Shown here: one piece after another, positions 1-64,000 of the stretch
Layout: each line of letters opens with the position of its first letter
Numbering within the stretch: position 1 is the first letter of the stretch
Source of the DNA: a virus
Strand: one strand, 5' to 3'
Length of the DNA: 64,000 nucleotides
IMG/VR virus record: IMGVR_UViG_3300035182_002586
Span: 427,585-491,584 of that record
Position numbers and translations under genes: made by a program
The notes under the pieces: model-generated
Database searches by the model: none
What the model saw: the letters and a program-made list of their open reading frames with translations, nothing else
Told to the model about the DNA's origin: nothing

Positions 1-215
1 GCGTAGAACACGACCGTCTTGCCGCTGAGGCGGCCGTTCAGGAAGTAGAGAACGACCTGAACCTTGTGGCTGTAGTCGGCGCCGAGGGGCGTGATCGACT
101 TGATCTGCGCCGTCGTCCCCTTGACGACATCGCGGCCGTTGCAGCCCTTCTCGATGCGGACGCGGGCGCCAGCGGTGAGAGCGGGGAGGGCGGGGGTGGT
201 CGTCGTGGTGGTCAT
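1..215 (-). CDS. hypothetical protein (N-terminal part; gene continues beyond window edge)
   Basis: reverse-complement full start motif (GATGGATCG..GTTGTAGAGGGAAC) at ~216-252 ends on cat 213-215; N-term MTTTTTTPALPALTAGARVRIEKGC; absent from ORF track because no stop inside window. Confidence 0.5.
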   Translation of the reverse strand, partial: MTTTTTTPALPALTAGARVRIEKGCNGRDVVKGTTAQIKSITPLGADYSHKVQVVLYFLNGRLSGKTVVFY

Positions 216-269
216 GTTCCCTCTACAACGCGTGGGTGGGGACGATCCATCAGAGAAGAAGTACACCAA

Positions 270-677
270 TCAGATCCGGGACCACTTAGCCGAAGCCTCG
301 GGGCGGTCACCCTTGCGAAGCGCGTCACGGACGACTTCTGCGAACGCACGGGCCGAGGTACGCGACGAGAACCGACGCTTGCTGGACCAGCTACCGCCGA
401 GGAGGTCCTCGACCACGATGACGAACTCGTTCGAGATCGCCTGGACGTGGACGTAGTGGGTGGGGTAGCGACCCACGGTCGAGGCGCGCGCCATCTCGGC
501 GCCCACCGTCACGCGCTCCTGCTGCGCGGGAGTCATCGAGCGGTACTGGCTGCGGAGAGCCGCGAGGCGCTCGTTGTTCGCCTCGACCTCGCCGTCCGCC
601 GTCACGCCCTCGTAACCCTGGTGGTTCCAGATGAGGTCGTTGAGGTCCGCGTCCGAGAGCTTGGTGGAGGGGGCCAT
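270..677 (-). CDS. hypothetical protein 135 aa
   Basis: ORF track; reverse-complement full motif (GATGGATCG-N-GTTGTAGTAGGAGC-ATG) at ~678-715. Confidence 0.7.
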   Translation of the reverse strand: MAPSTKLSDADLNDLIWNHQGYEGVTADGEVEANNERLAALRSQYRSMTPAQQERVTVGAEMARASTVGRYPTHYVHVQAISNEFVIVVEDLLGGSWSSKRRFSSRTSARAFAEVVRDALRKGDRPEASAKWSRI

Positions 678-710
678 GCTCCTACTACAACGCGAGGCGC
701 GGCCGATCCA

Positions 711-1070
711 TCAGCCCTCGGGTGGATCTTCCTCCACCGAGCTGAAGTTCCCACTCAGGAGGGACGCCAGCTCTTTCATGGCGTCCAGCTTGTCTTCGAG
801 GCTACGGCGCGCGACCTGGAGCGCTTCGAGCTTCGCACTCTCCGCGTCCGCGATGTCCGCCTGGAGGCGAACCCGGTCGAGCCCGAGCTGAGGGCAGGAC
901 ACGAACCACACGTCTTTCTCGTGGATCCACCCGTGGATGCTGATGCGGAGACCCTTGTGCGCCACCTCCCACGCGTCCGCGCGGGCCTCACCCCGGCGCT
1001 GGCCGGGCATGTAGCTGTAGCTCGTCACGTCCTTCCACTCGGGCTTCGCCGGGGGTGGCGGGAGCGGCAC
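711..1070 (-). CDS. hypothetical protein, coiled-coil C-terminus
   Basis: ORF track; protein-like composition; start uncertain (no motif). Confidence 0.4.
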   Translation of the reverse strand: MPLPPPPAKPEWKDVTSYSYMPGQRRGEARADAWEVAHKGLRISIHGWIHEKDVWFVSCPQLGLDRVRLQADIADAESAKLEALQVARRSLEDKLDAMKELASLLSGNFSSVEEDPPEG

Positions 1071-1131
1071 GTTGATCGGGCGGGGGGGTCTTCTTGCGGG
1101 ACGCCAGGACTCAATCTCCAGAGGGGAAGAA

Positions 1132-1153
1132 GAGGGGGCGTTTCCGCCCCCTC
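1132..1153 (-). terminator. hairpin GAGGGGGCG-tttc-CGCCCCCTC between stop of 1161..1739 gene and next leftward gene
   Basis: perfect 9-bp GC stem, 4-nt loop, 8 nt past the stop codon on the minus strand. Confidence 0.45.
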
Positions 1154-1160
1154 GGGGATG

Positions 1161-1739
1161 TCAGGCGAGGACCGCCAGGGTGTCACCCACGCGGACGACG
1201 CTGCCGGCGCCGAAGACGGCGGCGAGAGCCTCCATGAGGGCCGGCTCGGACGAGACGGGCATCACGCGAGCCTTGCGCGCGCGGTCCCACGAGGCGCCCG
1301 CGATGCGGTAGCAGGCCGAGATGAACCGCTCGTTGTAGGGGGTCTTCACGACCAGGGTGTTGCCGTCGCGCTCGACCGAGAGGTCCGAGAGGCGCTTGGC
1401 CACGCGGTTCGCCAGCTTGGTGAAGCCGCAGGCAGCCACGGCGGCCGTCCAGCGGGCCACGTTCTCGCCCGTCTGCTTGAGCGCGATCCGGTGGACCAGG
1501 ACGTTCGCCGCGCGGCGGGCGTCACCCTCGACGATGGCCTTGGTGGCCTCGGGGACGTCGTACGCGAGAGCGAACGCTTCCTCAGGGTCCATGGCCGTCT
1601 GAGACTTGCTGAGGCCGTGACGCTTTGCACACTCAGGACCAACGCCACGTTCAACGGATTCTGCGTCAACAAGCTCTTTGCCGCAGCAGGCACAGTGAGT
1701 GGCCACGAGGATCGTCGCGGGAGCGTTTTCGTATGACAT
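1161..1739 (-). CDS. hypothetical zinc-ribbon protein 192 aa (HCACCG..GPEC)
   Basis: internal ATG of 1161..2060 ORF chosen because RC full motif (GATGGATC..GTTGTAGAGGGGGC-ATG) sits at ~1740-1785. Confidence 0.7.
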   Translation of the reverse strand: MSYENAPATILVATHCACCGKELVDAESVERGVGPECAKRHGLSKSQTAMDPEEAFALAYDVPEATKAIVEGDARRAANVLVHRIALKQTGENVARWTAAVAACGFTKLANRVAKRLSDLSVERDGNTLVVKTPYNERFISACYRIAGASWDRARKARVMPVSSEPALMEALAAVFGAGSVVRVGDTLAVLA

Positions 1740-1848
1740 GCCCCCTCTACAACAGGGGGAGCTAGAGATCCATCGGCATGGCGAACGATTTCCACGTGGG
1801 CCAAACACACGGGCGGCACGTACGCGGTCCAACACCAGTGTTGACGGG

Positions 1849-2151
1849 TCACCCCTTACAGAGGGTGTACCCCTTCTCCGGGGCCTTGGCCCTGAACTCC
1901 TCGTAGAAGCGGTCCGCCGCTTCCTTCCCGTCCCCATACGTGGGCCACGGGCGCCCCACGACACGCTGCGCCAGCACCTTCCCCATCGCCTCTCGGGTGC
2001 AGGTGTCCATCCCCCCAAGGAGGAGTTCCGACGCCACGGCCGGGTCCATGAGCAGCTCACGCGCCTGCTCGTCGGTGAGGTCGACCTCCATCCAGTCGTG
2101 GCACTCAGCGCGGGCAGCAGCGATGTCTTTGGGAGAGGGCTCGAAGGTCAT
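1849..2151 (-). CDS. hypothetical protein 100 aa
   Basis: ORF track; upstream GGTGTAGATCGAGGGC-ATG variant. Confidence 0.6.
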   Translation of the reverse strand: MTFEPSPKDIAAARAECHDWMEVDLTDEQARELLMDPAVASELLLGGMDTCTREAMGKVLAQRVVGRPWPTYGDGKEAADRFYEEFRAKAPEKGYTLCKG

Positions 2152-2171
2152 GCCCTCGATCTACACCGGGG

Positions 2172-2690
2172 TCACGACGCCGGAACGACGGTCGCGCGCA
2201 AGTCCAGGGTAGCTTCACGCAGCGCCCGGATGCGATCGAGCCCGGCTTCCTTTGACGCAGTGAGAGAGATCTGCGTCACGTTCGCCTTGCCCGCCTCGTA
2301 GTAGACGAAGCCCACGAGGCGTCGCATGGGATCGTCCGCTCGGTAGAGCTTCTTGCCTTCGAGGGCATCGAGGGCCTGAGCTACGTCGGAGGTTACTTCC
2401 GCGTCCGTCTTGCGCTCCATGAGCGTGTGGTTGCGGGTCGGGCGGTAGCAGCCCACCTCGACGACGTTCGGGACGACGAAGCCGAAGGGCATCCACTCGA
2501 AGGACGCGACCTCTTCCTGATCCCCCACCTGTCGGAAGCACATGTACCCGATCACGCCGTGTGTCGGGAGGTCCGCCGGGAGCTTCGTCCACCCCTCGGC
2601 GACGAGCTTGTCAGCGGCGGCCCTCATGGCTTCGTACGTTGGAAACGCCTTCTTGGCGGTCTCCGCGAGCGTCTGTTCGTAACTGTTCAT
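2172..2690 (-). CDS. hypothetical protein 172 aa
   Basis: ORF track; first gene of leftward block, divergent from 2826 gene. Confidence 0.6.
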   Translation of the reverse strand: MNSYEQTLAETAKKAFPTYEAMRAAADKLVAEGWTKLPADLPTHGVIGYMCFRQVGDQEEVASFEWMPFGFVVPNVVEVGCYRPTRNHTLMERKTDAEVTSDVAQALDALEGKKLYRADDPMRRLVGFVYYEAGKANVTQISLTASKEAGLDRIRALREATLDLRATVVPAS

Positions 2691-2788
2691 GTTGATGCGA
2701 TCCCCTTGTGATCAGGGGGTTCGCATCGAAAGAAATGTCTACCGCGCCCCGTTCCAACGCGGTTGGTGTATATCAAGCCGACCGAGCT

Positions 2789-2825
2789 GTGATGGATCAG
2801 AGCTACCCCCTGCGGTAGTAGGACC
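2789..2825 (+). promoter_or_regulatory. composite start-associated motif TGATGGATCA-N15-GGTAGTAGGACC immediately before ATG 2826
   Basis: seen directly; same architecture as ~22 other sites. Confidence 0.7.
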
Positions 2826-4745
2826 ATGAGCGACAAGATCGTCCGTGCCACCATCGACCCCGGCAGAGGGGAGGTCGTCGAGAACGATGACGGCCCGAAG
2901 GTTGGCCAGTGGTTCCACGTCAACGGCACGGACTGGCGGGGCAAGAAGACTCGCTGGCTGGCCTGCTGCATTCACATCGGCACGAACTACGCCCTGCTGG
3001 AGAGCGTGGGACGCGGGGAAACCCGCGTCCACTTGGACGAGTTCTGGAAGACCTGCGAGCCCGTCGAGAACCCGGACGAGATCATCGACGGGGCCGTCTT
3101 GAAGCACCGGAAGGAAATCGCGCGGCTCATGGGCCGCGTCCGGGAGATCACCGCGCGGTTGGGGGTGGGGGACACCCCCGCCCTGACCGGAGGGTCCGAA
3201 GAGACCAGCGCCCTCGCGCTCCGGACCGACGAGCCCGTCAAGGAGTACAAGACGGCCCTCGTCAAGGCGAAGGACGAAGACCTCCCGAAGCTCTTCGAGA
3301 AGATCAAGGACGAGAGCAAGTCGCTGTCGCACTGGATGTCGGCGAAGCTCATCCCGCTCGAAGCCGAGGCCAAGTCCCTGGAGGGGAGCCTCAACGCCAT
3401 CAAGCGCCGCATCTTCTCCGTCGAGCTGTACGCGGGCCTGACCGAGGATGTCGTCGAAGTCCTCGACGGGGAGCCGGCCCCGACCGACACGAAGATCCAC
3501 CTGATGCAGCGTCGCTGCTACATGGACGAGGAGTGCCTCGTTCAGTACGAGATCGGGGGGATGAGCTTCGACAGCATCGAGGAGTTCGATGCTTGGCTGG
3601 CACGCCCGGCCAACTTCCAGCGGATCTTGCCCTTCCCGCGAACGGTCGTGGCGTTCCGCGTCCGCCGCACGATGAAGGACCGTGAGGTTCTCACGCTCAG
3701 GGACTTCTTCGAGTTCGCTTTCGAGTCTTCGGCGAACAAGAAGACGTTCATCTACATCCGCAACGGCGGGCGCCTGTACCGCCTGTCGACGGGCATCGAG
3801 TTCGACGAGCAGCTCTTCCCGGACCTCGACGCGCAGATCCTCGCGACCGGTAAGGTCTACGCGAAGATGTTCGCGAACCGCGTGGACCGTCTCGCGTCCG
3901 AGGGAGAGTACCTCGAACTCCTCAAGCATGAGGCCGAGCAGAAGCGCCTGTACGAAGCAGCGGACGAGAAGGATAAGTGGCGGTACAGCCACAGCTTTCA
4001 CGACTCGGATCGCTACGTCGCGTACACGCCGGAGTCCGTCTACTACGACGACATCTCCAAGTACATCGCCGAAGAGATGGCGCGCCACAACCGCCTCGTC
4101 CTCGTGCTCCAGGGGCTCCTTGACCGGTCCCCGGTGATGCACCCCCACCCGCCGTGGCAGCTCTGGACGCACGAGGGCTTCACGTCCGCCCTCCAGCTCG
4201 TCTACGACAACGCCCGAGCCCTCGTGGCCGGGGACAAGCCCGACTTCGAGGCGTACCGCGCCCGGCTGAACGCCTCGTTGAAGGTGGGGTCGATCACGGT
4301 TGGCCAGGAAGTCATGTGGGAGATGGCCGAGGCCGAGAAGGAAACGGAGCGTCGGCGCCAGAGTTCTCGCGGACGCTCCTCCGACTACGAGTTGAAGCGC
4401 TACCGGCCCTACGGCAACCCGGGCCCCGGAACGCTCGCGAAGGTCACGAAGATCGCCCCCCGTGCGAAGACCTGCACGTACGAGTGGGATCGCCAGCGCC
4501 GCACCTACGACCGGTGGGATCGCAACCCGGCGCCCGTGCACGTGACCCATACGGCACCCTTCGACGCGATCCTGAACGTCGACGCGTACAAGCCGGGAGA
4601 CTTCAAGCAGTTCTACGACGATCCCCGGACGCGTGCGGAGTACCTGGAGTGGGCGCCCCTTCTGCTCGTGGCCGAGGAGTACCACGCGGGCTGCCGCGAT
4701 GTTGGACTGCCGCAGGGCAAGAGGAAGAAGGACGAGGATGAGTGA
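2826..4745 (+). CDS. hypothetical protein 639 aa
   Basis: ORF track; full motif upstream; antisense 2739..4685 ORF rejected. Confidence 0.8.
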   Translation: MSDKIVRATIDPGRGEVVENDDGPKVGQWFHVNGTDWRGKKTRWLACCIHIGTNYALLESVGRGETRVHLDEFWKTCEPVENPDEIIDGAVLKHRKEIARLMGRVREITARLGVGDTPALTGGSEETSALALRTDEPVKEYKTALVKAKDEDLPKLFEKIKDESKSLSHWMSAKLIPLEAEAKSLEGSLNAIKRRIFSVELYAGLTEDVVEVLDGEPAPTDTKIHLMQRRCYMDEECLVQYEIGGMSFDSIEEFDAWLARPANFQRILPFPRTVVAFRVRRTMKDREVLTLRDFFEFAFESSANKKTFIYIRNGGRLYRLSTGIEFDEQLFPDLDAQILATGKVYAKMFANRVDRLASEGEYLELLKHEAEQKRLYEAADEKDKWRYSHSFHDSDRYVAYTPESVYYDDISKYIAEEMARHNRLVLVLQGLLDRSPVMHPHPPWQLWTHEGFTSALQLVYDNARALVAGDKPDFEAYRARLNASLKVGSITVGQEVMWEMAEAEKETERRRQSSRGRSSDYELKRYRPYGNPGPGTLAKVTKIAPRAKTCTYEWDRQRRTYDRWDRNPAPVHVTHTAPFDAILNVDAYKPGDFKQFYDDPRTRAEYLEWAPLLLVAEEYHAGCRDVGLPQGKRKKDEDE

Positions 4746-5095
4746 TCCGCACGGGTTGTATCCTTACCCCTCGGGGCCCGAACGATGGGCTCCGGGTCTC
4801 GGTAATGAGCCGGCACACGCTCCAGGACGGTGTGACACCCGACCCACGCATCGTGGCGTTCGACGCGTGGTGGCAGGACCTCGCCCCGCCCCCGAAGCTT
4901 GTCGGCGCATATTACAAGCGCGGGCTCCCGTGGGCGGAGTTCGAGGCAGCCTACAAGGACCACCTGCGAGGGCTGGCGTTCGTGGAGAAGCTCCTGGAAG
5001 CCTCCCAGCGCCCCGTGGTCCCCCACCTGGAAGTACCCCCCAGCAGCGGCCGACACCGAACGGCCCGCCGTTGCATACCGAAGCGCCACACGTAG
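4742..5095 (+). CDS. DUF488-like protein (truncated or diverged)
   Basis: GTGA overlap with upstream stop; DAWWQDLAPPPKL..WAEFEAAYKDHL resembles DUF488/YeaO core; lacks usual C-terminal part. Confidence 0.4.
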   Translation: MIRTGCILTPRGPNDGLRVSVMSRHTLQDGVTPDPRIVAFDAWWQDLAPPPKLVGAYYKRGLPWAEFEAAYKDHLRGLAFVEKLLEASQRPVVPHLEVPPSSGRHRTARRCIPKRHT

Positions 5096-5204
5096 GACCT
5101 GTTCAGGGTCGTTCTTCACGTAGACCCCTACCGATAAGCAGACTTGCAAAGCCCCGGAGCCCGACGCACACTGGAAGTACAACCCCTGTCTCTTCGGGGT
5201 CAGG

Positions 5205-5247
5205 GTAAGGGTCGCGGCCGATACACGGTCGGGGCCCTTGGTTTTTC
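5205..5247 (+). terminator. GC-rich imperfect hairpin followed by TTGGTTTTT between convergent genes
   Basis: ggccgatacacggtcggggcc then T5 run overlapping stop of 5246 gene. Confidence 0.35.
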
Positions 5248-5608
5248 AGCACAACGCGTTGATCGCGTCGATGTGAGCTAGGATCTCCGTCAGGTGCACG
5301 GGCAAAGAGACTCGGCGGCGTCCGTAGAGGAACGCCGCCAAGCTCGCGTCGTTCGGAGCGTTGTCGAGGAACACGTAGCGCGCGGCCAGCGCCGGGTGTG
5401 CAAGGGGAACGGCTTGCATGAGAAGCTGCTCCGCGGTCATGTCCGGAAGGTGCACGCCACAGATGGCTGCGTTGAACCCTCCTGCCAGTAGGGTCGGGAT
5501 CGCTGCCGCGCCGGTGTCGAAGCTGTCGACCTCGTACCCCTCACCAGAGAAAACCTCTGCGAGGATCTTGAGTACAACTGTGTCGGGGTAGATCAGCGCG
5601 ACTCGCAC
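5246..5608 (-). CDS. CheY-like receiver (REC) domain protein, atypical acidic pocket
   Basis: GTG start after AGGAGG-5nt; VRVALIYPDT..AAICGVHLPDMTAEQL..YVFLDNAP follows the b1-a1-b2-b3(D)-b4 REC pattern; N-terminal extension of the ORF-track entry is off-gene. Confidence 0.45.
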   Translation of the reverse strand: MRVALIYPDTVVLKILAEVFSGEGYEVDSFDTGAAAIPTLLAGGFNAAICGVHLPDMTAEQLLMQAVPLAHPALAARYVFLDNAPNDASLAAFLYGRRRVSLPVHLTEILAHIDAINALC

Positions 5609-5659
5609 CCTCGCCTCCTGATGCTCTCGCGCCGTTCGCGTCGGTGTACTTCCTTGATC

Positions 5660-6262
5660 ATGACAACGAAGGAATCGCGGGACGACAGCTCCGCCGTACC
5701 GGGGTCCATCGAAGCTCGACTCTTGGATGCCGAAGCACGAGCCAAGGCCATCACCGAAGAGATCCGCGCACTTTACCGTGAGTCGCGAGCTGCGGCGGAG
5801 GCCGACAAGGCCAACGCAGACGACTACACAGCGGAGGTGCTGGAGAGGGGCTACCAGGTCGGCGCTCCTCAACCTCTCCCTACGCCGTGGGAGGTCCACC
5901 GCATTGAGGCGCCCGCTGGCCGACCCATCGAGGTCAACGAGCGTCGAGGCGGGAAGTTCGTCCGCGTTCGTCCGTGTGGACCCGAGTTCGCCGGCAAGAC
6001 GTACCTTGGGGTCTACCTTGGGGACATGGCCCTGTCCGTGGGGATCAACTTCCACACGGAGACCCGCACCGCCCACATCCGGTGGGGGTCGCACAACCCC
6101 GCCATCTTCGTGCCCGACCTCGGGCGCATCGTGCTAGGCGCCGAGTCGTGGTGGGGGCTGATCAAGTCGCCGGAGGACTTGCAGACGATCTCGGACCTCG
6201 ACATCCAGTCGGTCTGGTACGTCCGCGCACTTCAAGCACTCTCTCCGGACAAGAAAGAGTGA
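5660..6262 (+). CDS. hypothetical protein 200 aa
   Basis: ATG preceded by GGTGTACTTCCTTGATC variant; ORF-track frame. Confidence 0.6.
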   Translation: MTTKESRDDSSAVPGSIEARLLDAEARAKAITEEIRALYRESRAAAEADKANADDYTAEVLERGYQVGAPQPLPTPWEVHRIEAPAGRPIEVNERRGGKFVRVRPCGPEFAGKTYLGVYLGDMALSVGINFHTETRTAHIRWGSHNPAIFVPDLGRIVLGAESWWGLIKSPEDLQTISDLDIQSVWYVRALQALSPDKKE

Positions 6263-6435
6263 CGCGCAGGGTCATCATCGACAGCCGCATGCTCTGGACG
6301 GCCGGACGCCCAGCCCTGCTGAGGCTAGCGCGCTGGCTCAACGTTCCCTTCGACCCGTGCGAGTGCATGTGCTGCCACGCGTTGCTCGTAGAGAGCGTCC
6401 GAAAGCGGATGGACGAGAATGCAGCCAGTCTGTAG
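6259..6435 (+). CDS. hypothetical small Cys-containing protein 58 aa
   Basis: GTGA overlap with stop of previous gene; tail of 5974..6435 frame. Confidence 0.3.
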   Translation: MTRRVIIDSRMLWTAGRPALLRLARWLNVPFDPCECMCCHALLVESVRKRMDENAASL

Positions 6436-6911
6436 CGAGCAGGAAGAGGACGACTCGTTGGATGGGGTGTCCCTCTTCGAGGGGGAAACGCTCCGTATTT
6501 TGTGGCCCGACGGAACCCTAGAAGAACGGGACACCCACATCCGAGAAACCCCCACCAAGGGAAGGGGGGACCAGGTACAGGGCCTTCGTGGAGGAGGTTT
6601 TACGTGGCGTCACCGTCGAGGTCCCCTTGCATGGGGTCAAGGCGGAACGGGTTCACCCCCCGAAGTTCCGGGTTGGGGATGTGGTGCACACCATCAACAG
6701 CTCGGACCGCCTCGCTGGAAACACCCTCTGCATCACACAGATGGAGTGGGACGACCCGTGGAGGGTCGTTACCCGGCCCCTCTTCACCACGACGGGTTAC
6801 TTCGTGTCGCACTTCACGGAGGAGGAACTCCGCGAAGGGCCCGACCCTAGAGAGCCCACCCCCTTCGCGGTCATCGCGGAAGACGGGAAAGTTGCCTACC
6901 GGCAGCTCTAG
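6419..6911 (+). CDS. hypothetical protein with apparent +1 frame change (6419-~6570 in one frame, 6588-6911 in next); possibly pseudogene, slippage or sequencing error at G6 run
   Basis: both segments look coding; first frame becomes low-complexity after ~6570; G6 run at ~6564-6569. Confidence 0.35.
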
Positions 6912-6942
6912 CGTGTGACACCTACTTATGCGGGGGATTCAG

Positions 6943-7503
6943 ATGGAGGCTCCACCCATGTACAGGTACGACCACCGCACCGTCACCGCAGACCGCTCGA
7001 CGCAGGAAGGGCTAATGCGCCTGCACGACACGGTGCCGTACACGTATTTCCTGATGTCGAAGGACTTCACGGGGGTCCTGGACAAGCTCTCGCACCAGGC
7101 GCACTCGATCGCGGACCGCGCGGACGCCATCGCCGACGGGCGCAAGGGCGACACGGCGGACCTCTGCAACAAGATGCTGGACGTCCTCTCCAAGTCGATC
7201 GATCCCTTCCGCAAGTGGGGCCCGGCGCACGAACACGAGTGCGCAGCGATCCACGGGATCGACCGCATGAAGGACGTGTACCGCGAGATGATGAACCTCG
7301 GGCACGTCTACAAGAAGCTCGACCTGGTTCATCGCCAGGTCTACATGGCGGCCAAGGAGCCGCCCGCCAAGGCCGCAGAGGTGCTCGGCCAGGCGGCGAT
7401 CGAGGTCTCCACCGCGCACTCGATCCTCAAGCAGCTCCACCACGCCTGGAAGGCGTACCTGGCGATGCCCTTCGTCGACCCGGGCGGTTCCACGAACTTC
7501 TGA
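6943..7503 (+). CDS. hypothetical protein 186 aa
   Basis: ORF track; GGGGGA-6nt-ATG. Confidence 0.7.
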   Translation: MEAPPMYRYDHRTVTADRSTQEGLMRLHDTVPYTYFLMSKDFTGVLDKLSHQAHSIADRADAIADGRKGDTADLCNKMLDVLSKSIDPFRKWGPAHEHECAAIHGIDRMKDVYREMMNLGHVYKKLDLVHRQVYMAAKEPPAKAAEVLGQAAIEVSTAHSILKQLHHAWKAYLAMPFVDPGGSTNF

Positions 7504-7509
7504 GCAGAG

Positions 7510-7743
7510 CTAGACCGGATCCTCGTCAGCAATCCGCTCCCACAGCGTCTTGATCATCCCATCGGAGAGGTCGACGCGTGGGAGCAAGGGCTTCTCTCCG
7601 CCTTCGAGCTGCACGTAGTGGGCATCGAAGAGCCCGCCGACACGGCTCGTCACAACACCCGTCTGCCCTGCATGCTGGCCACCCGTGATGCGCACTCGCG
7701 TACCCACAGGAAAGCCCTCTGGTATCTCTCTGCCCGGCATCAT
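7510..7743 (-). CDS. small KOW-like protein 77 aa
   Basis: VGTRVRITGGQHAGQTGVV resembles KOW motif; GGTACACCGGAGG upstream. Confidence 0.5.
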   Translation of the reverse strand: MMPGREIPEGFPVGTRVRITGGQHAGQTGVVTSRVGGLFDAHYVQLEGGEKPLLPRVDLSDGMIKTLWERIADEDPV

Positions 7744-7798
7744 CGTCACTGCCTCCGGTGTACCCATACCACACACCAAGTAGATCCTCGGAGGCCAC

Positions 7799-8599
7799 GT
7801 GATCACGTCGTGTCTCGCTACTGCCGGGTATGCCGCCAAGTTGCCCGCGCTCAAGGACCGCACGTTCACGTTCGGTCCCGGCCTCATCATTCTCTTCGGG
7901 CAGAACGGCTCGGGGAAGTCGACGTTACTGTCCATTCTCGCGAGCTACTCGGGGTGCTGGGAAGCTGGATGGACAGCGTTCTCTTCCAACTATGTGGGCT
8001 TCAACGACGCCCCGTTCCCGCACAGGCTCGCTACCCGTGGGAACCAAGCAGAGGTCGCGTGGGACGGCACCCCGAGCTTCTACAGCACGGGGCCCGAGTC
8101 CGGGCAGTCGGGGTTCAACAACGCCCTCGAAGACGGTGGTGAGGACGCGGACAACTACCTCCGGAGCCTCCTGGCTCCTGGTTCGGCAGGCCAAGGCCAG
8201 ATCCAGTGGCTCAATCAGATGGAGAAGAAGCTCTCCGCGCCTCCGGATCTTCTCCGGGAAGACGGGACTCTACGCATACGTGGTCACGGTGAGGTCGAGA
8301 GGTCGAGCGTCAATAGCCTGTGGGGGGAGGCCATCGACGGCTTCCAGTCACACATCCGGTCGCTGCCCCACACGGGACCCGTGACGGTCCTTCTCGACGA
8401 ACCCGACGCACACATGTCGCTGCCGAACCAGCACACCCTCTGGACGAAGGCCATCCCGCGCCTCTCCGTTGGGCGACAGGTCATCGTCGCCACGCACAGC
8501 GCATTCGCCCTATGCGCCCCGGACGCGACCATCATCGACCTCCAGCCGGGGTACGAGGATCGGTGCCGGAAGGTTCTTCGGGCTCTTCGCGAAGTCTGA
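7799..8599 (+). CDS. SMC/ABC-type (AAA_21-like) ATPase 266 aa
   Basis: Walker A GQNGSGKST, signature-like SAGQGQ, Walker B VLLDEPDAHM, H-loop ATHS; GGAGG-5nt-GTG. Confidence 0.75.
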   Translation: MITSCLATAGYAAKLPALKDRTFTFGPGLIILFGQNGSGKSTLLSILASYSGCWEAGWTAFSSNYVGFNDAPFPHRLATRGNQAEVAWDGTPSFYSTGPESGQSGFNNALEDGGEDADNYLRSLLAPGSAGQGQIQWLNQMEKKLSAPPDLLREDGTLRIRGHGEVERSSVNSLWGEAIDGFQSHIRSLPHTGPVTVLLDEPDAHMSLPNQHTLWTKAIPRLSVGRQVIVATHSAFALCAPDATIIDLQPGYEDRCRKVLRALREV

Positions 8600-8633
8600 T
8601 GGATCGCTCCCCGCCTCGCATTGTAGGAGGGAC
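8597..8633 (+). promoter_or_regulatory. composite start motif; its TGA is the stop codon of the ATPase gene
   Basis: TGATGGATCG-N15-TTGTAGGAGGGAC-ATG. Confidence 0.7.
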
Positions 8634-8981
8634 ATGGACACCAACACCACCCCCGCCGCCCCCGCTCTCGTCCGCTACCCCACCGACGGCCACACGCGTC
8701 CGCTGACGGTCGAGGACATCACGGTCGGGCTCGTGACCCGTTACGTCATGTCCGACGGCGCGGTCGATCACTTCTCCGATTCCGTCATCACGAGCGTGGA
8801 GAAGAACGAGCACGGCCTGCTCTGCAAGATCGCTCGCCCCTACCTGCGGGTGACGCCGGACGGCACGCCGGTCGTGAGCTTCGAGAGTTACGAGGCGTAC
8901 GCGCACCGACTCATCGAGCGCCACGTCGTGGTGATGTACTCGACGGGCAAGCCCGTGATCAACCTCGCGACGGAGAGCTGA
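8634..8981 (+). CDS. hypothetical protein 115 aa
   Basis: full motif; ORF-track frame. Confidence 0.7.
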   Translation: MDTNTTPAAPALVRYPTDGHTRPLTVEDITVGLVTRYVMSDGAVDHFSDSVITSVEKNEHGLLCKIARPYLRVTPDGTPVVSFESYEAYAHRLIERHVVVMYSTGKPVINLATES

Positions 8982-8983
8982 AC

Positions 8984-9211
8984 ATGGCGAACACCCAAGT
9001 CGTTCGCGCACACCGCCTCGTCTTCGCGGTGCGTGACTGGAAGAACAACGGCGCCCTCGTCCCGCTTCGGACCCCGGGCCGCGAACCCTGGCCCGCTACG
9101 TGGGTCCGACGGGTCCCCGCCCTCTACGCGCTACACTCGGCCAACCAGTCGAGCCCCGGACGGTTCGCGCTGGTCACCCTGGACCTCGACAAACCCTACG
9201 CCGACGCATGA
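8984..9211 (+). CDS. hypothetical protein 75 aa
   Basis: ORF track; tight spacing. Confidence 0.5.
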   Translation: MANTQVVRAHRLVFAVRDWKNNGALVPLRTPGREPWPATWVRRVPALYALHSANQSSPGRFALVTLDLDKPYADA

Positions 9212-9212
9212 G

Positions 9213-9479
9213 ATGTCCTCTGCCCCTCCGCCCCCTCCAGTGTTCCACGCGATCTTCCCGGTCGCTGGAGCACTTCTCCAAGGGCATACCCTCCGTGTAA
9301 AGTCCCCTCCCTCCGAGGACGGGGGACCCTCAAAGGAAGTCGTGGCGGGGGAGGGCAAGGTCATCAACTGGTGCGGACAGATGATGCTCGAAGACGAAGA
9401 CGCCTTCGAAACAGCTTGGCTCTTCATCGCGCTCGTAGGAACCGACGCCGCACTCCAGTCCGTCGAGGATGCCACCTAG
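9213..9479 (+). CDS. hypothetical protein 88 aa
   Basis: ATG 2 nt after previous stop; C-terminal part of 9033..9479 frame. Confidence 0.5.
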   Translation: MSSAPPPPPVFHAIFPVAGALLQGHTLRVKSPPSEDGGPSKEVVAGEGKVINWCGQMMLEDEDAFETAWLFIALVGTDAALQSVEDAT

Positions 9480-9793
9480 TGAGGAGGCAGCGCGCGCCAA
9501 AGCACGACGACGCGCTTCATCACGTAGCCGGGGACAACACGGTCGGCCAGCACCACATCGGCCCCGTGCTCGAACAGATCGATCCAAGACTCGAACGCAA
9601 TCGCCATGCGCCCCAAGTCGTGGCGTATCTCGTCCGCGTTCGCCGCAGTCATGACTTCCATCAGCTTGGCGAACAGCTCGGCGCGCAACAACACCCCGTG
9701 CTCATACGCCTCGAAGAGCTGCTTGGGTGTTCGTGTTTCCGCCACGACTGGGGGTTCGTAGAAGATGATCCTTGACCCCTGCTGCTGAGCCAT
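9476..9793 (-). CDS. hypothetical protein 105 aa
   Basis: internal ATG with GGGGCGTAGG-ATG; upstream gene stop TAG lies inside this element. Confidence 0.55.
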   Translation of the reverse strand: MAQQQGSRIIFYEPPVVAETRTPKQLFEAYEHGVLLRAELFAKLMEVMTAANADEIRHDLGRMAIAFESWIDLFEHGADVVLADRVVPGYVMKRVVVLWRALPPH

Positions 9794-9794
9794 C

Positions 9795-10421
9795 CTACGC
9801 CCCGACCCTCTCAAACAGACGACCCCCAACTTGAGGGGCGCGCGCACGCAGCCGATCATCCGCAGTCAGCCACGTGTGGTTCGCCATCCGATAGAACTCG
9901 TTGGGGTTCGTTTCCAAGAGTAGCTTCTGCGCCAACATGTGATCTGGAGTCGGCACGTAGTCCCTAATGTGGACACAATAACGCGCCACGTCGATACCAT
10001 CTTCCACGAGTACGACGTTCATGGCAGAGCCACGCTCGATACGGAAGGTCCGTCCATCGGGGGCCCGAACGTGGAAGACGTTCTCCGCTGCGAGCTGCCG
10101 GCGGGCCTCTTCGTCAAGCAGGGCATCGAGGAGCCTCTCCGCCCGCGCCGTCGCTTGCCCCCACAGCTCTTCGCGGACTGCACGATCACGAGCCCGCAGT
10201 GCCTCGAAGTCCCGTCGTATGCCCTCGGGGAGCTGCCGGAAATGGAACAGGTCGATGGTCCACGCCCGCTCTTGGTCTCCACAGCCACAGGTGAACCCGA
10301 ACCGCCGAGCGAACGCGAAGTCTTCCGTCCGACACCCCTCGTGAACGTGGTGCTCTCGGATTGCCTCTACCCACTCCCGTAGCGCCGGACGGAGTGCAGC
10401 CACACCAGGATCGTCGAACAT
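9795..10421 (-). CDS. hypothetical protein 208 aa
   Basis: ORF track; divergent from 10457 gene across palindromic TACACCacGGTGTA. Confidence 0.6.
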   Translation of the reverse strand: MFDDPGVAALRPALREWVEAIREHHVHEGCRTEDFAFARRFGFTCGCGDQERAWTIDLFHFRQLPEGIRRDFEALRARDRAVREELWGQATARAERLLDALLDEEARRQLAAENVFHVRAPDGRTFRIERGSAMNVVLVEDGIDVARYCVHIRDYVPTPDHMLAQKLLLETNPNEFYRMANHTWLTADDRLRARAPQVGGRLFERVGA

Positions 10422-10456
10422 CGCGAGGAGATCTACACCACGGTGTAGGATGGAAC

Positions 10457-11302
10457 ATGACCCGTCTTGCTTGGGCCACCGACACGCATCTCGACCGCAT
10501 GAACATGAAGCGGTTCCCGAGAGAGTTCGGCGCCAAGATCGCTGCGGACACCTCGGCGGAAGTCCTGCTCATCACCGGGGACATTGCCGAAGCGTCCACC
10601 TTCTCGAAGGCGCTCATCGGCGTCTCGGAAGGGTTTGGGGGGCCCGTCTACTTCGTCCTCGGCAACCACGACGTGTGGGGGCAGAGCTTCGTGGACGCGC
10701 ACCACAAGGCCGCGCGTCTGACGAGGAAGTACGAACGACTCACCTGGCTCACGGATGCAGGGGTCACCCTCCTGTCCGAGACGACCGCCCTCGTGGGGTT
10801 CGACGGTTGGTACGACGCCAAGTGGGGTCCCACCAACCCCCCGAAGACACGCATGGGGGACTGGTCCAGGATCAAGGACTTCCAGCGCACTTGGAACCTG
10901 ATGGCCATGACCTTCGAGGCGAGGGTCGACTTGATCATCCATCAGTGCCAGGAGAGGTGCGGCCTCATCGTGCAGTGGATCGAGAGGGACCTCCGGGCCG
11001 CGCTTGCCGTGCGGCCAAAGGTGGTGGTCGCCACGCACGTGCCGCCCTACCCGCAGAACGCCATCGAGCACATCGAGGGCAGGTCCGAAGAGGAAGACCG
11101 GTCCTGGCTCCCCTGGTACACGAACAAGGCGCTCGGGGACATGCTCCTGCGGGTCGCGGACGAGCACCCGGACCGGGAGATCCTCGTGCTCTGCGGACAT
11201 GCACACGCCGAGCACAACCACGAGGTTCTACCCAACCTGCGCGTCCGAACGGGGAAGGCCACGTACGGCGCGCCCTCGCTCGCCGGGGTGCTCGATTTGT
11301 GA
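10457..11302 (+). CDS. calcineurin-like metallophosphoesterase
   Basis: motifs DTHLD, GDIAE, GNHD, ATHVPP, CGHAH; GGTGTAGGATGGAAC-ATG. Confidence 0.8.
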   Translation: MTRLAWATDTHLDRMNMKRFPREFGAKIAADTSAEVLLITGDIAEASTFSKALIGVSEGFGGPVYFVLGNHDVWGQSFVDAHHKAARLTRKYERLTWLTDAGVTLLSETTALVGFDGWYDAKWGPTNPPKTRMGDWSRIKDFQRTWNLMAMTFEARVDLIIHQCQERCGLIVQWIERDLRAALAVRPKVVVATHVPPYPQNAIEHIEGRSEEEDRSWLPWYTNKALGDMLLRVADEHPDREILVLCGHAHAEHNHEVLPNLRVRTGKATYGAPSLAGVLDL

Positions 11303-11336
11303 TGGATCGGAGAAGGGACCGCACGGTAGTAGGGAC

Positions 11337-11606
11337 ATGAGCCGCTCCCGCCTGATCCCGGTCACCGTCAACTTCGTCACCGACAACGGCTATTGGACCC
11401 CGAGCGAGTGGCGTACGCGTTCGACCCGTCAGGGTGGCTACAGCCACGGCAAGCCGACCCTGGAGAACCTCCAGAAGTACGTCGCAGATGCCGAAGCGGC
11501 GACGCAGCCCGGAGGCGTGAACGCCCACCTCGGTCCGACCAAGATCCTCAAGGCGTGGATCATCGACCAGCGCTCGGGCGAGAAGCTCGTGGAGTACACG
11601 GCATGA
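11337..11606 (+). CDS. hypothetical protein 89 aa
   Basis: full motif (TGATGGATCG-N16-GGTAGTAGGGAC-ATG). Confidence 0.7.
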   Translation: MSRSRLIPVTVNFVTDNGYWTPSEWRTRSTRQGGYSHGKPTLENLQKYVADAEAATQPGGVNAHLGPTKILKAWIIDQRSGEKLVEYTA

Positions 11607-11965
11607 CGCAGAACGTCGACAAGCGACAGCAGCGCGCAGAGGCTCTCGCCAAGGTGGTGCAGTACAGCTCCATCCCGCACCCCTACGAGTCCGACCGAGC
11701 GCGGAACTTCAAGGCGTACAGCGTGACGGTCCACGGAGTCGCCATCGGCGAGGTCTACCAGACGCACGAGGCCGTCCACAAGAAGGCCGGGCGTCTCATC
11801 TCCTCGACCCGTCACGTGAAGCGGTGGTCGAAGTCGTCCAAGGTGCCCTCCGCGCCCGAGTACGTCTTCTACTACGACACCCGCACCGAAGCCGTGTTCT
11901 CTTTGCTGAAGCGCATGCTCGCCTCCGGGCATGACGTTCAGGAAGGGATGCTGGTGAGGTCATGA
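11603..11965 (+). CDS. hypothetical protein 120 aa
   Basis: ATGA overlap; ORF-track frame. Confidence 0.6.
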   Translation: MTQNVDKRQQRAEALAKVVQYSSIPHPYESDRARNFKAYSVTVHGVAIGEVYQTHEAVHKKAGRLISSTRHVKRWSKSSKVPSAPEYVFYYDTRTEAVFSLLKRMLASGHDVQEGMLVRS

Positions 11966-12153
11966 GCGTGGCATCGTCCAAAGAGGAGTTCGCCAAAGCG
12001 GCCGCCGGCCTTCCGGTGTACGAAGGGGTGGACTTCGACGCCGAGGTCATCTGCATCGAGCCCATCGATGCAGCCTATTTCCGCAACAACAGCAAGCAGC
12101 GGTGCATCATCCGCCGAGCCAACGGCCGGCTGTACCTCGCTTCGTACGACTGA
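11962..12153 (+). CDS. hypothetical protein 63 aa
   Basis: ATGA overlap. Confidence 0.5.
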   Translation: MSVASSKEEFAKAAAGLPVYEGVDFDAEVICIEPIDAAYFRNNSKQRCIIRRANGRLYLASYD

Positions 12154-12160
12154 GGGATCC

Positions 12161-12370
12161 ATGGCGAAAGAAGCCCTGTACTTCCCCGAAGAGGGCACGC
12201 CCACGATGGTGGCCATCATCCGCGCCGGGCTGGAAGAGCTGGACGTACCGGATCAGGTACGTGAGCAGCTCACCCTCTGGTGTGACGAGACGATCGAGCA
12301 CTGGAAAGATGGGCTGACGATCCCCCTCGTGTCCCCGAAGCGCAAACGCCCCGCACCCAAGCAGACCTGA
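12161..12370 (+). CDS. hypothetical protein 69 aa
   Basis: ORF-track frame. Confidence 0.45.
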   Translation: MAKEALYFPEEGTPTMVAIIRAGLEELDVPDQVREQLTLWCDETIEHWKDGLTIPLVSPKRKRPAPKQT

Positions 12371-12378
12371 GGCACAAC

Positions 12379-14610
12379 GTGTTCAAACCTGGTGAAGTCG
12401 TCAGAATCCGACGGGGCGGGCAACAGCCTCAGCCCTCTGCCCAAGCGTCCGAGCGCACCATCACCGTCTTGAACGGCGCCCCCATACGGTCCAAGCACAA
12501 GTGGCCCGTCGTAACTAGCGAGGGCGTCTTCGACGAGAGTGAGCTGATCCCCGCCCACCCGAGCGTGATCGCTAACGCCAGCGGTCGAGACCTGTCTCAG
12601 GAGGCGTTCCTTGCGGGTACCGAGGAACGTGAGCAGACGAGGGTGAAACGGTACGAGGGGTTGCCCTTCGAACTCCGAGATGAGATCGAGAACGCCCTGA
12701 AAGAGACCACTTTCGAGTACAACGGCCACTGGAGGAACGGCGCCCTTCTCAAGGACTTCAAACCCTTGGAGCACCTCTTCGTCAGCGGCGACGCCATGAC
12801 CGCGGCCGATGCGAAGGACTTCCTCTGCGCCGCGAAGGCCAAGAAGCCCATGGACCATTGGGTCCCCGTGGACGTGTCCCTCGCCCTGTCGAGCATCCGA
12901 GCGTGCTCCTACTGCGGCGAAGAGGGGTTCGGCACGGAAACGAACGGCCTCGTCCTGCGCTTCACTGGAAAGCCGTGCCGGTTCCCAGAGGGTCTCCCGC
13001 CGACTGAGTGGGAGCTGAACGTACCGAGTGGCAAGCTCGTGGTGGCCAACGACCTTCGCCGCGTTTTCCCCCTACTGGAAGACGACTTCGACATCAACAC
13101 CACGAGGGGTTGCAGCCAGACCGCCCTCGCCTACGCCGCAATCGGCATGTCCCACGCGTTCGTCGGCAACACCTGCCCTGGCGTCTTCAAGTGCAAGGAC
13201 GGCAGTTACAAGATCGCCAACGAACCCTCGGGCGAACGGTGGAACGGCAAGAAGTACGTGAAGGTCAAGGTCCCGAAATTCGACGGAGAAAACGTCGCCG
13301 GCATCTGCACTGACCTCTGGTGGTACTCCATCTGCGATCAGGACGAGTTCGAGCGTCGCTGCAAGCACTTCAAGCAGAAGGCGAAGGACTTCCGCACCAC
13401 CGTCATCGACATCAAGCCCGGCGTGTACCGCTTCCGCCACGACGAGGATGCCCGGTCGCACAACGGGCCGGAAGAGTGCGTCTACACGAAGTTCGAGTGG
13501 ATCCGTGGGCCTGATCCGGTCAAGGACTACCTCGCGTCCTACGAGAGCGTCGATGTCAACCCGAACGCTTACGTACAGGCGCAAGTGGCGCGCTGGCCCA
13601 CCCTCTATGGGGTCGTCAAACGAGGCCCCGGCCGTCGCGAAACGGTCACCCCGTGGGCGAGCATGACTGAAGAGGAGCGCACCCACTCGTGGCAGAGGGT
13701 CGCCGACCAGACGATGTGCACCATCGGCGGGGGCATCGAATGGCACGAGAAGGGGTTCCCCAGGGCCAAGGTCGACCCCTCCGTCCCTGATGTGGAACCC
13801 CCGGCCTTCCGGGCCCAACACCACTGGTACCCGTTCTCCAAGCCCTACGGCGGTCTGTTCGAGCCCAAGGTCCTCTCCCCGGGTTTCGCCAAGCTCGCCT
13901 TCCGCGTCCTGGAGTCCGTCATCTCGTTCGGGCTGACGGTTCACGACAGTAACCATTCGCGAGAAGTCCACCCCACCAGGGAACGCATGCTCCTCGCCGT
14001 CAAGCGCTACCGCGAGCTGGCCAAGAAGTACCCGAACGAAGCCGACCCCGAGTACGTCGCCTGGCTCAACGATTCTGGACGCGCCGAGGCGTGGGTCGCG
14101 AGCTTCCCCCTCGGCCCGGAGTTCACCGAGAAGCACAGGAAGAACGCCGAGGCGCAGCGGTGGATGCCCAAGGACGCCTACGCGATCGCCTTTGACGCGC
14201 GCCTGCTCAAGGACGGCAGCTTCGCCTGGCACCCGAAAACGCCCTCCGTTGGTGGCTGCTGGGCCAACAAGAAGGACGCGCAGCGGTACGCCCTTCTGGA
14301 GCACGGCGACAACGGGCAACCCGGCGAGCACAACTGCTTCTGGACCTCCCACACCAGGAACACGAGCGTCCCTCTCTACTCCGTCGCCCGTATCGTCAAG
14401 GTCGGAAACGTCTCCCACATGGGCGAAACCCTCGTCGAGCTGGAGTTCGACTACGGGACCCCGTGGATGAGGGACGCGAAGAAGCGTAAGGCCGTCGCCG
14501 AGTCCAAGGAGAAGGCGGCGATCACGATCCTGTCCAAGGAAGACTACGAACGGCTCCTCCCGGAGGCCGTCAAGTTCTTCGAGGACGCCGAAGCGGCGAT
14601 CAAAGCGTAG
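12379..14610 (+). CDS. large hypothetical protein 743 aa
   Basis: long ORF with normal composition; antisense 13072..14625 ORF rejected. Confidence 0.75.
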   Translation: MFKPGEVVRIRRGGQQPQPSAQASERTITVLNGAPIRSKHKWPVVTSEGVFDESELIPAHPSVIANASGRDLSQEAFLAGTEEREQTRVKRYEGLPFELRDEIENALKETTFEYNGHWRNGALLKDFKPLEHLFVSGDAMTAADAKDFLCAAKAKKPMDHWVPVDVSLALSSIRACSYCGEEGFGTETNGLVLRFTGKPCRFPEGLPPTEWELNVPSGKLVVANDLRRVFPLLEDDFDINTTRGCSQTALAYAAIGMSHAFVGNTCPGVFKCKDGSYKIANEPSGERWNGKKYVKVKVPKFDGENVAGICTDLWWYSICDQDEFERRCKHFKQKAKDFRTTVIDIKPGVYRFRHDEDARSHNGPEECVYTKFEWIRGPDPVKDYLASYESVDVNPNAYVQAQVARWPTLYGVVKRGPGRRETVTPWASMTEEERTHSWQRVADQTMCTIGGGIEWHEKGFPRAKVDPSVPDVEPPAFRAQHHWYPFSKPYGGLFEPKVLSPGFAKLAFRVLESVISFGLTVHDSNHSREVHPTRERMLLAVKRYRELAKKYPNEADPEYVAWLNDSGRAEAWVASFPLGPEFTEKHRKNAEAQRWMPKDAYAIAFDARLLKDGSFAWHPKTPSVGGCWANKKDAQRYALLEHGDNGQPGEHNCFWTSHTRNTSVPLYSVARIVKVGNVSHMGETLVELEFDYGTPWMRDAKKRKAVAESKEKAAITILSKEDYERLLPEAVKFFEDAEAAIKA

Positions 14611-14656
14611 TCGCCCACAACGCAAACGTCACGGACAAGCCTGAGGAGTGACCTGT

Positions 14657-14866
14657 ATGCAGGACATCATCGAGCAGCTCGACGCCATGGAGAAGGTCGC
14701 CAAAGAGCAGCAAGAGGCCATCGCCCGCTGTCGTGAGCAGCTTCTCGCCCACGACTACAAGGGCGCGAAGCACTCCGGAAAGACCATCATCGACAGTGCC
14801 AAGGCGAGCTACGGCTACGGCTACCAGTTCGAGCGGGACATCCAGCGCGTCGGGGCCGACCGGTAG
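14657..14866 (+). CDS. hypothetical protein 69 aa
   Basis: GAGGAG-8nt-ATG. Confidence 0.5.
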   Translation: MQDIIEQLDAMEKVAKEQQEAIARCREQLLAHDYKGAKHSGKTIIDSAKASYGYGYQFERDIQRVGADR

Positions 14867-14869
14867 GCC

Positions 14870-14998
14870 ATGGAGCACTTCGTCCTGCTGATCGTCCCCT
14901 TCTCGCTCATCGGCGTGGTGGGGTGGGTCGTCGTCACGGCGCTCCGAGACAAGCCTCACCCGGCCGTCAACGACCTCCCCATGAAGCGCAGGTGAAGA
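14870..14998 (+). CDS. small membrane protein ~42 aa (missed by ORF track)
   Basis: gTAGgccATG context; hydrophobic LLIVPFSLIGVVGWVVV. Confidence 0.3.
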
Positions 14999-15038
14999 CG
15001 AGAATCCGTTTGTCGGAAAAGGGTGGGTGAGGCCCTTC

Positions 15039-15794
15039 ATGCGCAAAATTGCCAACACCCACGAGCTGACCGCTGAGCTGGCACGCATCTCTGCTTACGC
15101 GGGTACTCCGAACCCGTCACGGCAGGTGCTCGCAGCGGATCTCCGGGTGCTCGCGAGCCGCCTGGAAGAGCGGACCATCGAGGCTGCTCTTCCAGGGCAG
15201 GACCCCCTCAAGAACGCCGACATGCTGAAAAGGCTGTTGGGTTCGATGAAGGTCATGCAGATGTCCATCGAACACGTCGAGGGACAGGCCAAGCACATTC
15301 TCGCAGAAATGGCGAAGGCCATCCCCTTGATCGCGGACCCCGTGTTCAAGGGCGAGGCGGAAAAGCTGTTCACCAAGGGCGCACACGCTCCGCTGCTCAT
15401 GTTCGCGAACCACAGCGCGTCACCCCTCTACAAGCTCCTCTCGGACGCTGCAACCCTCGGCTTCAAAGCCAAGGACGACCCGGGCATCGGGGCGCTCCGG
15501 CAACTCCACTCCAAGCTCCTGGACGGGACCTCGCACCTGGGTAAGGCGGTAGGCTCCGTCGGGGCTGAGGCAATGGACGTACTCGGCCACATCTACAACT
15601 GGCCCGACACGCACCCCGAGGCGAAGGCCCACATGGCGCCCCTGTTCGCCGCCATCAACAAGATCTCGTCGCTGTCCCCGTACAAGGCCCCGAAGGGCTC
15701 GGGGCTGCTTGCACCCGCCCCCGTCATCCACGGCGCGATGCACGCGGTCGAAACCCTCATCGGGATGTTCGAACAGGCCGCCAAAGCGGTGTGA
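15039..15794 (+). CDS. hypothetical protein 251 aa
   Basis: ORF track. Confidence 0.65.
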   Translation: MRKIANTHELTAELARISAYAGTPNPSRQVLAADLRVLASRLEERTIEAALPGQDPLKNADMLKRLLGSMKVMQMSIEHVEGQAKHILAEMAKAIPLIADPVFKGEAEKLFTKGAHAPLLMFANHSASPLYKLLSDAATLGFKAKDDPGIGALRQLHSKLLDGTSHLGKAVGSVGAEAMDVLGHIYNWPDTHPEAKAHMAPLFAAINKISSLSPYKAPKGSGLLAPAPVIHGAMHAVETLIGMFEQAAKAV

Positions 15795-15829
15795 TGGATC
15801 GCCCGCGTGTCCCCGTTGTAGATAGGATC

Positions 15830-16372
15830 ATGCCCGCTCAAAGCATTCGCTACGAGATCCACGACTGCACGGTCCGCTTCCACGCCCTGGAGTACCAGGC
15901 GCAACGTCAAGCTGCGGCGCAACAGCGGTTCCACGGCGGCACGTGGCGGCCCGCGCAGGTCGAGGGCTACCAAGGGTGGCTCGCGGTGGACGACCAGGGA
16001 CACGCCTCCGACTGGTCGGGCAACGTTCCTTCCCACATCGTGGCGCAGCTCAAGATTCCTGCCCGCAAAGTAGACGGAGAAGACATGCTTCTGAGCCTCG
16101 GTTACGGCATGATCGCGGCCGGTACGACGGCCTACGCGATGAAGAACACGCTCGGCCCCATGGTCATCGGCCTCTGTCGAAGAGGCAACCTCACGCTTAG
16201 CAACGTCCTGGTGACGTCGGTGGCTGCCGTCCCCCTCAGCGCGCTCTGCGTACTTGCGGGCGCGCTCTGGCCCGTGTACCTGCCGTACATCGGCTACAAC
16301 GCGTGGAAGTACCCCAACTGGAAACCCTACGTCCCCGGCAATCCTCTACCCGACACTCAGGAGGGCTCGTGA
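15830..16372 (+). CDS. hypothetical membrane protein 180 aa
   Basis: full motif GTGATGGATCG-N15-GTTGTAGATAGGATC-ATG. Confidence 0.7.
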   Translation: MPAQSIRYEIHDCTVRFHALEYQAQRQAAAQQRFHGGTWRPAQVEGYQGWLAVDDQGHASDWSGNVPSHIVAQLKIPARKVDGEDMLLSLGYGMIAAGTTAYAMKNTLGPMVIGLCRRGNLTLSNVLVTSVAAVPLSALCVLAGALWPVYLPYIGYNAWKYPNWKPYVPGNPLPDTQEGS

Positions 16373-16572
16373 AACGCTGGCTGAACCAACTCCCCTGGCC
16401 TTTCAAGATCGCCCTCTACCTCGGCACGCTCGTCGTGCTGGCGGGGAGGATGGCTGCGACTCCGCTCCCGATCTTCATCGTGGTCATGCTCGGGTTCTGC
16501 CTTCTCTTCCACGCGATCTTCGACCCGCACCCGAGCCTCGTCCAGGAGGATCAGCGCGAAAAAACCCCCTAA
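16369..16572 (+). CDS. small membrane protein 67 aa
   Basis: AGGAGGG-GTGA overlap; two TM-like segments. Confidence 0.5.
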   Translation: MKRWLNQLPWPFKIALYLGTLVVLAGRMAATPLPIFIVVMLGFCLLFHAIFDPHPSLVQEDQREKTP

Positions 16573-16573
16573 T

Positions 16574-16612
16574 CACTTGCCACCGCTCTGCTCGTGCTAT
16601 GCTAGGCAAGTG
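16574..16612 (+). promoter_or_regulatory. 8-bp inverted repeat CACTTGCC..GGCAAGTG enclosing TTGCCA-15-TATGCT; GTG start of HNH gene 7 nt after -10 (possible leaderless promoter/operator)
   Basis: seen directly; no SD before GTG. Confidence 0.35.
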
Positions 16613-17335
16613 AACAAGAAGTTGGTCGAAGAGGCTGTGCAGGCGAGCACATCCTACCGTCAGGTCGCCAAGCGTCTGGGGCTGTACCCTAAAGCTGCCA
16701 AAGCAGCCGTCTTGGAGAGTGGTGCGTCCACCGCTCACTTCGACTTCGGGCGACGATCATATAGCTACGTAGGCAAAACGTACAACCGTCTCACCATACA
16801 AGAAGTCATCAAGGACCCAAACGGTCGGTGGTTGTGCCGGTGTGACTGTTCGTGCGGAACGAAGGACGTACTGAAACGCCTCGACGGAGTTCTAAACGGG
16901 CACGTCCTCTCGTGTGGGTGCGCCTACCGTCACCGTCCCTCTATGTTTGGAGACGGGAACCCTGCTTACACAGGGTGTGGGGAACTGTCTGGATCTCGTG
17001 TGTACTGGATCAAAACGGAAGCAGCTCGTCGAGGGGTCCCATTTTCTGTGTCAAAGGAGTACCTCTGGCGGCTGTTCGACAAGCAAAATGGTCTCTGTGC
17101 CTTGTCGGGGGTGAAGCTAATGTTCGGTAGAGGGAACTCCAGACAGGGGGACGCATCCCTTGACCGTATCGACTCCTCTCGTGGTTATGTCGAGGGGAAC
17201 GTCCAATGGGTCCACAAGGACGTGAATAGAATCAAGTGGGAGTTCGATCAGGAGTACTTTCTGTCGATGTGTGACAGGATCAGCGCCCATACTCGTACAC
17301 GTAAACAAGTCGCCCCTGAAACGCTTGCTGAATGA
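16610..17335 (+). CDS. HNH homing endonuclease with N-terminal HTH
   Basis: SLDRIDSSRGYVEGNVQWVHKDVN HNH motif; AT-richer codon usage than neighbours. Confidence 0.8.
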   Translation: MNKKLVEEAVQASTSYRQVAKRLGLYPKAAKAAVLESGASTAHFDFGRRSYSYVGKTYNRLTIQEVIKDPNGRWLCRCDCSCGTKDVLKRLDGVLNGHVLSCGCAYRHRPSMFGDGNPAYTGCGELSGSRVYWIKTEAARRGVPFSVSKEYLWRLFDKQNGLCALSGVKLMFGRGNSRQGDASLDRIDSSRGYVEGNVQWVHKDVNRIKWEFDQEYFLSMCDRISAHTRTRKQVAPETLAE

Positions 17336-17822
17336 GCGGTTCGATAACTCGCCAATCACCCTGTGCAAGTCCCGTCCCAATTTTGGGCATGTGAATGCTG
17401 GCCTGCGTCCCCCCGAGCGTGTCGGGGAGCACCGACGTGATGAACTCCACGCGCCGGAGACAGTCCGCGAGGGCTTCGTAGCGGATCGGCGGGCCCTTGC
17501 CCCCACCTCGAAGCCCCTGCTGCGCGATCATGTTCGCGACGTACGTGTCGGGCGTCACCTGTACGAGCTGCACCTGACCGAGGGCGAAGTCACCGGTCGT
17601 GGTGATGATCTTCCCCTTCGTGGGGTTCTGCAACCGCATGCCCTTCAAGATCCGGTGCTCGGACCACTCGCGGTAACACGCCTCGGGCTGGGGCCAGCGC
17701 TTCGAGAGGGCCAAGACGAAGCCTGCGCCCCATTTCCCATCCGTGTTGCAGATGTGCGGGATGACGTGCACCCCCTTCGTCTGTGGGTCGGTGGCGTCTC
17801 CGCGCAGGTACGTGATCGGCAT
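17280..17822 (-). CDS. macro domain (ADP-ribose binding/hydrolase) protein
   Basis: GDATDP, VIPHICNTDGKWGAGFVLAL, IHMPKIGTGLAQGDW; GGTGTACGCTCGCCCCC-ATG. Confidence 0.75.
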   Translation of the reverse strand: MPITYLRGDATDPQTKGVHVIPHICNTDGKWGAGFVLALSKRWPQPEACYREWSEHRILKGMRLQNPTKGKIITTTGDFALGQVQLVQVTPDTYVANMIAQQGLRGGGKGPPIRYEALADCLRRVEFITSVLPDTLGGTQASIHMPKIGTGLAQGDWRVIEPLIQQAFQGRLVYVYEYGR

Positions 17823-17843
17823 GGGGGGCGAGCGTACACCTGA

Positions 17844-18113
17844 TCAGGGGTCGGTCCACAGCGAGTGCGACATCGCATCGACCCCGCACTTCGAGCACGT
17901 GGCCGAGGAGCCGCTGCACCCCCGCCCGCTCCCCTTGCACAGGCGACACGTCTCGTCGGTGGCGTTGCCCTCGGCATCGAGCTTCTTCCCCTCGCCGTAA
18001 CAGGAAGCGCAGGAGTCGGTCCAGGTCTTCTCCGGGCCGTCCCACTGGTGTGCCCCGCCTTTCGGGCACACGTCCGTCACACCACAGGAGAAGAACGCGG
18101 CGACCTCGCTCAT
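17844..18113 (-). CDS. small Cys-rich protein 89 aa
   Basis: regular CxxC spacing; GGTGTAAGAGCTACGTC-ATG. Confidence 0.55.
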   Translation of the reverse strand: MSEVAAFFSCGVTDVCPKGGAHQWDGPEKTWTDSCASCYGEGKKLDAEGNATDETCRLCKGSGRGCSGSSATCSKCGVDAMSHSLWTDP

Positions 18114-18191
18114 GACGTAGCTCTTACACCGGGAGGACCCCCAGGCGCGAATAGCTCCACAACACGGATCCCCTTGTCATGTCGCGCAGTT

Positions 18192-18614
18192 ATGATCTTC
18201 GAGACGATTCAACGTCCGGCGACCCCCGTTCCCCCGGGGCCGATCGGACACTGGCCGAAGCCCACCTTCGGACAGAAGGCGGCCGAAGCCGTCGCCCGTC
18301 TCGTCGGATCGTGGACCTTCATCATCGGGCAGAGCGTCGTTCTTGTGGTGTGGGTAACACTGAACGTCCTCGCGTTCTTGCGTCACTGGGACCCGTACCC
18401 CTTCCTGCTACTCAACGTGATCCTGTCTCTTCAAGCTGCCTACACGGCGCCGATGATCTTGATGGCACAGAACCGTCAAGCGGAGTACGATCGCGCTGTT
18501 CTGCACTACAACTACCAGATGATGGCGGAGGTACTTCGCCAGGTGGCCCCCAACACACTCCAGAGGGTCACGGAACAACCACACGTGACCGATGGTCAAC
18601 GACAACGGCGCTAA
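18192..18614 (+). CDS. DUF1003 family membrane protein
   Basis: GSWTFIIGQ..DPYPFLLLN..MAQNRQ. Confidence 0.65.
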   Translation: MIFETIQRPATPVPPGPIGHWPKPTFGQKAAEAVARLVGSWTFIIGQSVVLVVWVTLNVLAFLRHWDPYPFLLLNVILSLQAAYTAPMILMAQNRQAEYDRAVLHYNYQMMAEVLRQVAPNTLQRVTEQPHVTDGQRQRR

Positions 18615-19128
18615 GTGCAACCAGCCTTTCCGAAAGCGCAAGAAGACCTCAAAGTACTGCTCCCCCGAGTGCTACTTTGCTGCGACCAGAGGAAAGACCA
18701 GACCCCCTCGACCTCCTGAGGTTAGAGCGAAGATCTCTGCCTCTCATATGGGGCGTCCCGTGTCAGAGGAGACCCGACGTAAGCTCTCGGAGTGGCGTCA
18801 AGGGCGTAAGGCAGGGCCTATGCCTCTGGAGGTGCGAGCTAAGATCTCTGCTGCTCATAAGGGACGCAAGAAAAGCCCTGAGCACATTGCGGCGATGGCA
18901 CGGGCGCATTGTAAAGGAAGGCCCCCTATGCCCGCTGCGGGACGATGGGCCGACCCCCGCTACTACACTTGGCAGGCAGCCGTGTTTGAGAGAGACAAGC
19001 ACACTTGCCAGTCTTGCGGGTACCCCCGTGGAGGCTCTCGACAGGGCCATCGCTCGGGGTGGGTGGCCGAGCATGATCTCCAGCCGGCGGTTCCGGATGT
19101 ACCAGGGGCGGCCGGGAGAGGTCATTGA
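18592..19128 (+). CDS. NUMOD3-repeat / degenerate HNH endonuclease-like protein
   Basis: two EVRAKISAxH NUMOD3 units, ERDKHTCQSCG HNH start then loss of HH motif/frame; lower GC. Confidence 0.6.
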   Translation: MVNDNGAKCNQPFRKRKKTSKYCSPECYFAATRGKTRPPRPPEVRAKISASHMGRPVSEETRRKLSEWRQGRKAGPMPLEVRAKISAAHKGRKKSPEHIAAMARAHCKGRPPMPAAGRWADPRYYTWQAAVFERDKHTCQSCGYPRGGSRQGHRSGWVAEHDLQPAVPDVPGAAGRGH

Positions 19129-19132
19129 GAAG

Positions 19133-19339
19133 ATGGACGAGGAGACGCGGGCCCTTCTCCGCGAACTACGGAGCGACGACCTCGCCCCTGAGAAGACCAG
19201 CCGATACGCAGCCTGGCTCGGCCAGAGCCACGAGGACGACCAGGCCAGGCAGTTCTCCGAGATGCTCCTCAAGCACGACCGGGAAGTTCTTCGCCTCCCC
19301 CCTCCGCGCGTACGCAAGGCGCAGGTCCCGTGGGAGTGA
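19133..19339 (+). CDS. hypothetical acidic helical protein 68 aa
   Basis: tail of 18179..19339 frame looks coding only from ~19097. Confidence 0.4.
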   Translation: MDEETRALLRELRSDDLAPEKTSRYAAWLGQSHEDDQARQFSEMLLKHDREVLRLPPPRVRKAQVPWE

Positions 19340-19367
19340 CCCTCTCGGTGTAGAGGCGGTCGTGAAC

Positions 19368-19610
19368 ATGACGATCAGAACCGCATTCGAGGAGATGCAG
19401 TCCCTCATCCGAGACCAGGGCGCCATCGGCACCGGAGCGGCGTTCGTCGCCAACACCTGCTTCCGACTCTCGGCCCTGTGCTTCCACACGGCTCTCGCGG
19501 ACGGGTTCCGTGGCACCCGGACCGGGCGCGGGCTGCGTCAGGTCGGGCGGAAGCTCGAAGGCGCGGCCGACTACCTTTGCGACCGGTACGACCCCGACAA
19601 GGGCAAGTAG
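19368..19610 (+). CDS. hypothetical protein 80 aa
   Basis: GGTGTAGAGGCGGTCGTGAAC-ATG. Confidence 0.55.
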   Translation: MTIRTAFEEMQSLIRDQGAIGTGAAFVANTCFRLSALCFHTALADGFRGTRTGRGLRQVGRKLEGAADYLCDRYDPDKGK

Positions 19611-19613
19611 GGC

Positions 19614-19790
19614 CTACGCTTGGTCCCGCGAAGCCTTGAAGGCTTCGAATCGAGCACGTGCGGCCTTCCGAGCACGTCGCAAGCGCATGTGCTCACGCCA
19701 TGCGTTCAGGGGGTTCTTGACCTGCCACCAGCGGAACGCGACTTCGGACCGTACGAGGTTCCACCACGAGGTGAGGGCTCTGTGTTCCAT
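19614..19790 (-). CDS. hypothetical protein 58 aa
   Basis: RC full motif (AATGGATCG-N-GGTGTAGTGAAGAC-ATG). Confidence 0.55.
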   Translation of the reverse strand: MEHRALTSWWNLVRSEVAFRWWQVKNPLNAWREHMRLRRARKAARARFEAFKASRDQA

Positions 19791-19874
19791 GTCTTCACTA
19801 CACCGCGATGAGAATTCGATCCATTCGCACCTCGGTCGGATGGATCGATCCGGGGGTCGCGCGGTAGTAGGGAC
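19791..19874. promoter_or_regulatory. 84-bp divergent intergenic region carrying two complete start-associated motifs back to back, one per strand
   Basis: seen directly. Confidence 0.7.
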
Positions 19875-20312
19875 ATGAACACCAACTACGCCGCCCCCGT
19901 CGACACTTTCCGCCAGGACGCCGGGGTTCCGGTCGCGGAGTGGGAGAAGCTCCTCATGGTGTGGACGCTCCGTAGCCTCAACCCGGCGGCGGACAAGTTC
20001 ACCACCCTCTCGTTCGCCATCCAGCAGGACGGGGAGACCTTCCGCGTGGTGGAGCGTGTCGACGGCATGTGCACGTCGACCGCCAACGGCGACTTCACGC
20101 TCTCGCAGACCTTCGAGGGGGCGGACGCCAAGAGCAAGGCGCTGTCCTACTTCATGGAGCAGATCCGCTGCGCGACCCCTCCGTGCCGCCAGGGCGCGCT
20201 GCCCGGGCTCGTCGAAGCTGCGGCGAACTTCGTGGAGACGTACGCCTACTTCGGCGGTTACGGCGGGTCGCCCTGCAACCAGAGCCACGTCCGGGTGGGC
20301 GGCTGGAACTGA
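19875..20312 (+). CDS. hypothetical protein 145 aa
   Basis: full motif GGATGGATCGATCC-N-GGTAGTAGGGAC-ATG. Confidence 0.75.
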   Translation: MNTNYAAPVDTFRQDAGVPVAEWEKLLMVWTLRSLNPAADKFTTLSFAIQQDGETFRVVERVDGMCTSTANGDFTLSQTFEGADAKSKALSYFMEQIRCATPPCRQGALPGLVEAAANFVETYAYFGGYGGSPCNQSHVRVGGWN

Positions 20313-20329
20313 CCGGTGTAGTAGAGGGC

Positions 20330-20695
20330 ATGACCCACTGGCGCACGACCCTGATCCTCGCTGCCTGCAACGTCCTGGCCTTCTCGGCCGGATGGGGAGT
20401 TCGCGCCGCACAAGGGTGGGCAGAGAAACCCACTCTGGAAATCCGCAGCGCACACGCAGCCGCGGTCGACGAGAACGCGTGGCTCAAGGCCAGCCCCCTC
20501 CAGGGAGGTCTAGCTCCGAACTTCACGGCGGTCCCCATGAAGCTCTGCCCGCAAGACGGGGGAACGTTCTGCCCGTACGAGTCGTGCGCGGCGAGCTACC
20601 CGCAGAAGACTGACTACGGCAAGCTATGGAATTCCTACGTGGTCCCGGGCAAAGACGGTCCCGTCGTCATCTGTGAGTGGCGCACGAAGTTCTGA
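20330..20695 (+). CDS. putative lipoprotein 121 aa
   Basis: GGTGTAGTAGAGGGC-ATG; N-term TLILAAC lipobox-like. Confidence 0.6.
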   Translation: MTHWRTTLILAACNVLAFSAGWGVRAAQGWAEKPTLEIRSAHAAAVDENAWLKASPLQGGLAPNFTAVPMKLCPQDGGTFCPYESCAASYPQKTDYGKLWNSYVVPGKDGPVVICEWRTKF

Positions 20696-20719
20696 TCTCC
20701 TTGTGATCGGGCGATAGGC

Positions 20720-20911
20720 ATGGACTCGGAGGCCATCAAGGGGGTCTACAGGCTGTGCCTGCTGATCTGGTGTCTCGGGGTCACGGTGCTTCCGGTCCTC
20801 ATCGGGCGAGGCATCATCGAGCCCGCCCCTGCAATGCTCGCGGTGCACCTGTATCTCCTGGTCCACTTCGGGAGCCTCGGCTACCTCCACCTTCGGGGCA
20901 TCGTGAAATGA
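20720..20911 (+). CDS. small membrane protein 63 aa
   Basis: two hydrophobic segments. Confidence 0.5.
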   Translation: MDSEAIKGVYRLCLLIWCLGVTVLPVLIGRGIIEPAPAMLAVHLYLLVHFGSLGYLHLRGIVK

Positions 20912-21195
20912 CCTCCCAACGTGTTCTCGCCCGCTACCTCGCCGCCTCCAAGATCCAACCCCTGGTCATGGACAAGGAGCGCTTCACGCGTTGGATCGAG
21001 GGCGTGACCCACCGGAAGATCAAGAACCTCACGGTGCGGATGGACGGCCCGAACACGGCCGTGCTCATCGTGGGGTTCGACGACACCAAGGGCCCAGTAC
21101 ACGTGCGCTACGAGATCGAGTTCGTCTTCTCGACCGTCTCCATCGATAGCGTGGCGATGACCCCGACCATCCGAAGCGTCAAACAGATCGACTAG
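20908..21195 (+). CDS. hypothetical protein 95 aa
   Basis: ATGA overlap. Confidence 0.55.
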   Translation: MTSQRVLARYLAASKIQPLVMDKERFTRWIEGVTHRKIKNLTVRMDGPNTAVLIVGFDDTKGPVHVRYEIEFVFSTVSIDSVAMTPTIRSVKQID

Positions 21196-21211
21196 CGGTG
21201 TACATGAGGAC

Positions 21212-21595
21212 ATGAAGGTCCCGGCCCGCGTCGTTCTGTCGAAGCCCCTCAGTCGCCACGCCTCCAAGGTGCCCGGCTGCTTCGAGATGAACGCCTACGT
21301 CATCGGCCAGGCCCCACAGCTCGAAGCCGCCACCGAAGCGTTCGAGCTGTGCGTCAAGGCGTTCCACGAGCAGCTCGAAGCTCTCGGTGTCGAGGTCATC
21401 ACGTCCAAGGCCGAGCTGCGTGCCCTACTCGGGGAGGAGGCCATCGCGATCCTCCCCCGGAAGGAACACTACGCCCCCCACGGCAAGCACATTTGCCCCA
21501 CGACCTTCGTGTCGGAGAAGCACCTGACGACGGACCCCGAAAAGGTGACCTGCCGCAACTGCCTCAAGCTGATGAAGGCGGGCAAGGTGCCGTGA
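21212..21595 (+). CDS. hypothetical protein 127 aa
   Basis: GGTGTACATGAGGAC-ATG. Confidence 0.65.
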   Translation: MKVPARVVLSKPLSRHASKVPGCFEMNAYVIGQAPQLEAATEAFELCVKAFHEQLEALGVEVITSKAELRALLGEEAIAILPRKEHYAPHGKHICPTTFVSEKHLTTDPEKVTCRNCLKLMKAGKVP

Positions 21596-21633
21596 TGGAT
21601 GGATCGGACCCACTGACACGATGTAGAGGGGGC

Positions 21634-21942
21634 ATGCACCCGATCGACGCCATGCTCATCCGGTCAGGCTTCGCGCCCGTTGGGGACGGCGACCGGTTCA
21701 TCCGCGTGACCGATGACGGTGTTCGCATCATCGTGGCGAGCGGAGTCGTGGCCGGCGAGCCCGTCCGAGACACCGCCGTCGTCCGCGTGGAGCGCGTGCG
21801 CCCGGGTTGGACGGAGACGTGCTTCCGCCGTACCGTCTCGGTCGGTTCGGCCAGCGACAACCAGATCACGTCACTCCTGAACCTGATGCGCTACGCCTGG
21901 CAGTTTGCCCGCGCGGTGGCGAAGAAGGACCACCATGTCTGA
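21634..21942 (+). CDS. hypothetical protein 102 aa
   Basis: full motif GTGATGGATGGATCGG-N-GATGTAGAGGGGGC-ATG. Confidence 0.65.
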   Translation: MHPIDAMLIRSGFAPVGDGDRFIRVTDDGVRIIVASGVVAGEPVRDTAVVRVERVRPGWTETCFRRTVSVGSASDNQITSLLNLMRYAWQFARAVAKKDHHV

Positions 21943-22207
21943 CCTTCGGTTCATGACCGACAAGAACGTCGGGTGGGAACGTGTGTGGAACCTCATCGCG
22001 CACACGTTTGGGTCCTTCGACTGTCTAGAGAACAACGAGGTCTGGCAGTACATGGGCACGACAGAGCGGGAGCACCAGTTCCGTCACCGCTCGTTCCGTG
22101 GCCAGCGCAAGTACCACAACATCGCGATCGACCCCCACGACTTCGACACGCCCCCCGAAGAGCCCGCCCCGACCCTGTGGGAACGCCTGGAGGAGCCCCT
22201 TTTCTGA
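21935..22207 (+). CDS. hypothetical protein 90 aa
   Basis: overlaps previous stop by 8 nt. Confidence 0.5.
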   Translation: MSDLRFMTDKNVGWERVWNLIAHTFGSFDCLENNEVWQYMGTTEREHQFRHRSFRGQRKYHNIAIDPHDFDTPPEEPAPTLWERLEEPLF

Positions 22208-22539
22208 TGGCTTCCCCCGACGAACGTGTGCTCTGGCTACTTCGCTGGATGACCAATCCGGTGAAGTGTTCTTCCGGGTTCCTGGTCGCGTGGAACGAGA
22301 ACATCGTGGACGCATTCGTCCAAGCTTTCCCCGAGGCGCAGAAAGCACTCCGCTACTACATGATTGGCCCCAACTCCTGCCCCATGTTGAACGCTGCGGC
22401 GAAGCGGGCCAAGGACGCAGGGTACATCACCCCCGGGGTCATCGGGAATGAGGGGGCGCGAGACTACAACCAACGCACGTGGTGCCGCACCTGGAACGTC
22501 ACTCCGGCGGGGCGCGCAGCCGCAGAGAAGACCCCATGA
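22207..22539 (+). CDS. hypothetical protein 110 aa
   Basis: TGATG overlap. Confidence 0.55.
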   Translation: MASPDERVLWLLRWMTNPVKCSSGFLVAWNENIVDAFVQAFPEAQKALRYYMIGPNSCPMLNAAAKRAKDAGYITPGVIGNEGARDYNQRTWCRTWNVTPAGRAAAEKTP

Positions 22540-22895
22540 TCGCCGTTGACCAGACCACGTTCGGCCATCCCGGCGGCAATTGCTTCTCCGCTTGTGTGGC
22601 GTCCCTGCTCCACCTGTCCGTCGAAGACGTGCCCTACTTCATGGGGCACGACGACTGGTACGAAGAATTCAGCAAGTGGCTCAAGCCACATGGGTTCGTC
22701 CCCCTGACATTCCGCCTCGACGGATGGACGCCCCCGGAAGGCGTCCTGTGCATCCTTGGGGGCAAGTCCCCTCGCGGGAGCCACGCCTGTGTGGGTCGAG
22801 GGAAGAAGATCGTCCACGACCCACACCCAAGCCGTGACGGCCTAACCGCGATCGAGGACATCACCTTCTTGATCCCCTACGAGCCCGTCCGCTAG
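22536..22895 (+). CDS. putative papain-like cysteine peptidase
   Basis: GGNCFSACVASLL Cys and GSHACVG His motifs; ATGA overlap. Confidence 0.45.
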   Translation: MIAVDQTTFGHPGGNCFSACVASLLHLSVEDVPYFMGHDDWYEEFSKWLKPHGFVPLTFRLDGWTPPEGVLCILGGKSPRGSHACVGRGKKIVHDPHPSRDGLTAIEDITFLIPYEPVR

Positions 22896-23470
22896 CTCTC
22901 ACGGGGCTTCCGTGCACCACCCGTGCGCCCGATGAGCCTTGCCTCCTCAGGCGTCCATACATGGGCCGTCCCCCGTGCGTGGCAGATCTTGCCCGCTGCC
23001 GCCCCCGTCTCGGAGGTGAACTTTGAGGCCGTCCCCTTCGCTTGCGCAGCTCGTCCGCCCTGACCCGCCCGCTCGCGTCGTTGCTCGGGCGTCAGGATCG
23101 AGAACCCGCTCGGCTTTGAGAGACCCACCCGGAACACTGCGAGAGGGGTGGCCCCTCGAAGAGCCGCGCACGGAGCGCAGTACCCCTCTTGCGAGATTGG
23201 GGCAGTGAAGGTGCGGCACGCCGCGCAGAGACGGTGGCCCGCAACGTCCACGAGGTAGCACTCGAAGCACCAGCCTGGGGTTACGACCTTGTGGCCACAC
23301 AACTTGAAGCACTTGCCGCACGGGGCCGGGACCCGTGGCACCGCCTTGTGCCCGTGTGCCGTGTGACACCCGCGGCAGCACGCCCACGGCTTGCCGAAAC
23401 GGCTCGGTGTGTACGCCTCTCTCGGGAGGTCGCGACGGCACCGGGGGCAATGTTGCGTATCAGCAGGCAC
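22892..23470 (-). CDS. Cys-rich multi-zinc-ribbon protein
   Basis: seven regularly spaced CxxC pairs; GGTGTACCGGCGCCCC-GTG. Confidence 0.45.
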   Translation of the reverse strand: MPADTQHCPRCRRDLPREAYTPSRFGKPWACCRGCHTAHGHKAVPRVPAPCGKCFKLCGHKVVTPGWCFECYLVDVAGHRLCAACRTFTAPISQEGYCAPCAALRGATPLAVFRVGLSKPSGFSILTPEQRRERAGQGGRAAQAKGTASKFTSETGAAAGKICHARGTAHVWTPEEARLIGRTGGARKPRES

Positions 23471-23675
23471 GGGGCGCCGGTACACCGAGTGGGGGACGCC
23501 GAGAGGCGCGGCTCACCTCCCAGTAATAGCGGCAGCCCTTCTCCGCGTTCAAGCGGTTGAGACGCTCGGTTTGTTGGTCGGCCTCATCGACCGACCCGAC
23601 GACCAACTTCACAACCACTCGGTCCCCGTCGGCCCGAAGAACCACGAAGCAGGGCTCAATTGTAGCGGGGTTCAT
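23460..23675 (-). CDS. hypothetical protein 71 aa
   Basis: GGTGTACCGGCAGCGCTGAG-ATG. Confidence 0.45.
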   Translation of the reverse strand: MNPATIEPCFVVLRADGDRVVVKLVVGSVDEADQQTERLNRLNAEKGCRYYWEVSRASRRPPLGVPAPRAC

Positions 23676-23717
23676 CTCAGCGCTGCCGGTACACCGCGTC
23701 TGGTGTACCCCAGAGGT
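23676..23717. promoter_or_regulatory. palindromic GGTACACC-6-GGTGTACC shared by divergent starts 23675(-) and 23718(+)
   Basis: seen directly. Confidence 0.55.
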
Positions 23718-24299
23718 ATGCCTCCGAAGAAGATCACGCTCCCCGAAGACGCGACGCTCCAGGCCGCACGAGATGCCGTCGAGTTCGGAAGAACTGGCCG
23801 CGAGGGGGTGATCTGCCCCTGCTGCGATCAGCAGGCTACGATGTACCGGCGCAAGGTCACCGCAGCCATGGCGAAGGTACTCCTGGCGCTCTACTGCCGG
23901 GATCTGACGGCACCCGGCGCTTGGGTTCGCATCCCGTCTCTTCTCAGCACGATGAAGGGGGCCGACGGCCAGGGAGGCGATTGGGGGAAACTCGCCCACT
24001 GGGACCTCGTAGAGAAGGGCACTGGGAAGCGTGAGGACGGCAGTAGCCGCACGGGCTACGCCCGAATCACGTCCTTCGGTCGGAAGTTCGCAGCACGGGG
24101 TGCCCGGATCCTACAGATCGCACACGTCTTCAACGACAAGTGCTTCGGTTACGACGGACCCCTCGTCACCATCGACGACTGCCTCGGGAAAGAAAACGCC
24201 TTCCTGTACAACGAGATCCTCTCGGGCGTCAGCATCCCAGAAGAGGACACCCGGGAGGAGCCGACCGAAGAGGCGAAGTTCTTCGAGTCCCTCATCTGA
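23718..24299 (+). CDS. hypothetical protein 193 aa
   Basis: GGTGTACCCCAGAGGT-ATG. Confidence 0.65.
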   Translation: MPPKKITLPEDATLQAARDAVEFGRTGREGVICPCCDQQATMYRRKVTAAMAKVLLALYCRDLTAPGAWVRIPSLLSTMKGADGQGGDWGKLAHWDLVEKGTGKREDGSSRTGYARITSFGRKFAARGARILQIAHVFNDKCFGYDGPLVTIDDCLGKENAFLYNEILSGVSIPEEDTREEPTEEAKFFESLI

Positions 24300-24667
24300 T
24301 GAGCCGCGAGAACCCCCAAGTCCAAGTGCTCCTGGCCCCCATCGACCAGGACTCCGCTGGAAGCTGCTTGCTTCTCGCACGCAACATCCGAGCGTGGGGG
24401 ATCTCGTGTCTCGTGGACGGGCGCGCCGTCCGCCTGAAAAAGAAGATCGAGTGGGCCGTGAAGATGGACGCGTTCTTCGTCCTCATCGTCGGGCCGGACG
24501 ACATCGCAGCCGGAGTGGTGCAGATCAAGGACCTCGACGAGAGCACCCAACAGACGGTCCCCCTCGCGAACACCCCCCGCTACCTCGCCGGCCAGCTCCT
24601 CGCCCCCGACGAGATGCGGCGGATCAAGCTGGACCGGGAAGTCGAAGACTTCAACAAGCAAGGCTGA
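24299..24667 (+). CDS. stand-alone class II aminoacyl-tRNA synthetase anticodon-binding (HGTP-like) domain protein
   Basis: VQVLLAPI..AGSCLLLARNIRAWGISCLVD..LKKKIEWAVKMDAFFVLIVGPDDIAAGVVQIKDL..QTVPL matches HisRS/ThrRS/ProRS C-terminal domain. Confidence 0.65.
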   Translation: MSRENPQVQVLLAPIDQDSAGSCLLLARNIRAWGISCLVDGRAVRLKKKIEWAVKMDAFFVLIVGPDDIAAGVVQIKDLDESTQQTVPLANTPRYLAGQLLAPDEMRRIKLDREVEDFNKQG

Positions 24668-24706
24668 GATCCGGTGTTACGCTTGGCCGAGGCCAGGAGG
24701 ATGAAC

Positions 24707-25258
24707 ATGGATCGAAGGACCGCCATCAGCACGCTTACCGGGATCGCTGCACTCACCGTCGCCGCACCCGCGCTCGCAGCCGCGCCGGGCACCCCTACCA
24801 CGACTCCGGGGTGCCCGAAGGATCACGAGTACATCGCCCTCGTCATCAGAACCCCCACGGCGCTCAAGACCAAGGAGGGCGTCGCCGAAGCCCTCCGGCA
24901 GAGGGTGCGGACCGAGCTGGCGAACCTTCCCGGGTGGGGCTACTGCGGGCTGATCCGGATCCGCGCCGAGGGCATCGACGAGAGCCTGACGGAAAAGGAC
25001 CGTCTGGCCCACCTCGCGATGGTCGAGGAGACGGTGAAGAACGATCCCGATTACGTGTTCGTCGCGAACTACGCCGCTAACGAGTGGCGGGTACGGGACG
25101 CAACGGTCGTGCTGGAAGAGGAAGCGGCCGACTTCACGTTCAAGCACCAGGAGTACGAGTGGCTCGTCGACGAGACGCTCAAGAACTGGACGCACGGGTT
25201 CGCGCCCTCCCACATCGAGTTCATCGCCTACGTGTCCGCTCCCAAGAAGAAGGCGTGA
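24707..25258 (+). CDS. Tat-signal secreted protein
   Basis: AGGAGG-6nt-ATG; MDRRTAISTLTGIAALTVAAPALAAAP. Confidence 0.6.
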   Translation: MDRRTAISTLTGIAALTVAAPALAAAPGTPTTTPGCPKDHEYIALVIRTPTALKTKEGVAEALRQRVRTELANLPGWGYCGLIRIRAEGIDESLTEKDRLAHLAMVEETVKNDPDYVFVANYAANEWRVRDATVVLEEEAADFTFKHQEYEWLVDETLKNWTHGFAPSHIEFIAYVSAPKKKA

Positions 25259-25289
25259 CGCTTCGGGCCCCGGTGTACGCGGACTGCCC

Positions 25290-25919
25290 ATGCAGTACGT
25301 GATCGAGACGCGAGACGGGGAGAAGCCGTGGGAGCCCTTCACCGAGCCCACCCTCGGCTTCGCGATTCTCGGCAAGGGGACGCAGCAGCTCAACCAGGTC
25401 CAGCGGATCTACCGGACCGAGAAAGAGGCTGAGGATCGCGTGGGGGAGCTAGAGCGGCGCCTCCCCCGAAAGTCCCCACTCGCGTACCGGGCCGTGGGCC
25501 TCCAACGACCGAACCTCGAAACCCCTGAGTTCGAGTGGGCCCGTGATGGCGCCCCCACGGCCGAGACTATCGCCGCCAAGAAGGCCGAGCTGGACGAGCG
25601 CCTCATCGCCCTGGAAGCGGAGAAGGCCAAGCTCACCGAGGAGTCCAACCAGCTTCTTGGGTACACCCTGGTCACATGTACCCGGAACTGTCATGGCCCC
25701 GGGTGCGGCAAGGCCACCCCCATCCGCGAGCTGGTCTACATCCAGACGCACTGGTACGTCGAGCCTCACGGCTGCACGGGTGGGGACTATTGGAGAGCAG
25801 GGGAGGGCAACTTCGACTGCCCTCACTGCGGGCACCGCAACCGGCTCTATGACCGCAAGCCCATCGAAGCGCTCAGGCACCTGTTCCGGGGCGTCACCAA
25901 CGAACACCGGGACAGGTAG
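25290..25919 (+). CDS. hypothetical protein 209 aa
   Basis: GGTGTACGCGGACTGCCC-ATG. Confidence 0.65.
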   Translation: MQYVIETRDGEKPWEPFTEPTLGFAILGKGTQQLNQVQRIYRTEKEAEDRVGELERRLPRKSPLAYRAVGLQRPNLETPEFEWARDGAPTAETIAAKKAELDERLIALEAEKAKLTEESNQLLGYTLVTCTRNCHGPGCGKATPIRELVYIQTHWYVEPHGCTGGDYWRAGEGNFDCPHCGHRNRLYDRKPIEALRHLFRGVTNEHRDR

Positions 25920-26399
25920 CTACCCGAGGGTGACCATCGAGGCGTAGGCAGCAGGCTTCGGAGGGTCGACCTTCATCGTGGTCAGGTGTCCCAACGAGTG
26001 GGCGAACGTGATGATCCACGCCTTCAAGTAGACCCCCGTGACACGGTGGACCGTGCGTCCGGGCCCCGCCAGTGCCTTGGCTGCCAGGACGACCTTCTCC
26101 TCAGGGGTCTTGGCCGGGACACGGACGATGCGGTCCGGTACGGGCAGAGAGCCCTCGACGGTGCATGTGACGACCAGGTAGGTGTCTGCCGGGGCGATGG
26201 AGCGGAACATCCCGTGATAGGGCTGCGGAACGTCGTCGAGGCTGGCGATTGGGGGTGCCATCGTCTCCACGGCTCCGACCGCTCCGTCCCGCATCAGGTC
26301 GAGAACCTCGGCCGGGTCTGTCACGCCCTCCTCCGCCAGCACAGCGAGGATCTTCCTGCCCACTCGTTCCTTCTTCGCAGTGTCCATCTCGCGAAGCAT
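25920..26399 (-). CDS. hypothetical protein ~159 aa
   Basis: convergent with previous gene, stops share TAGCTA. Confidence 0.5.
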   Translation of the reverse strand: MLREMDTAKKERVGRKILAVLAEEGVTDPAEVLDLMRDGAVGAVETMAPPIASLDDVPQPYHGMFRSIAPADTYLVVTCTVEGSLPVPDRIVRVPAKTPEEKVVLAAKALAGPGRTVHRVTGVYLKAWIITFAHSLGHLTTMKVDPPKPAAYASMVTLG

Positions 26400-26430
26400 A
26401 ACCACGCTGCATGAGGTGTAGAAGCGGATC

Positions 26431-26715
26431 ATGAGCACCGAACCCGCCCTCATGACCTTCGAGATGCTTCGCGACATCGCCACCCGGAAGGGCACGGTCC
26501 GCTGGACGGCCTCGGGCATCGTCGAGCACCTGCGGCTACACAAGAAGGGCTTCGTGATCGCCCGGAAGGTCAAGGACACCAAGGAGCACCGGATCAAGAC
26601 CCACGACGACGGCTACCGCTGCATCGAGGTCGCCAGGGACTCTCGGTTCCCGTCCGACCATCCGGAGGGCTTCGTCCCCACGATCCCCGCCGAGACACTC
26701 ACGGGCCTGGTGTAG
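26431..26715 (+). CDS. hypothetical protein 94 aa
   Basis: GGTGTAGAAGCGGATC-ATG. Confidence 0.6.
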   Translation: MSTEPALMTFEMLRDIATRKGTVRWTASGIVEHLRLHKKGFVIARKVKDTKEHRIKTHDDGYRCIEVARDSRFPSDHPEGFVPTIPAETLTGLV

Positions 26716-26723
26716 TCAGGACC

Positions 26724-27473
26724 ATGGAGACTGACACCGAGCGGCTGGTCCGAGAGGCAGAAGAGGCGGGGAAGAAATTGCTGGCCGACCTCCAGCAAGA
26801 GACCGACGCCCTACGCGAGAGGCTTCTCCCCATCGGAGAGACCCTTCGAGAAGCCGAGGTGTACCACGAGCGTGGGAGCACAGCCGGCTCGATGGTGTTC
26901 GTCCTGAGGGCGCTCCGCGAGTACGGAGCGGTCCTCACCGGCATCCTCGACCTCATGTGTGACTCGCCCGAGAAACGGGCCGAGAAGGCTGCGAACCTAC
27001 CGAAGGTGCACCACGCGCCGAAGGGGCCCCGAGCAACGTGCGGAGCCCTGCTCGTCGAATGGGACAAGTGGTCCGACACCTTCGAGGGGGTGACCTGCGA
27101 AGCGTGTCGGGCAAGGGTTAAGGAGATCCGTGCGGCGGCCAAGATGATCCCGTTCACGAGCTACCCGCGGATCCCCGTCGTCCACGTGCTTCGTGAGGGA
27201 CTCCCTGTCTGTGCCTTCTCTAGCCGGGTCCCGGGGGAGTGGCCGAGCGGTCACCAGTGGGTCTCGGAGGAGCACCTCTCCGATGTCACGTGCGGCGTCT
27301 GCAAGGGCGTGACGCAACACTACGAGATCATCGGTGGCCACACGAACGAGGTCATCGGCTGCACGACGGGTGAACACGGGAAGGAAGACGTGCTCGCCGA
27401 AGAACCTGGAGCCACCTTCCGGCCCATCACGCGAGCCGACTGTGCCTCCTGCAAAGAAGCCAGGAGCAAGTAG
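26724..27473 (+). CDS. hypothetical Cys-containing protein 249 aa
   Basis: ORF track. Confidence 0.65.
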   Translation: METDTERLVREAEEAGKKLLADLQQETDALRERLLPIGETLREAEVYHERGSTAGSMVFVLRALREYGAVLTGILDLMCDSPEKRAEKAANLPKVHHAPKGPRATCGALLVEWDKWSDTFEGVTCEACRARVKEIRAAAKMIPFTSYPRIPVVHVLREGLPVCAFSSRVPGEWPSGHQWVSEEHLSDVTCGVCKGVTQHYEIIGGHTNEVIGCTTGEHGKEDVLAEEPGATFRPITRADCASCKEARSK

Positions 27474-27476
27474 CCC

Positions 27477-27782
27477 GTGACGAAGACCGCAGCGGAAGCG
27501 GAGGAGCGGCGCGCGTGGGAGTGGATCCACGCGCAGTGCGAAGCGCACGGGGTTACGTGGAAGACTCTCAGCCTGGCAGAGCAGCGAGACCTTACGCGAG
27601 CGATCCCCTGCAACCTCCGATGCTGGAGGGTCGGAGGTGCGGTCGACACGACCCCCGGGCAACCCTGCCCCGAGTGCGGCCGCCCGGTTCCACACCTCTC
27701 GCTGTGGGAGCGTCTGGTGGATGACGAGCACGGACCGATGGATCCCCACGTTCTACGCACGGTAGATGGACGGGAGATCTAA
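27477..27782 (+). CDS. hypothetical protein 101 aa
   Basis: ORF track. Confidence 0.5.
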   Translation: MTKTAAEAEERRAWEWIHAQCEAHGVTWKTLSLAEQRDLTRAIPCNLRCWRVGGAVDTTPGQPCPECGRPVPHLSLWERLVDDEHGPMDPHVLRTVDGREI

Positions 27783-27784
27783 CC

Positions 27785-27985
27785 ATGTCCGCACGCAAGT
27801 ACTCCGAACCCCTTCGCGCCTGTGCCGCCGAGATCGCCGAAGAAGTCGTCTTCACCGGCCGAAGCACCGGATGGTCCGGCACCCTCGAACAGTGCGAGGA
27901 GGTCCAGGACATCCTCCGCCCCTTCAACATCGCGTACGTCGACGACATGCTCGGCGAGTATGCGGCCCGCCCCCCGAAGCCGTAG
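27785..27985 (+). CDS. hypothetical protein 66 aa
   Basis: ORF track. Confidence 0.5.
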   Translation: MSARKYSEPLRACAAEIAEEVVFTGRSTGWSGTLEQCEEVQDILRPFNIAYVDDMLGEYAARPPKP

Positions 27986-27991
27986 GCGAGC

Positions 27992-28213
27992 ATGGACGAC
28001 GAGCCCTTCCTCTTCGCCTTCACGGCCGTAGTCGACTCGCGAGGCTATCTGGTCGGGCGTGCAGATGTCGGCACGAAGGGCTACACACCCGTTCTCCGTG
28101 AGGGGTTCTTCCCCACATACCACGCCGCGAAGGCGAGGGCCGAAGAGTTGAACAAACTCATGGGGATACCCAACGACGAGGCCGATCGCATCGTCACCAG
28201 CACGATGCGCTAG
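27992..28213 (+). CDS. hypothetical protein 73 aa
   Basis: ORF track. Confidence 0.55.
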   Translation: MDDEPFLFAFTAVVDSRGYLVGRADVGTKGYTPVLREGFFPTYHAAKARAEELNKLMGIPNDEADRIVTSTMR

Positions 28214-28242
28214 CTGTAAAGCACAGACGAGGCGCACCACAG

Positions 28243-28277
28243 AGGGTAAATCGATCGAACCCCGGTCGATTTACCCT
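28243..28277. terminator. bidirectional hairpin AGGGTAAATCGA-loop11-TCGATTTACCCT between convergent genes
   Basis: perfect 12-bp stem, AT-richer than surroundings. Confidence 0.5.
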
Positions 28278-28489
28278 TCAAGTGCTTCCTGAGAGGTGTA
28301 CGCAGACCATGCGTCATGGCTGTGGAAAACACGTGCACGGAGGGCAAGCAGTCCGAATTTTAACGTGACTTCGCGCAACGGACCCGTACTTCGGGCACCT
28401 AGAGTCAACCTCCACTCAATGAGCGGGGCGTAGACCTGCACGATGAAGCCGTAACCCCCACACTTCCAGCACGGCGGGTCTTTGGTCAC
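28271..28489 (-). CDS. small zinc-finger protein 72 aa
   Basis: GGTGTAGAGGGTCAAC-GTG; CWKCGG. Confidence 0.5.
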   Translation of the reverse strand: MTKDPPCWKCGGYGFIVQVYAPLIEWRLTLGARSTGPLREVTLKFGLLALRARVFHSHDAWSAYTSQEALEG

Positions 28490-28528
28490 GTTGACCCTCT
28501 ACACCGCGCTGTGGTGTAGGGTAGAAGC

Positions 28529-29011
28529 ATGATGCCCCGGCTGACGGAGAACGTCGCCCACCCCCTCTCCACGTTCAAGCGCTGCCAGCTCTGTGGCTTC
28601 GAGGGTCACCGGGACATCTGCGAGTTCCGCATGTGGGTCGAGTGCGACGAACAGGACAAGCCCGAGCCGGGCAACGTTCTGGTCGTCTGCCGTGGGGAAG
28701 CGTGCCGGAAGGCCATCAGCGACCACCCACGGCTCTACATCGAGGTACCGTGGGGCGAGGGCCTCCCCGGGCACTTCATGCTCCTGTGCGGCGACTGTGC
28801 CTTCCGGAAAGGGGTTGGCTGCACGCACCCCGACCTCAAGTCGAACGGGGGCGCCGGGTTGAAGGTCAGCATCGGCGGGCCCTTCTCAAACGTCCGGGTG
28901 TGCTTCTCGGACGGGACCTCCAGCACGGGGCCGCACCCGGCTGTCGAATGCATCGGGCAGACGGCGATCCCGCCGCCCTCCGTGTGGGAGCGCCTCGGGG
29001 AAGACCTCTAA
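28529..29011 (+). CDS. Cys/His-rich protein 160 aa
   Basis: GGTGTAGGGTAGAAGC-ATG; divergent partner of 28489 via CTACACC-7-GGTGTAG. Confidence 0.65.
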   Translation: MMPRLTENVAHPLSTFKRCQLCGFEGHRDICEFRMWVECDEQDKPEPGNVLVVCRGEACRKAISDHPRLYIEVPWGEGLPGHFMLLCGDCAFRKGVGCTHPDLKSNGGAGLKVSIGGPFSNVRVCFSDGTSSTGPHPAVECIGQTAIPPPSVWERLGEDL

Positions 29012-29013
29012 AA

Positions 29014-29436
29014 CTACGGAAGAAACTCGAACGGAAGAGAGTCCAGGAACAGGACTGTCCCTCGTGAGGCTTCGTGTCGAACGAAGGTATCGACCCCGAA
29101 GAAGGCTCCCACATAACCTCTTGGCCCCGGGCTGAGTCCCTGACCGAGGGCTGCGAACTGAGCCACCCCGTTAAGCGCGTGGAGGATGTCGGCGAAGTCG
29201 GCCGGGTGGATGACCATGGCCCGCACCGTGCGGTTCTGCCTCTGCGTCTCTGCGAGAAGCTCCCGGACGCGTTCGGCGGTTAGAGGGCCGAACCTCCGGT
29301 CCAGGTGGCCTGGGAGCGTCTGCTCTTCGAGCACGGGGACCGGAGGCTTCGGTGGTGGCGGAAGCTCTGGCTCTTCTTCCCCCGGCTCAAGGGGATCGTC
29401 GAGGAGGAGCCTCTCGTACGAGTTGAGTCGAGCCAT
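29014..29436 (-). CDS. hypothetical protein 140 aa
   Basis: GGTGTACCGGGGGAACCGCG-ATG. Confidence 0.65.
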   Translation of the reverse strand: MARLNSYERLLLDDPLEPGEEEPELPPPPKPPVPVLEEQTLPGHLDRRFGPLTAERVRELLAETQRQNRTVRAMVIHPADFADILHALNGVAQFAALGQGLSPGPRGYVGAFFGVDTFVRHEASRGTVLFLDSLPFEFLP

Positions 29437-29493
29437 CGCGGTTCCCCCGGTACACCGATGGATCGATCCCGGTCACGTGCGGTAGTAGAGACA

Positions 29494-29637
29494 TGGACAA
29501 CCACTCGTACCGACGGGCTTTCAAGGCATACCGCCGCGCAAACTTCATCGTCGAGGGACCGTTTGAGAAACGCCAGGCCAACCGGGCTTCCCGTAGGCTC
29601 TCGCGGGTTCTGGTGCGCCTGTGAGCGTCTTCATCAA
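29494..29637 (+). CDS. small basic protein ~47 aa
   Basis: full motif CGATGGATCGATCC-N-GGTAGTAGAGAC-ATG. Confidence 0.35.
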
Positions 29638-29969
29638 CAGCGTGTGGGTCAAAGAGGGCGAGTGCGTGGACTGGCCCTTGAACGTGCCCGTGAAGCTCGT
29701 CGACGGCTCGACCGCTACGGCGCGGGAGCACCGGAAGACCAAGCAGGCACAGATCGCGGGTACAGTGGGACGGCCGCAACCGCAAGGTCACGAAGGTCCC
29801 GGACTTCGGAACGAGCTTCACGGGCACCGCGATGGCCTCGAAGGGGTGGGAGCCCCGCTGGTACATGGTCGGCAAAGCGGCATTCGCGCGCTCGACGGTC
29901 GACGGTAAGTTCTTCCCGTGTACGCACCGCCCCAAGGTCGCCCCCGGTTTCGTGATGGATCCCGCCTGA
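29621..29969 (+). CDS. hypothetical protein with apparent +1 frame change near ~29755 (or two overlapping small genes)
   Basis: 5' part MSVFINSVWVKEGEC.. coding-like; 3' part ..KVTKVPDFGTSF..FFPCTHRPKVAPGFVMDPA coding-like in next frame and ends just after the downstream TGATGGATC element. Confidence 0.3.
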
Positions 29970-29988
29970 CCCACGTTGTAGAGGAAAC

Positions 29989-30288
29989 ATGACCACCACC
30001 AAGACCCTCCGCAAACCGACCGTCCACCTGAACGGCACGAGCCCCGACGCCCTCTTCGAGCAGCTCGCCAACGTGAACGGCGCGATCCGCAAGGCGATCA
30101 GCACCCTGCAAGAAGCTGCCCCCCACGGACGGGACTACTACCCGCAAGGGGACAACGCGATCAACGAGGCCACGAAGGAACACCTGGACCGCATCGCGCG
30201 TCTTCGGTCCGTGATGTCCGAGATCGAGGAGCTGGCCGAGCACGTGGCCGACGCGCGTGACGCGCGAGCGGCTCGGAAAGCCCGCTGA
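29989..30288 (+). CDS. hypothetical protein 99 aa
   Basis: full motif GTGATGGATCC-N-GTTGTAGAGGAAAC-ATG. Confidence 0.7.
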   Translation: MTTTKTLRKPTVHLNGTSPDALFEQLANVNGAIRKAISTLQEAAPHGRDYYPQGDNAINEATKEHLDRIARLRSVMSEIEELAEHVADARDARAARKAR

Positions 30289-30306
30289 CGCACAGCGTAA
30301 GAACGT

Positions 30307-30345
30307 GGCCACAGGTTCTCCCGAACCTGTGGCCTTTCGGCTATT
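30307..30345 (+). terminator. rho-independent terminator GGCCACAGGTT-ctcccg-AACCTGTGGCC + TTTCGGCTATTT
   Basis: perfect 11-bp stem, 6-nt loop, T-rich tail, 19 nt after stop. Confidence 0.65.
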
Positions 30346-30472
30346 TACCGCATCCTTTTCGCGGTCGAAATCAGGCTTCGGCTCCGTGACCTGGTGTACG
30401 GGATAGGGACAACCTACCTCTGGAACTCGGTGTTGGCCGAGACCCCCAAGACACGAAAGGAGTCGGACAGGC

Positions 30473-30775
30473 ATGGCAGCCGAAACGATGTCAATGAAGG
30501 TCCTCGCGGCGCTGAACGAGGGGGCCAAGACCCTCGCAGACGTCACAGAGAAGACGGGGATCCCTCGGCCCAAGACCTACGCAACGCTCCACCAGCTCCT
30601 CAAGGAAGGCAAGGCCACCAGAACCGGGCCGCGCGGATGGGAACGAGGCCGATGGGCACCCTCCGCAGCGGCGACCTCAGAAGAAGCGACCCCCTCAGAG
30701 GAGACGATCGAGGAACCGAAGTCAGGGATTCGCACTCGAAGCACGATGCGCTCCGCCACCCGCCTCGCCGGCTGA
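30473..30775 (+). CDS. winged-helix DNA-binding regulator 100 aa
   Basis: conventional SD AAAGGAG; MKVLAALNEGAKTLADVTEKTGIPRPKTYATLHQLLKEGKA wHTH pattern. Confidence 0.7.
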   Translation: MAAETMSMKVLAALNEGAKTLADVTEKTGIPRPKTYATLHQLLKEGKATRTGPRGWERGRWAPSAAATSEEATPSEETIEEPKSGIRTRSTMRSATRLAG

Positions 30776-30790
30776 CACCGCAGAACGACG

Positions 30791-30826
30791 AAAGGCTCCC
30801 GACCCCGCGATGGGGTGGGAGCCTTT
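30791..30826. terminator. bidirectional nested hairpin AAAGGCTCCC-loop16-GGGAGCCTTT between convergent regulator and flotillin genes
   Basis: perfect 10-bp stem; loop has inner ACCCC/GGGGT stem. Confidence 0.6.
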
Positions 30827-30844
30827 CGCACGTCCGGGGGTCGA

Positions 30845-32899
30845 CTACGAGGCGCCGTTGGTCGGCGTCGCCGGGGTCTTCTTGCCGACCTCGGCGCGGA
30901 TCTGGTTCCGCAGTGCCTCGGTCTCCGGGCTCCGCTTGGGGGCCGCCGAGAGCACCGTGTCAGCCGCGAACTTGTCCGACATCACCATCGTCAGCAGAGT
31001 CTCCAGGATGCCCGAGCCCTGGCCGTTCTGACTCCCGACGACGATGCGAGGCACCACATCGACCTTCGACTCACGGATGGCGTTCGAGAAGCCCTCCATG
31101 ACCTGCTGAGTGAGCTGGAACTTCGGACCACCGTAGGCAGCCACCTGCTCCTCGATCGCCACGGCCTGCGCGATACCGACGCGTGCAGCCCGGTCCGCCT
31201 CGGCTTCGGCGAGGTAGCGAACCTTGTCCGCTTCGGCGCGCGCCATCGCGCGAACCTTGTCGGCCTCCGCTTCTGCCATCGCACGGATCTGCGAGGCCGT
31301 CTGAATCGACCGCTGGTACTGCGCCTTGCCCTCGTTCTCCTGCGTCCGGATGGAGATCTCGGACTCGGTGAGCTGCTGCTGAGCCCTCGAAACCGCCTCG
31401 GCCTCGCGAAGCGCGCGTTCCTTCTCCGCAGCCTTCTGCTGGCGGTCGTAGGTGCCGATCTGCTCTTCGGCGATCTGACGCGAGCGGAGCTGCGTCAGGA
31501 TGGTGCCGATCTGCTTGTCGTTGTCGTCCGGCGACGGCGTGCCGATGAGGACCTCTTCCAGCTCCAGGTTGTACTGCGCGAACTTGGCCTTCATCCCCAC
31601 GGCCGACTCGCTCTGGATCTCGCTGCGCTCCTGAATGAGCTGGATCAGCGTCCGGGTCTGCGCCACGTTCTTGAAGTACGCGCTGACCATCGGGTCGAGC
31701 GTCTGGTTCACGAGGCGCTGGATGTCACCGAAGCGCTGGACAACGAGCGGCGCCTTGCGGTAGTCGATGTGCACGACAACCGAGAGCGGCAGCCAGGGCT
31801 CGAACGCGTCCTTGGTGATGAGCCCGACCTCGCAGAGGTTCTCGTCGAACTTGTGAGCAGACACTTCCGTCTCTTCCCACTTGAGGATGAAGTTCGTGGT
31901 CGGGACCGTGACGATCTTCCCGGCGTACGTGTTGAACGCGTACTTGCCCGGCATCAGAGCCTCGTCCCACACGCCGCGCTGACCCTTGCGAACCAGCTCC
32001 CCGTGCGAGTAGTCCGACCCCGAGAGGTCCGCGCCCGCCTCGCCCGTGTAGGAGACTACGACGCCGACCGTGCCGACCTCGATGACCGTCTTGGGGATCA
32101 GCTCGACCGTCGCGAAGAGCCGGTTGATGTAGTAGGTCCCGTCGACGAGCACCTGCATCTGGCGCCCACGACGGCCGCCCGCAGCCAGGAAGAGCAGAGG
32201 GTCCTGGAAGTTGTTGTGGTAGGAGGGCTTCTCCGGATCCTCTCCGACGAGCGGGGCGATCACGTCCCCGTGGGAGAGACCCGGGCCGTCGTGCACGGTC
32301 ACGACCCCGATCTTGTCGTCCGTGCCCCGGATCACGATCGGCTTGAAGCCATCACGCTCCCGGATGATGGTCGACATCTTCTCCAGCTCGTGCTTGTCAT
32401 TCGACAGGCTCAGCCCATACACCTCGTCCTCGGTGAAGACCGCGAAGAGGGCCGGGTTGATGGCGTACGTCCCCTCACGGAGGATCGTCATCTGCGGGCC
32501 CCGCTGACCTCCCCCTGCGAGGAACGCCCGAGCATCCCCGTAATTGGCGCACCCCACCACGCATCCTGCGAGGGTCTGCGTCGCTTCGAGCTGCTTGCCG
32601 TCGCGCGCGAAGACGTAGCCGATCTTGCCCTGCGGCACGGTGACCAGCGGCGCCTTGTGGACGCGGTACTGAATCGGCGTGAGCCAGTGGATGCCGCCAC
32701 GGAGCATGTCGGGCTGGTAGCCCGCCTCGCCCCCGAGGGCCATGAAGCCGCTCTTGACGGAGCCCTTGCGTGACCACCGTTTCTCAACGACGGCCACGCG
32801 ATTGTTCGGGATGACTCGTACCCCTGAGAGGAGCACAAAGAAGACGAGGAGGCCCAAGGCCACCTCGATGAGGAATGCCGGTTCGGGCAGGTGGTGCAT
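30845..32899 (-). CDS. flotillin / SPFH (band 7) family membrane protein 684 aa
   Basis: N-terminal TM, SPFH core (RVIPNNRVAVVEKRWS..PIQYRVHKAPL), long EA-repeat coiled coil (AEAEADKVRAMARAEADKVRYLAEAEADRAA); GGTGTACCACCGCGCC-ATG. Confidence 0.85.
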   Translation of the reverse strand: MHHLPEPAFLIEVALGLLVFFVLLSGVRVIPNNRVAVVEKRWSRKGSVKSGFMALGGEAGYQPDMLRGGIHWLTPIQYRVHKAPLVTVPQGKIGYVFARDGKQLEATQTLAGCVVGCANYGDARAFLAGGGQRGPQMTILREGTYAINPALFAVFTEDEVYGLSLSNDKHELEKMSTIIRERDGFKPIVIRGTDDKIGVVTVHDGPGLSHGDVIAPLVGEDPEKPSYHNNFQDPLLFLAAGGRRGRQMQVLVDGTYYINRLFATVELIPKTVIEVGTVGVVVSYTGEAGADLSGSDYSHGELVRKGQRGVWDEALMPGKYAFNTYAGKIVTVPTTNFILKWEETEVSAHKFDENLCEVGLITKDAFEPWLPLSVVVHIDYRKAPLVVQRFGDIQRLVNQTLDPMVSAYFKNVAQTRTLIQLIQERSEIQSESAVGMKAKFAQYNLELEEVLIGTPSPDDNDKQIGTILTQLRSRQIAEEQIGTYDRQQKAAEKERALREAEAVSRAQQQLTESEISIRTQENEGKAQYQRSIQTASQIRAMAEAEADKVRAMARAEADKVRYLAEAEADRAARVGIAQAVAIEEQVAAYGGPKFQLTQQVMEGFSNAIRESKVDVVPRIVVGSQNGQGSGILETLLTMVMSDKFAADTVLSAAPKRSPETEALRNQIRAEVGKKTPATPTNGAS

Positions 32900-32937
32900 G
32901 GGCGCGGTGGTACACCGAGTCCACCCCGAACGAGGCC

Positions 32938-34047
32938 CTACTTTCCCTTGCCGAGGAACTCCTTGATCGAGGGGAGGATCGCATCGCGGTCTGCGATCTG
33001 GCTCAGGGTCACCCGATCGTCGTCGGGGAATGCCGTTCGGAGGTCCTTGTAGAACTGCCCCGACCCGTACGGAGAATCGACCTGTCCGTACGAGAACACG
33101 TTCACGACGGGCAGGAGGCGATCGCGCAGGACCTTGATGCAATCCTCCGTGTCCTCAGTCGACCAGTTGTCCCCGTCGGAGAAGTGGAAAGGGTAGATGT
33201 TCCACGAAGATGAGGGGTAGTCCTTGTCGATGATCTTCATGCACAGGTCCAGAGCCGACGAGATCCTCGTCCCTCCAGACTCGCGCGTGTGGAAGAACGT
33301 GTGCCGGTCGACCTCGCGCGCCTCTGCGTCGTGGGTGATGAACCGGGTCTCGATGCCCTTGTACTGACGTCGGAGCCAGAGGTCGATCCAGAAGGACTCC
33401 AGGCGGACGATCTCTTTCTGGTCGTCGCCCATCGAGCCCGACACGTCCATCATGTAGATGACGACGGCCTGCGCCTGCGGCTTGAGGGTGATGTCCGGCG
33501 CGCGGTAGCGCCAGTCGTCTCGCACGGGCATGAGCACGGGCTGGTCGGGGTTGTAGTCCCCCGACGAGATGGCGCGCTTGAGCGTCTCCTTGTAGCTGCG
33601 CTTCATGTGGCGCAGCGACCCGGGCCCCACTCTGGAGATCCCCGTGTACTTGTTCGAGTCCTGGATGATGTTCTCTTTGCCCTTGTTCTCGATCTTCGGG
33701 AGTTGGAGTTCGTCTCCGAGCATGTCGGCGAGTTCATCCATGGAGATGTCCGCCTCGATCCCGTGCTTGTCCGTGTCCTTGCCGGCCTTCTTGCCCTTGC
33801 CCTTCTGGTCCGGGTCGCCGCCCACGGGATCGCCTACGTCCCCATCCCCCTGTCCTGCGCCCCCCGCCTGCTTGTCACCGTAGACGAAGCGCGGCATGTC
33901 GATCTGAGGGATCGGCACGGACACGACATCCTTGCCGACGCGGCCGAGAAGCTCCCCCGAAGAGATGTACTTCGAGAGGTTCCCGCGCACCTTCTTGCGG
34001 ATGATGTCCTTGAACCTCGAATGGTCTGCGCCGATGCGATTCGACAT
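32938..34047 (-). CDS. DUF444 / YeaH-YhbH family protein with VWA domain 369 aa
   Basis: VVIYMMDVSGSMGDDQK..GGTRISSALDL..IYPFHFSDGDNWS; GGTGTACCGGGAGGCTCC-ATG. Confidence 0.8.
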   Translation of the reverse strand: MSNRIGADHSRFKDIIRKKVRGNLSKYISSGELLGRVGKDVVSVPIPQIDMPRFVYGDKQAGGAGQGDGDVGDPVGGDPDQKGKGKKAGKDTDKHGIEADISMDELADMLGDELQLPKIENKGKENIIQDSNKYTGISRVGPGSLRHMKRSYKETLKRAISSGDYNPDQPVLMPVRDDWRYRAPDITLKPQAQAVVIYMMDVSGSMGDDQKEIVRLESFWIDLWLRRQYKGIETRFITHDAEAREVDRHTFFHTRESGGTRISSALDLCMKIIDKDYPSSSWNIYPFHFSDGDNWSTEDTEDCIKVLRDRLLPVVNVFSYGQVDSPYGSGQFYKDLRTAFPDDDRVTLSQIADRDAILPSIKEFLGKGK

Positions 34048-34085
34048 GGAGCCTCCCGGTACACCGGACGGTGTAGCTTAGCGCA

Positions 34086-34502
34086 ATGGCCGACGAAGAA
34101 GCCAAGGTCGACGTCGTGATCGCCACGCGCCTGTGGAAGCTCTATAACCTCGTGTGGACGGGCAATCTCTACGAGAAGGCCCGAGCGAACACGCTCCAGA
34201 AGTACCCCGCAGTCCACGAGTTCGTCCCCGAAGACAAGCGCACGAACCTCCCGGACGCCTGGGACCTCGGACGGGTCCGGCACTTCTACGAGCTGCTGCG
34301 CGCGGGCAAGTCCATCGACCCCATCGACGTGGACAACGAGTGCCACAACGGGTTCATCTACCCCGTCCCCATCGTCCTCGATGGCCACCACCGGCTCGTT
34401 GCGGCCGCCCTCGCAAGGGCCCGCATCCCCGTGCACTACGGTGGCCGGATTGACCTTCTCGACTACCTCACGGGCAAGCGACGGACGGCCCCGACGGCCT
34501 AG
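34086..34502 (+). CDS. ParB/Srx-like nuclease domain protein
   Basis: IDPIDVDNE..PIVLDGHHRLVAAALA. Confidence 0.55.
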   Translation: MADEEAKVDVVIATRLWKLYNLVWTGNLYEKARANTLQKYPAVHEFVPEDKRTNLPDAWDLGRVRHFYELLRAGKSIDPIDVDNECHNGFIYPVPIVLDGHHRLVAAALARARIPVHYGGRIDLLDYLTGKRRTAPTA

Positions 34503-34505
34503 CCG

Positions 34506-34838
34506 TCAGCTCGCTCCGCGCTGCTGCATGTACCCAAGCCCGTAGCTTGGGGTGGAGAGCGCAGCCTCGCCACGCTCCTCGAAGGGTCGGGGGTCGATCG
34601 CCAGACCCTTCGAGGTCAGAAGCTCGCAGTACGTCCGGATCTGCTCCCACGAGACGTGGATCCCCATCTCCCTGAAGTCCCTCGACCGAGCCACAATCAG
34701 GCCGTGGTTCCAGTCCGTGGTGACGAAGAAGACCTCGCCTGGTCGGAGCCACGTACGTCCCGTGTCGAAGGACCGGAGCACGCGCAGGGTGTCGATGGGT
34801 TGGAGGCGCTCGATCCCGTGGCCACGTCGTTTGGACAT
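34506..34838 (-). CDS. hypothetical protein 110 aa
   Basis: GGTGTACATGTGGAC-ATG. Confidence 0.55.
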   Translation of the reverse strand: MSKRRGHGIERLQPIDTLRVLRSFDTGRTWLRPGEVFFVTTDWNHGLIVARSRDFREMGIHVSWEQIRTYCELLTSKGLAIDPRPFEERGEAALSTPSYGLGYMQQRGAS

Positions 34839-34855
34839 GTCCACATGTACACCGG

Positions 34856-35515
34856 TCAACGCTTGGAGCGGTCGTACTCCCCGGCCAGGTGCTTCTTGAG
34901 GGTCTCCCCCAGAGCGCGCTCCAAGAGCCCTACGAGGTCCAGCTCCCGTTCGTAGGTGACCTCCCATGCGTAGGTCGCGCCCCCACCGAAACCCTCCACG
35001 ATCCGAGACTTGTGGGCTCGACACCCCGTACCAAGACCTTTCGCCAACAGCTCGTTGGCGTCCGGAGCCTCGTGCCACTCCGACTCGGCCTCCTCGTGGG
35101 ACTGCGCCCATCCGTAGCAGAGGCGAAAGCGCATCTCCAGCTTGTTCCCCTTCGCCGAAGCCTGCACGTACTCGACCGAGGGGCTCGTGGACTCGTGGTT
35201 CACAGCCGTCAGAGCGGCCTCGATGGCCTCGTCCAGCTTCGGAGAGTACAGCACCGGGTGCAGAGCCTCCCCCGTTGCCTCGTGCATGGTCTTGACGATC
35301 TCGTGGTACGCATGCGCCACGTAGGCTTCACGCGTCATCGCCTCCGGGGCGTCGGTGGCGTCGAGGTAGGTGGTACACCGGAGTACCTCCGTGACCATCC
35401 GGGTCGTCTCGTGCGGCTGGATCGCCTTGAAGGCGTTCAGGAAGAACTTGGGGTAGGTGGCCGCCACGATTGCCCGTTGGTTGTACTGGTAGGACATCTC
35501 ACACCAGGGTTTCAT
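34856..35515 (-). CDS. hypothetical protein 219 aa
   Basis: GGTGTACTTCTTCT-ATG. Confidence 0.6.
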   Translation of the reverse strand: MKPWCEMSYQYNQRAIVAATYPKFFLNAFKAIQPHETTRMVTEVLRCTTYLDATDAPEAMTREAYVAHAYHEIVKTMHEATGEALHPVLYSPKLDEAIEAALTAVNHESTSPSVEYVQASAKGNKLEMRFRLCYGWAQSHEEAESEWHEAPDANELLAKGLGTGCRAHKSRIVEGFGGGATYAWEVTYERELDLVGLLERALGETLKKHLAGEYDRSKR

Positions 35516-35561
35516 AGAAGAAGTACACCAGCGCGCTTTTTCCTTCTAGGCTTCCAAGGGT

Positions 35562-35969
35562 ATGGCCCTCCGCACGGTCGGAGATCCCCGGTCCGAAGTC
35601 GTGGTCCTTGGACCCCAAGGACGCATCGTGGGCCATATTTTCGTCGACCTCAGCCTCTACGGCATCGACGACCCCGTTCTCGATGACCAGGACCTACGAC
35701 CCTTCATCATCAACTGCCTCGACGGGATCATCCTCGTCGCCCACCGGCAGGTCGACCGCAAGTCGCGGTTCCTCGAACTCGGGCCCATGGATCTAGAGCA
35801 CGAGCCGGTTCTGCGCGAAGCCTTCGAGATGCCCGCCGCGCACATGTACACGAGCGACTACATCAGGCACACGCAAGCGGTGAACAACACCGAAGTCTTG
35901 CGGATCAAGGGGTTGGCCGGAGCCCATTTCGGACGACGGGCCCGTGCATCCAGTGGTCTCCCGAACTGA
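35562..35969 (+). CDS. hypothetical protein 135 aa
   Basis: ORF track; 3' end overlaps convergent RNA ligase gene. Confidence 0.4.
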   Translation: MALRTVGDPRSEVVVLGPQGRIVGHIFVDLSLYGIDDPVLDDQDLRPFIINCLDGIILVAHRQVDRKSRFLELGPMDLEHEPVLREAFEMPAAHMYTSDYIRHTQAVNNTEVLRIKGLAGAHFGRRARASSGLPN

Positions 35970-36567
35970 CGTGATCCTTTCGGACCCACTTTCCAACCGC
36001 GCGTGAGAACTCGCCCTCTCCGAAGCCGCAGGCCCACCGAACGACGACGCCCTCCCTCTCCCCACCGCAGGCTGACGGCTGCACCGCGAAGCGCTCAACG
36101 ATGGCCTGGAGGTCCTGCGCTCGGGGTGCTGGAGCGGGCTGTGCGAGAACCGGGACTGTCGGTAGCCCGAGGGACGCCGCACACTCCTCGACCTCGGCCC
36201 ACGAGTGCCAACGGAGTGTCTGCGCGTTGCGTACTCCGAAGACGGTCAGGTAGGCGGGCAGCGCCGTGTAGGCGATCGAGTGCTTCGCCCAGAGCCACTC
36301 CCCGAACACCTGGAGGTTGTCGGGGATGCTGTCGCGCAACGACGCCCACAGAGCCTTGAAGGCGTCGAAGCTCGGGTGCGACGGCGGCTTCCCGTGGCTG
36401 CGCGCAAAACACCCCTCCCGTTCGAGGCTCACGTTGCTGCCGTCGAGCTTCTCGGTGAAGACGAGGGGCACCTTGAGGAGCGAACCGACGCTCTTCATGC
36501 GCTTGTCGTCGCTCTCGCCTCCAGGGGAGAACGGGAAGTGGGAGGTGCGGGGGTACTTGAGGCTCAT
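35905..36567 (-). CDS. ATP-dependent RNA ligase (Rnl/RNA_ligase family)
   Basis: N-term KYPRTSHFPFS and nucleotidyltransferase motif I TEKLDGSN. Confidence 0.7.
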   Translation of the reverse strand: MSLKYPRTSHFPFSPGGESDDKRMKSVGSLLKVPLVFTEKLDGSNVSLEREGCFARSHGKPPSHPSFDAFKALWASLRDSIPDNLQVFGEWLWAKHSIAYTALPAYLTVFGVRNAQTLRWHSWAEVEECAASLGLPTVPVLAQPAPAPRAQDLQAIVERFAVQPSACGGEREGVVVRWACGFGEGEFSRAVGKWVRKDHVSSGDHWMHGPVVRNGLRPTP

Positions 36568-36570
36568 GGC

Positions 36571-37443
36571 TCAACTCCGGGGCTTCCGTAGTCGGACCCA
36601 CTCCTCCGTCGTTCCCTCGAACCCCGACGGCTTCGGCCCGCACCCTACCGGCACGTCCTCGAACTCCCCAGGCCCCGTCTGAACCAGATACGTCTCAGGT
36701 TCGGGCACAGGCTCGAAGGCCGCAGCGGGGGGCAGGCAAAGACAGTCTCGCGAACGTCCACAGGTGTCGCAGTAGTACCCGCCGTCCGTGATGACACAGA
36801 GAGGGGCGGGGGGCGGGTTCTTCCGGCGCATCTTCGGGACGGGCTTGCCACAGAACGGGCAGAACCGACCCTCAGGATCCGTGTCGTAGTGACCATCCGG
36901 CGCGAGGTCCGTGTGGTAGCTCGTGCGCCACCACGCCTTACCTGTGATGGAGTCTGGGTCGACCCTGACCGTAAAGACGATCGCCGGGTGCACCCGCGCC
37001 TCTTCGCAGCATTCGAGACGCGGAATCGCGTTCTTCTGGAATCGCTGGTACTCGTCGAAGAGGTCGCTAAGCTCCCACCGCTCCTGTTCGGACAGTGCCT
37101 CCCCGTCCTCGTGACGCGCCGCGCCTTCCTTTGCACTGAGAACGCGGAACCGTTCGATACGGGTCAAGTCCATGCGAAGGGAGGTACACCATCGGAGTGC
37201 GTCGCGAAGCTCCCCCGTCGGAGCCAGCTCCCGGTTCCCATCCTCGGGGGTAATGAGCACCAGCGCGGACCCGACGACGTTCGTGTTCGCCGTGTTGCAC
37301 ACGTGGAACCGGCGCTCTGCCCGATCGACCACGGTGGTGCCCGCATTCGGCCGCGCGAAGAGCTTCGTCTCTGCCGACCGGAGCATCACTGCCCATGCGT
37401 CCATCGAGGGCGAGAAGCGGCTGTCGAGGATCTCGTAGACCAT
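36571..37443 (-). CDS. hypothetical zinc-ribbon protein 290 aa
   Basis: internal ATG (TGATG overlap with upstream stop); CPFCGKP..CDTCG. Confidence 0.6.
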   Translation of the reverse strand: MVYEILDSRFSPSMDAWAVMLRSAETKLFARPNAGTTVVDRAERRFHVCNTANTNVVGSALVLITPEDGNRELAPTGELRDALRWCTSLRMDLTRIERFRVLSAKEGAARHEDGEALSEQERWELSDLFDEYQRFQKNAIPRLECCEEARVHPAIVFTVRVDPDSITGKAWWRTSYHTDLAPDGHYDTDPEGRFCPFCGKPVPKMRRKNPPPAPLCVITDGGYYCDTCGRSRDCLCLPPAAAFEPVPEPETYLVQTGPGEFEDVPVGCGPKPSGFEGTTEEWVRLRKPRS

Positions 37444-37919
37444 CAGAACACCGCCAGTGCCCCAGCCACGAAGCCCTCGGAGTAGACGACGAGGGCTTCG
37501 CGCTTCTTTTTGGTGAACGAGTCCCACTCGTTCACGGCGATCCCGAGCTTCCCGGTGGGGCCACCGTGGACCTTGATGTCCCAGATGTGATCGTCCCGGT
37601 CCAGAGACCAGAGGACTTCCTTGAGGTTCGCGGCCAGAGCTTCGAGAACCTTGACCTCGCTGCACGTCACCAGGCGAACGTAGCGGCCGCTGTACTCCTC
37701 CTGCCAGACGGGGCACTCGGGCCGCCCGTCGATGCCGCCCCAGCAGTAGTCGCTGAACGGGTCTCCGAGTCCCTTCCGAGAGCAGTCGATGTCCTCTGCG
37801 CTCGGCTTGTAGTCCCCACAGCCGGGGCAGACCTCGCCGCTCCCGACCCTAGGGGCACTCTCGCCTTCGCCTTCCGCCTTGGTGGCGTCCTCCCCGGGGA
37901 GCACTTCGTCGTCTTCCAT
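37443..37919 (-). CDS. hypothetical Cys-rich protein 158 aa
   Basis: GGTGTACTTTGGGGGC-ATG. Confidence 0.55.
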   Translation of the reverse strand: MEDDEVLPGEDATKAEGEGESAPRVGSGEVCPGCGDYKPSAEDIDCSRKGLGDPFSDYCWGGIDGRPECPVWQEEYSGRYVRLVTCSEVKVLEALAANLKEVLWSLDRDDHIWDIKVHGGPTGKLGIAVNEWDSFTKKKREALVVYSEGFVAGALAVF

Positions 37920-38004
37920 GCCCCCAAAGTACACCGGGAACCGGCACCCGAAAGAAAGTTGAGGGAGCCGATGGATCAGCACCCCCTCGCACGGTAGTAG
38001 GAGC

Positions 38005-38652
38005 ATGGCCCGCTACCTCCCCAAGAAGACCGGCGCACACACCTACGACAACAACGTCCTCGTCGCGAGCGAGATCGGCCTCACGGTCAAGGTCTACTCC
38101 GAGAGCGTCCAGGTCATGTCGGACATCTTCGAGTACCAGACCTTCGCGGTTTGCTACAACCAGGCGACGGACTCGTTCGAGTCGCGGTACGTGAACTCGG
38201 ACTACGGCTCCACGACGGCGTACGCCGAGGTCGACGCCGAGCCCGAGCTGATGGTCCGCTACGCGGCGTGGCAGGTCGAGCAGGCGGCGGAGAACGCCGG
38301 CTTCCACCACTCGCGCGAGCTGGACGAAGCGCGGAACGAGCTGCGTCACGTCAAGTACGGCCGCAACGTCAAGGTTGTCCGTGGCCGCAAGGTCCCGGTG
38401 GGCACGACCGGTCGCGTGTTCTGGACCGGCGACAGCAAGTACGGCGCCCGCGTGGGCATCGAGCTGGCCTCCGGCGAACGCGTGTTCACGGCGACCCACA
38501 ACGTCGAGGTCGAGGTCGACCCGGCCGAGGTCGCGAAGGTCGAGACGGTGTTCGCCAAGAGCGCCGTCCGCCAGGCGGCCAAGTTCGCCGCCGAGCGTGC
38601 CGCTGCGGTGGCGGCTGCCGAAGCGAAATACGCGGCCGCCCTGGCCGCGTGA
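38005..38652 (+). CDS. hypothetical protein 215 aa
   Basis: full motif CGATGGATCAGC-N-GGTAGTAGGAGC-ATG. Confidence 0.75.
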   Translation: MARYLPKKTGAHTYDNNVLVASEIGLTVKVYSESVQVMSDIFEYQTFAVCYNQATDSFESRYVNSDYGSTTAYAEVDAEPELMVRYAAWQVEQAAENAGFHHSRELDEARNELRHVKYGRNVKVVRGRKVPVGTTGRVFWTGDSKYGARVGIELASGERVFTATHNVEVEVDPAEVAKVETVFAKSAVRQAAKFAAERAAAVAAAEAKYAAALAA

Positions 38653-38678
38653 CCCCAACGAGACGAAAAGAGGCACCC

Positions 38679-39035
38679 GTGGGAATCATCGCAGACATCT
38701 ACCGAAGTGGCATGGGCGACTGCTCCAACGGGGGCCTCTCGTCGAAGCACCAGAAGGTCTTGATCGTGAACGCCGAAGGGCCATTCGATCCGACCCCGAC
38801 GTGCCCGGCCGTCCTGCTCCGCAAGGGGCCGATCAACACCATCCACGCGGTCCCCGCCAAGCTCGACGTGTACGGCAAGTGGGTCCCCGAAGACGAGACG
38901 TTCAGCTTCGGGGGCACCTACGTCGCGTGCTGCGACAGCCGCTTCGGCGCCGCGGTCCGCCGGGTCGGCGGGCAGGACATCTACGGCGCGATCGCGTTCC
39001 ACGACCGTCCCTGGTCCGACCTTGGGCCGGGCTGA
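38679..39035 (+). CDS. hypothetical protein ~118 aa
   Basis: AAAAGAGG-5nt-GTG. Confidence 0.45.
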   Translation: MGIIADIYRSGMGDCSNGGLSSKHQKVLIVNAEGPFDPTPTCPAVLLRKGPINTIHAVPAKLDVYGKWVPEDETFSFGGTYVACCDSRFGAAVRRVGGQDIYGAIAFHDRPWSDLGPG

Positions 39036-39121
39036 GAGGCCGCCCGATTCCCGATGGGTCACCCCGGAGGGCGCGTTGTAGTCCCGAACGCGCTCCCAAC
39101 CCCAACCCTCAGGAGTGTGCC

Positions 39122-39331
39122 CTCATGGCTCGTTTCGACCTCAAAGAGATCCTGGACATCTGCGTCACCAAGCACGGCTGCCGTATCGAGTACTATGGAT
39201 CACACGTCCGCGTGCTGCCGCCCGACCCGAAGATGGGCATGGTCGGGATCTCGCAGCACCCGAGCGATCACCGGGCGATCCGGAACTTCATCGCGCAGCT
39301 CCGGCGCGCGGGCATCGACGTGAAGGTGTAA
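39122..39331 (+). CDS. HicA/YcfA-like small protein 69 aa
   Basis: AGGAG SD; KEILDICVTKHGCRIEYYGSHVRVLPPD..HRAIRNFIAQLRRAGI. Confidence 0.45.
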   Translation, partial: LMARFDLKEILDICVTKHGCRIEYYGSHVRVLPPDPKMGMVGISQHPSDHRAIRNFIAQLRRAGIDVKV

Positions 39332-39340
39332 GAGGATCCC

Positions 39341-39751
39341 ATGACCTGCGAGCACCTGACCGGCTGCCACAAGAACTCGAAGGGCGATCGCGTCTGCAAC
39401 GGCTGTGGTCTTGTGAATCCCCGCCGGCACTCGTGGCGGGGCCGCAAGCACGACGTGAAGTGCCGCCACTGCGGGATGGTCCGCAAGCACCTCGGGGGCG
39501 GCGTGTGGGCCTGCCAGACCAAGGACGGCAAAGCCCTCGTCGGAAGCGTGCACGAGTGCCCGCCAGAGCCCGAGGTGTGCGGGGACAAGGTGATCGTCGC
39601 CGACGGTGAGCAGGTCACGTGCTCCCTGGAGAAGGATCACCCGGTCGTGGGCATCGACAACGGCAAGACCCGCAAGTACCAGTTCCACCAAGGTGGCGAG
39701 TGGGTGTGGGACGAGAAGTGCGCCTGGAAGAAAGGCGAGGAACCACGATGA
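39341..39751 (+). CDS. Cys-rich protein 136 aa
   Basis: ORF track. Confidence 0.6.
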   Translation: MTCEHLTGCHKNSKGDRVCNGCGLVNPRRHSWRGRKHDVKCRHCGMVRKHLGGGVWACQTKDGKALVGSVHECPPEPEVCGDKVIVADGEQVTCSLEKDHPVVGIDNGKTRKYQFHQGGEWVWDEKCAWKKGEEPR

Positions 39752-40488
39752 ACGCCGTGTTCCGCATCGTCCGTTGGGTGCTCGGCCAGTTGTGGGAGAA
39801 GATCAACCTCCCGGCCATCTACCGGGAGCTGCGCGCCCTCGGCAAGAAGCACGGCAAGCGGTTCTTCTGGGCGGCGCTCATCTGGGAGCTGATCGAAGAT
39901 GTGCTCTTCCCGTACCTCTCGTGGCTCGCCGGGATGCCCGAGCTGATCCCCCTCTTCCTCGTGCTCCACTTCGAGCCCATCGTCTACCCCGTCTTCTTCT
40001 GGGCCTTCCGCACGTACGACCGCTACAAGGACCGCGAGCCATGGGAGCCGGACCGCAGCGCGCAGTCGAGCCACTGGCGCTCGGCCGTGAAGGTCGGTGT
40101 ATACAAGGTCGCCTCGCTCGGGTGGTTCACCGCCGTCTTCCTCGCGTGGCACGCGACGCCGAAGATGCTCGTCCTGTACGCCGTCCTGATGGCCCTCTTC
40201 GGGTTCATCCACGAGCGCATCTGGCACGACTCGAACTACGGGATCCTCCCGAACGATGTGGTTGAGGTCCGCCGAATCACCATGAAGGCCCTCACGTACC
40301 GCATCGTGTCGACGATGATCTTCTACCCCTTCCTTCGCGCCACCCTCGGGACGGTGCCCTGGAAGCTCCTCCTGCTCTGCCAGGGAGTCGGGCTCGTCCT
40401 CTACATCGTCCTCGAATCCGTGTGGGCGCGCTCCATGTGGGGCTGCTCCCCCGTCTCGCAACCCAAGACTGAGGAAGTGCCATGCTGA
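39748..40488 (+). CDS. polytopic membrane protein 246 aa
   Basis: ATGA overlap; multiple hydrophobic helices. Confidence 0.7.
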   Translation: MNAVFRIVRWVLGQLWEKINLPAIYRELRALGKKHGKRFFWAALIWELIEDVLFPYLSWLAGMPELIPLFLVLHFEPIVYPVFFWAFRTYDRYKDREPWEPDRSAQSSHWRSAVKVGVYKVASLGWFTAVFLAWHATPKMLVLYAVLMALFGFIHERIWHDSNYGILPNDVVEVRRITMKALTYRIVSTMIFYPFLRATLGTVPWKLLLLCQGVGLVLYIVLESVWARSMWGCSPVSQPKTEEVPC

Positions 40489-40667
40489 CCGACGCCATGA
40501 AGCGTGAAATCGTGGAGTACACCCTGGCCTTCTCGAAGGGCCTCATCGAAGACGACCAGTCGTGCCCCGAGGTCTGCAAGGCCGTCGACGACAAGGCCGT
40601 CACGTGGGGCGAGCTGGAAGAGTACGTGGAGAAGTGCAAGGAGGCCCTCCTCAAGAATCTCCCCTGA
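40482..40667 (+). CDS. hypothetical protein 61 aa
   Basis: ORF track. Confidence 0.5.
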   Translation: MLTDAMKREIVEYTLAFSKGLIEDDQSCPEVCKAVDDKAVTWGELEEYVEKCKEALLKNLP

Positions 40668-40706
40668 CCCGGATGGATCGTCGCCCCCTCGCACGGTAGT
40701 GGAGTC

Positions 40707-40943
40707 ATGGCCCTCGTCGTCCACGTCACCAAGTCGAAGTCGGTTGCCGTTGCCTCGTTCGCTGAGGCGGCCAAGCTCGTGGTCGCGCAGTGGGGCTCCA
40801 AGAGCTACCACGCGATGTACCGCGACCCCAAGGCGGGCATCATCGAGCAGGACGGCGTGCCCTACGCGCACGTCTCCTACAACGGCCGCGTGTGGGCGAC
40901 CCCGAACCGCCTCGCGAACAACGCCCCCGAGATCGCGATCTGA
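40707..40943 (+). CDS. hypothetical protein 78 aa
   Basis: full motif GGATGGATCG-N-GGTAGTGGAGTC-ATG. Confidence 0.65.
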   Translation: MALVVHVTKSKSVAVASFAEAAKLVVAQWGSKSYHAMYRDPKAGIIEQDGVPYAHVSYNGRVWATPNRLANNAPEIAI

Positions 40944-40965
40944 TGTCCCTAGTGTCGTAAGCACG

Positions 40966-41517
40966 TCACTTCCTGGAGTCGTGTGCGGCCACAACTTTGC
41001 GGCATAGAGCCACGAACTCCTCGTCAGACATGTCGTGCTTCGCAGTGTTGACCTCCAACAGAACCCATCGGAGGTTACCCCTTACGGAAAGGCCGCCTTT
41101 AGACCGCGGTACTATGTGATCCAGGCTAGCGTTGACCCCTGGAATAAGCGGCTCACCTGTCACCGCACACAGCCCACACTGTTCATCCCAGATAGACTGT
41201 AGAAGGGCCGTACCACCGTTCTTAGTTTGGAGCCCATATGGATTCCCGATGCCCTGGAACCAGTGGTACAGACAGAGAATGTTCGTCACCGCCTTCTGCT
41301 TACAGCGAATGCACCACCCGTTCGCCAGTCGCGCCCCTTTCCAAGACTTGATGTACGTCCTGTACTGTTCTCGTTGTTCACTGGTCAGAGGTTTTCGAGT
41401 GGTGCGGCGGCACTCCTTACAGGGCATTCTCGGCCGCCCACTCGTCATCGAGTAGAAGTCTTTTCGAGGTTTGGGGAGCGAGCAGTCCCGGCACCGGATC
41501 AGTTCTACGTCTGACAT
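40966..41517 (-). CDS. HNH endonuclease
   Basis: CGLCAVTG..ASLDHIVPRSKGG..NLRWVLLEVNTAKHD; markedly lower GC. Confidence 0.8.
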   Translation of the reverse strand: MSDVELIRCRDCSLPKPRKDFYSMTSGRPRMPCKECRRTTRKPLTSEQREQYRTYIKSWKGARLANGWCIRCKQKAVTNILCLYHWFQGIGNPYGLQTKNGGTALLQSIWDEQCGLCAVTGEPLIPGVNASLDHIVPRSKGGLSVRGNLRWVLLEVNTAKHDMSDEEFVALCRKVVAAHDSRK

Positions 41518-41533
41518 TTGCTACCTAAGAGCT

Positions 41534-42544
41534 ATGACACACCTCGACAAGATCGGCTTCTACACCCTGCAAGACGAACGCGCCCGCACGTGTAGCACCA
41601 CGTCCCCCATGACACGGGCGTGCTTCATGATCACCGGGCGTTGTAACTTCCGTTGCGTTTATTGCAACGGCTCGGTGTGCGACCGGGACTTCACCGTCGA
41701 GCAGGTTGGCGCGCTGCTCACGGACCTAGCCAACCACCAGATCCAGGCGGTCCGCTTCACGGGCGGGGAGCCGACCTTGCACCGTGACCTGCTCACGATG
41801 GTTCGGACCGCGCGCGACCTCGGGATCCCGAAGATCGCCGTCTCGACGAACGGGGCCGCACGCCCCGAGCTGTACCGCGAGCTGGTCGAGGCCGGGGTCA
41901 ACGACTTCTCGATCTCGGCCGACTGCCAAGACCTGGAGCTGGCCGCGAAGCTCTCGGGCCGCCCGGGGACGTGGGACCGGGTGAAAGAGAACATCCGGAT
42001 GCTCTCGAAGCTCACCTACGTGATCATCGGGACCACCATCACGGAAGAGAACCTCGCGCAGATCCCGGAGACACTGGCGTTTCTCGGAGCCCTTGGGGTG
42101 GCCGACATCAAGCTGGCGACGGCGACACAGCTCAGGAGGGATATCCCCCTCGACATTCTCGACAAGATCTCGCCCGAGCTGCTCGAACGGATGCCCGTCC
42201 TACGCTACCGGATCGAGCACTACAAGGCCGGGAGACCGGTTCGGGGGCTCGTCGAGGGTCGGGACAGCCACCACTGCTGGTGGGTCCAGGACGACATCGT
42301 GCTGACCCCCGATGGCCACTACCCGTGCATCGTGTACCCCCGGGAGAAGGGGACGCCGATCGGACCCCTCGCGTCCGTGGCGGAGATGCGGGAAGCCCGC
42401 CTCGCGTGGGCGCGCAGCCGGGACACCCACGAGGATCCCATCTGCGTGCCCTACTGCATGGACATCTTCGCCGACTGCAACAAGCGGATCGAGGACCTCC
42501 AGGGGCTCGTCCCGGCTTCCAGGCTGAGGCGAACCACGGCCTGA
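41534..42544 (+). CDS. radical SAM protein, MoaA-like with C-terminal twitch-like Cys region
   Basis: CNFRCVYC, GGEPTL, VSTNGA; C-term HHCWW..DGHYPCIV..ICVPYC..DC; start 17 nt from divergent HNH start. Confidence 0.8.
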   Translation: MTHLDKIGFYTLQDERARTCSTTSPMTRACFMITGRCNFRCVYCNGSVCDRDFTVEQVGALLTDLANHQIQAVRFTGGEPTLHRDLLTMVRTARDLGIPKIAVSTNGAARPELYRELVEAGVNDFSISADCQDLELAAKLSGRPGTWDRVKENIRMLSKLTYVIIGTTITEENLAQIPETLAFLGALGVADIKLATATQLRRDIPLDILDKISPELLERMPVLRYRIEHYKAGRPVRGLVEGRDSHHCWWVQDDIVLTPDGHYPCIVYPREKGTPIGPLASVAEMREARLAWARSRDTHEDPICVPYCMDIFADCNKRIEDLQGLVPASRLRRTTA

Positions 42545-42588
42545 ACTTTCCCCGATGGATCGATCCCGGGTCGCGTTGTAGAGGGTAC

Positions 42589-43248
42589 ATGGCCCTCATT
42601 CACACCATCCAGGTCGTCGACGAGAAGCGCAACCACTCAACCGTCAGCTCGACCCGCAAGAGCGAGACGCGCCGCTACCTGGCGTGCATCGTCGCGACGA
42701 CGACCGAGGCGAGCCTCAAGATCGACGCCGGCAAGAAGGCGGCCGTCGAGGCCGAGCTGGTGACCGCCAAGGCCCGGCTGGCCGAGCTGACGGCCAAGTT
42801 CGGGATGACCCCGGAAGAGGCCGAGGCCAAGCACGAGGTCGAGAGCGACCGTTGGTACAACCGTGAAGACGGGATCTTCGAGACGGGCCAACGCATCCGT
42901 CTGGCGAAGAGTGGGAGCACGTACGGCCACGTCCACAACCTGGACAGCATCGTCAAGGCCGACCTCCTCGCGCGCGGCTTCGTTGACCCCTATGACAAGA
43001 GCGGGACGTACGGCATCTGCGACGTGTACTCCACCGTCCGGCGTTGCGAAGCCACCCTCAAGGGCTGGTTCAAGCTCACCCTTGGCTCGGAAGGCGTCAT
43101 CTCGTGGCACGGGACGACGGACCTGGCGCAGAAGGCGATGGGCAGCCTCGACTACATCCGCGAGCGGGGCGACACGCTGGCCATCCGTACGGACATCACC
43201 ATCACCGAGACCAAGAAGCGCGCCAAGAAGAACGAAGCGGCGGAGTGA
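42589..43248 (+). CDS. hypothetical protein 219 aa
   Basis: full motif CGATGGATCGATCC-N-GTTGTAGAGGGTAC-ATG. Confidence 0.7.
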   Translation: MALIHTIQVVDEKRNHSTVSSTRKSETRRYLACIVATTTEASLKIDAGKKAAVEAELVTAKARLAELTAKFGMTPEEAEAKHEVESDRWYNREDGIFETGQRIRLAKSGSTYGHVHNLDSIVKADLLARGFVDPYDKSGTYGICDVYSTVRRCEATLKGWFKLTLGSEGVISWHGTTDLAQKAMGSLDYIRERGDTLAIRTDITITETKKRAKKNEAAE

Positions 43249-43266
43249 CCCTCGGGCACCACCAGC

Positions 43267-43322
43267 TCTCAGATCTGATAGATCAGCGCCTCAAAGTGGC
43301 GACAATATACCAGATCTGAGAG
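43267..43322. promoter_or_regulatory. 12-bp perfect inverted repeat CTCTCAGATCTG..CAGATCTGAGAG flanking a 32-bp AT-richer spacer with inner GCGCC/GGCGA stem
   Basis: seen directly in intergenic region. Confidence 0.4.
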
Positions 43323-43353
43323 TCCACGGGGTGTATGGACGGAGGACTGAACC

Positions 43354-43632
43354 ATGAGCTACGACCCCGACGAGGACTACGACGACGAGGACTACGACGA
43401 CGAGGACTACGACGACGAGGATGCGGGCGACTTCGACCTCGACGACGAGGACGACCGCTCGATGTTCGCCGACCCCGGTGGCAAGAGCGCCCTGCGCGCG
43501 GCGACCCCGGACAACCCCCGGGACCTCCCGTGCCCGACCTGCCACCAGCCGGACAAGCTCACGCCCGCCGACAAGGCGCTCGGCTACCAGTGCGACGACT
43601 GCGCCGACCGGGCCGAGGGCGGGGGCTATTGA
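43354..43632 (+). CDS. highly acidic DEDYD-repeat protein with C-terminal zinc finger
   Basis: GGAGGA SD; three 15-nt coding repeats; CPTC..CDDC. Confidence 0.65.
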   Translation: MSYDPDEDYDDEDYDDEDYDDEDAGDFDLDDEDDRSMFADPGGKSALRAATPDNPRDLPCPTCHQPDKLTPADKALGYQCDDCADRAEGGGY

Positions 43633-43841
43633 TGCCCAAGCCGAAGAAGCCGAGCCGCAAGGACCTCCACAAGGCCGCGCAGAAGCTCCTCTTCGCGCTC
43701 GCGATCTACCCGAACTACCGCGTCGACAGCCGGGGCCCGAGGGGGTGCCTCCTCGACGCGCTCGATGTTCTCGACCCCAAGGCAGCGGCTAAGCTCCGAG
43801 ACGGACAAGACGCCCACGACCTGCTCGATGAGGAAGGCTGA
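43632..43841 (+). CDS. hypothetical protein 69 aa
   Basis: overlapping start/stop. Confidence 0.5.
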   Translation: MPKPKKPSRKDLHKAAQKLLFALAIYPNYRVDSRGPRGCLLDALDVLDPKAAAKLRDGQDAHDLLDEEG

Positions 43842-43843
43842 CC

Positions 43844-44011
43844 ATGCACGTCTGCAAGGAAGAGACGAAGGAAGTCGTGCTCCCGGTCCTTGGCCGCTGC
43901 ACCGTGGCCGAGGTCAAGAACGAACCCGGCCACTACCTGTGGCTGGACCTCATGGGTTGGCACGACTGCACGCGGGGCGAAGACGCCATCATCCGGAGCC
44001 AGAAGTCGTGA
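43844..44011 (+). CDS. small Cys-containing protein ~55 aa (missed by ORF track)
   Basis: GAGGAAGG-6nt-ATG; GTGA coupling to next gene. Confidence 0.3.
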   Translation: MHVCKEETKEVVLPVLGRCTVAEVKNEPGHYLWLDLMGWHDCTRGEDAIIRSQKS

Positions 44012-44388
44012 ACCAGCGCGATGTCGTGTACCCCGGCCACCCGATCACCGTGGCCCTCATCATCACGCAGGTGTTCCCCAACTTCGAGGGGGCCAACTAC
44101 AACGCGCTCGGTTCCAGCGCCATTCCCGGTGCGGGCGGCAACGTCCACCAGGCGCTCGACCTCCTCCGGGACGCGAAAGACGGCAAACCCCTCGACGAGG
44201 TGTTCGCGGAAGCCGACAAGGCTTGGGCCGAGTGTGATGCACAGGCGAAGGGAGGCTACGCCGGCAACGAGGAGCACCGCAACCACTTCGTCGAACGCTG
44301 GATGGAAGGTCAGGAGCAGGCGGACAAGGTGAAGGACGAGCTGCGCGCCCGCCTCACCCCCTGGCTACTCGCTGTCCCGGGCCGCTAG
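44008..44388 (+). CDS. hypothetical protein 126 aa
   Basis: GTG overlapping upstream stop. Confidence 0.55.
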   Translation: MNQRDVVYPGHPITVALIITQVFPNFEGANYNALGSSAIPGAGGNVHQALDLLRDAKDGKPLDEVFAEADKAWAECDAQAKGGYAGNEEHRNHFVERWMEGQEQADKVKDELRARLTPWLLAVPGR

Positions 44389-44565
44389 GCGGAGCGCCTC
44401 TTCACGCGCGCCACGCTTGGCAGCGCGCTTCATCCGCTTCTCGACCGCCCGATCCGCCTTGGTCTTCGGGTTGCTGGAAGTCCCGTGCGGCCGCCCATCG
44501 ATGTAGGCTTGCACGGTCCCGGATCCGTAGACCTCACGTCCGAGACGCTTTTCCATCGTCGCCAT
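44365..44565 (-). CDS. small basic protein 66 aa
   Basis: ORF track. Confidence 0.4.
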   Translation of the reverse strand: MATMEKRLGREVYGSGTVQAYIDGRPHGTSSNPKTKADRAVEKRMKRAAKRGAREEALRLAARDSE

Positions 44566-44568
44566 GAC

Positions 44569-45204
44569 TCACCTCAGAGAGGCCAGCTCTTCGAGCGTCG
44601 TGATCGGCCGCGCACTCAGGACGACCGCTCGACTCCAGCCCATGGAACGAAACTCGCTCTGCCCCGGCGTTCCCGCCACGGGGATCTCGAACATCCCCCA
44701 CGAGGGGTCCCCGCCGTCCGCGTGCGCTACGAACGAGAGGTCCGCCGTCACCACGAAGTGCGTCGGCTGCCGGATCCAAGGGCGGTCCGAGTCCACGTAG
44801 CGGCCGGCAGCGTACGCCGCAGCGTAGGCACCCGTCAGATGTGGGACGAGCAGCGCCGCCGACTGCGGCGTGTGCGTCACCAGGAAGACCTTTGCCTGCT
44901 TCCCCTTCGGCCAGCCGATGGGCACGTACGTGTACCCCGTGACTGCCGGAAACCCCGCCCACTCACCCTTGATCAGCATCTTGGCCATACTGCCCGACTG
45001 TAACACAGGATCATCGGGGGTTGTCGAGGGTAGGACACGATGGGCTGCCCTGCGAACCGCCTCCTCCGACACCTCGTGCCCCTCGACCTGGAGCGACTGT
45101 CGAACGCTCCGTATCAGGGCGTCGCTGACCAGAACACCAGGCGGGGCCCGGCGCCGGGGACGCGCCAGAAGCTCGCTCAGCTTCGTGTCCGGGGTGACCT
45201 TCAC
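44569..45204 (-). CDS. hypothetical protein 211 aa
   Basis: GTGA overlap with upstream stop. Confidence 0.5.
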   Translation of the reverse strand: MKVTPDTKLSELLARPRRRAPPGVLVSDALIRSVRQSLQVEGHEVSEEAVRRAAHRVLPSTTPDDPVLQSGSMAKMLIKGEWAGFPAVTGYTYVPIGWPKGKQAKVFLVTHTPQSAALLVPHLTGAYAAAYAAGRYVDSDRPWIRQPTHFVVTADLSFVAHADGGDPSWGMFEIPVAGTPGQSEFRSMGWSRAVVLSARPITTLEELASLR

Positions 45205-45509
45205 AACGAGGTTGTGCCCGTCCACCCACAGCCGGGACACCCGATCCGCCGCTGCGGTGGGTAGGACGTGAGCACGACGCCCCCGCTGATGTCGTACAAC
45301 TCCGTCTTGCAGTGGTCGCAAGCGAAGCCACAGGGGCTTGCACCCCCTCCAACGATCACCGCATGGATCCGGTCCCGCATCTGCTCCGTAACCCCCTCGC
45401 GGAGCGGGATCTGCTGGCTCTGGATCGCGAGGACCCTATCTGCACGCTCCTGCGCCTTCCGGGCACGCGACTCTTCTCGCCACGCCTTCTCTTCGTTGAG
45501 CGTCCTCAT
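45201..45509 (-). CDS. zinc-finger/coiled-coil protein 102 aa
   Basis: GGTGTACTAGGAGCGC-ATG. Confidence 0.55.
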   Translation of the reverse strand: MRTLNEEKAWREESRARKAQERADRVLAIQSQQIPLREGVTEQMRDRIHAVIVGGGASPCGFACDHCKTELYDISGGVVLTSYPPQRRIGCPGCGWTGTTSL

Positions 45510-45548
45510 GCGCTCCTAGTACACCACGGTCCGGTGTAAGCCCCTCAC
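45510..45548. promoter_or_regulatory. palindromic TACACC-7-GGTGTA element serving both divergent starts
   Basis: seen directly; same arrangement at 10422-10456, 23676-23717, 28490-28528, 34048-34085. Confidence 0.55.
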
Positions 45549-45917
45549 ATGGGTGCGACCCGGACCGTTCGCGTTGACGCGCTTCTCGTCGAGTACATGC
45601 AGGCCACCGCCTCGGTCAGAAAACTCCGAGATCGCACGAAGGTTCTGCAACGCCAGATCCTCTTGAAGGCGGGCTGGAAGGTCCACGCTCCGGGTTCCAC
45701 GGGATGGCTGAAAGGGATCGAGCGGCACGTCGCCTCGAACCCCAAGTCCAAGGTGACCGCCGGGTTCTACCAACGCTACTACGCGAACAAGGAGGTCTGG
45801 GTCGATCCCGTCATGAAGGATCTCCTCTTCATGGTGTCCTACGCCTGGACCCGGCATTTCGGGCGAATCAGCCGCTCCTGCGATCTCATCGCCAACGGTG
45901 TAGAGGCACGAGCATGA
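45549..45917 (+). CDS. hypothetical protein 122 aa
   Basis: GGTGTAAGCCCCTCAC-ATG. Confidence 0.6.
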   Translation: MGATRTVRVDALLVEYMQATASVRKLRDRTKVLQRQILLKAGWKVHAPGSTGWLKGIERHVASNPKSKVTAGFYQRYYANKEVWVDPVMKDLLFMVSYAWTRHFGRISRSCDLIANGVEARA

Positions 45918-46258
45918 AGAAGTGGACACCGTGGACGCGTGACCTCGCGTTCGACTTCATCGCGAGAGCCATCCCCGTGATGAAAGACGCCGGGTACGCG
46001 TGCGCCCTCGCGGGAAGTCTCCTGATCAAGAACGAGAGTCAGAAGGATCTGGATCTGGATCTCGTTCTCTTCCCCTACGACAACACCAAGTCACGCGTGG
46101 ACGATGCTCTCGAAGCCCTCCGGTCCCTCGGGATGGCCTGCGTGTTCGACGTGGCGTTCGTACACGAGAAGTGGGCGAACCAGGGGAGCACGGATCGAAA
46201 GCACGTCGAGGTGTGGGAGTACGACGGCCACCGCATCGATGTCTTCTGGCTGGAGTGA
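45914..46258 (+). CDS. minimal nucleotidyltransferase (Pol-beta superfamily)
   Basis: GSLLIKNESQKDLDLDLVLFP = hG[GS]x9-13DxD. Confidence 0.6.
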   Translation: MKKWTPWTRDLAFDFIARAIPVMKDAGYACALAGSLLIKNESQKDLDLDLVLFPYDNTKSRVDDALEALRSLGMACVFDVAFVHEKWANQGSTDRKHVEVWEYDGHRIDVFWLE

Positions 46259-46260
46259 AC

Positions 46261-46521
46261 ATGTCGAGTTACGGCGAACGAGTCCGCACTCTGCTCGAAC
46301 ACGGGACGGTCATCTGCGAGTGCCACACGTGCATGGGGTCGGACGGCACCGCTGTCCTCCGCATCCTGTGGGACGATGGACACATCAGCGAGATGCCTTA
46401 CTACAAGGTCGTCCCGTCGGACAAACCCGGACGCCCGCTCTTCAACGGGCAGCCCGCAACGGACGGCCGAACGCCGCGAGTACCGCAGCATCCCGTTCAA
46501 GCACCTGCACGGGAGGTATGA
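46261..46521 (+). CDS. hypothetical protein 86 aa
   Basis: ORF-track frame; stop lies in loop of CGGGAGGTA-10-TACCTCCCG hairpin (~46510-46537). Confidence 0.5.
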   Translation: MSSYGERVRTLLEHGTVICECHTCMGSDGTAVLRILWDDGHISEMPYYKVVPSDKPGRPLFNGQPATDGRTPRVPQHPVQAPAREV

Positions 46522-46586
46522 CGCGACGTACCTCCCGGACCCCCTTCCTCGACACACGAGCCCTCTCACCCTTCCCTGAGGCCACG

Positions 46587-47105
46587 ATGATGCCCCGCAA
46601 GAACATGACGATCCGTGGGAACTACGCTCTCTTCTGGGGCCAGTGGCCGTCCAACTGGGAGGCGTCCCCCTTCACCATCGACGGCAAGAGCTACACGTGC
46701 GTCGAGCAGTGGATGATGGCGGAGAAGGCTCGCCTCTTCGGCGACACCGTGGCGGAGGCCCGCATCATGGCGACTGCGGACCCCGCGGATCAGAAGCGCT
46801 ACGGCCGTGGCGTGAAGGGGTACGTCGAGGACCAGTGGGCGGCTGTCCGCTACCAGATCGTGCTTCGAGGCGTCGTCGAGAAGTACAGGCAGAACGAGCA
46901 CTTGCGGGAGAAGCTCCTCGCGACGGGAGACCTCCAGTTCGTCGAGGCGTCCCCCGAAGACCGGGTGTGGGGCATCGGCATGCGCGCGACGGATCCCGGT
47001 GCCGACAACCCCCGCCAGTGGCGGGGCCAGAACCTCCTCGGCAAGGCCACGACGGAAGCGCGGGAGACCATCCGCGCGGAGATGGCCCTCGCAGGCATCC
47101 CGTGA
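46587..47105 (+). CDS. NADAR (YbiA/DUF1768) domain protein
   Basis: NYALFWGQWPSNWE..YTCVEQWMMAEKARLFGD..RYGRGV..RVWGIGM..GQNLLGKA. Confidence 0.8.
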   Translation: MMPRKNMTIRGNYALFWGQWPSNWEASPFTIDGKSYTCVEQWMMAEKARLFGDTVAEARIMATADPADQKRYGRGVKGYVEDQWAAVRYQIVLRGVVEKYRQNEHLREKLLATGDLQFVEASPEDRVWGIGMRATDPGADNPRQWRGQNLLGKATTEARETIRAEMALAGIP

Positions 47106-47113
47106 GAACCCCG

Positions 47114-47392
47114 ATGACCAAGGACACCCCCAAGCTCACCTACACCAAAGCGCGGGCGAAAGCCGCAGCGCTCGACGAGAAGCTCCTCGCGACGGACAAG
47201 CGACTCGACGGCAGCGTGATCGTCGTGCACCAGGACGGCTCGATCTTCTACTTCAACCGAGCCTTCGTGCTCCAGTACCAGGACTTCGCCATTATCCTGA
47301 CGGAGCACCACGGTCCGCACGTCTACGCGACGTACGACCTCAAAGACATGCGCGCCTTGGGCCCGCGCATGTCCATCAAGAAGACCCGATGA
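47114..47392 (+). CDS. hypothetical protein 92 aa
   Basis: ORF-track frame. Confidence 0.55.
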   Translation: MTKDTPKLTYTKARAKAAALDEKLLATDKRLDGSVIVVHQDGSIFYFNRAFVLQYQDFAIILTEHHGPHVYATYDLKDMRALGPRMSIKKTR

Positions 47393-47577
47393 CCGAACCC
47401 AAGCCCACCGACCTGCACTATTGGGGTTACGCAGGGAAGCCTACGTTCGGGATCCCCTGCGGCGCGCCATCGAACAACCACTCCAAGGTCACGGGCTACG
47501 CGAACGACGTCACGTGCCCGGGCTGCCGGGCTGCACTAGACGCCTCGTTCGCTTCCACCGTCACCCGACCCCGATGA
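47389..47577 (+). CDS. hypothetical protein 62 aa
   Basis: ATGA overlap. Confidence 0.45.
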   Translation: MTEPKPTDLHYWGYAGKPTFGIPCGAPSNNHSKVTGYANDVTCPGCRAALDASFASTVTRPR

Positions 47578-47753
47578 GCATCAAGAACAAGAGCGGCTTC
47601 CTGCCCCCTGAGGACGACCTTCCGCCTTACGCGAAGGACACGCCGTGCTGGGGCTGCGGCAACCTCTTCGACTTCACCGAGCTACTCGCCAAAGACGAAG
47701 GACTCTGCACCAAGTGTGCGAAAACCGTAAGGAAGACTGAGGGCTCGACATGA
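47574..47753 (+). CDS. hypothetical protein 59 aa
   Basis: ATGA overlap. Confidence 0.45.
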   Translation: MSIKNKSGFLPPEDDLPPYAKDTPCWGCGNLFDFTELLAKDEGLCTKCAKTVRKTEGST

Positions 47754-48274
47754 CGACTCAGAGCTACAAGCGATGCGGCAAATGTGGGGCTCAGTACATC
47801 TACACGGGGAGCGGACACGGCTGTCTGAAGCCCCTGAACAACTCGACCTGGTGCCCCGACTGCACGAGAGTCGTCAACGCGGCCCTCGCGAACATCCCGA
47901 GGAAGTTCGAGGGGCGTTGGACCCCCATCGCCGAAGTGCCACACCTCGCGGGCGTCACCCCGGAGCACATTCGGGCCTGGGAGGAAGCGGCGCACCGTGA
48001 AGCTGAAGAGAGGCAGGCCGCAGGGCAGATCGTGGCCCGTCGCGTCTTCTCGCCCCTCTTCAACCTCCAGACCGGCGACTCTCAGAACGTGCGAGAGGTC
48101 CGTGGCCGCGACGAGTTCCAAGGGCACACGTTCAAGGTCGCCTCTTGGCGTCAAGCGGGAGGAATCGAGATCGAGGTCAACATGGAGTACGACCTCCAGA
48201 ACAACCGCTACACCGGACACGAATGGCCCCGCGCGGTCCCAAAGCGCGGATCGGTGTACCCCCGAGAGAGCTGA
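47750..48274 (+). CDS. zinc-ribbon protein 174 aa
   Basis: CGKCG..CPDC. Confidence 0.65.
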   Translation: MTTQSYKRCGKCGAQYIYTGSGHGCLKPLNNSTWCPDCTRVVNAALANIPRKFEGRWTPIAEVPHLAGVTPEHIRAWEEAAHREAEERQAAGQIVARRVFSPLFNLQTGDSQNVREVRGRDEFQGHTFKVASWRQAGGIEIEVNMEYDLQNNRYTGHEWPRAVPKRGSVYPRES

Positions 48275-48275
48275 C

Positions 48276-48527
48276 ATGAAACTCGACATCCCGATCGTCG
48301 TCATCCACCGACCGACCCCGGAGTATTCCAACATCCCGGGCCCCCGTCTCGACTGGACTGCTCGAAGCCTACTGCCCCTTCCGAGCTTCATGATGGGCGA
48401 CCCCTTCTGGCAACCGGCAGCCGCAGGGGAGACTCGCGAAGAAGCCGTCAAGCACCTCAGGACCACGATCGAACGATGGTCCAAGGAACACCGGGCCGAG
48501 CTGGCAACCTTCACGGTGGAGACATGA
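48276..48527 (+). CDS. hypothetical protein 83 aa
   Basis: ORF-track frame. Confidence 0.5.
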   Translation: MKLDIPIVVIHRPTPEYSNIPGPRLDWTARSLLPLPSFMMGDPFWQPAAAGETREEAVKHLRTTIERWSKEHRAELATFTVET

Positions 48528-48898
48528 TCGTCAACGTCTCCGCCGGCTCCGTCGAGGGTGAGGTCGTCCCCTTCCCGATGACGAAAGAACAACGGCATGT
48601 CGCCTGTGAGAAGCTGGCCGGAGGCCCTTCCCGTCAAACGGCGGAGTACGACGGAGTGCAGCTCTTCCGGGCTAACAAGCCTGTCCTGACCCTCGACGGA
48701 CTGCCAGTCCTACCCGAACCCAAGACTCGCAAGTGTCACGCCTGTGGTTCAACCGTGCCGTCCAAACGAGCCCCGAAGGTGAAGGCCCGTCGCGCACGCA
48801 AGCAGAAGTGGTGGCTCTACTACGGACCCAACCGCCTCTCGGGCGGCTTCCCGACGAAGCAAGAGGCGATGAACTGGTACCTCAAGGGCGGGAGGTAG
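48524..48898 (+). CDS. hypothetical protein 124 aa
   Basis: ATGA overlap. Confidence 0.55.
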   Translation: MIVNVSAGSVEGEVVPFPMTKEQRHVACEKLAGGPSRQTAEYDGVQLFRANKPVLTLDGLPVLPEPKTRKCHACGSTVPSKRAPKVKARRARKQKWWLYYGPNRLSGGFPTKQEAMNWYLKGGR

Positions 48899-48900
48899 CC

Positions 48901-49158
48901 GTGATCACCCAAGGAAATTACAGACATTTCAAAGGGTCGCTCTACAGAGTCGTCATCATCGGCAAGGACTCTGAGACCCAAGAACCGACGGTCGTGTACC
49001 ACAAGTACCCTTACCCCGAGCGACGCGACGAGCGTGGGCTCGTGATGTCCTTCCTCAAGTCACCCGACTGGTGGATCCGGCCCGCCCGGATGTTCGAGGA
49101 AGAAGTCGTCTGGCCTGACGGGATCAAGCGGCCCCGCTTCGTTCGCGAGGGGGACTAG
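48901..49158 (+). CDS. DUF1653 family protein
   Basis: YRHFKGSLYRVV..SETQEPTVVYH. Confidence 0.6.
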   Translation: MITQGNYRHFKGSLYRVVIIGKDSETQEPTVVYHKYPYPERRDERGLVMSFLKSPDWWIRPARMFEEEVVWPDGIKRPRFVREGD

Positions 49159-49529
49159 TGCGCCACATGTGGGGTGATACCGAGCTGTGGGGTCGCAAGG
49201 CGCTCGCCTGCGAAGCCTGTGGGCTCCACATCGTAGATGCGGACCTCGGAGTCGCCTGGAAGTCGGAGGGTATGCTGCACCTTCTTGCTGAGGGCCCCAT
49301 CCCCGAGGGTGTGCAGCTCGTCCGTTGGCAGGTGAGTAACGTCCTGAACTACGGCTTCAAGGACCGTACGCGCGAAGAGATCATCGCCTACGCCGAAGAC
49401 GAGTTCAACCGCGAGTGCTCCGGGGACAAGTCCGCCAGGTGGGAGCCCTACGAGCGCATCGTGATCCCCGTGACCGGGCCCACCCGACGCAAGAAGGCAG
49501 CGTTCAAGGGACGGGCTACGAAGCGCTGA
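49158..49529 (+). CDS. hypothetical protein 123 aa
   Basis: ORF track. Confidence 0.55.
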   Translation: MRHMWGDTELWGRKALACEACGLHIVDADLGVAWKSEGMLHLLAEGPIPEGVQLVRWQVSNVLNYGFKDRTREEIIAYAEDEFNRECSGDKSARWEPYERIVIPVTGPTRRKKAAFKGRATKR

Positions 49530-49546
49530 CGGTGTAGATCGTGGGC

Positions 49547-50233
49547 ATGGACCCGCGAGACATCCGAGCCTGGCTCCGAGACCCCGAGACCAACGGGGGC
49601 GACCTCTGGCTCAAAGCCAACGGAGAGGAAGCGATCCGTCTCCTGCTTGGGCGTCTCGACGCCTTCGAGGATCGAGACGAGACGATCGCGCGCGACTCGG
49701 CGGAGCGGAGGGCACGCATGGACGCCTTCATCGCGAAGCTCGAAGAGAACGCGCCGCCCCCTCCGACCCCGGAGGAGATGGAGAAGACTGCGGAGAGCTT
49801 CGCCGAAATGTTCAAGCCGTGCGAGCACTGCGGCAAGTCCGGCATGTCCTGCATCGAGGACGAAAGCTGCCACTGCTGCTACGGCTGCATCCGCCTGCGG
49901 GACATCCTGCACGCCGTCCTGACCAACCCGAAGAGCGAGACCCTCGCGGCTGCGCGGGCAGCCTACGAGGAGAGTGACCCCCGCCAGTGGATCGGGTCCG
50001 AGATCGCCTACCGGCTCAAGGACCTTGGCGTGGAGGTGGTCCGGAGCCCGTTCCCCGACTTCATCCAGGGCAGCAAGGGGGACAAGACCTTCGCGGCGCG
50101 AGCGGACGGGATCAAGGTCTTCTACTGGATCAACCACGGGGAGGAGAAGCAGGCGGAGTACCTGGTCGACCTGATCGACACTCTCGTGGCCGAATTCCAA
50201 ACCCCTCTGGATGGATCGGCCCCGCCCCCCTGA
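49547..50233 (+). CDS. hypothetical Cys-containing protein 228 aa
   Basis: GGTGTAGATCGTGGGC-ATG. Confidence 0.65.
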   Translation: MDPRDIRAWLRDPETNGGDLWLKANGEEAIRLLLGRLDAFEDRDETIARDSAERRARMDAFIAKLEENAPPPPTPEEMEKTAESFAEMFKPCEHCGKSGMSCIEDESCHCCYGCIRLRDILHAVLTNPKSETLAAARAAYEESDPRQWIGSEIAYRLKDLGVEVVRSPFPDFIQGSKGDKTFAARADGIKVFYWINHGEEKQAEYLVDLIDTLVAEFQTPLDGSAPPP

Positions 50234-50245
50234 GGTAGTAGGGGC

Positions 50246-50494
50246 ATGAGCAGCACGCCCCTCCCCGAAGTCGGCCAGAAGATCGCCTACTGCATCGGCA
50301 GCGATCGCTACGCGGTCACGATCAAGGACGTTCAGCGCGGGGGCCAGACGGTCATCGTCGAGCTGCGTCAGGGCCGCAACGTCCACGAGTACGAGTGCAC
50401 CAAGGGCCGCGACGGCGTGTACCGGGAGAAGGGTCACCGTATCGGGATGCTCGACTTCACGCGCAGCGACGGCCACCTGTCGCGGGAGTTCTGA
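50246..50494 (+). CDS. hypothetical protein 82 aa
   Basis: full motif CTGGATGGATCGG-N-GAGGTAGTAGGGGC-ATG. Confidence 0.7.
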   Translation: MSSTPLPEVGQKIAYCIGSDRYAVTIKDVQRGGQTVIVELRQGRNVHEYECTKGRDGVYREKGHRIGMLDFTRSDGHLSREF

Positions 50495-50495
50495 G

Positions 50496-50711
50496 ATGGG
50501 GGCCAAGCGCGAGAAGCTGAAAGAAGACCTGCGGGAGGCCATCCGCCTCATCCGCATGTTCGTCGACGGGGAGTACTGCACCTTCCACTACGACCGCAAG
50601 GACGGCGAGACGTGCAAGGAAGCACAGTCGCGTAAGCAGGGTGTCCCCATGCCCGGGTGCGACCAATGCCAGGCCCGCGACTTCCTCAAGAAAATGAAGG
50701 ACTTCCGATGA
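50496..50711 (+). CDS. hypothetical protein 71 aa
   Basis: ORF track. Confidence 0.5.
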   Translation: MGAKREKLKEDLREAIRLIRMFVDGEYCTFHYDRKDGETCKEAQSRKQGVPMPGCDQCQARDFLKKMKDFR

Positions 50712-51028
50712 AGACGACGATCACCGAGTGGTACGCGCGGGGTGGTGGCATCGCGAAGTCTGGCCCCCACGCGTCGCAGGCGATGGCTGCGGCCGCGATC
50801 ATGGGCGTCAACGGCTTCCCCGTGGAAGACGCCTTCATCTGGCCCGTCGAGGTCGAGCGCGAGGTGCTGAGCACCTCCGACGAGTACGTCGTGTGGGCCG
50901 CCCTCTCCGCCATGGTCGACGACGTGCACTGCGCGCAGGACCAGCTCACCGAAGAGCAGTGGGCGCACGCCAGCAACCTCTTCCAGCGCCTCACCAAGAA
51001 GCTGAACGCCAAGTCGGAGTCGAAGTAG
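50708..51028 (+). CDS. hypothetical protein 106 aa
   Basis: ATGA overlap. Confidence 0.55.
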   Translation: MKTTITEWYARGGGIAKSGPHASQAMAAAAIMGVNGFPVEDAFIWPVEVEREVLSTSDEYVVWAALSAMVDDVHCAQDQLTEEQWAHASNLFQRLTKKLNAKSESK

Positions 51029-51029
51029 C

Positions 51030-51851
51030 ATGTTCCACACCCTCGCCGCCCACGACGACCTCGAAGCGAAGCGCGAAGCCCTCGCGGCGAAGCTGCTGCG
51101 TCCGGTCTACATCGTCAGCGCGACCTGCAAGAGCAACGGGACGCACTTCAAGCGCCCGCGCAGCATGAAGTACGCTCCGATGGGCGCCCTGGAGCTATAC
51201 CTCTCGACGCTCACCGACGACAACCGCTGCGTCAAGCGCGTGAAGGTCAACGACGACTCGGCCAACGACCACTACTACTTTGACCTCCGCGAAGCGGACT
51301 TCCTCCACGTCGTCTACCCGATGACGGACCAAGAGAGCACGCTGCCGGGGATTCGCGACGCGTTCAAGTCCGTGGACCTGACGAGTGGCCTCAGCCCGTG
51401 CGAGAACGTCTACCCCTCGTCGGGCGAGCCGATCCCGCCGGAGCTGGAGAAGTATCTCCGCTCGAAGAAGGTCCGCAGCGGGGTGACGCGCATGGGAATT
51501 CTCTTCGCGCGCAGCGAGGCGATCGCCACCCCGAACAAGCTCCACGAGCGCTGGCACCGGGGTCTGAGGGTCGAGGGGAAGTACGCCCCGCCGTTCGTGA
51601 CCCTCCAGGCGCCGGGCTGGTACCACGGCAAGCCGATCACCACGGTCGAGAACATCAACCGCTTCGGCCTCCTCGACACCGACCCGGGCCCCTGCACCGT
51701 CTGCCACGGAAAGAGCGGAGATCGCCGTCACATCGCCCCGGTGCAGTCGGCGGGCCCGGACGCCTACCTCGCGGGTCACCTGTGTCGCACCTGCGCGAAG
51801 GACGCCTTCGCGCAGTGGGCCAACCTACTCGACGACGCTACGCCGATCTAG
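51030..51851 (+). CDS. hypothetical protein 273 aa
   Basis: ORF track. Confidence 0.65.
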   Translation: MFHTLAAHDDLEAKREALAAKLLRPVYIVSATCKSNGTHFKRPRSMKYAPMGALELYLSTLTDDNRCVKRVKVNDDSANDHYYFDLREADFLHVVYPMTDQESTLPGIRDAFKSVDLTSGLSPCENVYPSSGEPIPPELEKYLRSKKVRSGVTRMGILFARSEAIATPNKLHERWHRGLRVEGKYAPPFVTLQAPGWYHGKPITTVENINRFGLLDTDPGPCTVCHGKSGDRRHIAPVQSAGPDAYLAGHLCRTCAKDAFAQWANLLDDATPI

Positions 51852-51852
51852 G

Positions 51853-52206
51853 GTGTCGTTCGAGGATACCCTCACGGACGACAACCCACTGGCCGACGAG
51901 ACCATCAGCGAGGGTGAGCTGGAGGTCTACCTGTCCGTGTTCCTCGGCGATCTGTTGACCAAGCTGGACCCCCGCGAGCGAAACGTCGTCGACCGTAGGT
52001 TCACGGACAACCCCGAAACACTCGAAGAGATCGCCAACAGCTTCGGCCTGTCGCGGGAGCGCGTCCGTCAGATCGAGGAGCGCTGCCTGAACAAGATCAG
52101 GGACGCCATGGCGAAAGGCGGCCACTTGGGCGTCCCGGGGACCTGGCGCATCGGCCTCGACGACTGGCCCGTGGTCATGGACAAGATGACACTGGTGGGG
52201 GAGTGA
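51853..52206 (+). CDS. sigma-70 region 4-like HTH protein (sigma-like factor fragment)
   Basis: LDPRERNVVDRRF..ETLEEIANSFGLSRERVRQIEERCLNKIR. Confidence 0.65.
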   Translation: MSFEDTLTDDNPLADETISEGELEVYLSVFLGDLLTKLDPRERNVVDRRFTDNPETLEEIANSFGLSRERVRQIEERCLNKIRDAMAKGGHLGVPGTWRIGLDDWPVVMDKMTLVGE

Positions 52207-52239
52207 TGGATCGAGCCATCACCGCCTTGTAGTAGACTC

Positions 52240-52539
52240 ATGACGAAGAAATACGTTGGATACTTCGCGCACCTCTCCGACCTGCCGGTCAAGCGCGGTC
52301 AGACGGTGACGATCCCCAAGGGGACTGTGATCCACACGACCGGACCCACGAAGAAGCGGATCGCGAAGCGCACCTACAAGATCAAGGTGCACAGCGTCGG
52401 CTGTGGCCAGAACCACCCCGAAGGTCACCCCGACCACATCGGTGGCTACTCCGTGCGCAACCCCGACGTCACGTGGGTCGGCGAGGGCGGCTACTGGTTC
52501 TCGGTGGACATCAACGACGTCCCCGAGGCGAACGCCTGA
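52240..52539 (+). CDS. hypothetical protein 99 aa
   Basis: full motif GTGATGGATCGAGC-N-TTGTAGTAGACTC-ATG. Confidence 0.7.
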   Translation: MTKKYVGYFAHLSDLPVKRGQTVTIPKGTVIHTTGPTKKRIAKRTYKIKVHSVGCGQNHPEGHPDHIGGYSVRNPDVTWVGEGGYWFSVDINDVPEANA

Positions 52540-52583
52540 CGATTCCGGATGGATCGGACTCTCCCTCGCGAGGTAGTAGGGTC

Positions 52584-52940
52584 ATGAGCCGCCAATACGT
52601 CCTCGAAATCCGCCGCACGGTGTGGGTCCTTTGGGGCTACGGTCCGAGCGGCGTCGTCGAGCATGTGGAGCCCGCCTGTACCCTCATCGACGTCGGCGTC
52701 GGCGAGCCCCTGGACTTCCCCTTCGAGCTTCCCGAGACCACCGGTACGCTCCCGGCCCCGGTCGAGTACGAGCGCCGTGAGGGCCTGGCCTGGCGGTTCA
52801 CGAACCGCGCGGGCAACGACACCGGCTGGAAGCTCGTCGAGAGCGATGAAGCCGCCCTGACGGCCGCACAGGCGAAGATCGACCAGATGCCTGTCCACGC
52901 CCGCACCCACTTCCAGAACGCCCCCGTCGTTCACTCGTGA
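52584..52940 (+). CDS. hypothetical protein 118 aa
   Basis: full motif CCGGATGGATCGGAC-N-GAGGTAGTAGGGTC-ATG. Confidence 0.65.
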   Translation: MSRQYVLEIRRTVWVLWGYGPSGVVEHVEPACTLIDVGVGEPLDFPFELPETTGTLPAPVEYERREGLAWRFTNRAGNDTGWKLVESDEAALTAAQAKIDQMPVHARTHFQNAPVVHS

Positions 52941-52947
52941 GGATCCC

Positions 52948-53358
52948 ATGGCACGGAAAGCCCCCGAACAGTCCTTCGCTGCTGCCGCCGCTCCGCCGGC
53001 CACGCCACCCGCCCCAACCCTGATGGACAAGCTCCGCGCCAAGGAAGCGGAGTTCAACGCTGCCCGGCAGCGCGCCGTCGAGGCTGCCAAGGTGGAAGAG
53101 GCTGCCAAGCGCGAGCTGGCGACCCTCCAGGCAGAGCAGAAGCGTCAGCGCAACATGGCGTTCGCGAAGATGCTGGAGAAGGACGACGACCTGATCGACG
53201 TTCTGGCTCCCGAGCACTCGCGTACCTCGTGTTCGGACACCGAGTTCGACAACTACTCGCGCGGCTGCACCCGGTGCGCCCTGCTGCACCTGCATACGCT
53301 TTCGGACTACGACGACTTCGAGTTCGAGTTCACCGCCAAGGTCCCGAGGGACTACTGA
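52948..53358 (+). CDS. hypothetical protein 136 aa
   Basis: ORF track. Confidence 0.55.
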   Translation: MARKAPEQSFAAAAAPPATPPAPTLMDKLRAKEAEFNAARQRAVEAAKVEEAAKRELATLQAEQKRQRNMAFAKMLEKDDDLIDVLAPEHSRTSCSDTEFDNYSRGCTRCALLHLHTLSDYDDFEFEFTAKVPRDY

Positions 53359-53360
53359 CC

Positions 53361-53567
53361 ATGACCCTCCTCGAAGAACTTGAAGAGATCCGCAAGAGGC
53401 TCCGCGCCATCGAGCCCAAGGACTGCTGCAAGAAGCAGCCGATGGTGGCGGCGGGCAAGACCGAGATGCTCTGTGGGCCCGACTGCTCCTGGATGCAGCT
53501 CGAAACCGCGCTGATGTACGTCATCCTCGACGCTGAGCAGAGAGAGAAGCAGTCGCGCGGTGTATGA
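53361..53567 (+). CDS. hypothetical protein 68 aa
   Basis: ORF-track frame. Confidence 0.5.
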   Translation: MTLLEELEEIRKRLRAIEPKDCCKKQPMVAAGKTEMLCGPDCSWMQLETALMYVILDAEQREKQSRGV

Positions 53568-53711
53568 ACGAGGGGTGCCGTACCCTCCCCGCAAGTGGAT
53601 CGAGAAGTGGTCCTACGATCACCCGTGGCAGGCGGCCGTCCTGTTGGTCGTCTGGCTCGGGATCGTCGCCACCTTCCTCTGGATGCTGATCACCGGACCC
53701 TGAGGTCCCCC

Positions 53712-53999
53712 ATGTTCGAGATGCGAAAAGTCCGCGAGCGGGTGATGGCGAAGGCTCGGGTTCTCCGGGAGCCTGGCGAGGACTTCCTGCACGAGCAGTA
53801 CTCCACCGAGGTCTACCGAGAGCTGGAAGAGGTGCACAAGAAGGTGACCGTGGCGGGCGAAGCCCTGCGCTCGACCCTTCGGTCCATCGTCACCGCCAAC
53901 ATCCCCGGGAAGGGGGTCACCGTCGTCGATGCGGAACGCGTCAACGAGGCCCTGCGCGGCGTCGAAGCCCTCCTGGCCGAGGTCCGGGGGCTCCGATGA
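53712..53999 (+). CDS. hypothetical protein 95 aa
   Basis: ORF-track frame. Confidence 0.55.
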   Translation: MFEMRKVRERVMAKARVLREPGEDFLHEQYSTEVYRELEEVHKKVTVAGEALRSTLRSIVTANIPGKGVTVVDAERVNEALRGVEALLAEVRGLR

Positions 54000-54148
54000 G
54001 GGTCCGCCTCTACGTCCGGCTGTACAGCATGTGGTGGCACACGGCGCCATCGAACCCACGCGCCGACAACCTGTGCCTCTGCATGAACAACCGGTGGTCC
54101 CGGATGACCCCCGAGGAGCGAGCCCTCGCTCGGTCGCTGGAGACCCGA
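53996..54148 (+). CDS. small protein ~50 aa (missed by ORF track)
   Basis: ATGA overlaps on both ends. Confidence 0.3.
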
Positions 54149-54378
54149 TGAACAGCGGCAAACACCCCGACGACTGTGGATGCTCGACCGGCATCCACGA
54201 GGGGATCACCTTCGGGCGGGGTCGCCTCGACTTCAACGGGTTCTGGGAGTTCCCCTGCCGCCCCTGCGCCGTCGCGTGGGACAAGGCCCACCCGGACGAC
54301 TCCCACGGGCCAGCATGGCCCTACGACGACGGCCCCTACGAGCCGGTCGACGAAGCTCGATTCCCGTTCTCGCGCTGA
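54145..54378 (+). CDS. hypothetical protein 77 aa
   Basis: ATGA overlap. Confidence 0.5.
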   Translation, partial: PMNSGKHPDDCGCSTGIHEGITFGRGRLDFNGFWEFPCRPCAVAWDKAHPDDSHGPAWPYDDGPYEPVDEARFPFSR

Positions 54379-54386
54379 GGAGCCTC

Positions 54387-54779
54387 ATGACCCCGTACCC
54401 GAAGGCCGACATATCGTTCGACGAACTCCCCATCACGCGCACGCACCTGCGCATGAAGCTGACGTGGGGGCTACCGGTCACGCCGACAACGACGTGCCAG
54501 GAGATCATCGCGCAGCACGCTGCCGCGTTCACGCACGCGGATACAATCGCGGACGGCTACGGCAACGCCATCATCAGGTCGCAGAAGGAACGGTGCCCCG
54601 ACGTGACCAGCTCGTTCCGCGAGGAGAGCGCGAGCGTCTCGATGCAGGCAACCAATGGAGAGCTTCTCTTCACCGCGACCGTGATCCTCAAGTTCGAGGA
54701 GCGTGTGACGATGAAGGACCGTGTTCCCGCGCGGGACTACCTGAAAACGGTCGCCAGCCGCATTATCGAGAGCATGTGA
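54387..54779 (+). CDS. hypothetical protein 130 aa
   Basis: ORF-track frame. Confidence 0.55.
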   Translation: MTPYPKADISFDELPITRTHLRMKLTWGLPVTPTTTCQEIIAQHAAAFTHADTIADGYGNAIIRSQKERCPDVTSSFREESASVSMQATNGELLFTATVILKFEERVTMKDRVPARDYLKTVASRIIESM

Positions 54780-54823
54780 GGGTCGGGTGATGGATCGGGG
54801 CCGGGTCGCGTTGTACTAGGACC

Positions 54824-55015
54824 ATGACCCCGACCCTCGTTCCGGTTCCCTCGTGCGGCATGTTCGTGACGCTCGCCGACGACGGCAAGACCATCCTCTG
54901 CGCCCCGGAGAACCTCGACGGCACCCCGGACATGGACTCGCTCTGCGAGATGGACATGATCTCGGCCGAAGACAGCACGATCGCCGCCGCCAAGGCCGCC
55001 CTCGGTCTGGTGTGA
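54824..55015 (+). CDS. hypothetical protein 63 aa
   Basis: full motif GGTGATGGATCGGGG-N-GTTGTACTAGGACC-ATG. Confidence 0.65.
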   Translation: MTPTLVPVPSCGMFVTLADDGKTILCAPENLDGTPDMDSLCEMDMISAEDSTIAAAKAALGLV

Positions 55016-55029
55016 CCGTGGATCGCATG

Positions 55030-55179
55030 GACCGTCTCGGGTTCTGCCTCTTCTGCGGGGTCCTCGCGGGTGCACTGGCCGTCGTGCTGCCCCAAATGGC
55101 CGCGTTCGCCGTGATCGCCCTGCTGGTCACCAAGCTCGTGTGGGAAGGGCTCAAAGCCCACGATCAGATCAAGCCGTGA
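55030..55179 (+). CDS. small membrane protein ~49 aa
   Basis: hydrophobic LGFCLFCGVLAGALAVVL. Confidence 0.3.
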   Translation, partial: DRLGFCLFCGVLAGALAVVLPQMAAFAVIALLVTKLVWEGLKAHDQIKP

Positions 55180-55185
55180 GGGAAC

Positions 55186-56043
55186 ATGCCCGCCAAGAAG
55201 TCTGAACTCAAGCCGTGGCCCGCTGATGGGTCGTACGTCCCCGCCGAGCAACTCGTCGAGGGCGTCCTCAAGCTCCTCAGGGACACGTACAAGCTCCAGC
55301 GCAAGGGCCGGACGGTCCCTCCCTACGTAGGCTACGGCCTCGGGACGAAGGACCTCGCCGGTCAGCCAAACGTCGACGAGCAGTTCCAACCGGACATGCT
55401 CGCCTACCACCGGGCGCGCGGCCGCGACATCCTGGACATCGCCGCCTACATGCTGCTGAACCTCGGCATCGAGCAAGGGCGACGGCTTGCCGCCGAAGAC
55501 AGCCGAAGTGACCTCCGAGATCAAGAGCTGATCGGCTACTGCCGTGGGCTTCTCCAGGGGCTCGACACCTCCGAGTCGAAGAAGGCCAAGCTCCGCGCGG
55601 AGACCGCCAGCACCCTCGACTTCTACAAGACGCGCCGGCCGTCCCTCATGGCCGAAGATCCGACGAAGCTCAAGCCCTTCCCCGCAGGCGATGTGGTCTT
55701 GAACGCCAAGGCTCGACAGAAGATCAAGGTCATCCGGAAGCTCTGGCAGGACCTCAGCGGCGCCAAGACGGCCGCTCTCCAGGCCGCCAAGGGTGACGAC
55801 GGAGGCTCCTGCAACTTCGACGCGTGCGCTCTCAAGGGCGGTGCGGATGTCGGCCGCGCCCTCCGACTGGCGGGCCTCACGAGCCGCTCCGGCTCGGGCC
55901 GTCTGTGGCGTGGCTACTGGCTGATCGATCCCCCCCCCCCCGTCAACGGCCAAGCCGCCGTTCGCACGCGGCAGGCCGAAGCCATGGAGAAGCACCTCAA
56001 GGCGCTCAAGTACGAGGTCACCGTCTACTACCAGGCGGACTGA
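55186..56043 (+). CDS. hypothetical protein 285 aa containing a C12 homopolymer (PPPP)
   Basis: ORF track. Confidence 0.7.
   Translation: MPAKKSELKPWPADGSYVPAEQLVEGVLKLLRDTYKLQRKGRTVPPYVGYGLGTKDLAGQPNVDEQFQPDMLAYHRARGRDILDIAAYMLLNLGIEQGRRLAAEDSRSDLRDQELIGYCRGLLQGLDTSESKKAKLRAETASTLDFYKTRRPSLMAEDPTKLKPFPAGDVVLNAKARQKIKVIRKLWQDLSGAKTAALQAAKGDDGGSCNFDACALKGGADVGRALRLAGLTSRSGSGRLWRGYWLIDPPPPVNGQAAVRTRQAEAMEKHLKALKYEVTVYYQAD
55930..55941 (+). repeat. poly-C tract (12 C) inside coding sequence
   Basis: seen directly: gatcCCCCCCCCCCCCgtc. Confidence 0.8.
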
Positions 56044-56077
56044 TGGATCGCCGCCACCCTCACACTGTAGAGGGAGC

Positions 56078-56314
56078 ATGACCACGACCGACGAGAACCC
56101 CGACTTCGTGTGCTTCGGTGACGTGTGCCGCAAGCGTATCGGCATCCAGTGCCAGTACAGCCGCCACTACCTCCGAGAGCCCGGGATCGGCGAAGGCATC
56201 CGCTGGCAGGGCCGGTTCGAGGATTACCACGGGCTCACGATCCACAAGGACGACGTGGAGCTGTTCGTCGAACGCGCAATCGCGTGGCGCAGGAAGATGG
56301 GGATCATCGCATGA
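56078..56314 (+). CDS. hypothetical protein 78 aa
   Basis: full motif CTGATGGATCGCC-N-CTGTAGAGGGAGC-ATG. Confidence 0.65.
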   Translation: MTTTDENPDFVCFGDVCRKRIGIQCQYSRHYLREPGIGEGIRWQGRFEDYHGLTIHKDDVELFVERAIAWRRKMGIIA

Positions 56315-56514
56315 GCAAGCACTTCGACCACTGCAACGCCAACGGCCTGGTGGACGGGAGGATCCCGGTGGGCAAGCCCTGCCCCTTCCTCGCCAAGTGC
56401 CCGATGGCAAGCGAACGTTGCCCCGGCTTCGAGGGGCAGCTCAAGCCCGTCGCCTACTCGTGCGCCGCCGCGCGAGGCTTCTCCATCTGCATGGAACCCA
56501 AGGATCCGGTGTAA
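56311..56514 (+). CDS. Cys-rich small protein 67 aa
   Basis: ATGA overlap. Confidence 0.5.
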   Translation: MSKHFDHCNANGLVDGRIPVGKPCPFLAKCPMASERCPGFEGQLKPVAYSCAAARGFSICMEPKDPV

Positions 56515-56522
56515 AAAGAACC

Positions 56523-56960
56523 ATGACCCTCCAGACCAGCATCGACCGCCTCACGGCGATGTTCACGGCCGCCCTCCTGAACGCCATCCGAGAGACCGTC
56601 TCCAACACCTCCCTCATCGGCCTCGCGGCCATGACCGAGCCGCGACGACCCGGCCGCCCGCCCCGGTGGAAGACTGAGGCCCTGCGCACCTTCGAGAAGA
56701 CCACGGCGGTCGCCGCCGCCCCCAAGATCAAGAGGGCTCCCAAGGCCAAGCCCGTGAAGACGGAGACGGTCGAGGCGTTCACCCCGCCACCGGCTCCCAA
56801 GGCCAAGCCCGTGCCCATCGTCGGGATCGTCAAGGGCAGCCTTGTCATCACCGAGAAGGACGGCCGATTCTCCATGAAGCTGAACGGCAAGCAGTACGGC
56901 GCGTCCCGCCGTCGCGACCTCGTGCGCCAGGCGCGCCGGATCGGCGTCGCCCTGGTGTAG
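56523..56960 (+). CDS. hypothetical protein with KAKP repeats 145 aa
   Basis: ORF-track frame. Confidence 0.55.
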   Translation: MTLQTSIDRLTAMFTAALLNAIRETVSNTSLIGLAAMTEPRRPGRPPRWKTEALRTFEKTTAVAAAPKIKRAPKAKPVKTETVEAFTPPPAPKAKPVPIVGIVKGSLVITEKDGRFSMKLNGKQYGASRRRDLVRQARRIGVALV

Positions 56961-56970
56961 AAGACGGGGC

Positions 56971-57192
56971 ATGAACCACTCGAAGTTCTCCCTCGCCCTG
57001 GAAGCATTCGCCATTCGGGGCGACAGGAAGCCCGTGCTCTCCCTCACCCCGAGCGAGATCCCCCCGAAGTTCTACCCGACCGTCATCAGACTGCGCGCGT
57101 GGCCTCTCATCGAACCGAGTGTCCGGTTCACCGAGACCCGGCGCATCATGGAGCACCTCGCAACCGTAGGCGCGTGCCGCCAGGCCGCCTGA
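56971..57192 (+). CDS. hypothetical protein 73 aa
   Basis: GTAGAAGACGGGGC-ATG. Confidence 0.55.
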   Translation: MNHSKFSLALEAFAIRGDRKPVLSLTPSEIPPKFYPTVIRLRAWPLIEPSVRFTETRRIMEHLATVGACRQAA

Positions 57193-57443
57193 TGTCCCTG
57201 GAAGTTCTCCGCGAGGAGAACCCTGAGGCTCTCCTCGCGGACGGGTTTGAGGATGCGTTCCTCGGCATCTGCCGGCGTTATGGGCAGCCCGCTCTGGCTG
57301 CCTATGACCGCGCCAAGTGCATCAACATCCTCATGGTCCGCGACGGCATGACCGAAGATGCCGCTGAGGAGTTCTTCGAGTACAACGTCATCGGTGCGTG
57401 GGTGGGAGAAGGAACTCCCGTCTTCATCGAGGTCGCCCCATGA
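57192..57443 (+). CDS. hypothetical protein 83 aa
   Basis: TGATG overlap. Confidence 0.5.
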   Translation: MSLEVLREENPEALLADGFEDAFLGICRRYGQPALAAYDRAKCINILMVRDGMTEDAAEEFFEYNVIGAWVGEGTPVFIEVAP

Positions 57444-57844
57444 GCCACTGGGATACGTGCGAACACTGCCGAGCGAACTTCCAAGAACCGCCCGGCGTCG
57501 TGCACATCTACGGGCAGCATAGCTGGCACGGGGAAGCGTATATCGTCGCGGACGAGAAGGGTCTCACCCTTGTCCGCGACGCCATCAACCGGGCCCTCGC
57601 CGAAGGCCAGGCCCACGTGGGGCTCTCCCCCGCCGATGGGGAGGGCTTCCTCCTCTACGTCGTCAAGCACGACACCGAGCGGATGGACAAGCTCACGCTG
57701 CCGTACCCCGAGCACCCGGGGTCGGAGAAGACCCACCGCCCCCCGTACAGCATCGTCAAGGAACCCACGGACGGGGTAGAGGACGAGATCCTCGGGGACG
57801 ACGAGTGGTTCGAGTTCATGCGCAGAACGGGGATGATCGAATGA
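57440..57844 (+). CDS. hypothetical protein 134 aa
   Basis: ATGA overlap. Confidence 0.55.
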   Translation: MSHWDTCEHCRANFQEPPGVVHIYGQHSWHGEAYIVADEKGLTLVRDAINRALAEGQAHVGLSPADGEGFLLYVVKHDTERMDKLTLPYPEHPGSEKTHRPPYSIVKEPTDGVEDEILGDDEWFEFMRRTGMIE

Positions 57845-58140
57845 GCACCGAAGACACCAAGGCCCTGATCGCCCGCCTGCGGGAGCTGCGGGCGAAGACG
57901 CCACAGGGCACGTGGATGACGTACTCCGAGGAAGGCCCCTACCAGGGCACGACCCGACAGACGCACTCCGTCTGCATCTACGACCCGACCTTCAATCACG
58001 ACGAAGACCACGTGTGCGTCACCACGGGCGTCGGAGACGACGAAGAGCAGGCACGCAACGTCGCGATCTTCATCGCCGAAGCCCACACCGCGCTCCCCCG
58101 CCTCCTCGACGAGCTGGAAGCGGCACTGGCGGGCAAGTGA
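57841..58140 (+). CDS. hypothetical protein 99 aa
   Basis: ATGA overlap. Confidence 0.5.
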   Translation: MSTEDTKALIARLRELRAKTPQGTWMTYSEEGPYQGTTRQTHSVCIYDPTFNHDEDHVCVTTGVGDDEEQARNVAIFIAEAHTALPRLLDELEAALAGK

Positions 58141-58388
58141 CGAGGAACAGCTTCGACGTGCTATCCCGTCCCATGGGCGGGCTCAAGGTGCTGTTCGCCA
58201 AGTGCAGTGATGGGGTCGTCCACGCCTTCGGCCTGAACGGGGACAAGGTGGAGGCCACGCCTGCGTGCAACGCCGAGGTCGGGAGCAAGCGCGTCCCCGC
58301 CACCGATGCTGACCCCGCCTGCGAGAGCTGCGGGGCTGCTGCCGAAGCGTGGGCTCAAGGCGCGCCCCTCCGGATGATCCAAACCTGA
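58137..58388 (+). CDS. hypothetical protein ~83 aa
   Basis: GTGA overlap. Confidence 0.45.
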   Translation: MTRNSFDVLSRPMGGLKVLFAKCSDGVVHAFGLNGDKVEATPACNAEVGSKRVPATDADPACESCGAAAEAWAQGAPLRMIQT

Positions 58389-58422
58389 TGGATCGCCCCT
58401 AACCACACGAGGTAGAGGGATC

Positions 58423-58638
58423 ATGCCGACTGCCACCGTGTGCGCGAATGACCGTGGGGAACGGTACGTCGAGGCCGAGTGCAGCGGCTACACCTTCCAG
58501 TACAGGTCCGACGAGCTTCCCTCCGAAGGCACGGAGGTCGAGGTCGAGACCTACATGGGCATCGGGGACGTGTACTGCGCCGACATCACCTGGACCGACT
58601 TCGAGAGCCGCTACCACATCACCGCGACCGGCTGGTGA
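58423..58638 (+). CDS. hypothetical protein 71 aa
   Basis: full motif CCTGATGGATCGCCC-N-GAGGTAGAGGGATC-ATG. Confidence 0.65.
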   Translation: MPTATVCANDRGERYVEAECSGYTFQYRSDELPSEGTEVEVETYMGIGDVYCADITWTDFESRYHITATGW

Positions 58639-58888
58639 GCGGCTTCGCGCAGAACGCGCACGCCCCGTCCTTGACGTAGCTCCCGTGCCCGTCCAGACGC
58701 CCGTTAGGCGTGATGCAGGATACGAGGTCCCACTCCCCACGGGCCACGAGGTTCGCAGCAGCGATCACCGCCGTCATGCTCCCCTCGGCCACCACCTGGA
58801 GTTCCCTCAAAGGCTGGTGTTTGGGCTCCGGCGCGCGGCACAGACTCGCTCGACCACCACCCAAGTCGATCACCACGTACGGCTTCAT
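58619..58888 (-). CDS. hypothetical protein 89 aa
   Basis: ORF track. Confidence 0.5.
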   Translation of the reverse strand: MKPYVVIDLGGGRASLCRAPEPKHQPLRELQVVAEGSMTAVIAAANLVARGEWDLVSCITPNGRLDGHGSYVKDGACAFCAKPLTSRSR

Positions 58889-58889
58889 C

Positions 58890-59843
58890 CTAGGACCCCT
58901 TCACCCGAAGACGGCGAATCTCCTCGATGAGCACGGGTAGATCGTCGAGAGCTTGATAGGCCGTCGCGATGTCCGCGTCGTTGTCCAGGGCGAAGCCAGG
59001 GACCCGGGCGCTGACTGCCCGCTCCGTGATGGCAGCCAGCGCTTCCTCCGAGAGCGGGACCTCCCTCGCCTTGAACCGCTCGACCTGGTAGCGACCACGA
59101 AGCTCCAGGAGGCACATCACGAGCATCTGGCAGCGAGACCCTGTGTAGTGCTCCAGCTCGTGGATGGCATCGTCCAGCGTCTCCCACCGCTTGGGGTCCG
59201 TGATGGCTTCCGCTAGCGGACGGGGCTCCCCCTCCATCGCTCTCACGATGCGCTGCGTGCGCTCCACGACGGCCGCTGCACTCGCAGGGTCGACGACCAA
59301 GGGGTGACGAATCACCACGGCGTCGAGGTTGGACGCACCCCCTTCGATGTCTTCGTCCCCGCACCCCGCCTCGCGCGCACGTGCGAGATCTTCCGAATCC
59401 GGCTCATAGTCGTCGGTGTCCGGATAGTCGGGGTAGTCGTAGTCGTCCCGGTCGTCCATGGGTCGAGAGTCCCCCTGACACTCTTCACATGCCGTCGCCT
59501 CCCACAGGTGCTTGGAGTAGACGCGACGCCCGGGCTTCCCGCACTGCTCGCACGTCTCGCCGCTCCGGTCGATGGCCTCCTTGACGATGGCCTGGACCTC
59601 GGGCGTGCCGCCGAAAGGTTCATCGGAGATCCTCGTGGGAACCATGTTGAGGGTGGCGTACTTCTCCTTGATGTACGTGAACGACGCCCCGAGCTTCTCC
59701 GCCTTCGCCCCGAGGTCCATCAGGATGGCTTCCCACCCCTCGTCGTGGGCGAAGTGGCAGTTGCCGTAGACCGTCGGGTACGCCGCGCGCAACCGCGCCG
59801 TCATCGTTGCAAGCTGCTTCGCGGACTCTTCGTGCGTCTTCAT
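58890..59843 (-). CDS. hypothetical protein 317 aa
   Basis: GGTGTAGCCCTCTACGCG-ATG. Confidence 0.65.
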   Translation of the reverse strand: MKTHEESAKQLATMTARLRAAYPTVYGNCHFAHDEGWEAILMDLGAKAEKLGASFTYIKEKYATLNMVPTRISDEPFGGTPEVQAIVKEAIDRSGETCEQCGKPGRRVYSKHLWEATACEECQGDSRPMDDRDDYDYPDYPDTDDYEPDSEDLARAREAGCGDEDIEGGASNLDAVVIRHPLVVDPASAAAVVERTQRIVRAMEGEPRPLAEAITDPKRWETLDDAIHELEHYTGSRCQMLVMCLLELRGRYQVERFKAREVPLSEEALAAITERAVSARVPGFALDNDADIATAYQALDDLPVLIEEIRRLRVKGS

Positions 59844-59864
59844 CGCGTAGAGGGCTACACCGGA

Positions 59865-60116
59865 TCAGCAGTGGAGCATTGAGGAAAGGAACACCCCGAG
59901 GACGATCCCCCACGAGAAGATGAGCAACGCCTGCTTCGTCGTGTACCCGGGAGGCTTCGGGGGGTCCGGCCACTTCAAATCGTCGGGCGTCGGCGCGGGC
60001 GGCGGAAGCGTGTACATCGGCTTCCGTGAGGTCGGTCGAGGGTCGTATCGATCCTGGCAACGCGGACACGGGATCACTCTCCCGCACGTGTTGCAACGGC
60101 CCTCGTCCCAGGCCAT
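59865..60116 (-). CDS. small zinc-finger protein with C-terminal membrane anchor
   Basis: CNTCG..CPRC; hydrophobic C-terminus. Confidence 0.45.
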   Translation of the reverse strand: MAWDEGRCNTCGRVIPCPRCQDRYDPRPTSRKPMYTLPPPAPTPDDLKWPDPPKPPGYTTKQALLIFSWGIVLGVFLSSMLHC

Positions 60117-60382
60117 CAGCCGGGCCCACACGACTGGATGTACACGCTCACCGGGATCGCGCGACTCACCACCCACGAAGGCTCGAAGAAAAGGCTCCCC
60201 TTGGGGTCGAAGGTGTTAGGGTTCGGCCACCCCCACACGCGCGCAAGTCGTGTCGCCGCCTTCCCCATGAGCGTCCGCTCGATGTACTCGGCCAGGGTCT
60301 CCCCCGGCTGATAGCACCCGTAGAAGTCCAAGTGGCTCTCCACCACAGGCTTCAGATCGAGAGAGCGGGAAGCGTTTGACAT
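60116..60382 (-). CDS. hypothetical protein 88 aa
   Basis: GGTGTAGGATCCTCTGTG-ATG. Confidence 0.5.
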   Translation of the reverse strand: MSNASRSLDLKPVVESHLDFYGCYQPGETLAEYIERTLMGKAATRLARVWGWPNPNTFDPKGSLFFEPSWVVSRAIPVSVYIQSCGPG

Positions 60383-60393
60383 CACAGAGGATC

Positions 60394-61341
60394 CTACACC
60401 GCAGGAGCCGGGAATGATGCGATCAGAGCACGCATAGCATCTTCCGCGACCTTGATCCCGTCCGCGTATACCCCACCCATGACGCGTCCGCGCACGGATT
60501 GTGTGTCGTACTTGCTGCTCCCGATGTTCCGGGTCACGTCCCAATAGGCCCACCGAACCCCGGAACCGTCGTTCAACCCCTCGCAGTTCTCGGACACCCC
60601 GATCGCCGTGAGGCTCCAACCCTGGAGGACAGTCCAGCACCCACAGAGGAACCGGCTCTCGTCCGCCATGGGGATCCCGTAGCCTGCGGCCGCAGCACGT
60701 GCCTGTGTCTCCGCCTCTTCCCACGTCCCCGCGCTGCCTGTCAGACGGTCCCGGGGCGGGCCGTCAGGTGGGTTCACGACGTGCGGCTTCACGCTCCACT
60801 CGAAGGTCTGCCGGACGGGCACACGGCAAAGAAGCTCCTCCCACCCTCCAACCGGGAACTCCCCCATCTGCACCCTATCGTCGTAGAGCTTCCGGAGCCA
60901 GGCGGTGTCCCGCATCGTGTGCTTGACCTCCACCTTCCCCGCCTCGTTGCGCCACGTCGTGGAGGCGTGCGTCTGCACACCCCCGGCGAGGAACGACCAA
61001 GGCTTGTCCCGACGAAGTTCCTCGGAGAGCCCGTGGATCAGCAGGCCGGCACGCGCGATGGGATGCGCGCCCCGCTCGATCCTGTCGAGATCCTGCGTCA
61101 GCTCAGTTCTATCGTGGAGACGCCAGTAGCTCACGATCCACTGGAGGAAGGATTCCCCCACCAGCATGGCCCCGTCCCGCACCGAGGTCCCACGGTAGAT
61201 CGCATCTCGCACCTCGGGCGGAGCCCGGCGACGCAGCTCCAAGACCGCATCACGGTACGTCGCCGGGATGTTCTCCGTCCCGTCCGCTGTCCGGTCCATC
61301 AGCGGAGCGAGAGAGTCCTCTAGCAGCAAACGCTCGTACAT
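60394..61341 (-). CDS. hypothetical protein 315 aa
   Basis: internal ATG with GGTACACCCGGAGAAGCG-ATG. Confidence 0.6.
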   Translation of the reverse strand: MYERLLLEDSLAPLMDRTADGTENIPATYRDAVLELRRRAPPEVRDAIYRGTSVRDGAMLVGESFLQWIVSYWRLHDRTELTQDLDRIERGAHPIARAGLLIHGLSEELRRDKPWSFLAGGVQTHASTTWRNEAGKVEVKHTMRDTAWLRKLYDDRVQMGEFPVGGWEELLCRVPVRQTFEWSVKPHVVNPPDGPPRDRLTGSAGTWEEAETQARAAAAGYGIPMADESRFLCGCWTVLQGWSLTAIGVSENCEGLNDGSGVRWAYWDVTRNIGSSKYDTQSVRGRVMGGVYADGIKVAEDAMRALIASFPAPAV

Positions 61342-61359
61342 CGCTTCTCCGGGTGTACC

Positions 61360-61596
61360 ATGAGGCACATGATGCCCCCTCCGCCCAACCCCGCACGCGT
61401 CCCCGTCTTCCTCGTTCTTGAGGGACTCGACGACAAGGGGGCCACGTACACCGTGGTGGAAGCATCCGGCTTCAAGCTCGATGGTGGCACCTGGAGCATC
61501 CGCAAGGGCTGCATGATCAACGTCGTGCAAGCCGAGAAGGTCTACCTGTCCAGGGGCGCCGCCGAAGCGCGCATCGAGGAGCTGCGTAAGAGATGA
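61360..61596 (+). CDS. hypothetical protein 78 aa
   Basis: GGTGTACCATGAGGCAC-ATG shares GGTGTACC palindrome with divergent 61341 start. Confidence 0.55.
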   Translation: MRHMMPPPPNPARVPVFLVLEGLDDKGATYTVVEASGFKLDGGTWSIRKGCMINVVQAEKVYLSRGAAEARIEELRKR

Positions 61597-61739
61597 CCAC
61601 CAGGGTCCAGGTCACCGTCTTCGGCGCGGCGCTCCTCGGAGCCCTGTGGTTCGGCTTCGCTGGACACCCGGTCCCCACTGCCGTCTGCATCGCCATCGCG
61701 TACTACACGAAGGAAGCACCCGTCGAGGATGAGGAGTGA
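61593..61739 (+). CDS. small membrane protein ~48 aa (missed by ORF track)
   Basis: ATGA overlaps; hydrophobic core. Confidence 0.3.
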   Translation: MTTRVQVTVFGAALLGALWFGFAGHPVPTAVCIAIAYYTKEAPVEDEE

Positions 61740-62128
61740 TGCGCCACTCATTCTCCTACCGCTTCACCCACCTCGTGACCGGGCCCTTCCCGTTCGAGTA
61801 CTGGACCTGGACAGGCAAGTCCGGCGCTCACGCGTGGAGCCGACCCAACGCCCTGTCCGCCACGATGAAGATCGCCTTCCCGAGGCACACCATCACCGGA
61901 AGCCCCACCGACGTTCGCGCCCGCTACGATGACGCGATCGCACACCTCCCCCGAGGCGTACGGACAACGATCACCGGGATCAGGGACAACGATAACGGCT
62001 CGATCGACCTCGGCACCATCGCCTGCGTGCAGGACGTTGATCTCACCGAGGACGAGTGCCCCTTCTGGTTCGAGCCACCGGAGCCTCAACCCCTGTGGGA
62101 GAAGCTCCTCGTGGACGACCCGTTCTAG
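61736..62128 (+). CDS. hypothetical protein 130 aa
   Basis: ORF track. Confidence 0.55.
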   Translation: MMRHSFSYRFTHLVTGPFPFEYWTWTGKSGAHAWSRPNALSATMKIAFPRHTITGSPTDVRARYDDAIAHLPRGVRTTITGIRDNDNGSIDLGTIACVQDVDLTEDECPFWFEPPEPQPLWEKLLVDDPF

Positions 62129-62634
62129 CCGACCGCGAACTGCCCCACGTGCTCGAACTCGGGCGGGGTCTCGATCGCCACGTACTTGCCGTCGTGGAAG
62201 CGACCGTCCTCGTGGCGCTCGCCCTTGTCGTATCGGAACCAGTACTGGTCCCGATGGAAGCCGCCGTACGCGTAGCCCATCGCGAACGACTCGATCACGG
62301 CGAAGCCGTAGCTGTACTCCCACCAGAACTCGCCGCGATCACCACTGATCGCCTCGACGGCCTCGTCGAATGTCTCCAGGATCATCACGGTCCGCGTCCC
62401 ACCGTAGCGCACGCTCGACGCGATCGTCGTCAGCGTGTACGCCCGCTTGCCCTTGAAGTCCGGGCTGAGCGGCTTCTCCGTGTGCCCCTCGGGCTTCAAG
62501 ACCGAGTTCTCGAACGCCTTGTCGTACTCCTGCTCCGCCTCGGTCCGGACCCTCGGGTCCTGCGACAGAGCGGCCGCCACGCTCGCCAGTGCGTTGTTGC
62601 TCACAACCAGCGTCGGCTCTTCCTTCTCGCTCAT
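62125..62634 (-). CDS. hypothetical protein 169 aa
   Basis: GGTGTACAAGGACCCCC-ATG. Confidence 0.65.
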   Translation of the reverse strand: MSEKEEPTLVVSNNALASVAAALSQDPRVRTEAEQEYDKAFENSVLKPEGHTEKPLSPDFKGKRAYTLTTIASSVRYGGTRTVMILETFDEAVEAISGDRGEFWWEYSYGFAVIESFAMGYAYGGFHRDQYWFRYDKGERHEDGRFHDGKYVAIETPPEFEHVGQFAVG

Positions 62635-62691
62635 GGGGGTCCTTGTACACCGCTGGATGGATCACCCCACCCCCCGCGCTGTAGAGAGGAC

Positions 62692-62880
62692 ATGGGAAAC
62701 GAAATCGTCTACATCAAGCTCCCCCCGCCCGAGAGCCCTCTCGGGGGGCTCACCGGCTTCACGTCCAAGGTCCTCGAACGCAAGAAGGGCCACGTCCTCG
62801 TGGACTACCCCCTCTCGTTCGGACACTGCACCCACCAGTGGGTCCCCGAAGCGTGGGTCGCCTGGACGCTCCCGAGCTGA
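62692..62880 (+). CDS. hypothetical protein 62 aa
   Basis: full motif CTGGATGGATCACC-N-CTGTAGAGAGGAC-ATG. Confidence 0.6.
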   Translation: MGNEIVYIKLPPPESPLGGLTGFTSKVLERKKGHVLVDYPLSFGHCTHQWVPEAWVAWTLPS

Positions 62881-62883
62881 CAT

Positions 62884-63132
62884 ATGGAAACCCCGCAACG
62901 CCCCGCTCTCCTGGTCACCGTCGACGAAGCCTCCCACACGATGCGCCGCGTCGAGAAGTCGTCGTTCCTCCGGGATCAAGGGGTCACGGTCTACACCGTC
63001 CCCTCGGAGACCCCCATCTACGTGGACGAGCGCAAGGTCCCGGCCGTGGTGCTCATGGTCCGCGCAGAGACGGACTACCTCGTCGGCGTGGGCGTCGGGT
63101 TCGTGACGCTCCTCGTTGAGGGCCTCCGCTGA
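62884..63132 (+). CDS. hypothetical protein 82 aa
   Basis: ORF track. Confidence 0.5.
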   Translation: METPQRPALLVTVDEASHTMRRVEKSSFLRDQGVTVYTVPSETPIYVDERKVPAVVLMVRAETDYLVGVGVGFVTLLVEGLR

Positions 63133-63172
63133 TTTCGGATGGATCGGTTCCCCCTCGCGCTGTAGAGGGGAC

Positions 63173-63409
63173 ATGACCACGACGACCGCCCCCGCCATCG
63201 ACGCGATGCTCGAAGTTCTCCTGACCGCGTGGGCGCTGTCGCAGGTCAAGGGCCCGGCCCCGAAGCTGAACGTGGCCTTCCCGCCCCGCCTCCAGTCGGC
63301 CCTCCGCAAGGCCCGCAAGCTCGAATACGTAACCGTCGACGATGCCGGCGTCTACCTCGACGAACTCGGCTGCCTCTACCTCGCCGAACACGGCAACCCC
63401 CAGATCTGA
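63173..63409 (+). CDS. hypothetical protein 78 aa
   Basis: full motif TCGGATGGATCGG-N-CTGTAGAGGGGAC-ATG. Confidence 0.65.
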   Translation: MTTTTAPAIDAMLEVLLTAWALSQVKGPAPKLNVAFPPRLQSALRKARKLEYVTVDDAGVYLDELGCLYLAEHGNPQI

Positions 63410-63419
63410 GGAAGTCACC

Positions 63420-63716
63420 ATGGAACGCACCACCGACCTCGACGTCATCCGCAAGCACCGCGCCCGCTTCACGTGGGGCAGCGTCCAGGAAATCCACGAC
63501 ATCGGCCCCTACACGATCGTCGAGTACATCTCCCGCAACCGAGACAAGGAAGACGAGACCTGCTTCCACGTCTACGTCGACGGCAAGAACACCAGCTCGT
63601 CGACCTCGACGCTCGAAGGCGCCATGATCCTCGCCATCGCCCACAAGCACCTGGAGGTCAACGAGGCTCGCTACATGGCGATGGCCGCCTGCAAGATCCT
63701 CGGCGTCAAGGAGTAG
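63420..63716 (+). CDS. hypothetical protein 98 aa
   Basis: ORF-track frame. Confidence 0.55.
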   Translation: MERTTDLDVIRKHRARFTWGSVQEIHDIGPYTIVEYISRNRDKEDETCFHVYVDGKNTSSSTSTLEGAMILAIAHKHLEVNEARYMAMAACKILGVKE

Positions 63717-63724
63717 GTGACCCC

Positions 63725-63874
63725 ATGCCCGACAGGTCCCTGATCCGCGCGCTGCTCCTGGTCGCGTACCACCTCACCCGCTGCTTGCTGGTTGCGGTGG
63801 CCCTGCTGCCGCTCGTCGGCTTCATCTGGTTCCTCGGGCTGTTCTTCGAGTGGGCGCCACAGGAAGGGGCGTAG
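63725..63874 (+). CDS. small membrane protein 49 aa
   Basis: hydrophobic. Confidence 0.35.
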   Translation: MPDRSLIRALLLVAYHLTRCLLVAVALLPLVGFIWFLGLFFEWAPQEGA

Positions 63875-63876
63875 CG

Positions 63877-64000
63877 ATGTCCACGAACACGTTCCCCAAC
63901 TGGCTGGCCCTCATGGAGACCTGGTTGTGGGTCCACCACAAGGGTCAGCCCGCCGTCATCTTCTCCTACCCCATCGCCGGTCCTGATCCTGGCTTCGCCG
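63877..64000 (+). CDS. hypothetical protein, 5' part (continues beyond window)
   Basis: ATG 2 nt after previous stop. Confidence 0.3.
   Translation, partial: MSTNTFPNWLALMETWLWVHHKGQPAVIFSYPIAGPDPGFA

Follow-up and report, generated by a model that had tools for sequence, protein, structure and literature searches.

Two genes of clearly cellular origin, encoding a DUF444/YeaH protein and a flotillin, stand side by side in a 620-kb element resembling a huge phage

Two neighbouring genes on the minus strand of the 64-kb window (the whole stretch of DNA analysed, 64,000 nucleotides) encode a DUF444/YeaH protein and a flotillin, and HMM searches bear out both family assignments, which an earlier sequence-only reading had proposed. 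The 369-aa ORF at 32938–34047 (–) matches the DUF444 profile at 2.1e-85 and NCBIfam NF003711 with 587 bits (cut-off 388), and is a full-length member of the DUF444/YeaH/YhbH family with a C-terminal VWA domain. Its MIDAS metal-binding site is intact (D201-x-S203-x-S205, T260 and D291) and all family-invariant residues are retained. The ORF at 30845–32899 (–) encodes a 684-aa SPFH membrane protein of the YqiK/flotillin family, with a match to Pfam Band_7/SPFH at 1.5e-16 and 61.4 bits (cut-off 23.6). It consists of an N-terminal hydrophobic transmembrane helix (residues 7–25), an N-terminal extension of ~245 residues made of two internal repeats (hhalign 98%) between this anchor and the SPFH match, the SPFH domain itself (272–494), and a long EA-rich helix (462–588) with AEAEAD at 542 and 564. 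Its structure model is poor (pLDDT 55), and no sequence match to the flotillin was found among solved structures.

The stop of the DUF444 gene and the start of the flotillin gene are 38 nt apart on the same strand, and no hairpin lies in this gap (z –0.66). The short motif GGTGTAC occurs 29 times in the window, compared to 4.2 copies expected, mostly 7–13 nt ahead of a start codon. One copy, at 32910–32916 (–), precedes the flotillin ATG by 10 nt. Between the DUF444 gene and its divergent neighbour, a stretch of 38 nt, two motifs stand back to back at 34059–34076 on both strands, GGTGTAC (–) for DUF444 and GGTGTAG (+) for the neighbour, a 138-aa gene without a Pfam match at 34086–34502 (+). 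Judged by sequence, the DUF444 and flotillin genes thus each carry the element's own start motif, though their co-transcription is possible. The motif has a density of 0.45 per kb in the window and 0–0.17 per kb in the cellular loci checked, and its placement ~10 nt before the ATG is common to the window and other ORFan-rich contigs. Among these, a syntenic relative (L096) keeps the GGTGTAC arrangement upstream of its flotillin, and the motif precedes DUF444 in L096, L001 and L095. The divergent gene at 34086–34502 is 52% identical to its counterpart in L096; it therefore belongs to a shared block, which does not imply a tie to the pair.

On the other side of the flotillin gene, a convergent ORF at 30473–30775 (+) encodes a 100-aa winged-helix-turn-helix (wHTH) protein. 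Its identification as a small winged-helix protein stands, with matches to HTH_IclR (6e-6) and TrmB (7e-6) that are both barely over the cut-offs. The HTH occupies residues 5–50, the C-terminal half is of low complexity, a single relative was found among 5.8 billion proteins, and the codon composition is weaker than in the neighbours (GC3 0.75 compared to 0.86–0.89). Direct reading confirms the AAAGGAG Shine–Dalgarno-like sequence at 30456–30462 (+), 10 nt before the ATG. The GGTGTACGGGATAGGGAC element pointed out further upstream is in part a copy of the window-wide motif: its GGTGTAC, at 30393–30399 (+), lies 74 nt from the wHTH ATG, an atypically long spacing. Of three strong hairpin terminators previously proposed to bracket the region, two are strong hairpins. 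One, at 30307–30334 (+), is GC-rich, with a perfect 12-bp stem and a 4-nt loop (dG –25.2, z –5.78), and exceeds every other perfect hairpin of the window in length. Since it lies 19 nt past the stop of the upstream gene at 29989–30288, it is probably the terminator of that gene. The other, a long imperfect hairpin at 30789–30828, sits between the convergent stops of wHTH (30775) and flotillin (30845) and is probably a bidirectional terminator (dG –35.2 and z –4.2 on the plus strand, –41.7 and –6.6 on the minus strand). Both hairpins lack a T-tract and were therefore missed by a canonical terminator scan. The third candidate, at 34059–34076, has no folding advantage over shuffled sequence (dG –11.6, z –0.06) and lies between divergent starts. 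The wHTH gene appears to be a separate convergent unit, an unrelated small regulator with its own termination; the suggestion of an insulated three-gene module is not supported, and no link between the wHTH gene and the pair emerged.

Proteins identical to those of the window are found on a 620,031-bp contig, of which the DUF444/flotillin region is an accessory part. Only ~6 of the 59 window ORFs have Pfam matches, so that ~90% lack one, and the genes are short, tightly packed and on both strands. Several ORFs match PHROG families, and hypothetical proteins of cultured large and jumbo phages match window proteins over their full length at up to 43% identity. GC content is uniform at 0.61–0.67, like that of the putative donor clade. 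This 620-kb element, rich in genes without known relatives, looks like a huge phage; the evidence for phage identity is indirect because the hallmark genes (capsid, terminase, tail) are absent from the 64-kb window, as are tRNAs.

Both genes are clearly host-derived. The DUF444 and flotillin proteins are each ~65% identical to cellular homologues, and those named for DUF444 belong to Polyangiaceae/Myxococcales. The closest homologues of each are 70–81% identical and are found on similarly ORFan-rich contigs; the flotillin family is also present in viral contigs of 176–436 kb. In a neighbour-joining tree the window DUF444 groups with P0002–P0005 and P0033; the copies from ORFan-rich contigs share substitutions and make up a separate clade, and the named members of its cellular sister group are Polyangiaceae/Myxococcales. 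Among phage-like copies dN/dS is 0.19–0.30 for DUF444 and 0.05–0.23 for flotillin, values that indicate purifying selection on each gene.

The two genes do not form a bacterial operon. In cellular loci DUF444 has PrkA upstream in 68 of 69 cases and SpoVR downstream in 71 of 71, as expected of genes said to travel together, and this PrkA–DUF444–SpoVR arrangement has no flotillin nearby in any of 80 loci. Conversely, within 8 kb of the flotillin in 80 cellular loci there was no DUF444, PrkA or SpoVR. A YeaH gene that adjoins a flotillin and has neither PrkA nor SpoVR as a neighbour is therefore as atypical as had been supposed. The window covers about a tenth of the contig and contains neither PrkA nor SpoVR; both could thus be encoded elsewhere, in which case YeaH would not be an orphan. 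The adjacency recurs only in L096, with a spacer of ~44 nt, 76–81% protein identity to the window pair and a dS of ~0.65, and there the surroundings are syntenic as a whole block that includes an RNA ligase and three small ORFs. The other phage-like loci found have one of the two genes only: DUF444 without flotillin in L001/L002, L095, L103 and L104/L105, and flotillin without DUF444 in L009, L010/L011, L097/L098, L012 and L211–L215. The published huge phage LR756502.1 contains both gene types, 67 kb apart.

The closest cellular system is the prkA(yeaG)–yeaH(yhbH)–spoVR(ycgB) operon of stress, starvation and sporulation signalling, with whose YeaH the window protein shares its full length, the VWA fold, the invariant MIDAS and the identity to Polyangiaceae/Myxococcales copies noted above. 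It differs in its missing partners, ORFan-rich phage-like context and phage-type start motif. DUF444 homologues also occur in large phages (PHROG families 19072 and 10856) as part of PrkA/DUF444/SpoVR sets, for example in Thermus phage MN1, the phiYS40 group, Ralstonia jumbo phage RsoM2USA and the huge phages LR756511.1 and LR756502.1. Unlike in the window, PrkA adjoins DUF444 in these sets, usually with SpoVR too, and their DUF444 is only 29–36% identical to the window copy. A lone DUF444/YhbH with no PrkA or SpoVR nearby is found in Bastillevirinae Bacillus phages (Bcp1, Deep Blue, Thurquoise) and in the IMG/VR loci L103–L105, as well as in L001 and L095. The YhbH-like gene of Bcp1 has been noted as a possible modifier of host adaptive behaviour (PMC4056285). 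The Bacillus phage proteins, however, match only the VWA half at 32–35% identity, none of the lone genes of these phages and L103–L105 adjoins a flotillin, and they were acquired independently of the window copy, according to a tree that covers L103 and L104. The flotillin belongs to a widespread bacterial family of ~700-aa proteins (JGI annotation YqiK) and resembles bacterial flotillins/YqiK (COG2268) and HflK/C–FtsH SPFH cages in its N-terminal anchor, SPFH/Band_7 domain and long EA-rich C-terminal helix, but not in its ~245-aa two-repeat extension. SPFH/Band-7 membrane proteins are likewise encoded by phages (Vibrio phages 207E48.1 and 1.244.A, phrog_200, Schitoviridae phage GIB1), where their function has been called unclear. 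Annotated examples are only ~22% identical or are small lipoproteins, whereas the window encodes a near-cellular long flotillin; the family member in LR756502.1 is 32% identical.

One explanation of the locus is a functional cassette, expressed together, in which the VWA/MIDAS protein would dock on, or be organised by, a flotillin cage at the membrane, for instance as a way to draw PrkA or another AAA+ partner from the host into a membrane microdomain. The shared strand, short gap and missing hairpin are consistent with this, as are the presence of both gene types in LR756502.1, albeit far apart, and associations of flotillin with other VWA proteins: in Myxococcales MAGs it directly follows a Bat-like operon that encodes DUF58 and two VWA proteins, and in L097 a VWA-like DUF2201 gene and an AAA_5 gene lie no more than 6 kb away. 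The tandem is also kept with a short spacer in L096 despite substantial divergence, which counts against separate genes, as a functional pair would be kept in the same way. However, the entire L096 block is syntenic, so shared ancestry alone accounts for the adjacency, which recurs in that relative only and is not supported as evidence of function. The separate start motifs, the absence of the pairing from the 80 cellular loci of each gene and the other phage-like loci with one gene only make a cassette unlikely. Passenger DNA, recently captured and without a role for the element, would fit the cellular origin and the ~65% identity to bacterial proteins, yet it is extremely unlikely given dN/dS of 0.05–0.30 at dS of ~0.6 or more, the retained MIDAS and invariant residues, the separate DUF444 clade and the element's start motif in place of cellular upstream signals.

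Phage-encoded membrane proteins can exclude superinfecting phages, and the pair, alone or together with the wHTH gene, might form a phage-carried anti-phage defence, superinfection-exclusion or counter-defence system, as had been suggested. The variable, accessory nature of this part of a large mobile element and weak PADLOC matches of the wHTH protein to HTHs of CRISPR-associated regulators (CARF3--CARF 1.4e-5, Csa3 8.7e-4) point this way. These matches span only the generic HTH, though, PADLOC gives none for flotillin or DUF444, the cellular homologues are found in operons for housekeeping or stress and not in defence islands, and nuclease, NTPase, toxin and sensor domains are absent from all three genes; we regard such a system as very unlikely. 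The region could also be non-viral, part of a megaplasmid, another large extrachromosomal element or a mis-assembled cellular contig, with genes that serve the host-like physiology of the replicon. The lack of hallmark genes and tRNAs in the window, the uniform, donor-like GC content and a search of IMG/VR with exact peptide patterns, which did not retrieve the contig, agree with this; the ORFan content, the dense short genes on both strands, the PHROG and large-phage matches and a start motif rare in the cellular loci checked render it quite improbable.

With moderate confidence, we favour two separately retained, host-derived auxiliary (host-takeover) genes and not an obligate two-gene system, likely acting on host starvation/dormancy signalling and on the membrane. 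That such genes are not expected in a phage was wrong for both: DUF444, with PrkA/SpoVR or alone, and SPFH genes are already known from phages. From the biology of the family we infer a role for YeaH in host dormancy signalling. YeaG, YeaH and YcgB have a cofitness of >0.7 in six bacteria (bioRxiv 10.1101/072470), cells that lack yeaG or yeaH come out of nitrogen starvation with a shorter lag, and a yeaG deletion strain remains metabolically more active (PMC4664914). Most likely, the orphan YeaH with its intact MIDAS would join, or compete within, the host PrkA(YeaG)–YeaH–SpoVR(YcgB) starvation/dormancy pathway, and the flotillin would form SPFH cages attached to the membrane, to organise or stabilise either the host membrane itself or membrane-bound proteases and phage membrane proteins. 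Through its action YeaH may sustain metabolism in the infected cell, or change the timing of its quiescence, over a long infection.

The gene at 32938-34047 (minus strand) encodes a 369-aa DUF444/YeaH protein, which matches Pfam PF04285 with an E-value of 2.1e-85 (287.8 bits, cut-off 27) and NCBIfam NF003711 end to end (residues 2-369 of 369, 587.4 bits against a cut-off of 388). The residues of its metal-binding MIDAS motif (DxSxS...T...D; D201, S203, S205, T260 and D291) are invariant in an alignment of 34 sequences, and every other family-invariant position in that alignment is also retained. The AF2 model has pLDDT values of ~83-94 across most of the VWA region, and the C-terminal half, a confident VWA model, retrieves VWA domains in Foldseek (E 1e-7, probability 1.00). 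A sequence search of the protein against solved structures gave no match. Its named cellular matches are from Polyangiales, Polyangiaceae, Sorangiineae and Myxococcales. Neighbour-joining places the window copy together with the homologues P0002-P0005 and P0033 in a clade whose sister is the cellular group; the copies from viral contigs L103 and L104 fall into a clade apart. P0033 is 63% identical, carries the signature residues of the window clade and lies on a record from a 659,467-bp ENA contig; this ~660-kb contig may be a second huge element with an orphan-type YeaH.

Cellular DUF444 genes usually stand between PrkA and SpoVR. Of 80 metagenomic loci with close cellular relatives that we surveyed, 69 had enough flank to look upstream, and 68 of these have PrkA directly upstream of DUF444; SpoVR is directly downstream in 71 of 71. 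This usual association is absent from the 64-kb window of the 620-kb contig, where tblastn (E 1e-5 or better) finds neither PrkA nor SpoVR; tblastn finds neither gene in the related loci L096, L001 or L095. In the Myxococcales loci L007/L008 (6114-10727), DUF444 is followed by SpoVR, but a subtilase (Peptidase_S8) stands in PrkA's place.

The neighbouring gene at 30845-32899 (minus strand) encodes a 684-aa flotillin/SPFH protein. Its match to Pfam PF01145 (Band_7/SPFH) spans residues 272-494 and, at 61.4 bits (1.5e-16), clears the cut-off of 23.6. A hydrophobic stretch, AFLIEVALGLLVFFVLLSGV, reads as the N-terminal membrane anchor, and the model makes residues 7-25 a helix (block-mean pLDDT 89-92 for residues 11-30). 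Canonical FloT and flotillin-1/2 carry the SPFH domain straight after the anchor, but in the window protein ~245 residues intervene. This extension (residues ~27-271) holds two repeats, at ~90-148 and ~194-259, which match each other in hhalign (probability 98%, E 1.7e-13; family alignment A2). By eye, there is a possible third similar stretch at the start of the SPFH match. The N-terminal 271 residues on their own give no Pfam match, and a second SPFH domain in the extension was rejected at an hhalign probability of 4-8%. The EA-rich region, with AEAEAD at 542 and 564 and ARAEAD in between, falls in a helix that is continuous at 462-588 in the model; the coiled coil is a prediction from sequence and model. 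The AF2 monomer model is poor overall (pLDDT 55). In Foldseek it finds stomatin, HflK/C, flotillin and vault protein, matches that are only suggestive, none of them reaching E 0.001. Repeats of the major vault protein are among these weak matches. Searching solved structures with the flotillin sequence gave no match. The family of ~700-aa flotillins extends over very distant phyla at 58-66% identity, occurring in Polyangiaceae, Anaerolineales, Acidobacteriota, Phycisphaerales and even Clostridium. In Myxococcales MAG contigs (L003-L005), the flotillin gene (8001-10109) lies ~360 bp downstream of a Bat-like operon (1-7642) of DUF58, two VWA proteins and BatD, a VWA neighbourhood unrelated to DUF444.

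The nearest homologues of both genes are 70-81% identical and lie on similarly ORFan-rich contigs, after which identity reaches a plateau of ~65% to cellular proteins. The phage-like copies have dN/dS values of 0.19-0.30 (DUF444) and 0.05-0.23 (flotillin). Both genes are therefore functional and retained.

The sequence-only reading had described the two genes as part of an insulated module that also included a winged-helix (wHTH) regulator. Its three ORFs are as described, including the AAAGGAG Shine-Dalgarno sequence of the wHTH gene, and its SPFH and DUF444 assignments hold in Pfam and NCBIfam profile searches above curated cut-offs. It was also right that PrkA, YeaH and SpoVR usually occur together, as the survey counts show, and that a YeaH-flotillin pairing is unusual: no flotillin lies within 10 kb of DUF444 in any of the 80 metagenomic loci, and no DUF444, PrkA or SpoVR lies within 8 kb of the flotillin in any of 80 GTDB genome loci. 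In these surveys the pair is thus not a common, syntenic feature of host chromosomes. The insulated module itself finds no support: the wHTH gene is separate, and nothing links it to the pair. The adjacency of the pair is confined to the branch of the window and L096.

L096, a 6.3-kb contig, is syntenic with 30.8-36.6 kb of the window. Its block contains an RNA ligase (70% identical), three small ORFs (52-64%), DUF444 (76%) and, after ~44 nt, the flotillin (81%), and its DUF444 and flotillin genes each have their own start motif. Elsewhere among the phage-like loci the two genes occur apart. DUF444 stands in other neighbourhoods in L001/L002 (81% identical) and L095 (75%), and alone in viral contigs L103 and L104/L105. 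Flotillins without DUF444 are found in L009, L010/L011 and L097/L098 (72-74% identical) and, at 45-55% identity, in L012 and L211-L215, viral contigs of up to 436 kb. The adjacency is confined to one syntenic branch, and therefore shared ancestry is enough to explain it; the pairing looks like lineage-specific synteny and not like a new system. We lean, by a modest degree, towards two separately retained auxiliary genes whose adjacency is specific to this lineage.

Several of these loci have other features. In L095 the gene after DUF444 is not a flotillin but encodes a protein of 635 aa that matches VWA_2 weakly, and GIY-YIG and LAGLIDADG homing-endonuclease genes come further on (listed sites 2663-4570, 4574-5476 and 7331-8290). 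Near the flotillin of L097/L098 (74%) are DUF2201 (VWA-like/metallopeptidase), an AAA_5 MoxR-like ATPase and an ADP-ribosylglycohydrolase, with listed coordinates 2594-4108, 6848-8005 and 8950-9891. Single-protein pattern scans of IMG/VR returned no DUF444 locus and one flotillin locus; alignment-based scans worked better. Filtered tblastx of the window against the related loci showed nothing beyond the two genes, and unfiltered tblastx gave high-GC noise; ORF-based tblastn replaced it for the locus comparison.

The wHTH gene at 30473-30775 (plus strand) is convergent to the pair and separately terminated. Residues 8-50 of its 100-aa product match HTH_IclR (26.4 bits, cut-off 22) and TrmB (26.2 bits, cut-off 25.6), both marginally, and residues 51-100 are low-complexity and give no domain match, so that an effector-binding domain is absent. 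AAAGGAG, a classical Shine-Dalgarno sequence, lies 10 nt ahead of the ATG, and a copy of the motif GGTGTAC lies 74 nt upstream of the gene. Its GC3 of 0.75 is atypical against 0.86-0.89. We found one relative among 5.8 billion proteins, and a second assembly of the element confirmed the gene calls. No link between the wHTH gene and the pair was found. L096 stops short of the corresponding position.

The same reading had placed three strong hairpin terminators around these genes, of which two stand. The hairpin at 30307-30334, after the stop codon of gene 29989-30288, has a perfect 12-bp stem with a dG of -25.2 and a z-score of -5.8; that at 30789-30828, between the convergent stop codons of the wHTH and flotillin genes, has a dG of -35 and -42 on the two strands. 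Both are stable GC-rich stem-loops right after a stop codon. Neither is followed by a T/U-tract (the tails are CTTTCGGC and CACGTCC), and neither was reported by a scan for canonical promoters and terminators, which gave nothing useful. A custom hairpin scan, adopted since the built-in inverted-repeat scan of the window gave mostly palindromes, finds only five distinct perfect hairpins of at least 9 bp in the whole window, the one at 30307 being the longest. Rfam reports no RNA family in 29000-36000. The supposed third terminator, at 34059-34076, was rejected: with a z-score of -0.06 it is no better than shuffled sequence, and it sits between divergent start codons, where the GGTGTAC of DUF444 stands back-to-back with a GGTGTAG of the divergent gene 34086-34502. 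Back-to-back start motifs also occur at 23689-23708, in the short intergenic region of another divergent pair; at both sites the paired motifs form small inverted repeats that can be mistaken for hairpin terminators.

The window has 29 copies of GGTGTAC where 4.2 would be expected (~7-fold), and none of 100 shuffles reaches 29. Examples are at 17834-17840 (-), 21197-21203 (+), 25272-25278 (+), 32910-32916 (-), 34059-34065 (-) and 62645-62651 (-). An automated scan places 20 of these copies at most 30 nt before the start codon of a GC3-rich ORF 50 aa or longer, about 14 of them at a distance of 7-13 nt; the motif precedes the ATG of the flotillin gene by 10 nt and that of DUF444 by 11 nt. It is conserved before DUF444 in L096, L001 and L095 and before the flotillin in L096, and relatives of lower GC (L009, L010, L097) have TGTA[AC] at the equivalent distance. 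There are 0.45 copies per kb in the window, compared with 0-0.17 per kb in the cellular loci examined. We judge a Shine-Dalgarno variant unlikely given the distance of 7-13 nt to the ATG and a separate GGAG in between in some genes; the motif may be a promoter/initiator element or an RNA-level signal. DUF444 and the flotillin are thus wired into the element's own expression signals.

Proteins identical to those of the window are on record from a 620,031-bp JGI contig. The GC content is even (0.61-0.67), and the window contains no tRNAs and no virion genes. Only ~6 of its 59 candidate ORFs have Pfam matches, among them RNA ligase (1.4e-29), radical SAM (2.6e-24), sigma-70 region 4 (1.5e-17), a metallophosphoesterase and an AAA_21/ABC-type ATPase; the accessory genes, taken jointly, are at 35905-36567 (-), 41456-42544 (+) and 10295-11302 (+), with one further of the 59 ORFs. 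Several ORFs match PHROG families of unknown function. Two large proteins resemble hypothetical proteins of cultured large/jumbo phages, one of them matching a protein of Erythrobacter phage vB_EliS-L02 at 43% identity across 98% of its length. The 650-aa protein at 2793-4745 (+), which has no Pfam or PHROG match, is 42-43% identical, near full length, to hypothetical proteins of this phage and of Mesorhizobium phage Cp1R7A-A1. Megablast of the region against a phage collection gave no match. On contig size, ORFan-rich content and the PHROG and jumbo-phage matches, a huge phage is therefore the likeliest, though not a proven, source.

Host-derived genes that steer host physiology are known phage cargo. 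The expectation that the two proteins would be foreign to phages has to be given up, as DUF444 and SPFH genes are already recorded there. Thermus phage MN1 has DUF444, SpoVR and PrkA in a row, huge phage LR756511.1 carries the full PrkA/DUF444/SpoVR trio, and huge phage LR756502.1 has PrkA plus DUF444. In Ralstonia jumbo phage RsoM2USA, SpoVR and PrkA flank a DUF444 match (PMC8504454). Bacillus Bastillevirinae phages have, like the window, a lone gene of this family (YhbH-like), and the one in Bcp1 was noted as a likely modifier of host adaptive behaviour (PMC4056285). As for SPFH, Vibrio phages have annotated genes of this kind, and SPFH genes make up phrog_200; a recent paper calls their role in phages unclear (PMC13239085). 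DUF444 in phages is thus not new, and the present case is a further large phage with stress and membrane genes of host origin. The proposed defence system finds no support: PADLOC-DB 2.0 has no model matching the flotillin, DUF444 or four neighbouring proteins, and the matches of the wHTH protein are restricted to the generic HTH of CRISPR-associated regulators.

What the genes might do is suggested by their cellular counterparts. YeaG, YeaH and YcgB behave as one pathway, with cofitness >0.7 in six bacteria (bioRxiv 10.1101/072470). Mutants without yeaG or yeaH have a shorter lag when sustained nitrogen starvation ends, and a yeaG mutant keeps higher metabolic activity (PMC4664914). A phage that needs an active host could plausibly have an interest in such a starvation switch. 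A MIDAS-intact YeaH without its partners could titrate or mis-activate host PrkA. The flotillin, for its part, would build SPFH assemblies attached to the membrane, organising or stabilising it in the infected cell. We regard a specific action of YeaH on PrkA as less probable than the overall account of two separately retained auxiliary genes. A much bolder scheme would join both proteins in a phage-specific membrane device, in which a flotillin cage holds the MIDAS protein at the membrane and that protein captures or mis-activates the host PrkA AAA+ kinase/protease. A myxobacterium-like host would thereby be kept out of its starvation or developmental dormancy programme during replication of the 620-kb phage; we consider this scheme improbable. 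If true, a membrane-anchored YeaH-flotillin device would be a new viral control of bacterial dormancy.

PrkA, YhbH and SpoVR of the sporulation pathway and SPFH proteins have been recorded in phage genomes, hitherto unexplained. To these records we add a well-resolved case, a clade of full-length, MIDAS-intact YeaH proteins stripped of PrkA and SpoVR. Purifying selection maintains the clade on a set of ORFan-rich contigs, probably those of huge phages, and Polyangiaceae/Myxococcales are among its closest cellular kin. This orphan YeaH clade on ORFan-rich contigs is the most useful aspect of the finding. Should orphan YeaH act on the host PrkA pathway, it could be a natural tool for finding the role of YeaH, a question that dates from the linking of the yeaGH operon to starvation survival.

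Follow-up and report, generated by a model that had tools for sequence, protein, structure and literature searches.

To our knowledge, almost nothing is known of the transcription organisation of uncultivated huge phages (>200 kb). Among the better described systems, the T4 late promoter TATAAATA is read by gp55, and extended -10 promoters carry a TG at -15/-14 with one base between this TG and the TA of the hexamer. The Thermus phage phiYS40 (152 kb; Sevostyanova et al. 2007) reportedly has -35-less middle and late promoters that possess a normal -10 hexamer, are recognised by the sigma-A holoenzyme of the host and give mostly leaderless transcripts.

In the giant phage AR9, with its 293 genes, transcription begins at 159 sites from short single-box promoters and the leaders measure 26-491 nt, and both the AR9 late promoter (AACA-N6-TA/G) and the phiKZ late promoter (TATG) are read by a non-virion RNA polymerase (PMC5312081). 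Experimentally validated leaderless promoters have their TANNNT hexamer 6-7 bp before the open reading frame, so that its TA is 10-11 nt away from the ATG (PMC12340547). In Cluster K mycobacteriophages the 13-bp start-associated sequence (SAS), GGGATAGGAGCCC, includes a Shine-Dalgarno core, lies 3-7 bp from a start that is ATG at 80 of 93 sites, and was proposed as a translation initiation element (PMC3203893), although its function is still unresolved (PMC12699233). The stoperators of Cluster A phages and mycobacteriophage L5 are 13-bp asymmetric repressor sites (PMC3203893).

The window analysed here (the whole 64,000-nt stretch) carries a GGTGTA box about 10 bases before the ATG in about a quarter of its genes. 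The arrangement is like that of the leaderless promoters with a -10 only that are described in Deinococcus-Thermus and Actinobacteria, in which there is one short box near the start and a -35 is not obligatory, and in which the genes with a box lack a Shine-Dalgarno sequence while a second class of genes has GGAG-type sites (PMC12340547; PMC4007540). It differs from the TANNNT leaderless promoters in that the conserved bases lie 5' of and include the TA, the last T of the hexamer is absent, and the box is phage-borne and almost invariant rather than degenerate. The comparison with the extended -10 motif (TGn-TATAAT) that was proposed in the initial annotation would be apt as to function, as no -35-like sequence is conserved and extra conserved bases just 5' of the TA appear to replace one. 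It fails as to register because the TG of GGTG-TA directly adjoins the TA, one base off TGnTA, and the rest of the hexamer is unconserved.

As with the T4, AR9 and phiKZ promoters, a short near-invariant box precedes a large share of the genes, and internal and antisense copies occur; unlike the AR9 and phiKZ boxes, the sequence is GGTGTA and its position is locked at 9-12 nt from the ATG. The reported phiYS40 promoters, of a large phage and without a -35, resemble the box as interpreted below in their mostly leaderless transcripts and differ from it in having a normal -10 hexamer. The box shares with SAS and ESAS its asymmetry, its single orientation, its occurrence before many starts (those of non-structural genes for SAS), a preference for ATG, embedded upstream stop codons, and a subset with an extended upstream part (PMC3203893). 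In contrast to SAS it is only 6-7 bp long, lacks the Shine-Dalgarno core and keeps 9-12 nt away from the start; SAS plus ESAS are more closely matched by a 37-nt element found in the same window (below). The SAS consensus itself, allowing up to two mismatches, matches the window once (with two mismatches, and off starts) against 2.15 matches expected. Stoperators resemble the box as asymmetric, transcription-oriented sites in short intergenic spaces, but they block elongation and are not start-locked, whereas GGTGTA is defined by its fixed distance to the ATG. In the literature the motif string was found in primer sequences only.

Position and sequence of the GGTGTA box

GGTGTA occurs 59 times in the window, compared with 12.4 +/- 3.4 copies expected from dinucleotide shuffles (59 was reached in 0 of 100), and 34 copies have the form GGTGTA-N8-12-ATG, of which 0.70 +/- 0.86 are expected and which again no shuffle equalled. 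This bears out the enrichment at a set distance from starts that was claimed initially. In a scan of all hexamers, made independently of gene calls, GGTGTA is the best of those with an ATG 8-13 nt downstream (34 of 59 copies, p=6.7e-25). Some 36-39 copies precede credible gene starts; the other 20 or so are near the chance level of 12, and the box is not visibly avoided inside genes. This near-chance remainder is what a compositional, codon or gene-calling artefact would have in its favour. We give such an artefact virtually no weight, and it is already refuted by counts that no shuffle reached, by a hexamer scan free of gene calls, and by independent gene calls, which agree on the start for nine of the 11 GGTGTA genes in the region covered.

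The spacer between box and ATG is 8-12 nt with a mode of 10 (eight copies at 9 nt, 11 at 10, eight at 11 and five at 12), narrower than the 9-17 nt first proposed, and a few copies lie 14-36 nt from the start. Each box has a fixed orientation relative to its own ATG, and about 29 of the 39 start-associated copies are unpaired. The base that follows the box was described as C or G, as it is in 32 of 37 boxes though not in all, and the preceding base is C in 25 of 37; a fuller form of the box is (C/T)GGTGTA(G/C). The fourth base after the TA of the box shows no preference for T (A5/C10/G15/T7). Information content is close to zero from -50 to -2 of the box and also downstream of it, and we found no conserved sequence on the upstream side. 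The box is nearly invariant, and of its single-base variants only GTTGTA, the form found in the long element, is associated with starts. Degenerate variants as an account of the genes without a motif were rejected. A 7-bp box holds little information.

All of the sites quoted in the initial annotation lie at the coordinates given there, with one small correction: the box of the SPFH-domain protein gene 30845-32899(-), GGTGTAC at 32911..32916, 11 nt from the ATG and without a Shine-Dalgarno sequence, exists, but its spacer is CCACCGCGCCC, one C longer than noted. The other single GGTGTAC boxes on the minus strand are at 17835..17840 (12 nt from the ATG of 17280-17822, with no Shine-Dalgarno in the spacer), 34848..34853 (9 nt, 34506-34838), 35524..35529 (8 nt, 34856-35515), 37930..37935 (10 nt, 37443-37919, diverging from a long-element gene at 38005+) and 62646..62651 (11 nt, 62125-62634, diverging from a long-element gene at 62692+). 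A further GGTGTAC at 29451..29456(-), 14 nt from the ATG of 29014-29436(-), adjoins the GATGGATC of the long element that serves 29493(+). GGTGTAG precedes three minus-strand genes, at 2162..2167 (10 nt from the ATG of 1849-2151), 59856..59861 (12 nt, 58890-59843) and 60395..60400 (12 nt, 60116-60382), and GGTGTAA is found at 18125..18130(-), 11 nt from the ATG of 17844-18113(-), the first gene after a strand switch.

On the plus strand, single GGTGTAC boxes are at 5643..5648 (11 nt from the ATG of 5660-6262, also the first gene after a strand switch), 21197..21202 (9 nt, 21212-21595, in a gap of 16 nt) and 25272..25277 (12 nt, 25290-25919). Single GGTGTAG boxes are at 19347..19352 (19362-19610, the start of which is either a GTG 9 nt away or an ATG 15 nt away), 20315..20320 (9 nt to the ATG of 20330-20695, filling a 17-nt intergenic gap), 26415..26420 (10 nt, 26431-26715, whose diverging neighbour 25920-26399(-) has no box), 26709..26714 (9 nt, 26724-27473, overlapping the 3' end of the upstream gene), 49531..49536 (10 nt, 49547-50233, a start shared with the independent gene call) and 56954..56959 (11 nt, 56971-57192). 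The GGTGTAG at 45897..45902(+), 11 nt from the ATG of 45914-46258(+), lies within the coding 3' end of 45549-45917 and is the only copy before an overlapping (ATGA) start. Several boxes overlap stop codons of upstream genes, as does the GGTGTAA at 39325..39330(+), 10 nt from the ATG of 39341-39751(+); a second plus-strand GGTGTAA is at 56508..56513 (9 nt, 56523-56960). The GGTGTAT at 53559..53564(+), 10 nt from a GTG at 53575, is doubtful, as the independent call starts at 53560, within the box.

Three plus-strand copies lie farther from their starts: GGTGTAC at 7757..7762, 36 nt before the GTG of 7799-8599, GGTGTAT at 43330..43335, 18 nt before the ATG of 43354-43632, and GGTGTAC at 48253..48258, 17 nt before the ATG of 48276-48527. 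Where the box is displaced in this way by 17-36 nt, a GGAGG or GAGAG Shine-Dalgarno sequence is found in between (GGAGG in the first two), and one of these genes starts with GTG.

Divergent gene pairs

The inverted repeats TACACC-Nx-GGTGTA described initially are found at the coordinates noted for them. Five with a gap of 0-12 nt are present (beginning at 10434, 23690, 28500, 34060 and 45520) where 0.00 are expected (0 of 100 shuffles), and their halves are separated by 2, 6, 7, 4 and 7 bp, respectively. At 45510-45548 the left half (45520..45525, TACACC on the plus strand) is 10 nt from the ATG of 45201-45509(-) and the right half (45533..45538, +) is 10 nt from the ATG of 45549-45917(+); both starts, 45509(-) and 45549(+), also appear in independent gene calls from two public assemblies of the same phage. 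The halves at 10434..10439(-) and 10442..10447(+) are 12 nt from the ATG of 9795-10421(-) and 9 nt from that of the metallophosphoesterase gene 10457-11302(+). GGTGTAC occupies both halves at 23690..23695(-), 14 nt from the ATG of 23460-23675(-), and 23702..23707(+), 10 nt from that of 23718-24299(+). GGTGTAG occupies both at 28500..28505(-), 10 nt from the GTG of 28271-28489(-), and 28513..28518(+), 10 nt from the ATG of 28529-29011(+). The fifth pair joins GGTGTAC at 34060..34065(-), 12 nt from the ATG of the DUF444/YeaH-like gene 32938-34047(-), and GGTGTAG at 34070..34075(+), 10 nt from the ATG of 34086-34502(+). The phiYS40-group phages and the window have a DUF444/vWA-like gene in common.

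It was proposed that genes diverging within about 40 bp always form such a repeat. This is the case for the five pairs above, out of eight to nine tight divergent pairs, but three others (26399/26431, 35515/35562 and 61341/61369) have a single box and 41517/41534 has none. At 61341/61369 the box is GGTGTACC at 61352..61357(+), 11 nt from the ATG of 61369-61596(+), and what lies 12 nt before the diverging gene 60394-61341(-) is just the reverse complement of this box, GGTACACC. At 41517/41534 the label of radical-SAM protein given to one gene is confirmed by Pfam, and the HNH label of the other, 40966-41517(-), is unsupported by Pfam at E<=0.01.

The pairs might be taken as operators at which a dimeric phage regulator would co-regulate both diverging genes, a reading that could cite the five inverted pairs against none expected and the arms of 7-8 nt in three of them. 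However, arms longer by one base would arise in half of all cases, given that the box is in any event followed by G or C, and gaps that vary from 2 to 7 bp are incompatible with a fixed dimer geometry. A symmetric protein-binding site, as first suggested, is unsupported since about 29 of the 39 start-associated copies are single, each half of a pair keeps its distance of 9-14 nt to its own start codon, and the symmetry ends at the 6-8 nt box. We regard a dimer operator as very improbable; the palindrome is most likely a by-product of oriented boxes placed back to back and not a binding unit. We also rejected the idea that TACACC serves the opposite gene as its -10 hexamer, as single copies lack a partner and the spacing is variable. 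The alternative suggestion of a bidirectional promoter core reused through the genome fits the evidence, except that each such core comprises two independent, oriented, one-gene elements.

Gene organisation and a putative minimal promoter

Either GGTGTA or the long element heads about 40% of the 145 genes of the window (some 60 boxes), and 84 have neither. The statement that most starts without the full long element carry the box proved too generous, as it is present in about 30% of them (approximately 35-39 of 122). The distribution follows gene organisation closely: one or other element is found at 24 of 34 genes that come first after a strand switch, as in divergent units, and at 28 of 40 same-strand genes with gaps of 7-40 nt, but at only one of 46 translationally coupled genes (gap <=6 nt). 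Genes with either motif also have a distinctive start context, with ATG in 55 of 58 compared with 65 of 84 other genes (p=0.0045) and C at -1 in 49 of 58 compared with 40 of 84 (p=8e-6), giving C(-1)A(+1). GGAG/GAGG cores are present in 26% of GGTGTA genes and 49% of motif-less genes (p=0.025). Purine runs that resemble Shine-Dalgarno sequences are still found in one in four GGTGTA spacers and in every second spacer of the long element.

A plausible scenario, and the one that we judge probable, is that GGTGTA acts on the DNA as the core of a -10-type promoter that lacks a -35 and yields mRNAs with no leader or almost none. The box would be recognised by RNA polymerase guided by a putative factor, most likely a sigma-like specificity factor that the phage either encodes or modifies, and transcription would start about 10 nt past the TA, on the A of the ATG or a few bases away at most. 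From such a start the mRNAs would be leaderless, or have leaders of no more than 5 nt, and would be translated without a Shine-Dalgarno sequence, while the later genes of each short operon would rely on GAGG-type sites and stop/start overlap. Diverging units would carry oriented boxes back to back, 2-7 bp apart, and so present as TACACC-Nx-GGTGTA. The spacing from TA to ATG fits the validated geometry of leaderless promoters given above (PMC12340547). The divergent intergenic regions, 35-42 bp in length, hold two boxes and nothing else conserved, and there is thus nowhere else for the promoters of both units.

The signal could instead be read in RNA, with GGUGUA in the 5' leader of a longer transcript recruiting ribosomes, directly or through a phage protein or modified ribosome, as a non-Shine-Dalgarno element. 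The constant spacing to the start codon and the strong preference for ATG would suit this, SAS having the same properties, as would the copies that overlap upstream stop codons in the manner of ribosome-binding sites and the one at 45897 that is embedded in upstream coding sequence at an ATGA overlap. The box is nevertheless unlike a Shine-Dalgarno sequence: its G-run ends 11-14 nt from the ATG, it lies about 6 nt farther upstream, and in pairing with the universally conserved ...UCACCUCC tail of 16S rRNA GGUG alone could take part, with the invariant U5 and A6 unpaired. GGTGAT, a better pairing partner, is outside the top start-associated hexamers, and the box is nearly missing from the coupled genes, in which ordinary Shine-Dalgarno sequences are common (57%). 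In addition, the divergent regions leave neither room nor conserved sequence for separate promoters, and enrichment of C at -1 is the signature of a transcription start rather than of a ribosome site. We consider this reading unlikely; under it, GGTGTA may be a new kind of non-Shine-Dalgarno translation signal, read by phage-modified ribosomes.

An endoribonuclease specific for GGUGUA, which would cleave polycistronic RNA some 10 nt past this site and so set free leaderless monocistronic mRNAs, would likewise account for the fixed distance, the ATG preference and the lack of Shine-Dalgarno sites. Such processing supplies no promoters for the divergent units, however, whose intergenic regions have no other conserved sequence; Pfam finds no ruler-type nuclease in the window, and conserved RNA structure is absent (the long element has a mean z of +0.5). 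We attach very little credence to it.

With the box taken as a promoter core, the tolerance of a single form (GTTGTA aside) points to a dedicated and highly specific reader, such as phage-specific promoters have. The box does not fit the sigma-70 -10 hexamer, since it is without the T at -7, and the canonical TANNNT is not otherwise enriched at the starts of the window, so that enrichment of a host-type TANNNT at the leaderless position was rejected. Canonical sigma-70 promoters and intrinsic terminators do not exceed shuffle expectation across 40-60 kb of the window. No sigma factor or RNA polymerase gene was found by Pfam among 59 window proteins, which include all called genes of at least 125 aa, or by PHROGs among 10 window proteins, and the two largest window proteins have no PDB sequence match. 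A split beta/beta' RNA polymerase is likewise absent from the 59 proteins, about 90% of the presumed 620-kb genome lying outside the window. Searches for tRNA genes and Rfam families found none.

The window presents a compact code of two near-invariant ATG-locked elements that head some 40% of the genes, and this implies that leaderless expression is widespread and that promoters are very dense. If this is confirmed, operons and true start codons would become predictable in ORFan-rich genomes of this kind, one could search the full genome for the sigma-like or polymerase factor that matches, and the box would provide a portable 7-bp promoter and a 35-40 bp bidirectional cassette.

The long element and distant relatives

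The long element, the first flavour of motif in the initial annotation, is 37 nt in length, has the form GATGGATC...(T/G)GTAG(A/T)(A/G)GGnnC-ATG and ends directly before the ATG of 23 genes. A representative copy at 8597..8633(+) reads TGATGGATCG-N-C(-17)GC-ATTGTAGGAGGGAC-ATG. The ATGs concerned are at 215(-), 677(-), 1739(-), 2826, 8634, 11337, 15830, 19790(-), 19875, 21634, 29493, 29989, 38005, 40707, 42589, 50246, 52240, 52584, 54824, 56078, 58423, 62692 and 63173. At 19614-19790(-) the two motifs are combined in a hybrid, ATGGATC-N13-GGTGTAG-N7-ATG, in which a GGTGTAG (box at 19799..19804, -) replaces the (T/G)GTAG box of the long element.

The long element would represent a second promoter class, with a related GTA box and an additional upstream element. 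Its GTA lies 8 nt from the ATG, compared with about 10 in the GGTGTA class, and the two classes therefore cannot share an exact distance from box to start. Two other roles were considered and rejected: a hairpin in which the C-rich and G-rich parts sequester the Shine-Dalgarno sequence (mean folding z-score +0.5), and a mini-ORF beginning at GATGGATC and coupled to both neighbours, the frame of which is not kept because the interval between GATGGATC and the ATG downstream of it varies by 1 nt. The long-element pattern has two matches in IMG/VR, both due to chance, and in metagenomes at least about 116 of the matches listed are chance matches. The element is present in four short contigs from one sample (Ga0070717), and protein comparison of these four contigs with the window gave no homology.

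A 12-kb part of the window has no megablast match among 50,697 phage records, and a 40-mer from the end of the window has no exact match in IMG/VR. Homologues of the gene beside 45510-45548 are found only in the same phage, in two samples at 99.96-100% identity, and phylogenetic footprinting is thus impossible. In distantly related huge-phage contigs the k-mers most associated with starts include GGTGTA or GTGTA with N8-10-ATG after it (ORFs of 64-377 codons). In contig L005, CGGTGT ranks first and GGTGTA second (p=1.9e-4), and GTGTA ranks first in L004 and third in L010. The return of GGTGTA-N9-10-ATG in distant relatives, at 55-65% G+C, suggests that the trait belongs to the lineage and is not peculiar to a single genome, although conservation is patchy. 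A tentative and rather doubtful extension is that a phage-encoded reader, either sigma-like or an RNA polymerase, is conserved throughout a deep clade of phages of 170-620 kb and, with leaderless translation, would constitute a largely host-independent two-class code of gene expression. The box is absent from contigs L001, L002, L003, L007, L008, L011, L013, L014 and L015, and the contigs without it have other TA-containing motifs close to their starts.

Oriented GGTGTA boxes ahead of start codons

The hexamer GGTGTA occurs 59 times in the window against 12.4 ± 3.4 in dinucleotide-preserving shuffles, and GGTGTA-N8-12-ATG is seen 34 times where 0.70 ± 0.86 are expected. In a scan of all hexamers for an ATG 8–13 nt downstream, which is independent of gene calls, GGTGTA ranks first (34 of 59 copies, p=6.7e-25) and the next ranks are words overlapping it, bearing out the proposed enrichment at a near-fixed distance before starts; the reported pattern is genuine and of high significance. 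About 36–39 copies lie 5' of ORFs whose coding score is positive, and the other ~20, a number near chance, are scattered inside genes on either strand. Within publicly called stretches 9 of 11 GGTGTA-associated starts match independent gene calls, among them the starts of both genes flanking 45510–45548. The spacer, initially described as N9-17, is corrected to 8–12 nt (eight copies at 9 nt, 11 at 10, eight at 11 and five at 12), with only a few outliers at 14–36 nt. Neither this box nor a 37-nt companion motif (the long element) precedes 84 of 145 genes, so the statement that most starts lacking the long element have GGTGTA is too strong, and ~30% is the appropriate figure.

Alignment of the copies on the box, which renders its six positions invariant by construction, reveals no conserved bases 5' of it from -50 to -2. 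Among 37 copies, 25 are preceded by C and 32 are followed by C or G; later positions are uninformative. Recognition of GGTGTA is unusually strict, since among all 18 single-base variants tested the sole start-associated one is GTTGTA, which is part of the long element.

Several individual copies are of note. GGTGTAC at 37185–37190(-) lies within gene 36571–37443(-), and an in-frame ATG 11 nt downstream (37173) could be an internal start, which would shorten the protein at its N-terminus from 290 aa to 200 aa. GGTGTAC-N10-GTG stands in front of a cysteine-rich 192-aa ORF of poor codon score (22892–23486(-)), situated in a ~560-nt stretch (22896–23459) that is empty in the gene calls made here. 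At 30845–34047(-) a DUF444/YeaH-like gene (369 aa) and then a 684-aa SPFH-domain gene each have their own GGTGTAC box; DUF444 homologues are known in phiYS40-group Thermus phages and in 595–642 kb metagenomic phages.

Inverted pairs as back-to-back predicted promoters

All five matches to TACACC-N0-12-GGTGTA (none expected) coincide exactly with the five pairs reported in the initial annotation, at 10422–10456, 23676–23717, 28490–28528, 34048–34085 and 45510–45548, the last with the layout CAT-10 nt-TACACC-7 nt-GGTGTA-10 nt-ATG. Such repeats do not form wherever genes diverge tightly, as had been claimed: two copies are present in five pairs, a single copy in three (26399/26431, 35515/35562 and 61341/61369) and none in one (41517/41534). 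The half-site gaps are 2, 6, 7, 4 and 7 bp and ~29 of 39 copies are unpaired, and the symmetric protein-binding site proposed earlier is not supported; a dimeric regulator is disfavoured because it requires a fixed spacing. Every copy points to a same-strand gene, 9–14 nt from its start, and the palindromes are fully accounted for by two elements that are independent of each other and anchored to separate ATGs. The alternative proposal of a bidirectional promoter core survives as to the promoter core, but not as a single bidirectional unit. The best explanation, and a reasonably probable one, is that the pairs are two back-to-back, oriented promoters of predicted leaderless type. Transcription would begin at or beside the ATG, and each unit would be headed by a short box or a long element and continued by overlapping SD-driven genes.

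Five lines of evidence favour a DNA-level promoter. The first is organisation, in that an element heads the first gene beyond a strand switch in 24 of 34 cases and is found at 28 of 40 same-strand genes with 7–40 nt gaps, and at only one of 46 translationally coupled genes (start ≤6 nt from the upstream stop), 57% of which have GGAG/GAGG cores; on this distribution the genome reads as units of ~2.4 genes. Second, there is no spare room, the two boxes being the sole conserved sequence in divergent intergenic regions of 35–42 bp. Third, the TA of GGTGTA is 10 ± 1 nt from the ATG, the same geometry as in validated Deinococcus leaderless promoters, with TANNNT 6–7 bp upstream of the ORF (PMC12340547). 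Fourth is start context, with C at -1 in 49 of 58 genes that have an element versus 40 of 84 others (p=8e-6), ATG starts in 55 of 58 versus 65 of 84 (p=0.0045), and SD cores in 26% of GGTGTA genes versus 49% of motif-less genes (p=0.025). Bacterial RNA polymerase usually prefers to initiate at a purine (+1) that follows a pyrimidine (-1), and AUG is strongly needed for leaderless translation. Finally, displaced boxes at 7757, 43330 and 48253 (17–36 nt from the start) have GGAGG/GAGAG in between, one of these genes having a GTG start.

The main rival, that GGTGTA is a start signal acting in the RNA, appears unlikely. An SD-like role is disfavoured, as pairing to the conserved 16S tail would be limited to GGUG and leave out the invariant U and A, and the G-run ends 11–14 nt from the ATG.

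The 16 nt at 41518–41533, between the diverging starts of 40966–41517(-) and the radical-SAM gene 41534–42544(+), contain neither the short box nor the long element, only GGTAG, 4 nt upstream of the ATG of the minus-strand gene. The promoters of both genes must be inside neighbouring coding regions.

The long element and known promoter systems

The long element is a 37-nt intergenic cassette of which 23 copies end before ATGs at 215(-), 677(-), 1739(-), 2826, 8634, 11337, 15830, 19790(-), 19875, 21634, 29493, 29989, 38005, 40707, 42589, 50246, 52240, 52584, 54824, 56078, 58423, 62692 and 63173. It consists of GATGGATC(G), a C-rich stretch, an invariant C(-17) and (T/G)GTAG(A/T)(A/G)GG(A/G)nC directly before the ATG, with GTA exactly 8 nt from the ATG and C at -1 in 23/23 copies; the strict pattern has 15 matches versus none expected, and RNA structure in the element is not above shuffled controls (mean z +0.5). 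Intergenic gaps of 33–54 nt are wholly occupied by it, and its leading TGA is often the upstream gene's stop codon (TGATGGATC). A hybrid copy at 19791–19827(-), ATGGATC-N13-GGTGTAG-N7-ATG, indicates that GGTGTAG is able to fill the slot of the GTAG box. The GGATC-N17-GTA-N8-ATG geometry presumably resembles that of ECF-sigma promoters. Minus-strand genes have the short box in 17/34 and the long element in 3/34 cases (4/34 with the hybrid copy), and plus-strand genes have them about equally (19–22/111 and 19/111); the short opposing gene islands may be a separate expression class.

The near-invariance of GGTGTA is like that of phage-specific promoters, among them T4 late TATAAATA. Another is the late AACA-N6-TA/G of AR9, a phage in which 159 transcription starts serve 293 genes (PMC5312081). 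GGTGTA is rejected as a sigma-70 -10 hexamer, there being no T at the last position and no other enrichment of TANNNT at starts, and a simple consensus scan for sigma-70 promoters in 20 kb of the window gives nothing above shuffles. The suggested comparison with the extended -10 (TGn) fails in register, GGTGTA being one base off, but GGTGTA may likewise act without a -35. No sigma or RNA polymerase genes are recognised by Pfam among 59 proteins of the window, which makes up only about a tenth of the presumed genome. Discovery of a reader that is encoded by the phage and conserved in other huge phages would make the finding more interesting. In mode of action GGTGTA would be closest to -10-only leaderless promoters and single-box phage promoters, although it fails the sequence definition of each. 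In its genomic behaviour it most resembles the start-associated sequences known from Cluster K mycobacteriophages, which are likewise oriented, start-locked and ATG-preferring and have an extended form (PMC3203893), and whose function is still open (PMC3203893; PMC12699233); their 13-bp consensus is absent from the window.

We also note a canonical-looking TTGCCA-N15-TATGCT-N6-GTG, a host-type -10 at a leaderless position, before ORF 16610–17335(+) in the segment 16588–17335(+). This GTG-initiated ORF (241 aa, with no Pfam match) has lower G+C and atypical codon usage, and may be a recent acquisition or a mobile gene.

Genome context and related phages

The window is 65% G+C with 88% coding density, as called with a codon-score caller written for it, which gives ~145 genes, mostly small. 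Nearly all are ORFans, the few recognised by Pfam including DUF444/YeaH-like, SPFH-domain, radical-SAM, RNA ligase, NADAR domain, metallophosphoesterase, DUF1003, DUF6011 and DUF1653 genes; no tRNA genes or Rfam families were found in the window, and in a collection of 50,697 phage records megablast of 12 kb detects no close relative. Because identical sequence is present in Logan SRR11727985 and in JGI 3300037010, both public samples, and the longest contig given by the protein index for the gene adjoining 45510–45548 is 620,031 bp, we infer that the window very probably belongs to a huge phage that is uncultivated.

The 639-aa protein (2826–4745), the only thing shared between the window and related contigs, has homologues at 43–53% identity in Erythrobacter phage vB_EliS-L02 (150 kb), Mesorhizobium phage Cp1R7A-A1 (131 kb) and IMG/VR contigs of 157–436 kb. 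Within a 208-kb, 60% G+C contig (L005) the two hexamers most strongly associated with starts are CGGTGT and GGTGTA (5/11 for GGTGTA, p=1.9e-4), and GTGTA is the top pentamer in 173-kb and 416-kb contigs of 55% G+C (L004 and L009) and third in L010, TGTA being second in L006 and L016. Boxes in L004 and L005 have 8–10 nt spacers, 5' of ORFs of 64–377 codons. GGTGTA is absent from the other relatives, including four with different words 8–13 nt before ATGs: TCGCTATA (L002), CGTAG (L013, 16/81), GAGCTTG (L015, 11/30) and CTATG (L001); start-associated words in Erythrobacter phage L02 are SD-like only. Boxes locked to starts thus seem to be a general feature of the phage group, with diverging sequence, and, as relatives carry GGTGTA, GTGTA or other TA-containing words, a start-proximal TA-containing box looks like a lineage trait of drifting sequence, with GGTGTA common to a subset.

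Beyond this phage the long element is found, among the matches listed, only in four short contigs (1.4–2.6 kb; L022, L026, L063 and L137) of JGI metagenome Ga0070717, with 1–4 copies each (e.g. cGATGGATCgtaccccacccgcgATGTAGAGGGAACATG); these contigs resemble the window neither in protein nor in DNA. Two of their four GGTGTA copies are also 11–12 nt before an ATG, and the element is a regulatory cassette common to the window phage and a related phage in another sample.

Among other repeats, the heptamer TCTCGGA/TCCGAGA occurs 34 times across the whole window versus ~16 expected under a Markov model, and a short tandem GGATCT x3 (ggatctggatctggatct) is present at 46045–46062 within gene 45914–46258.
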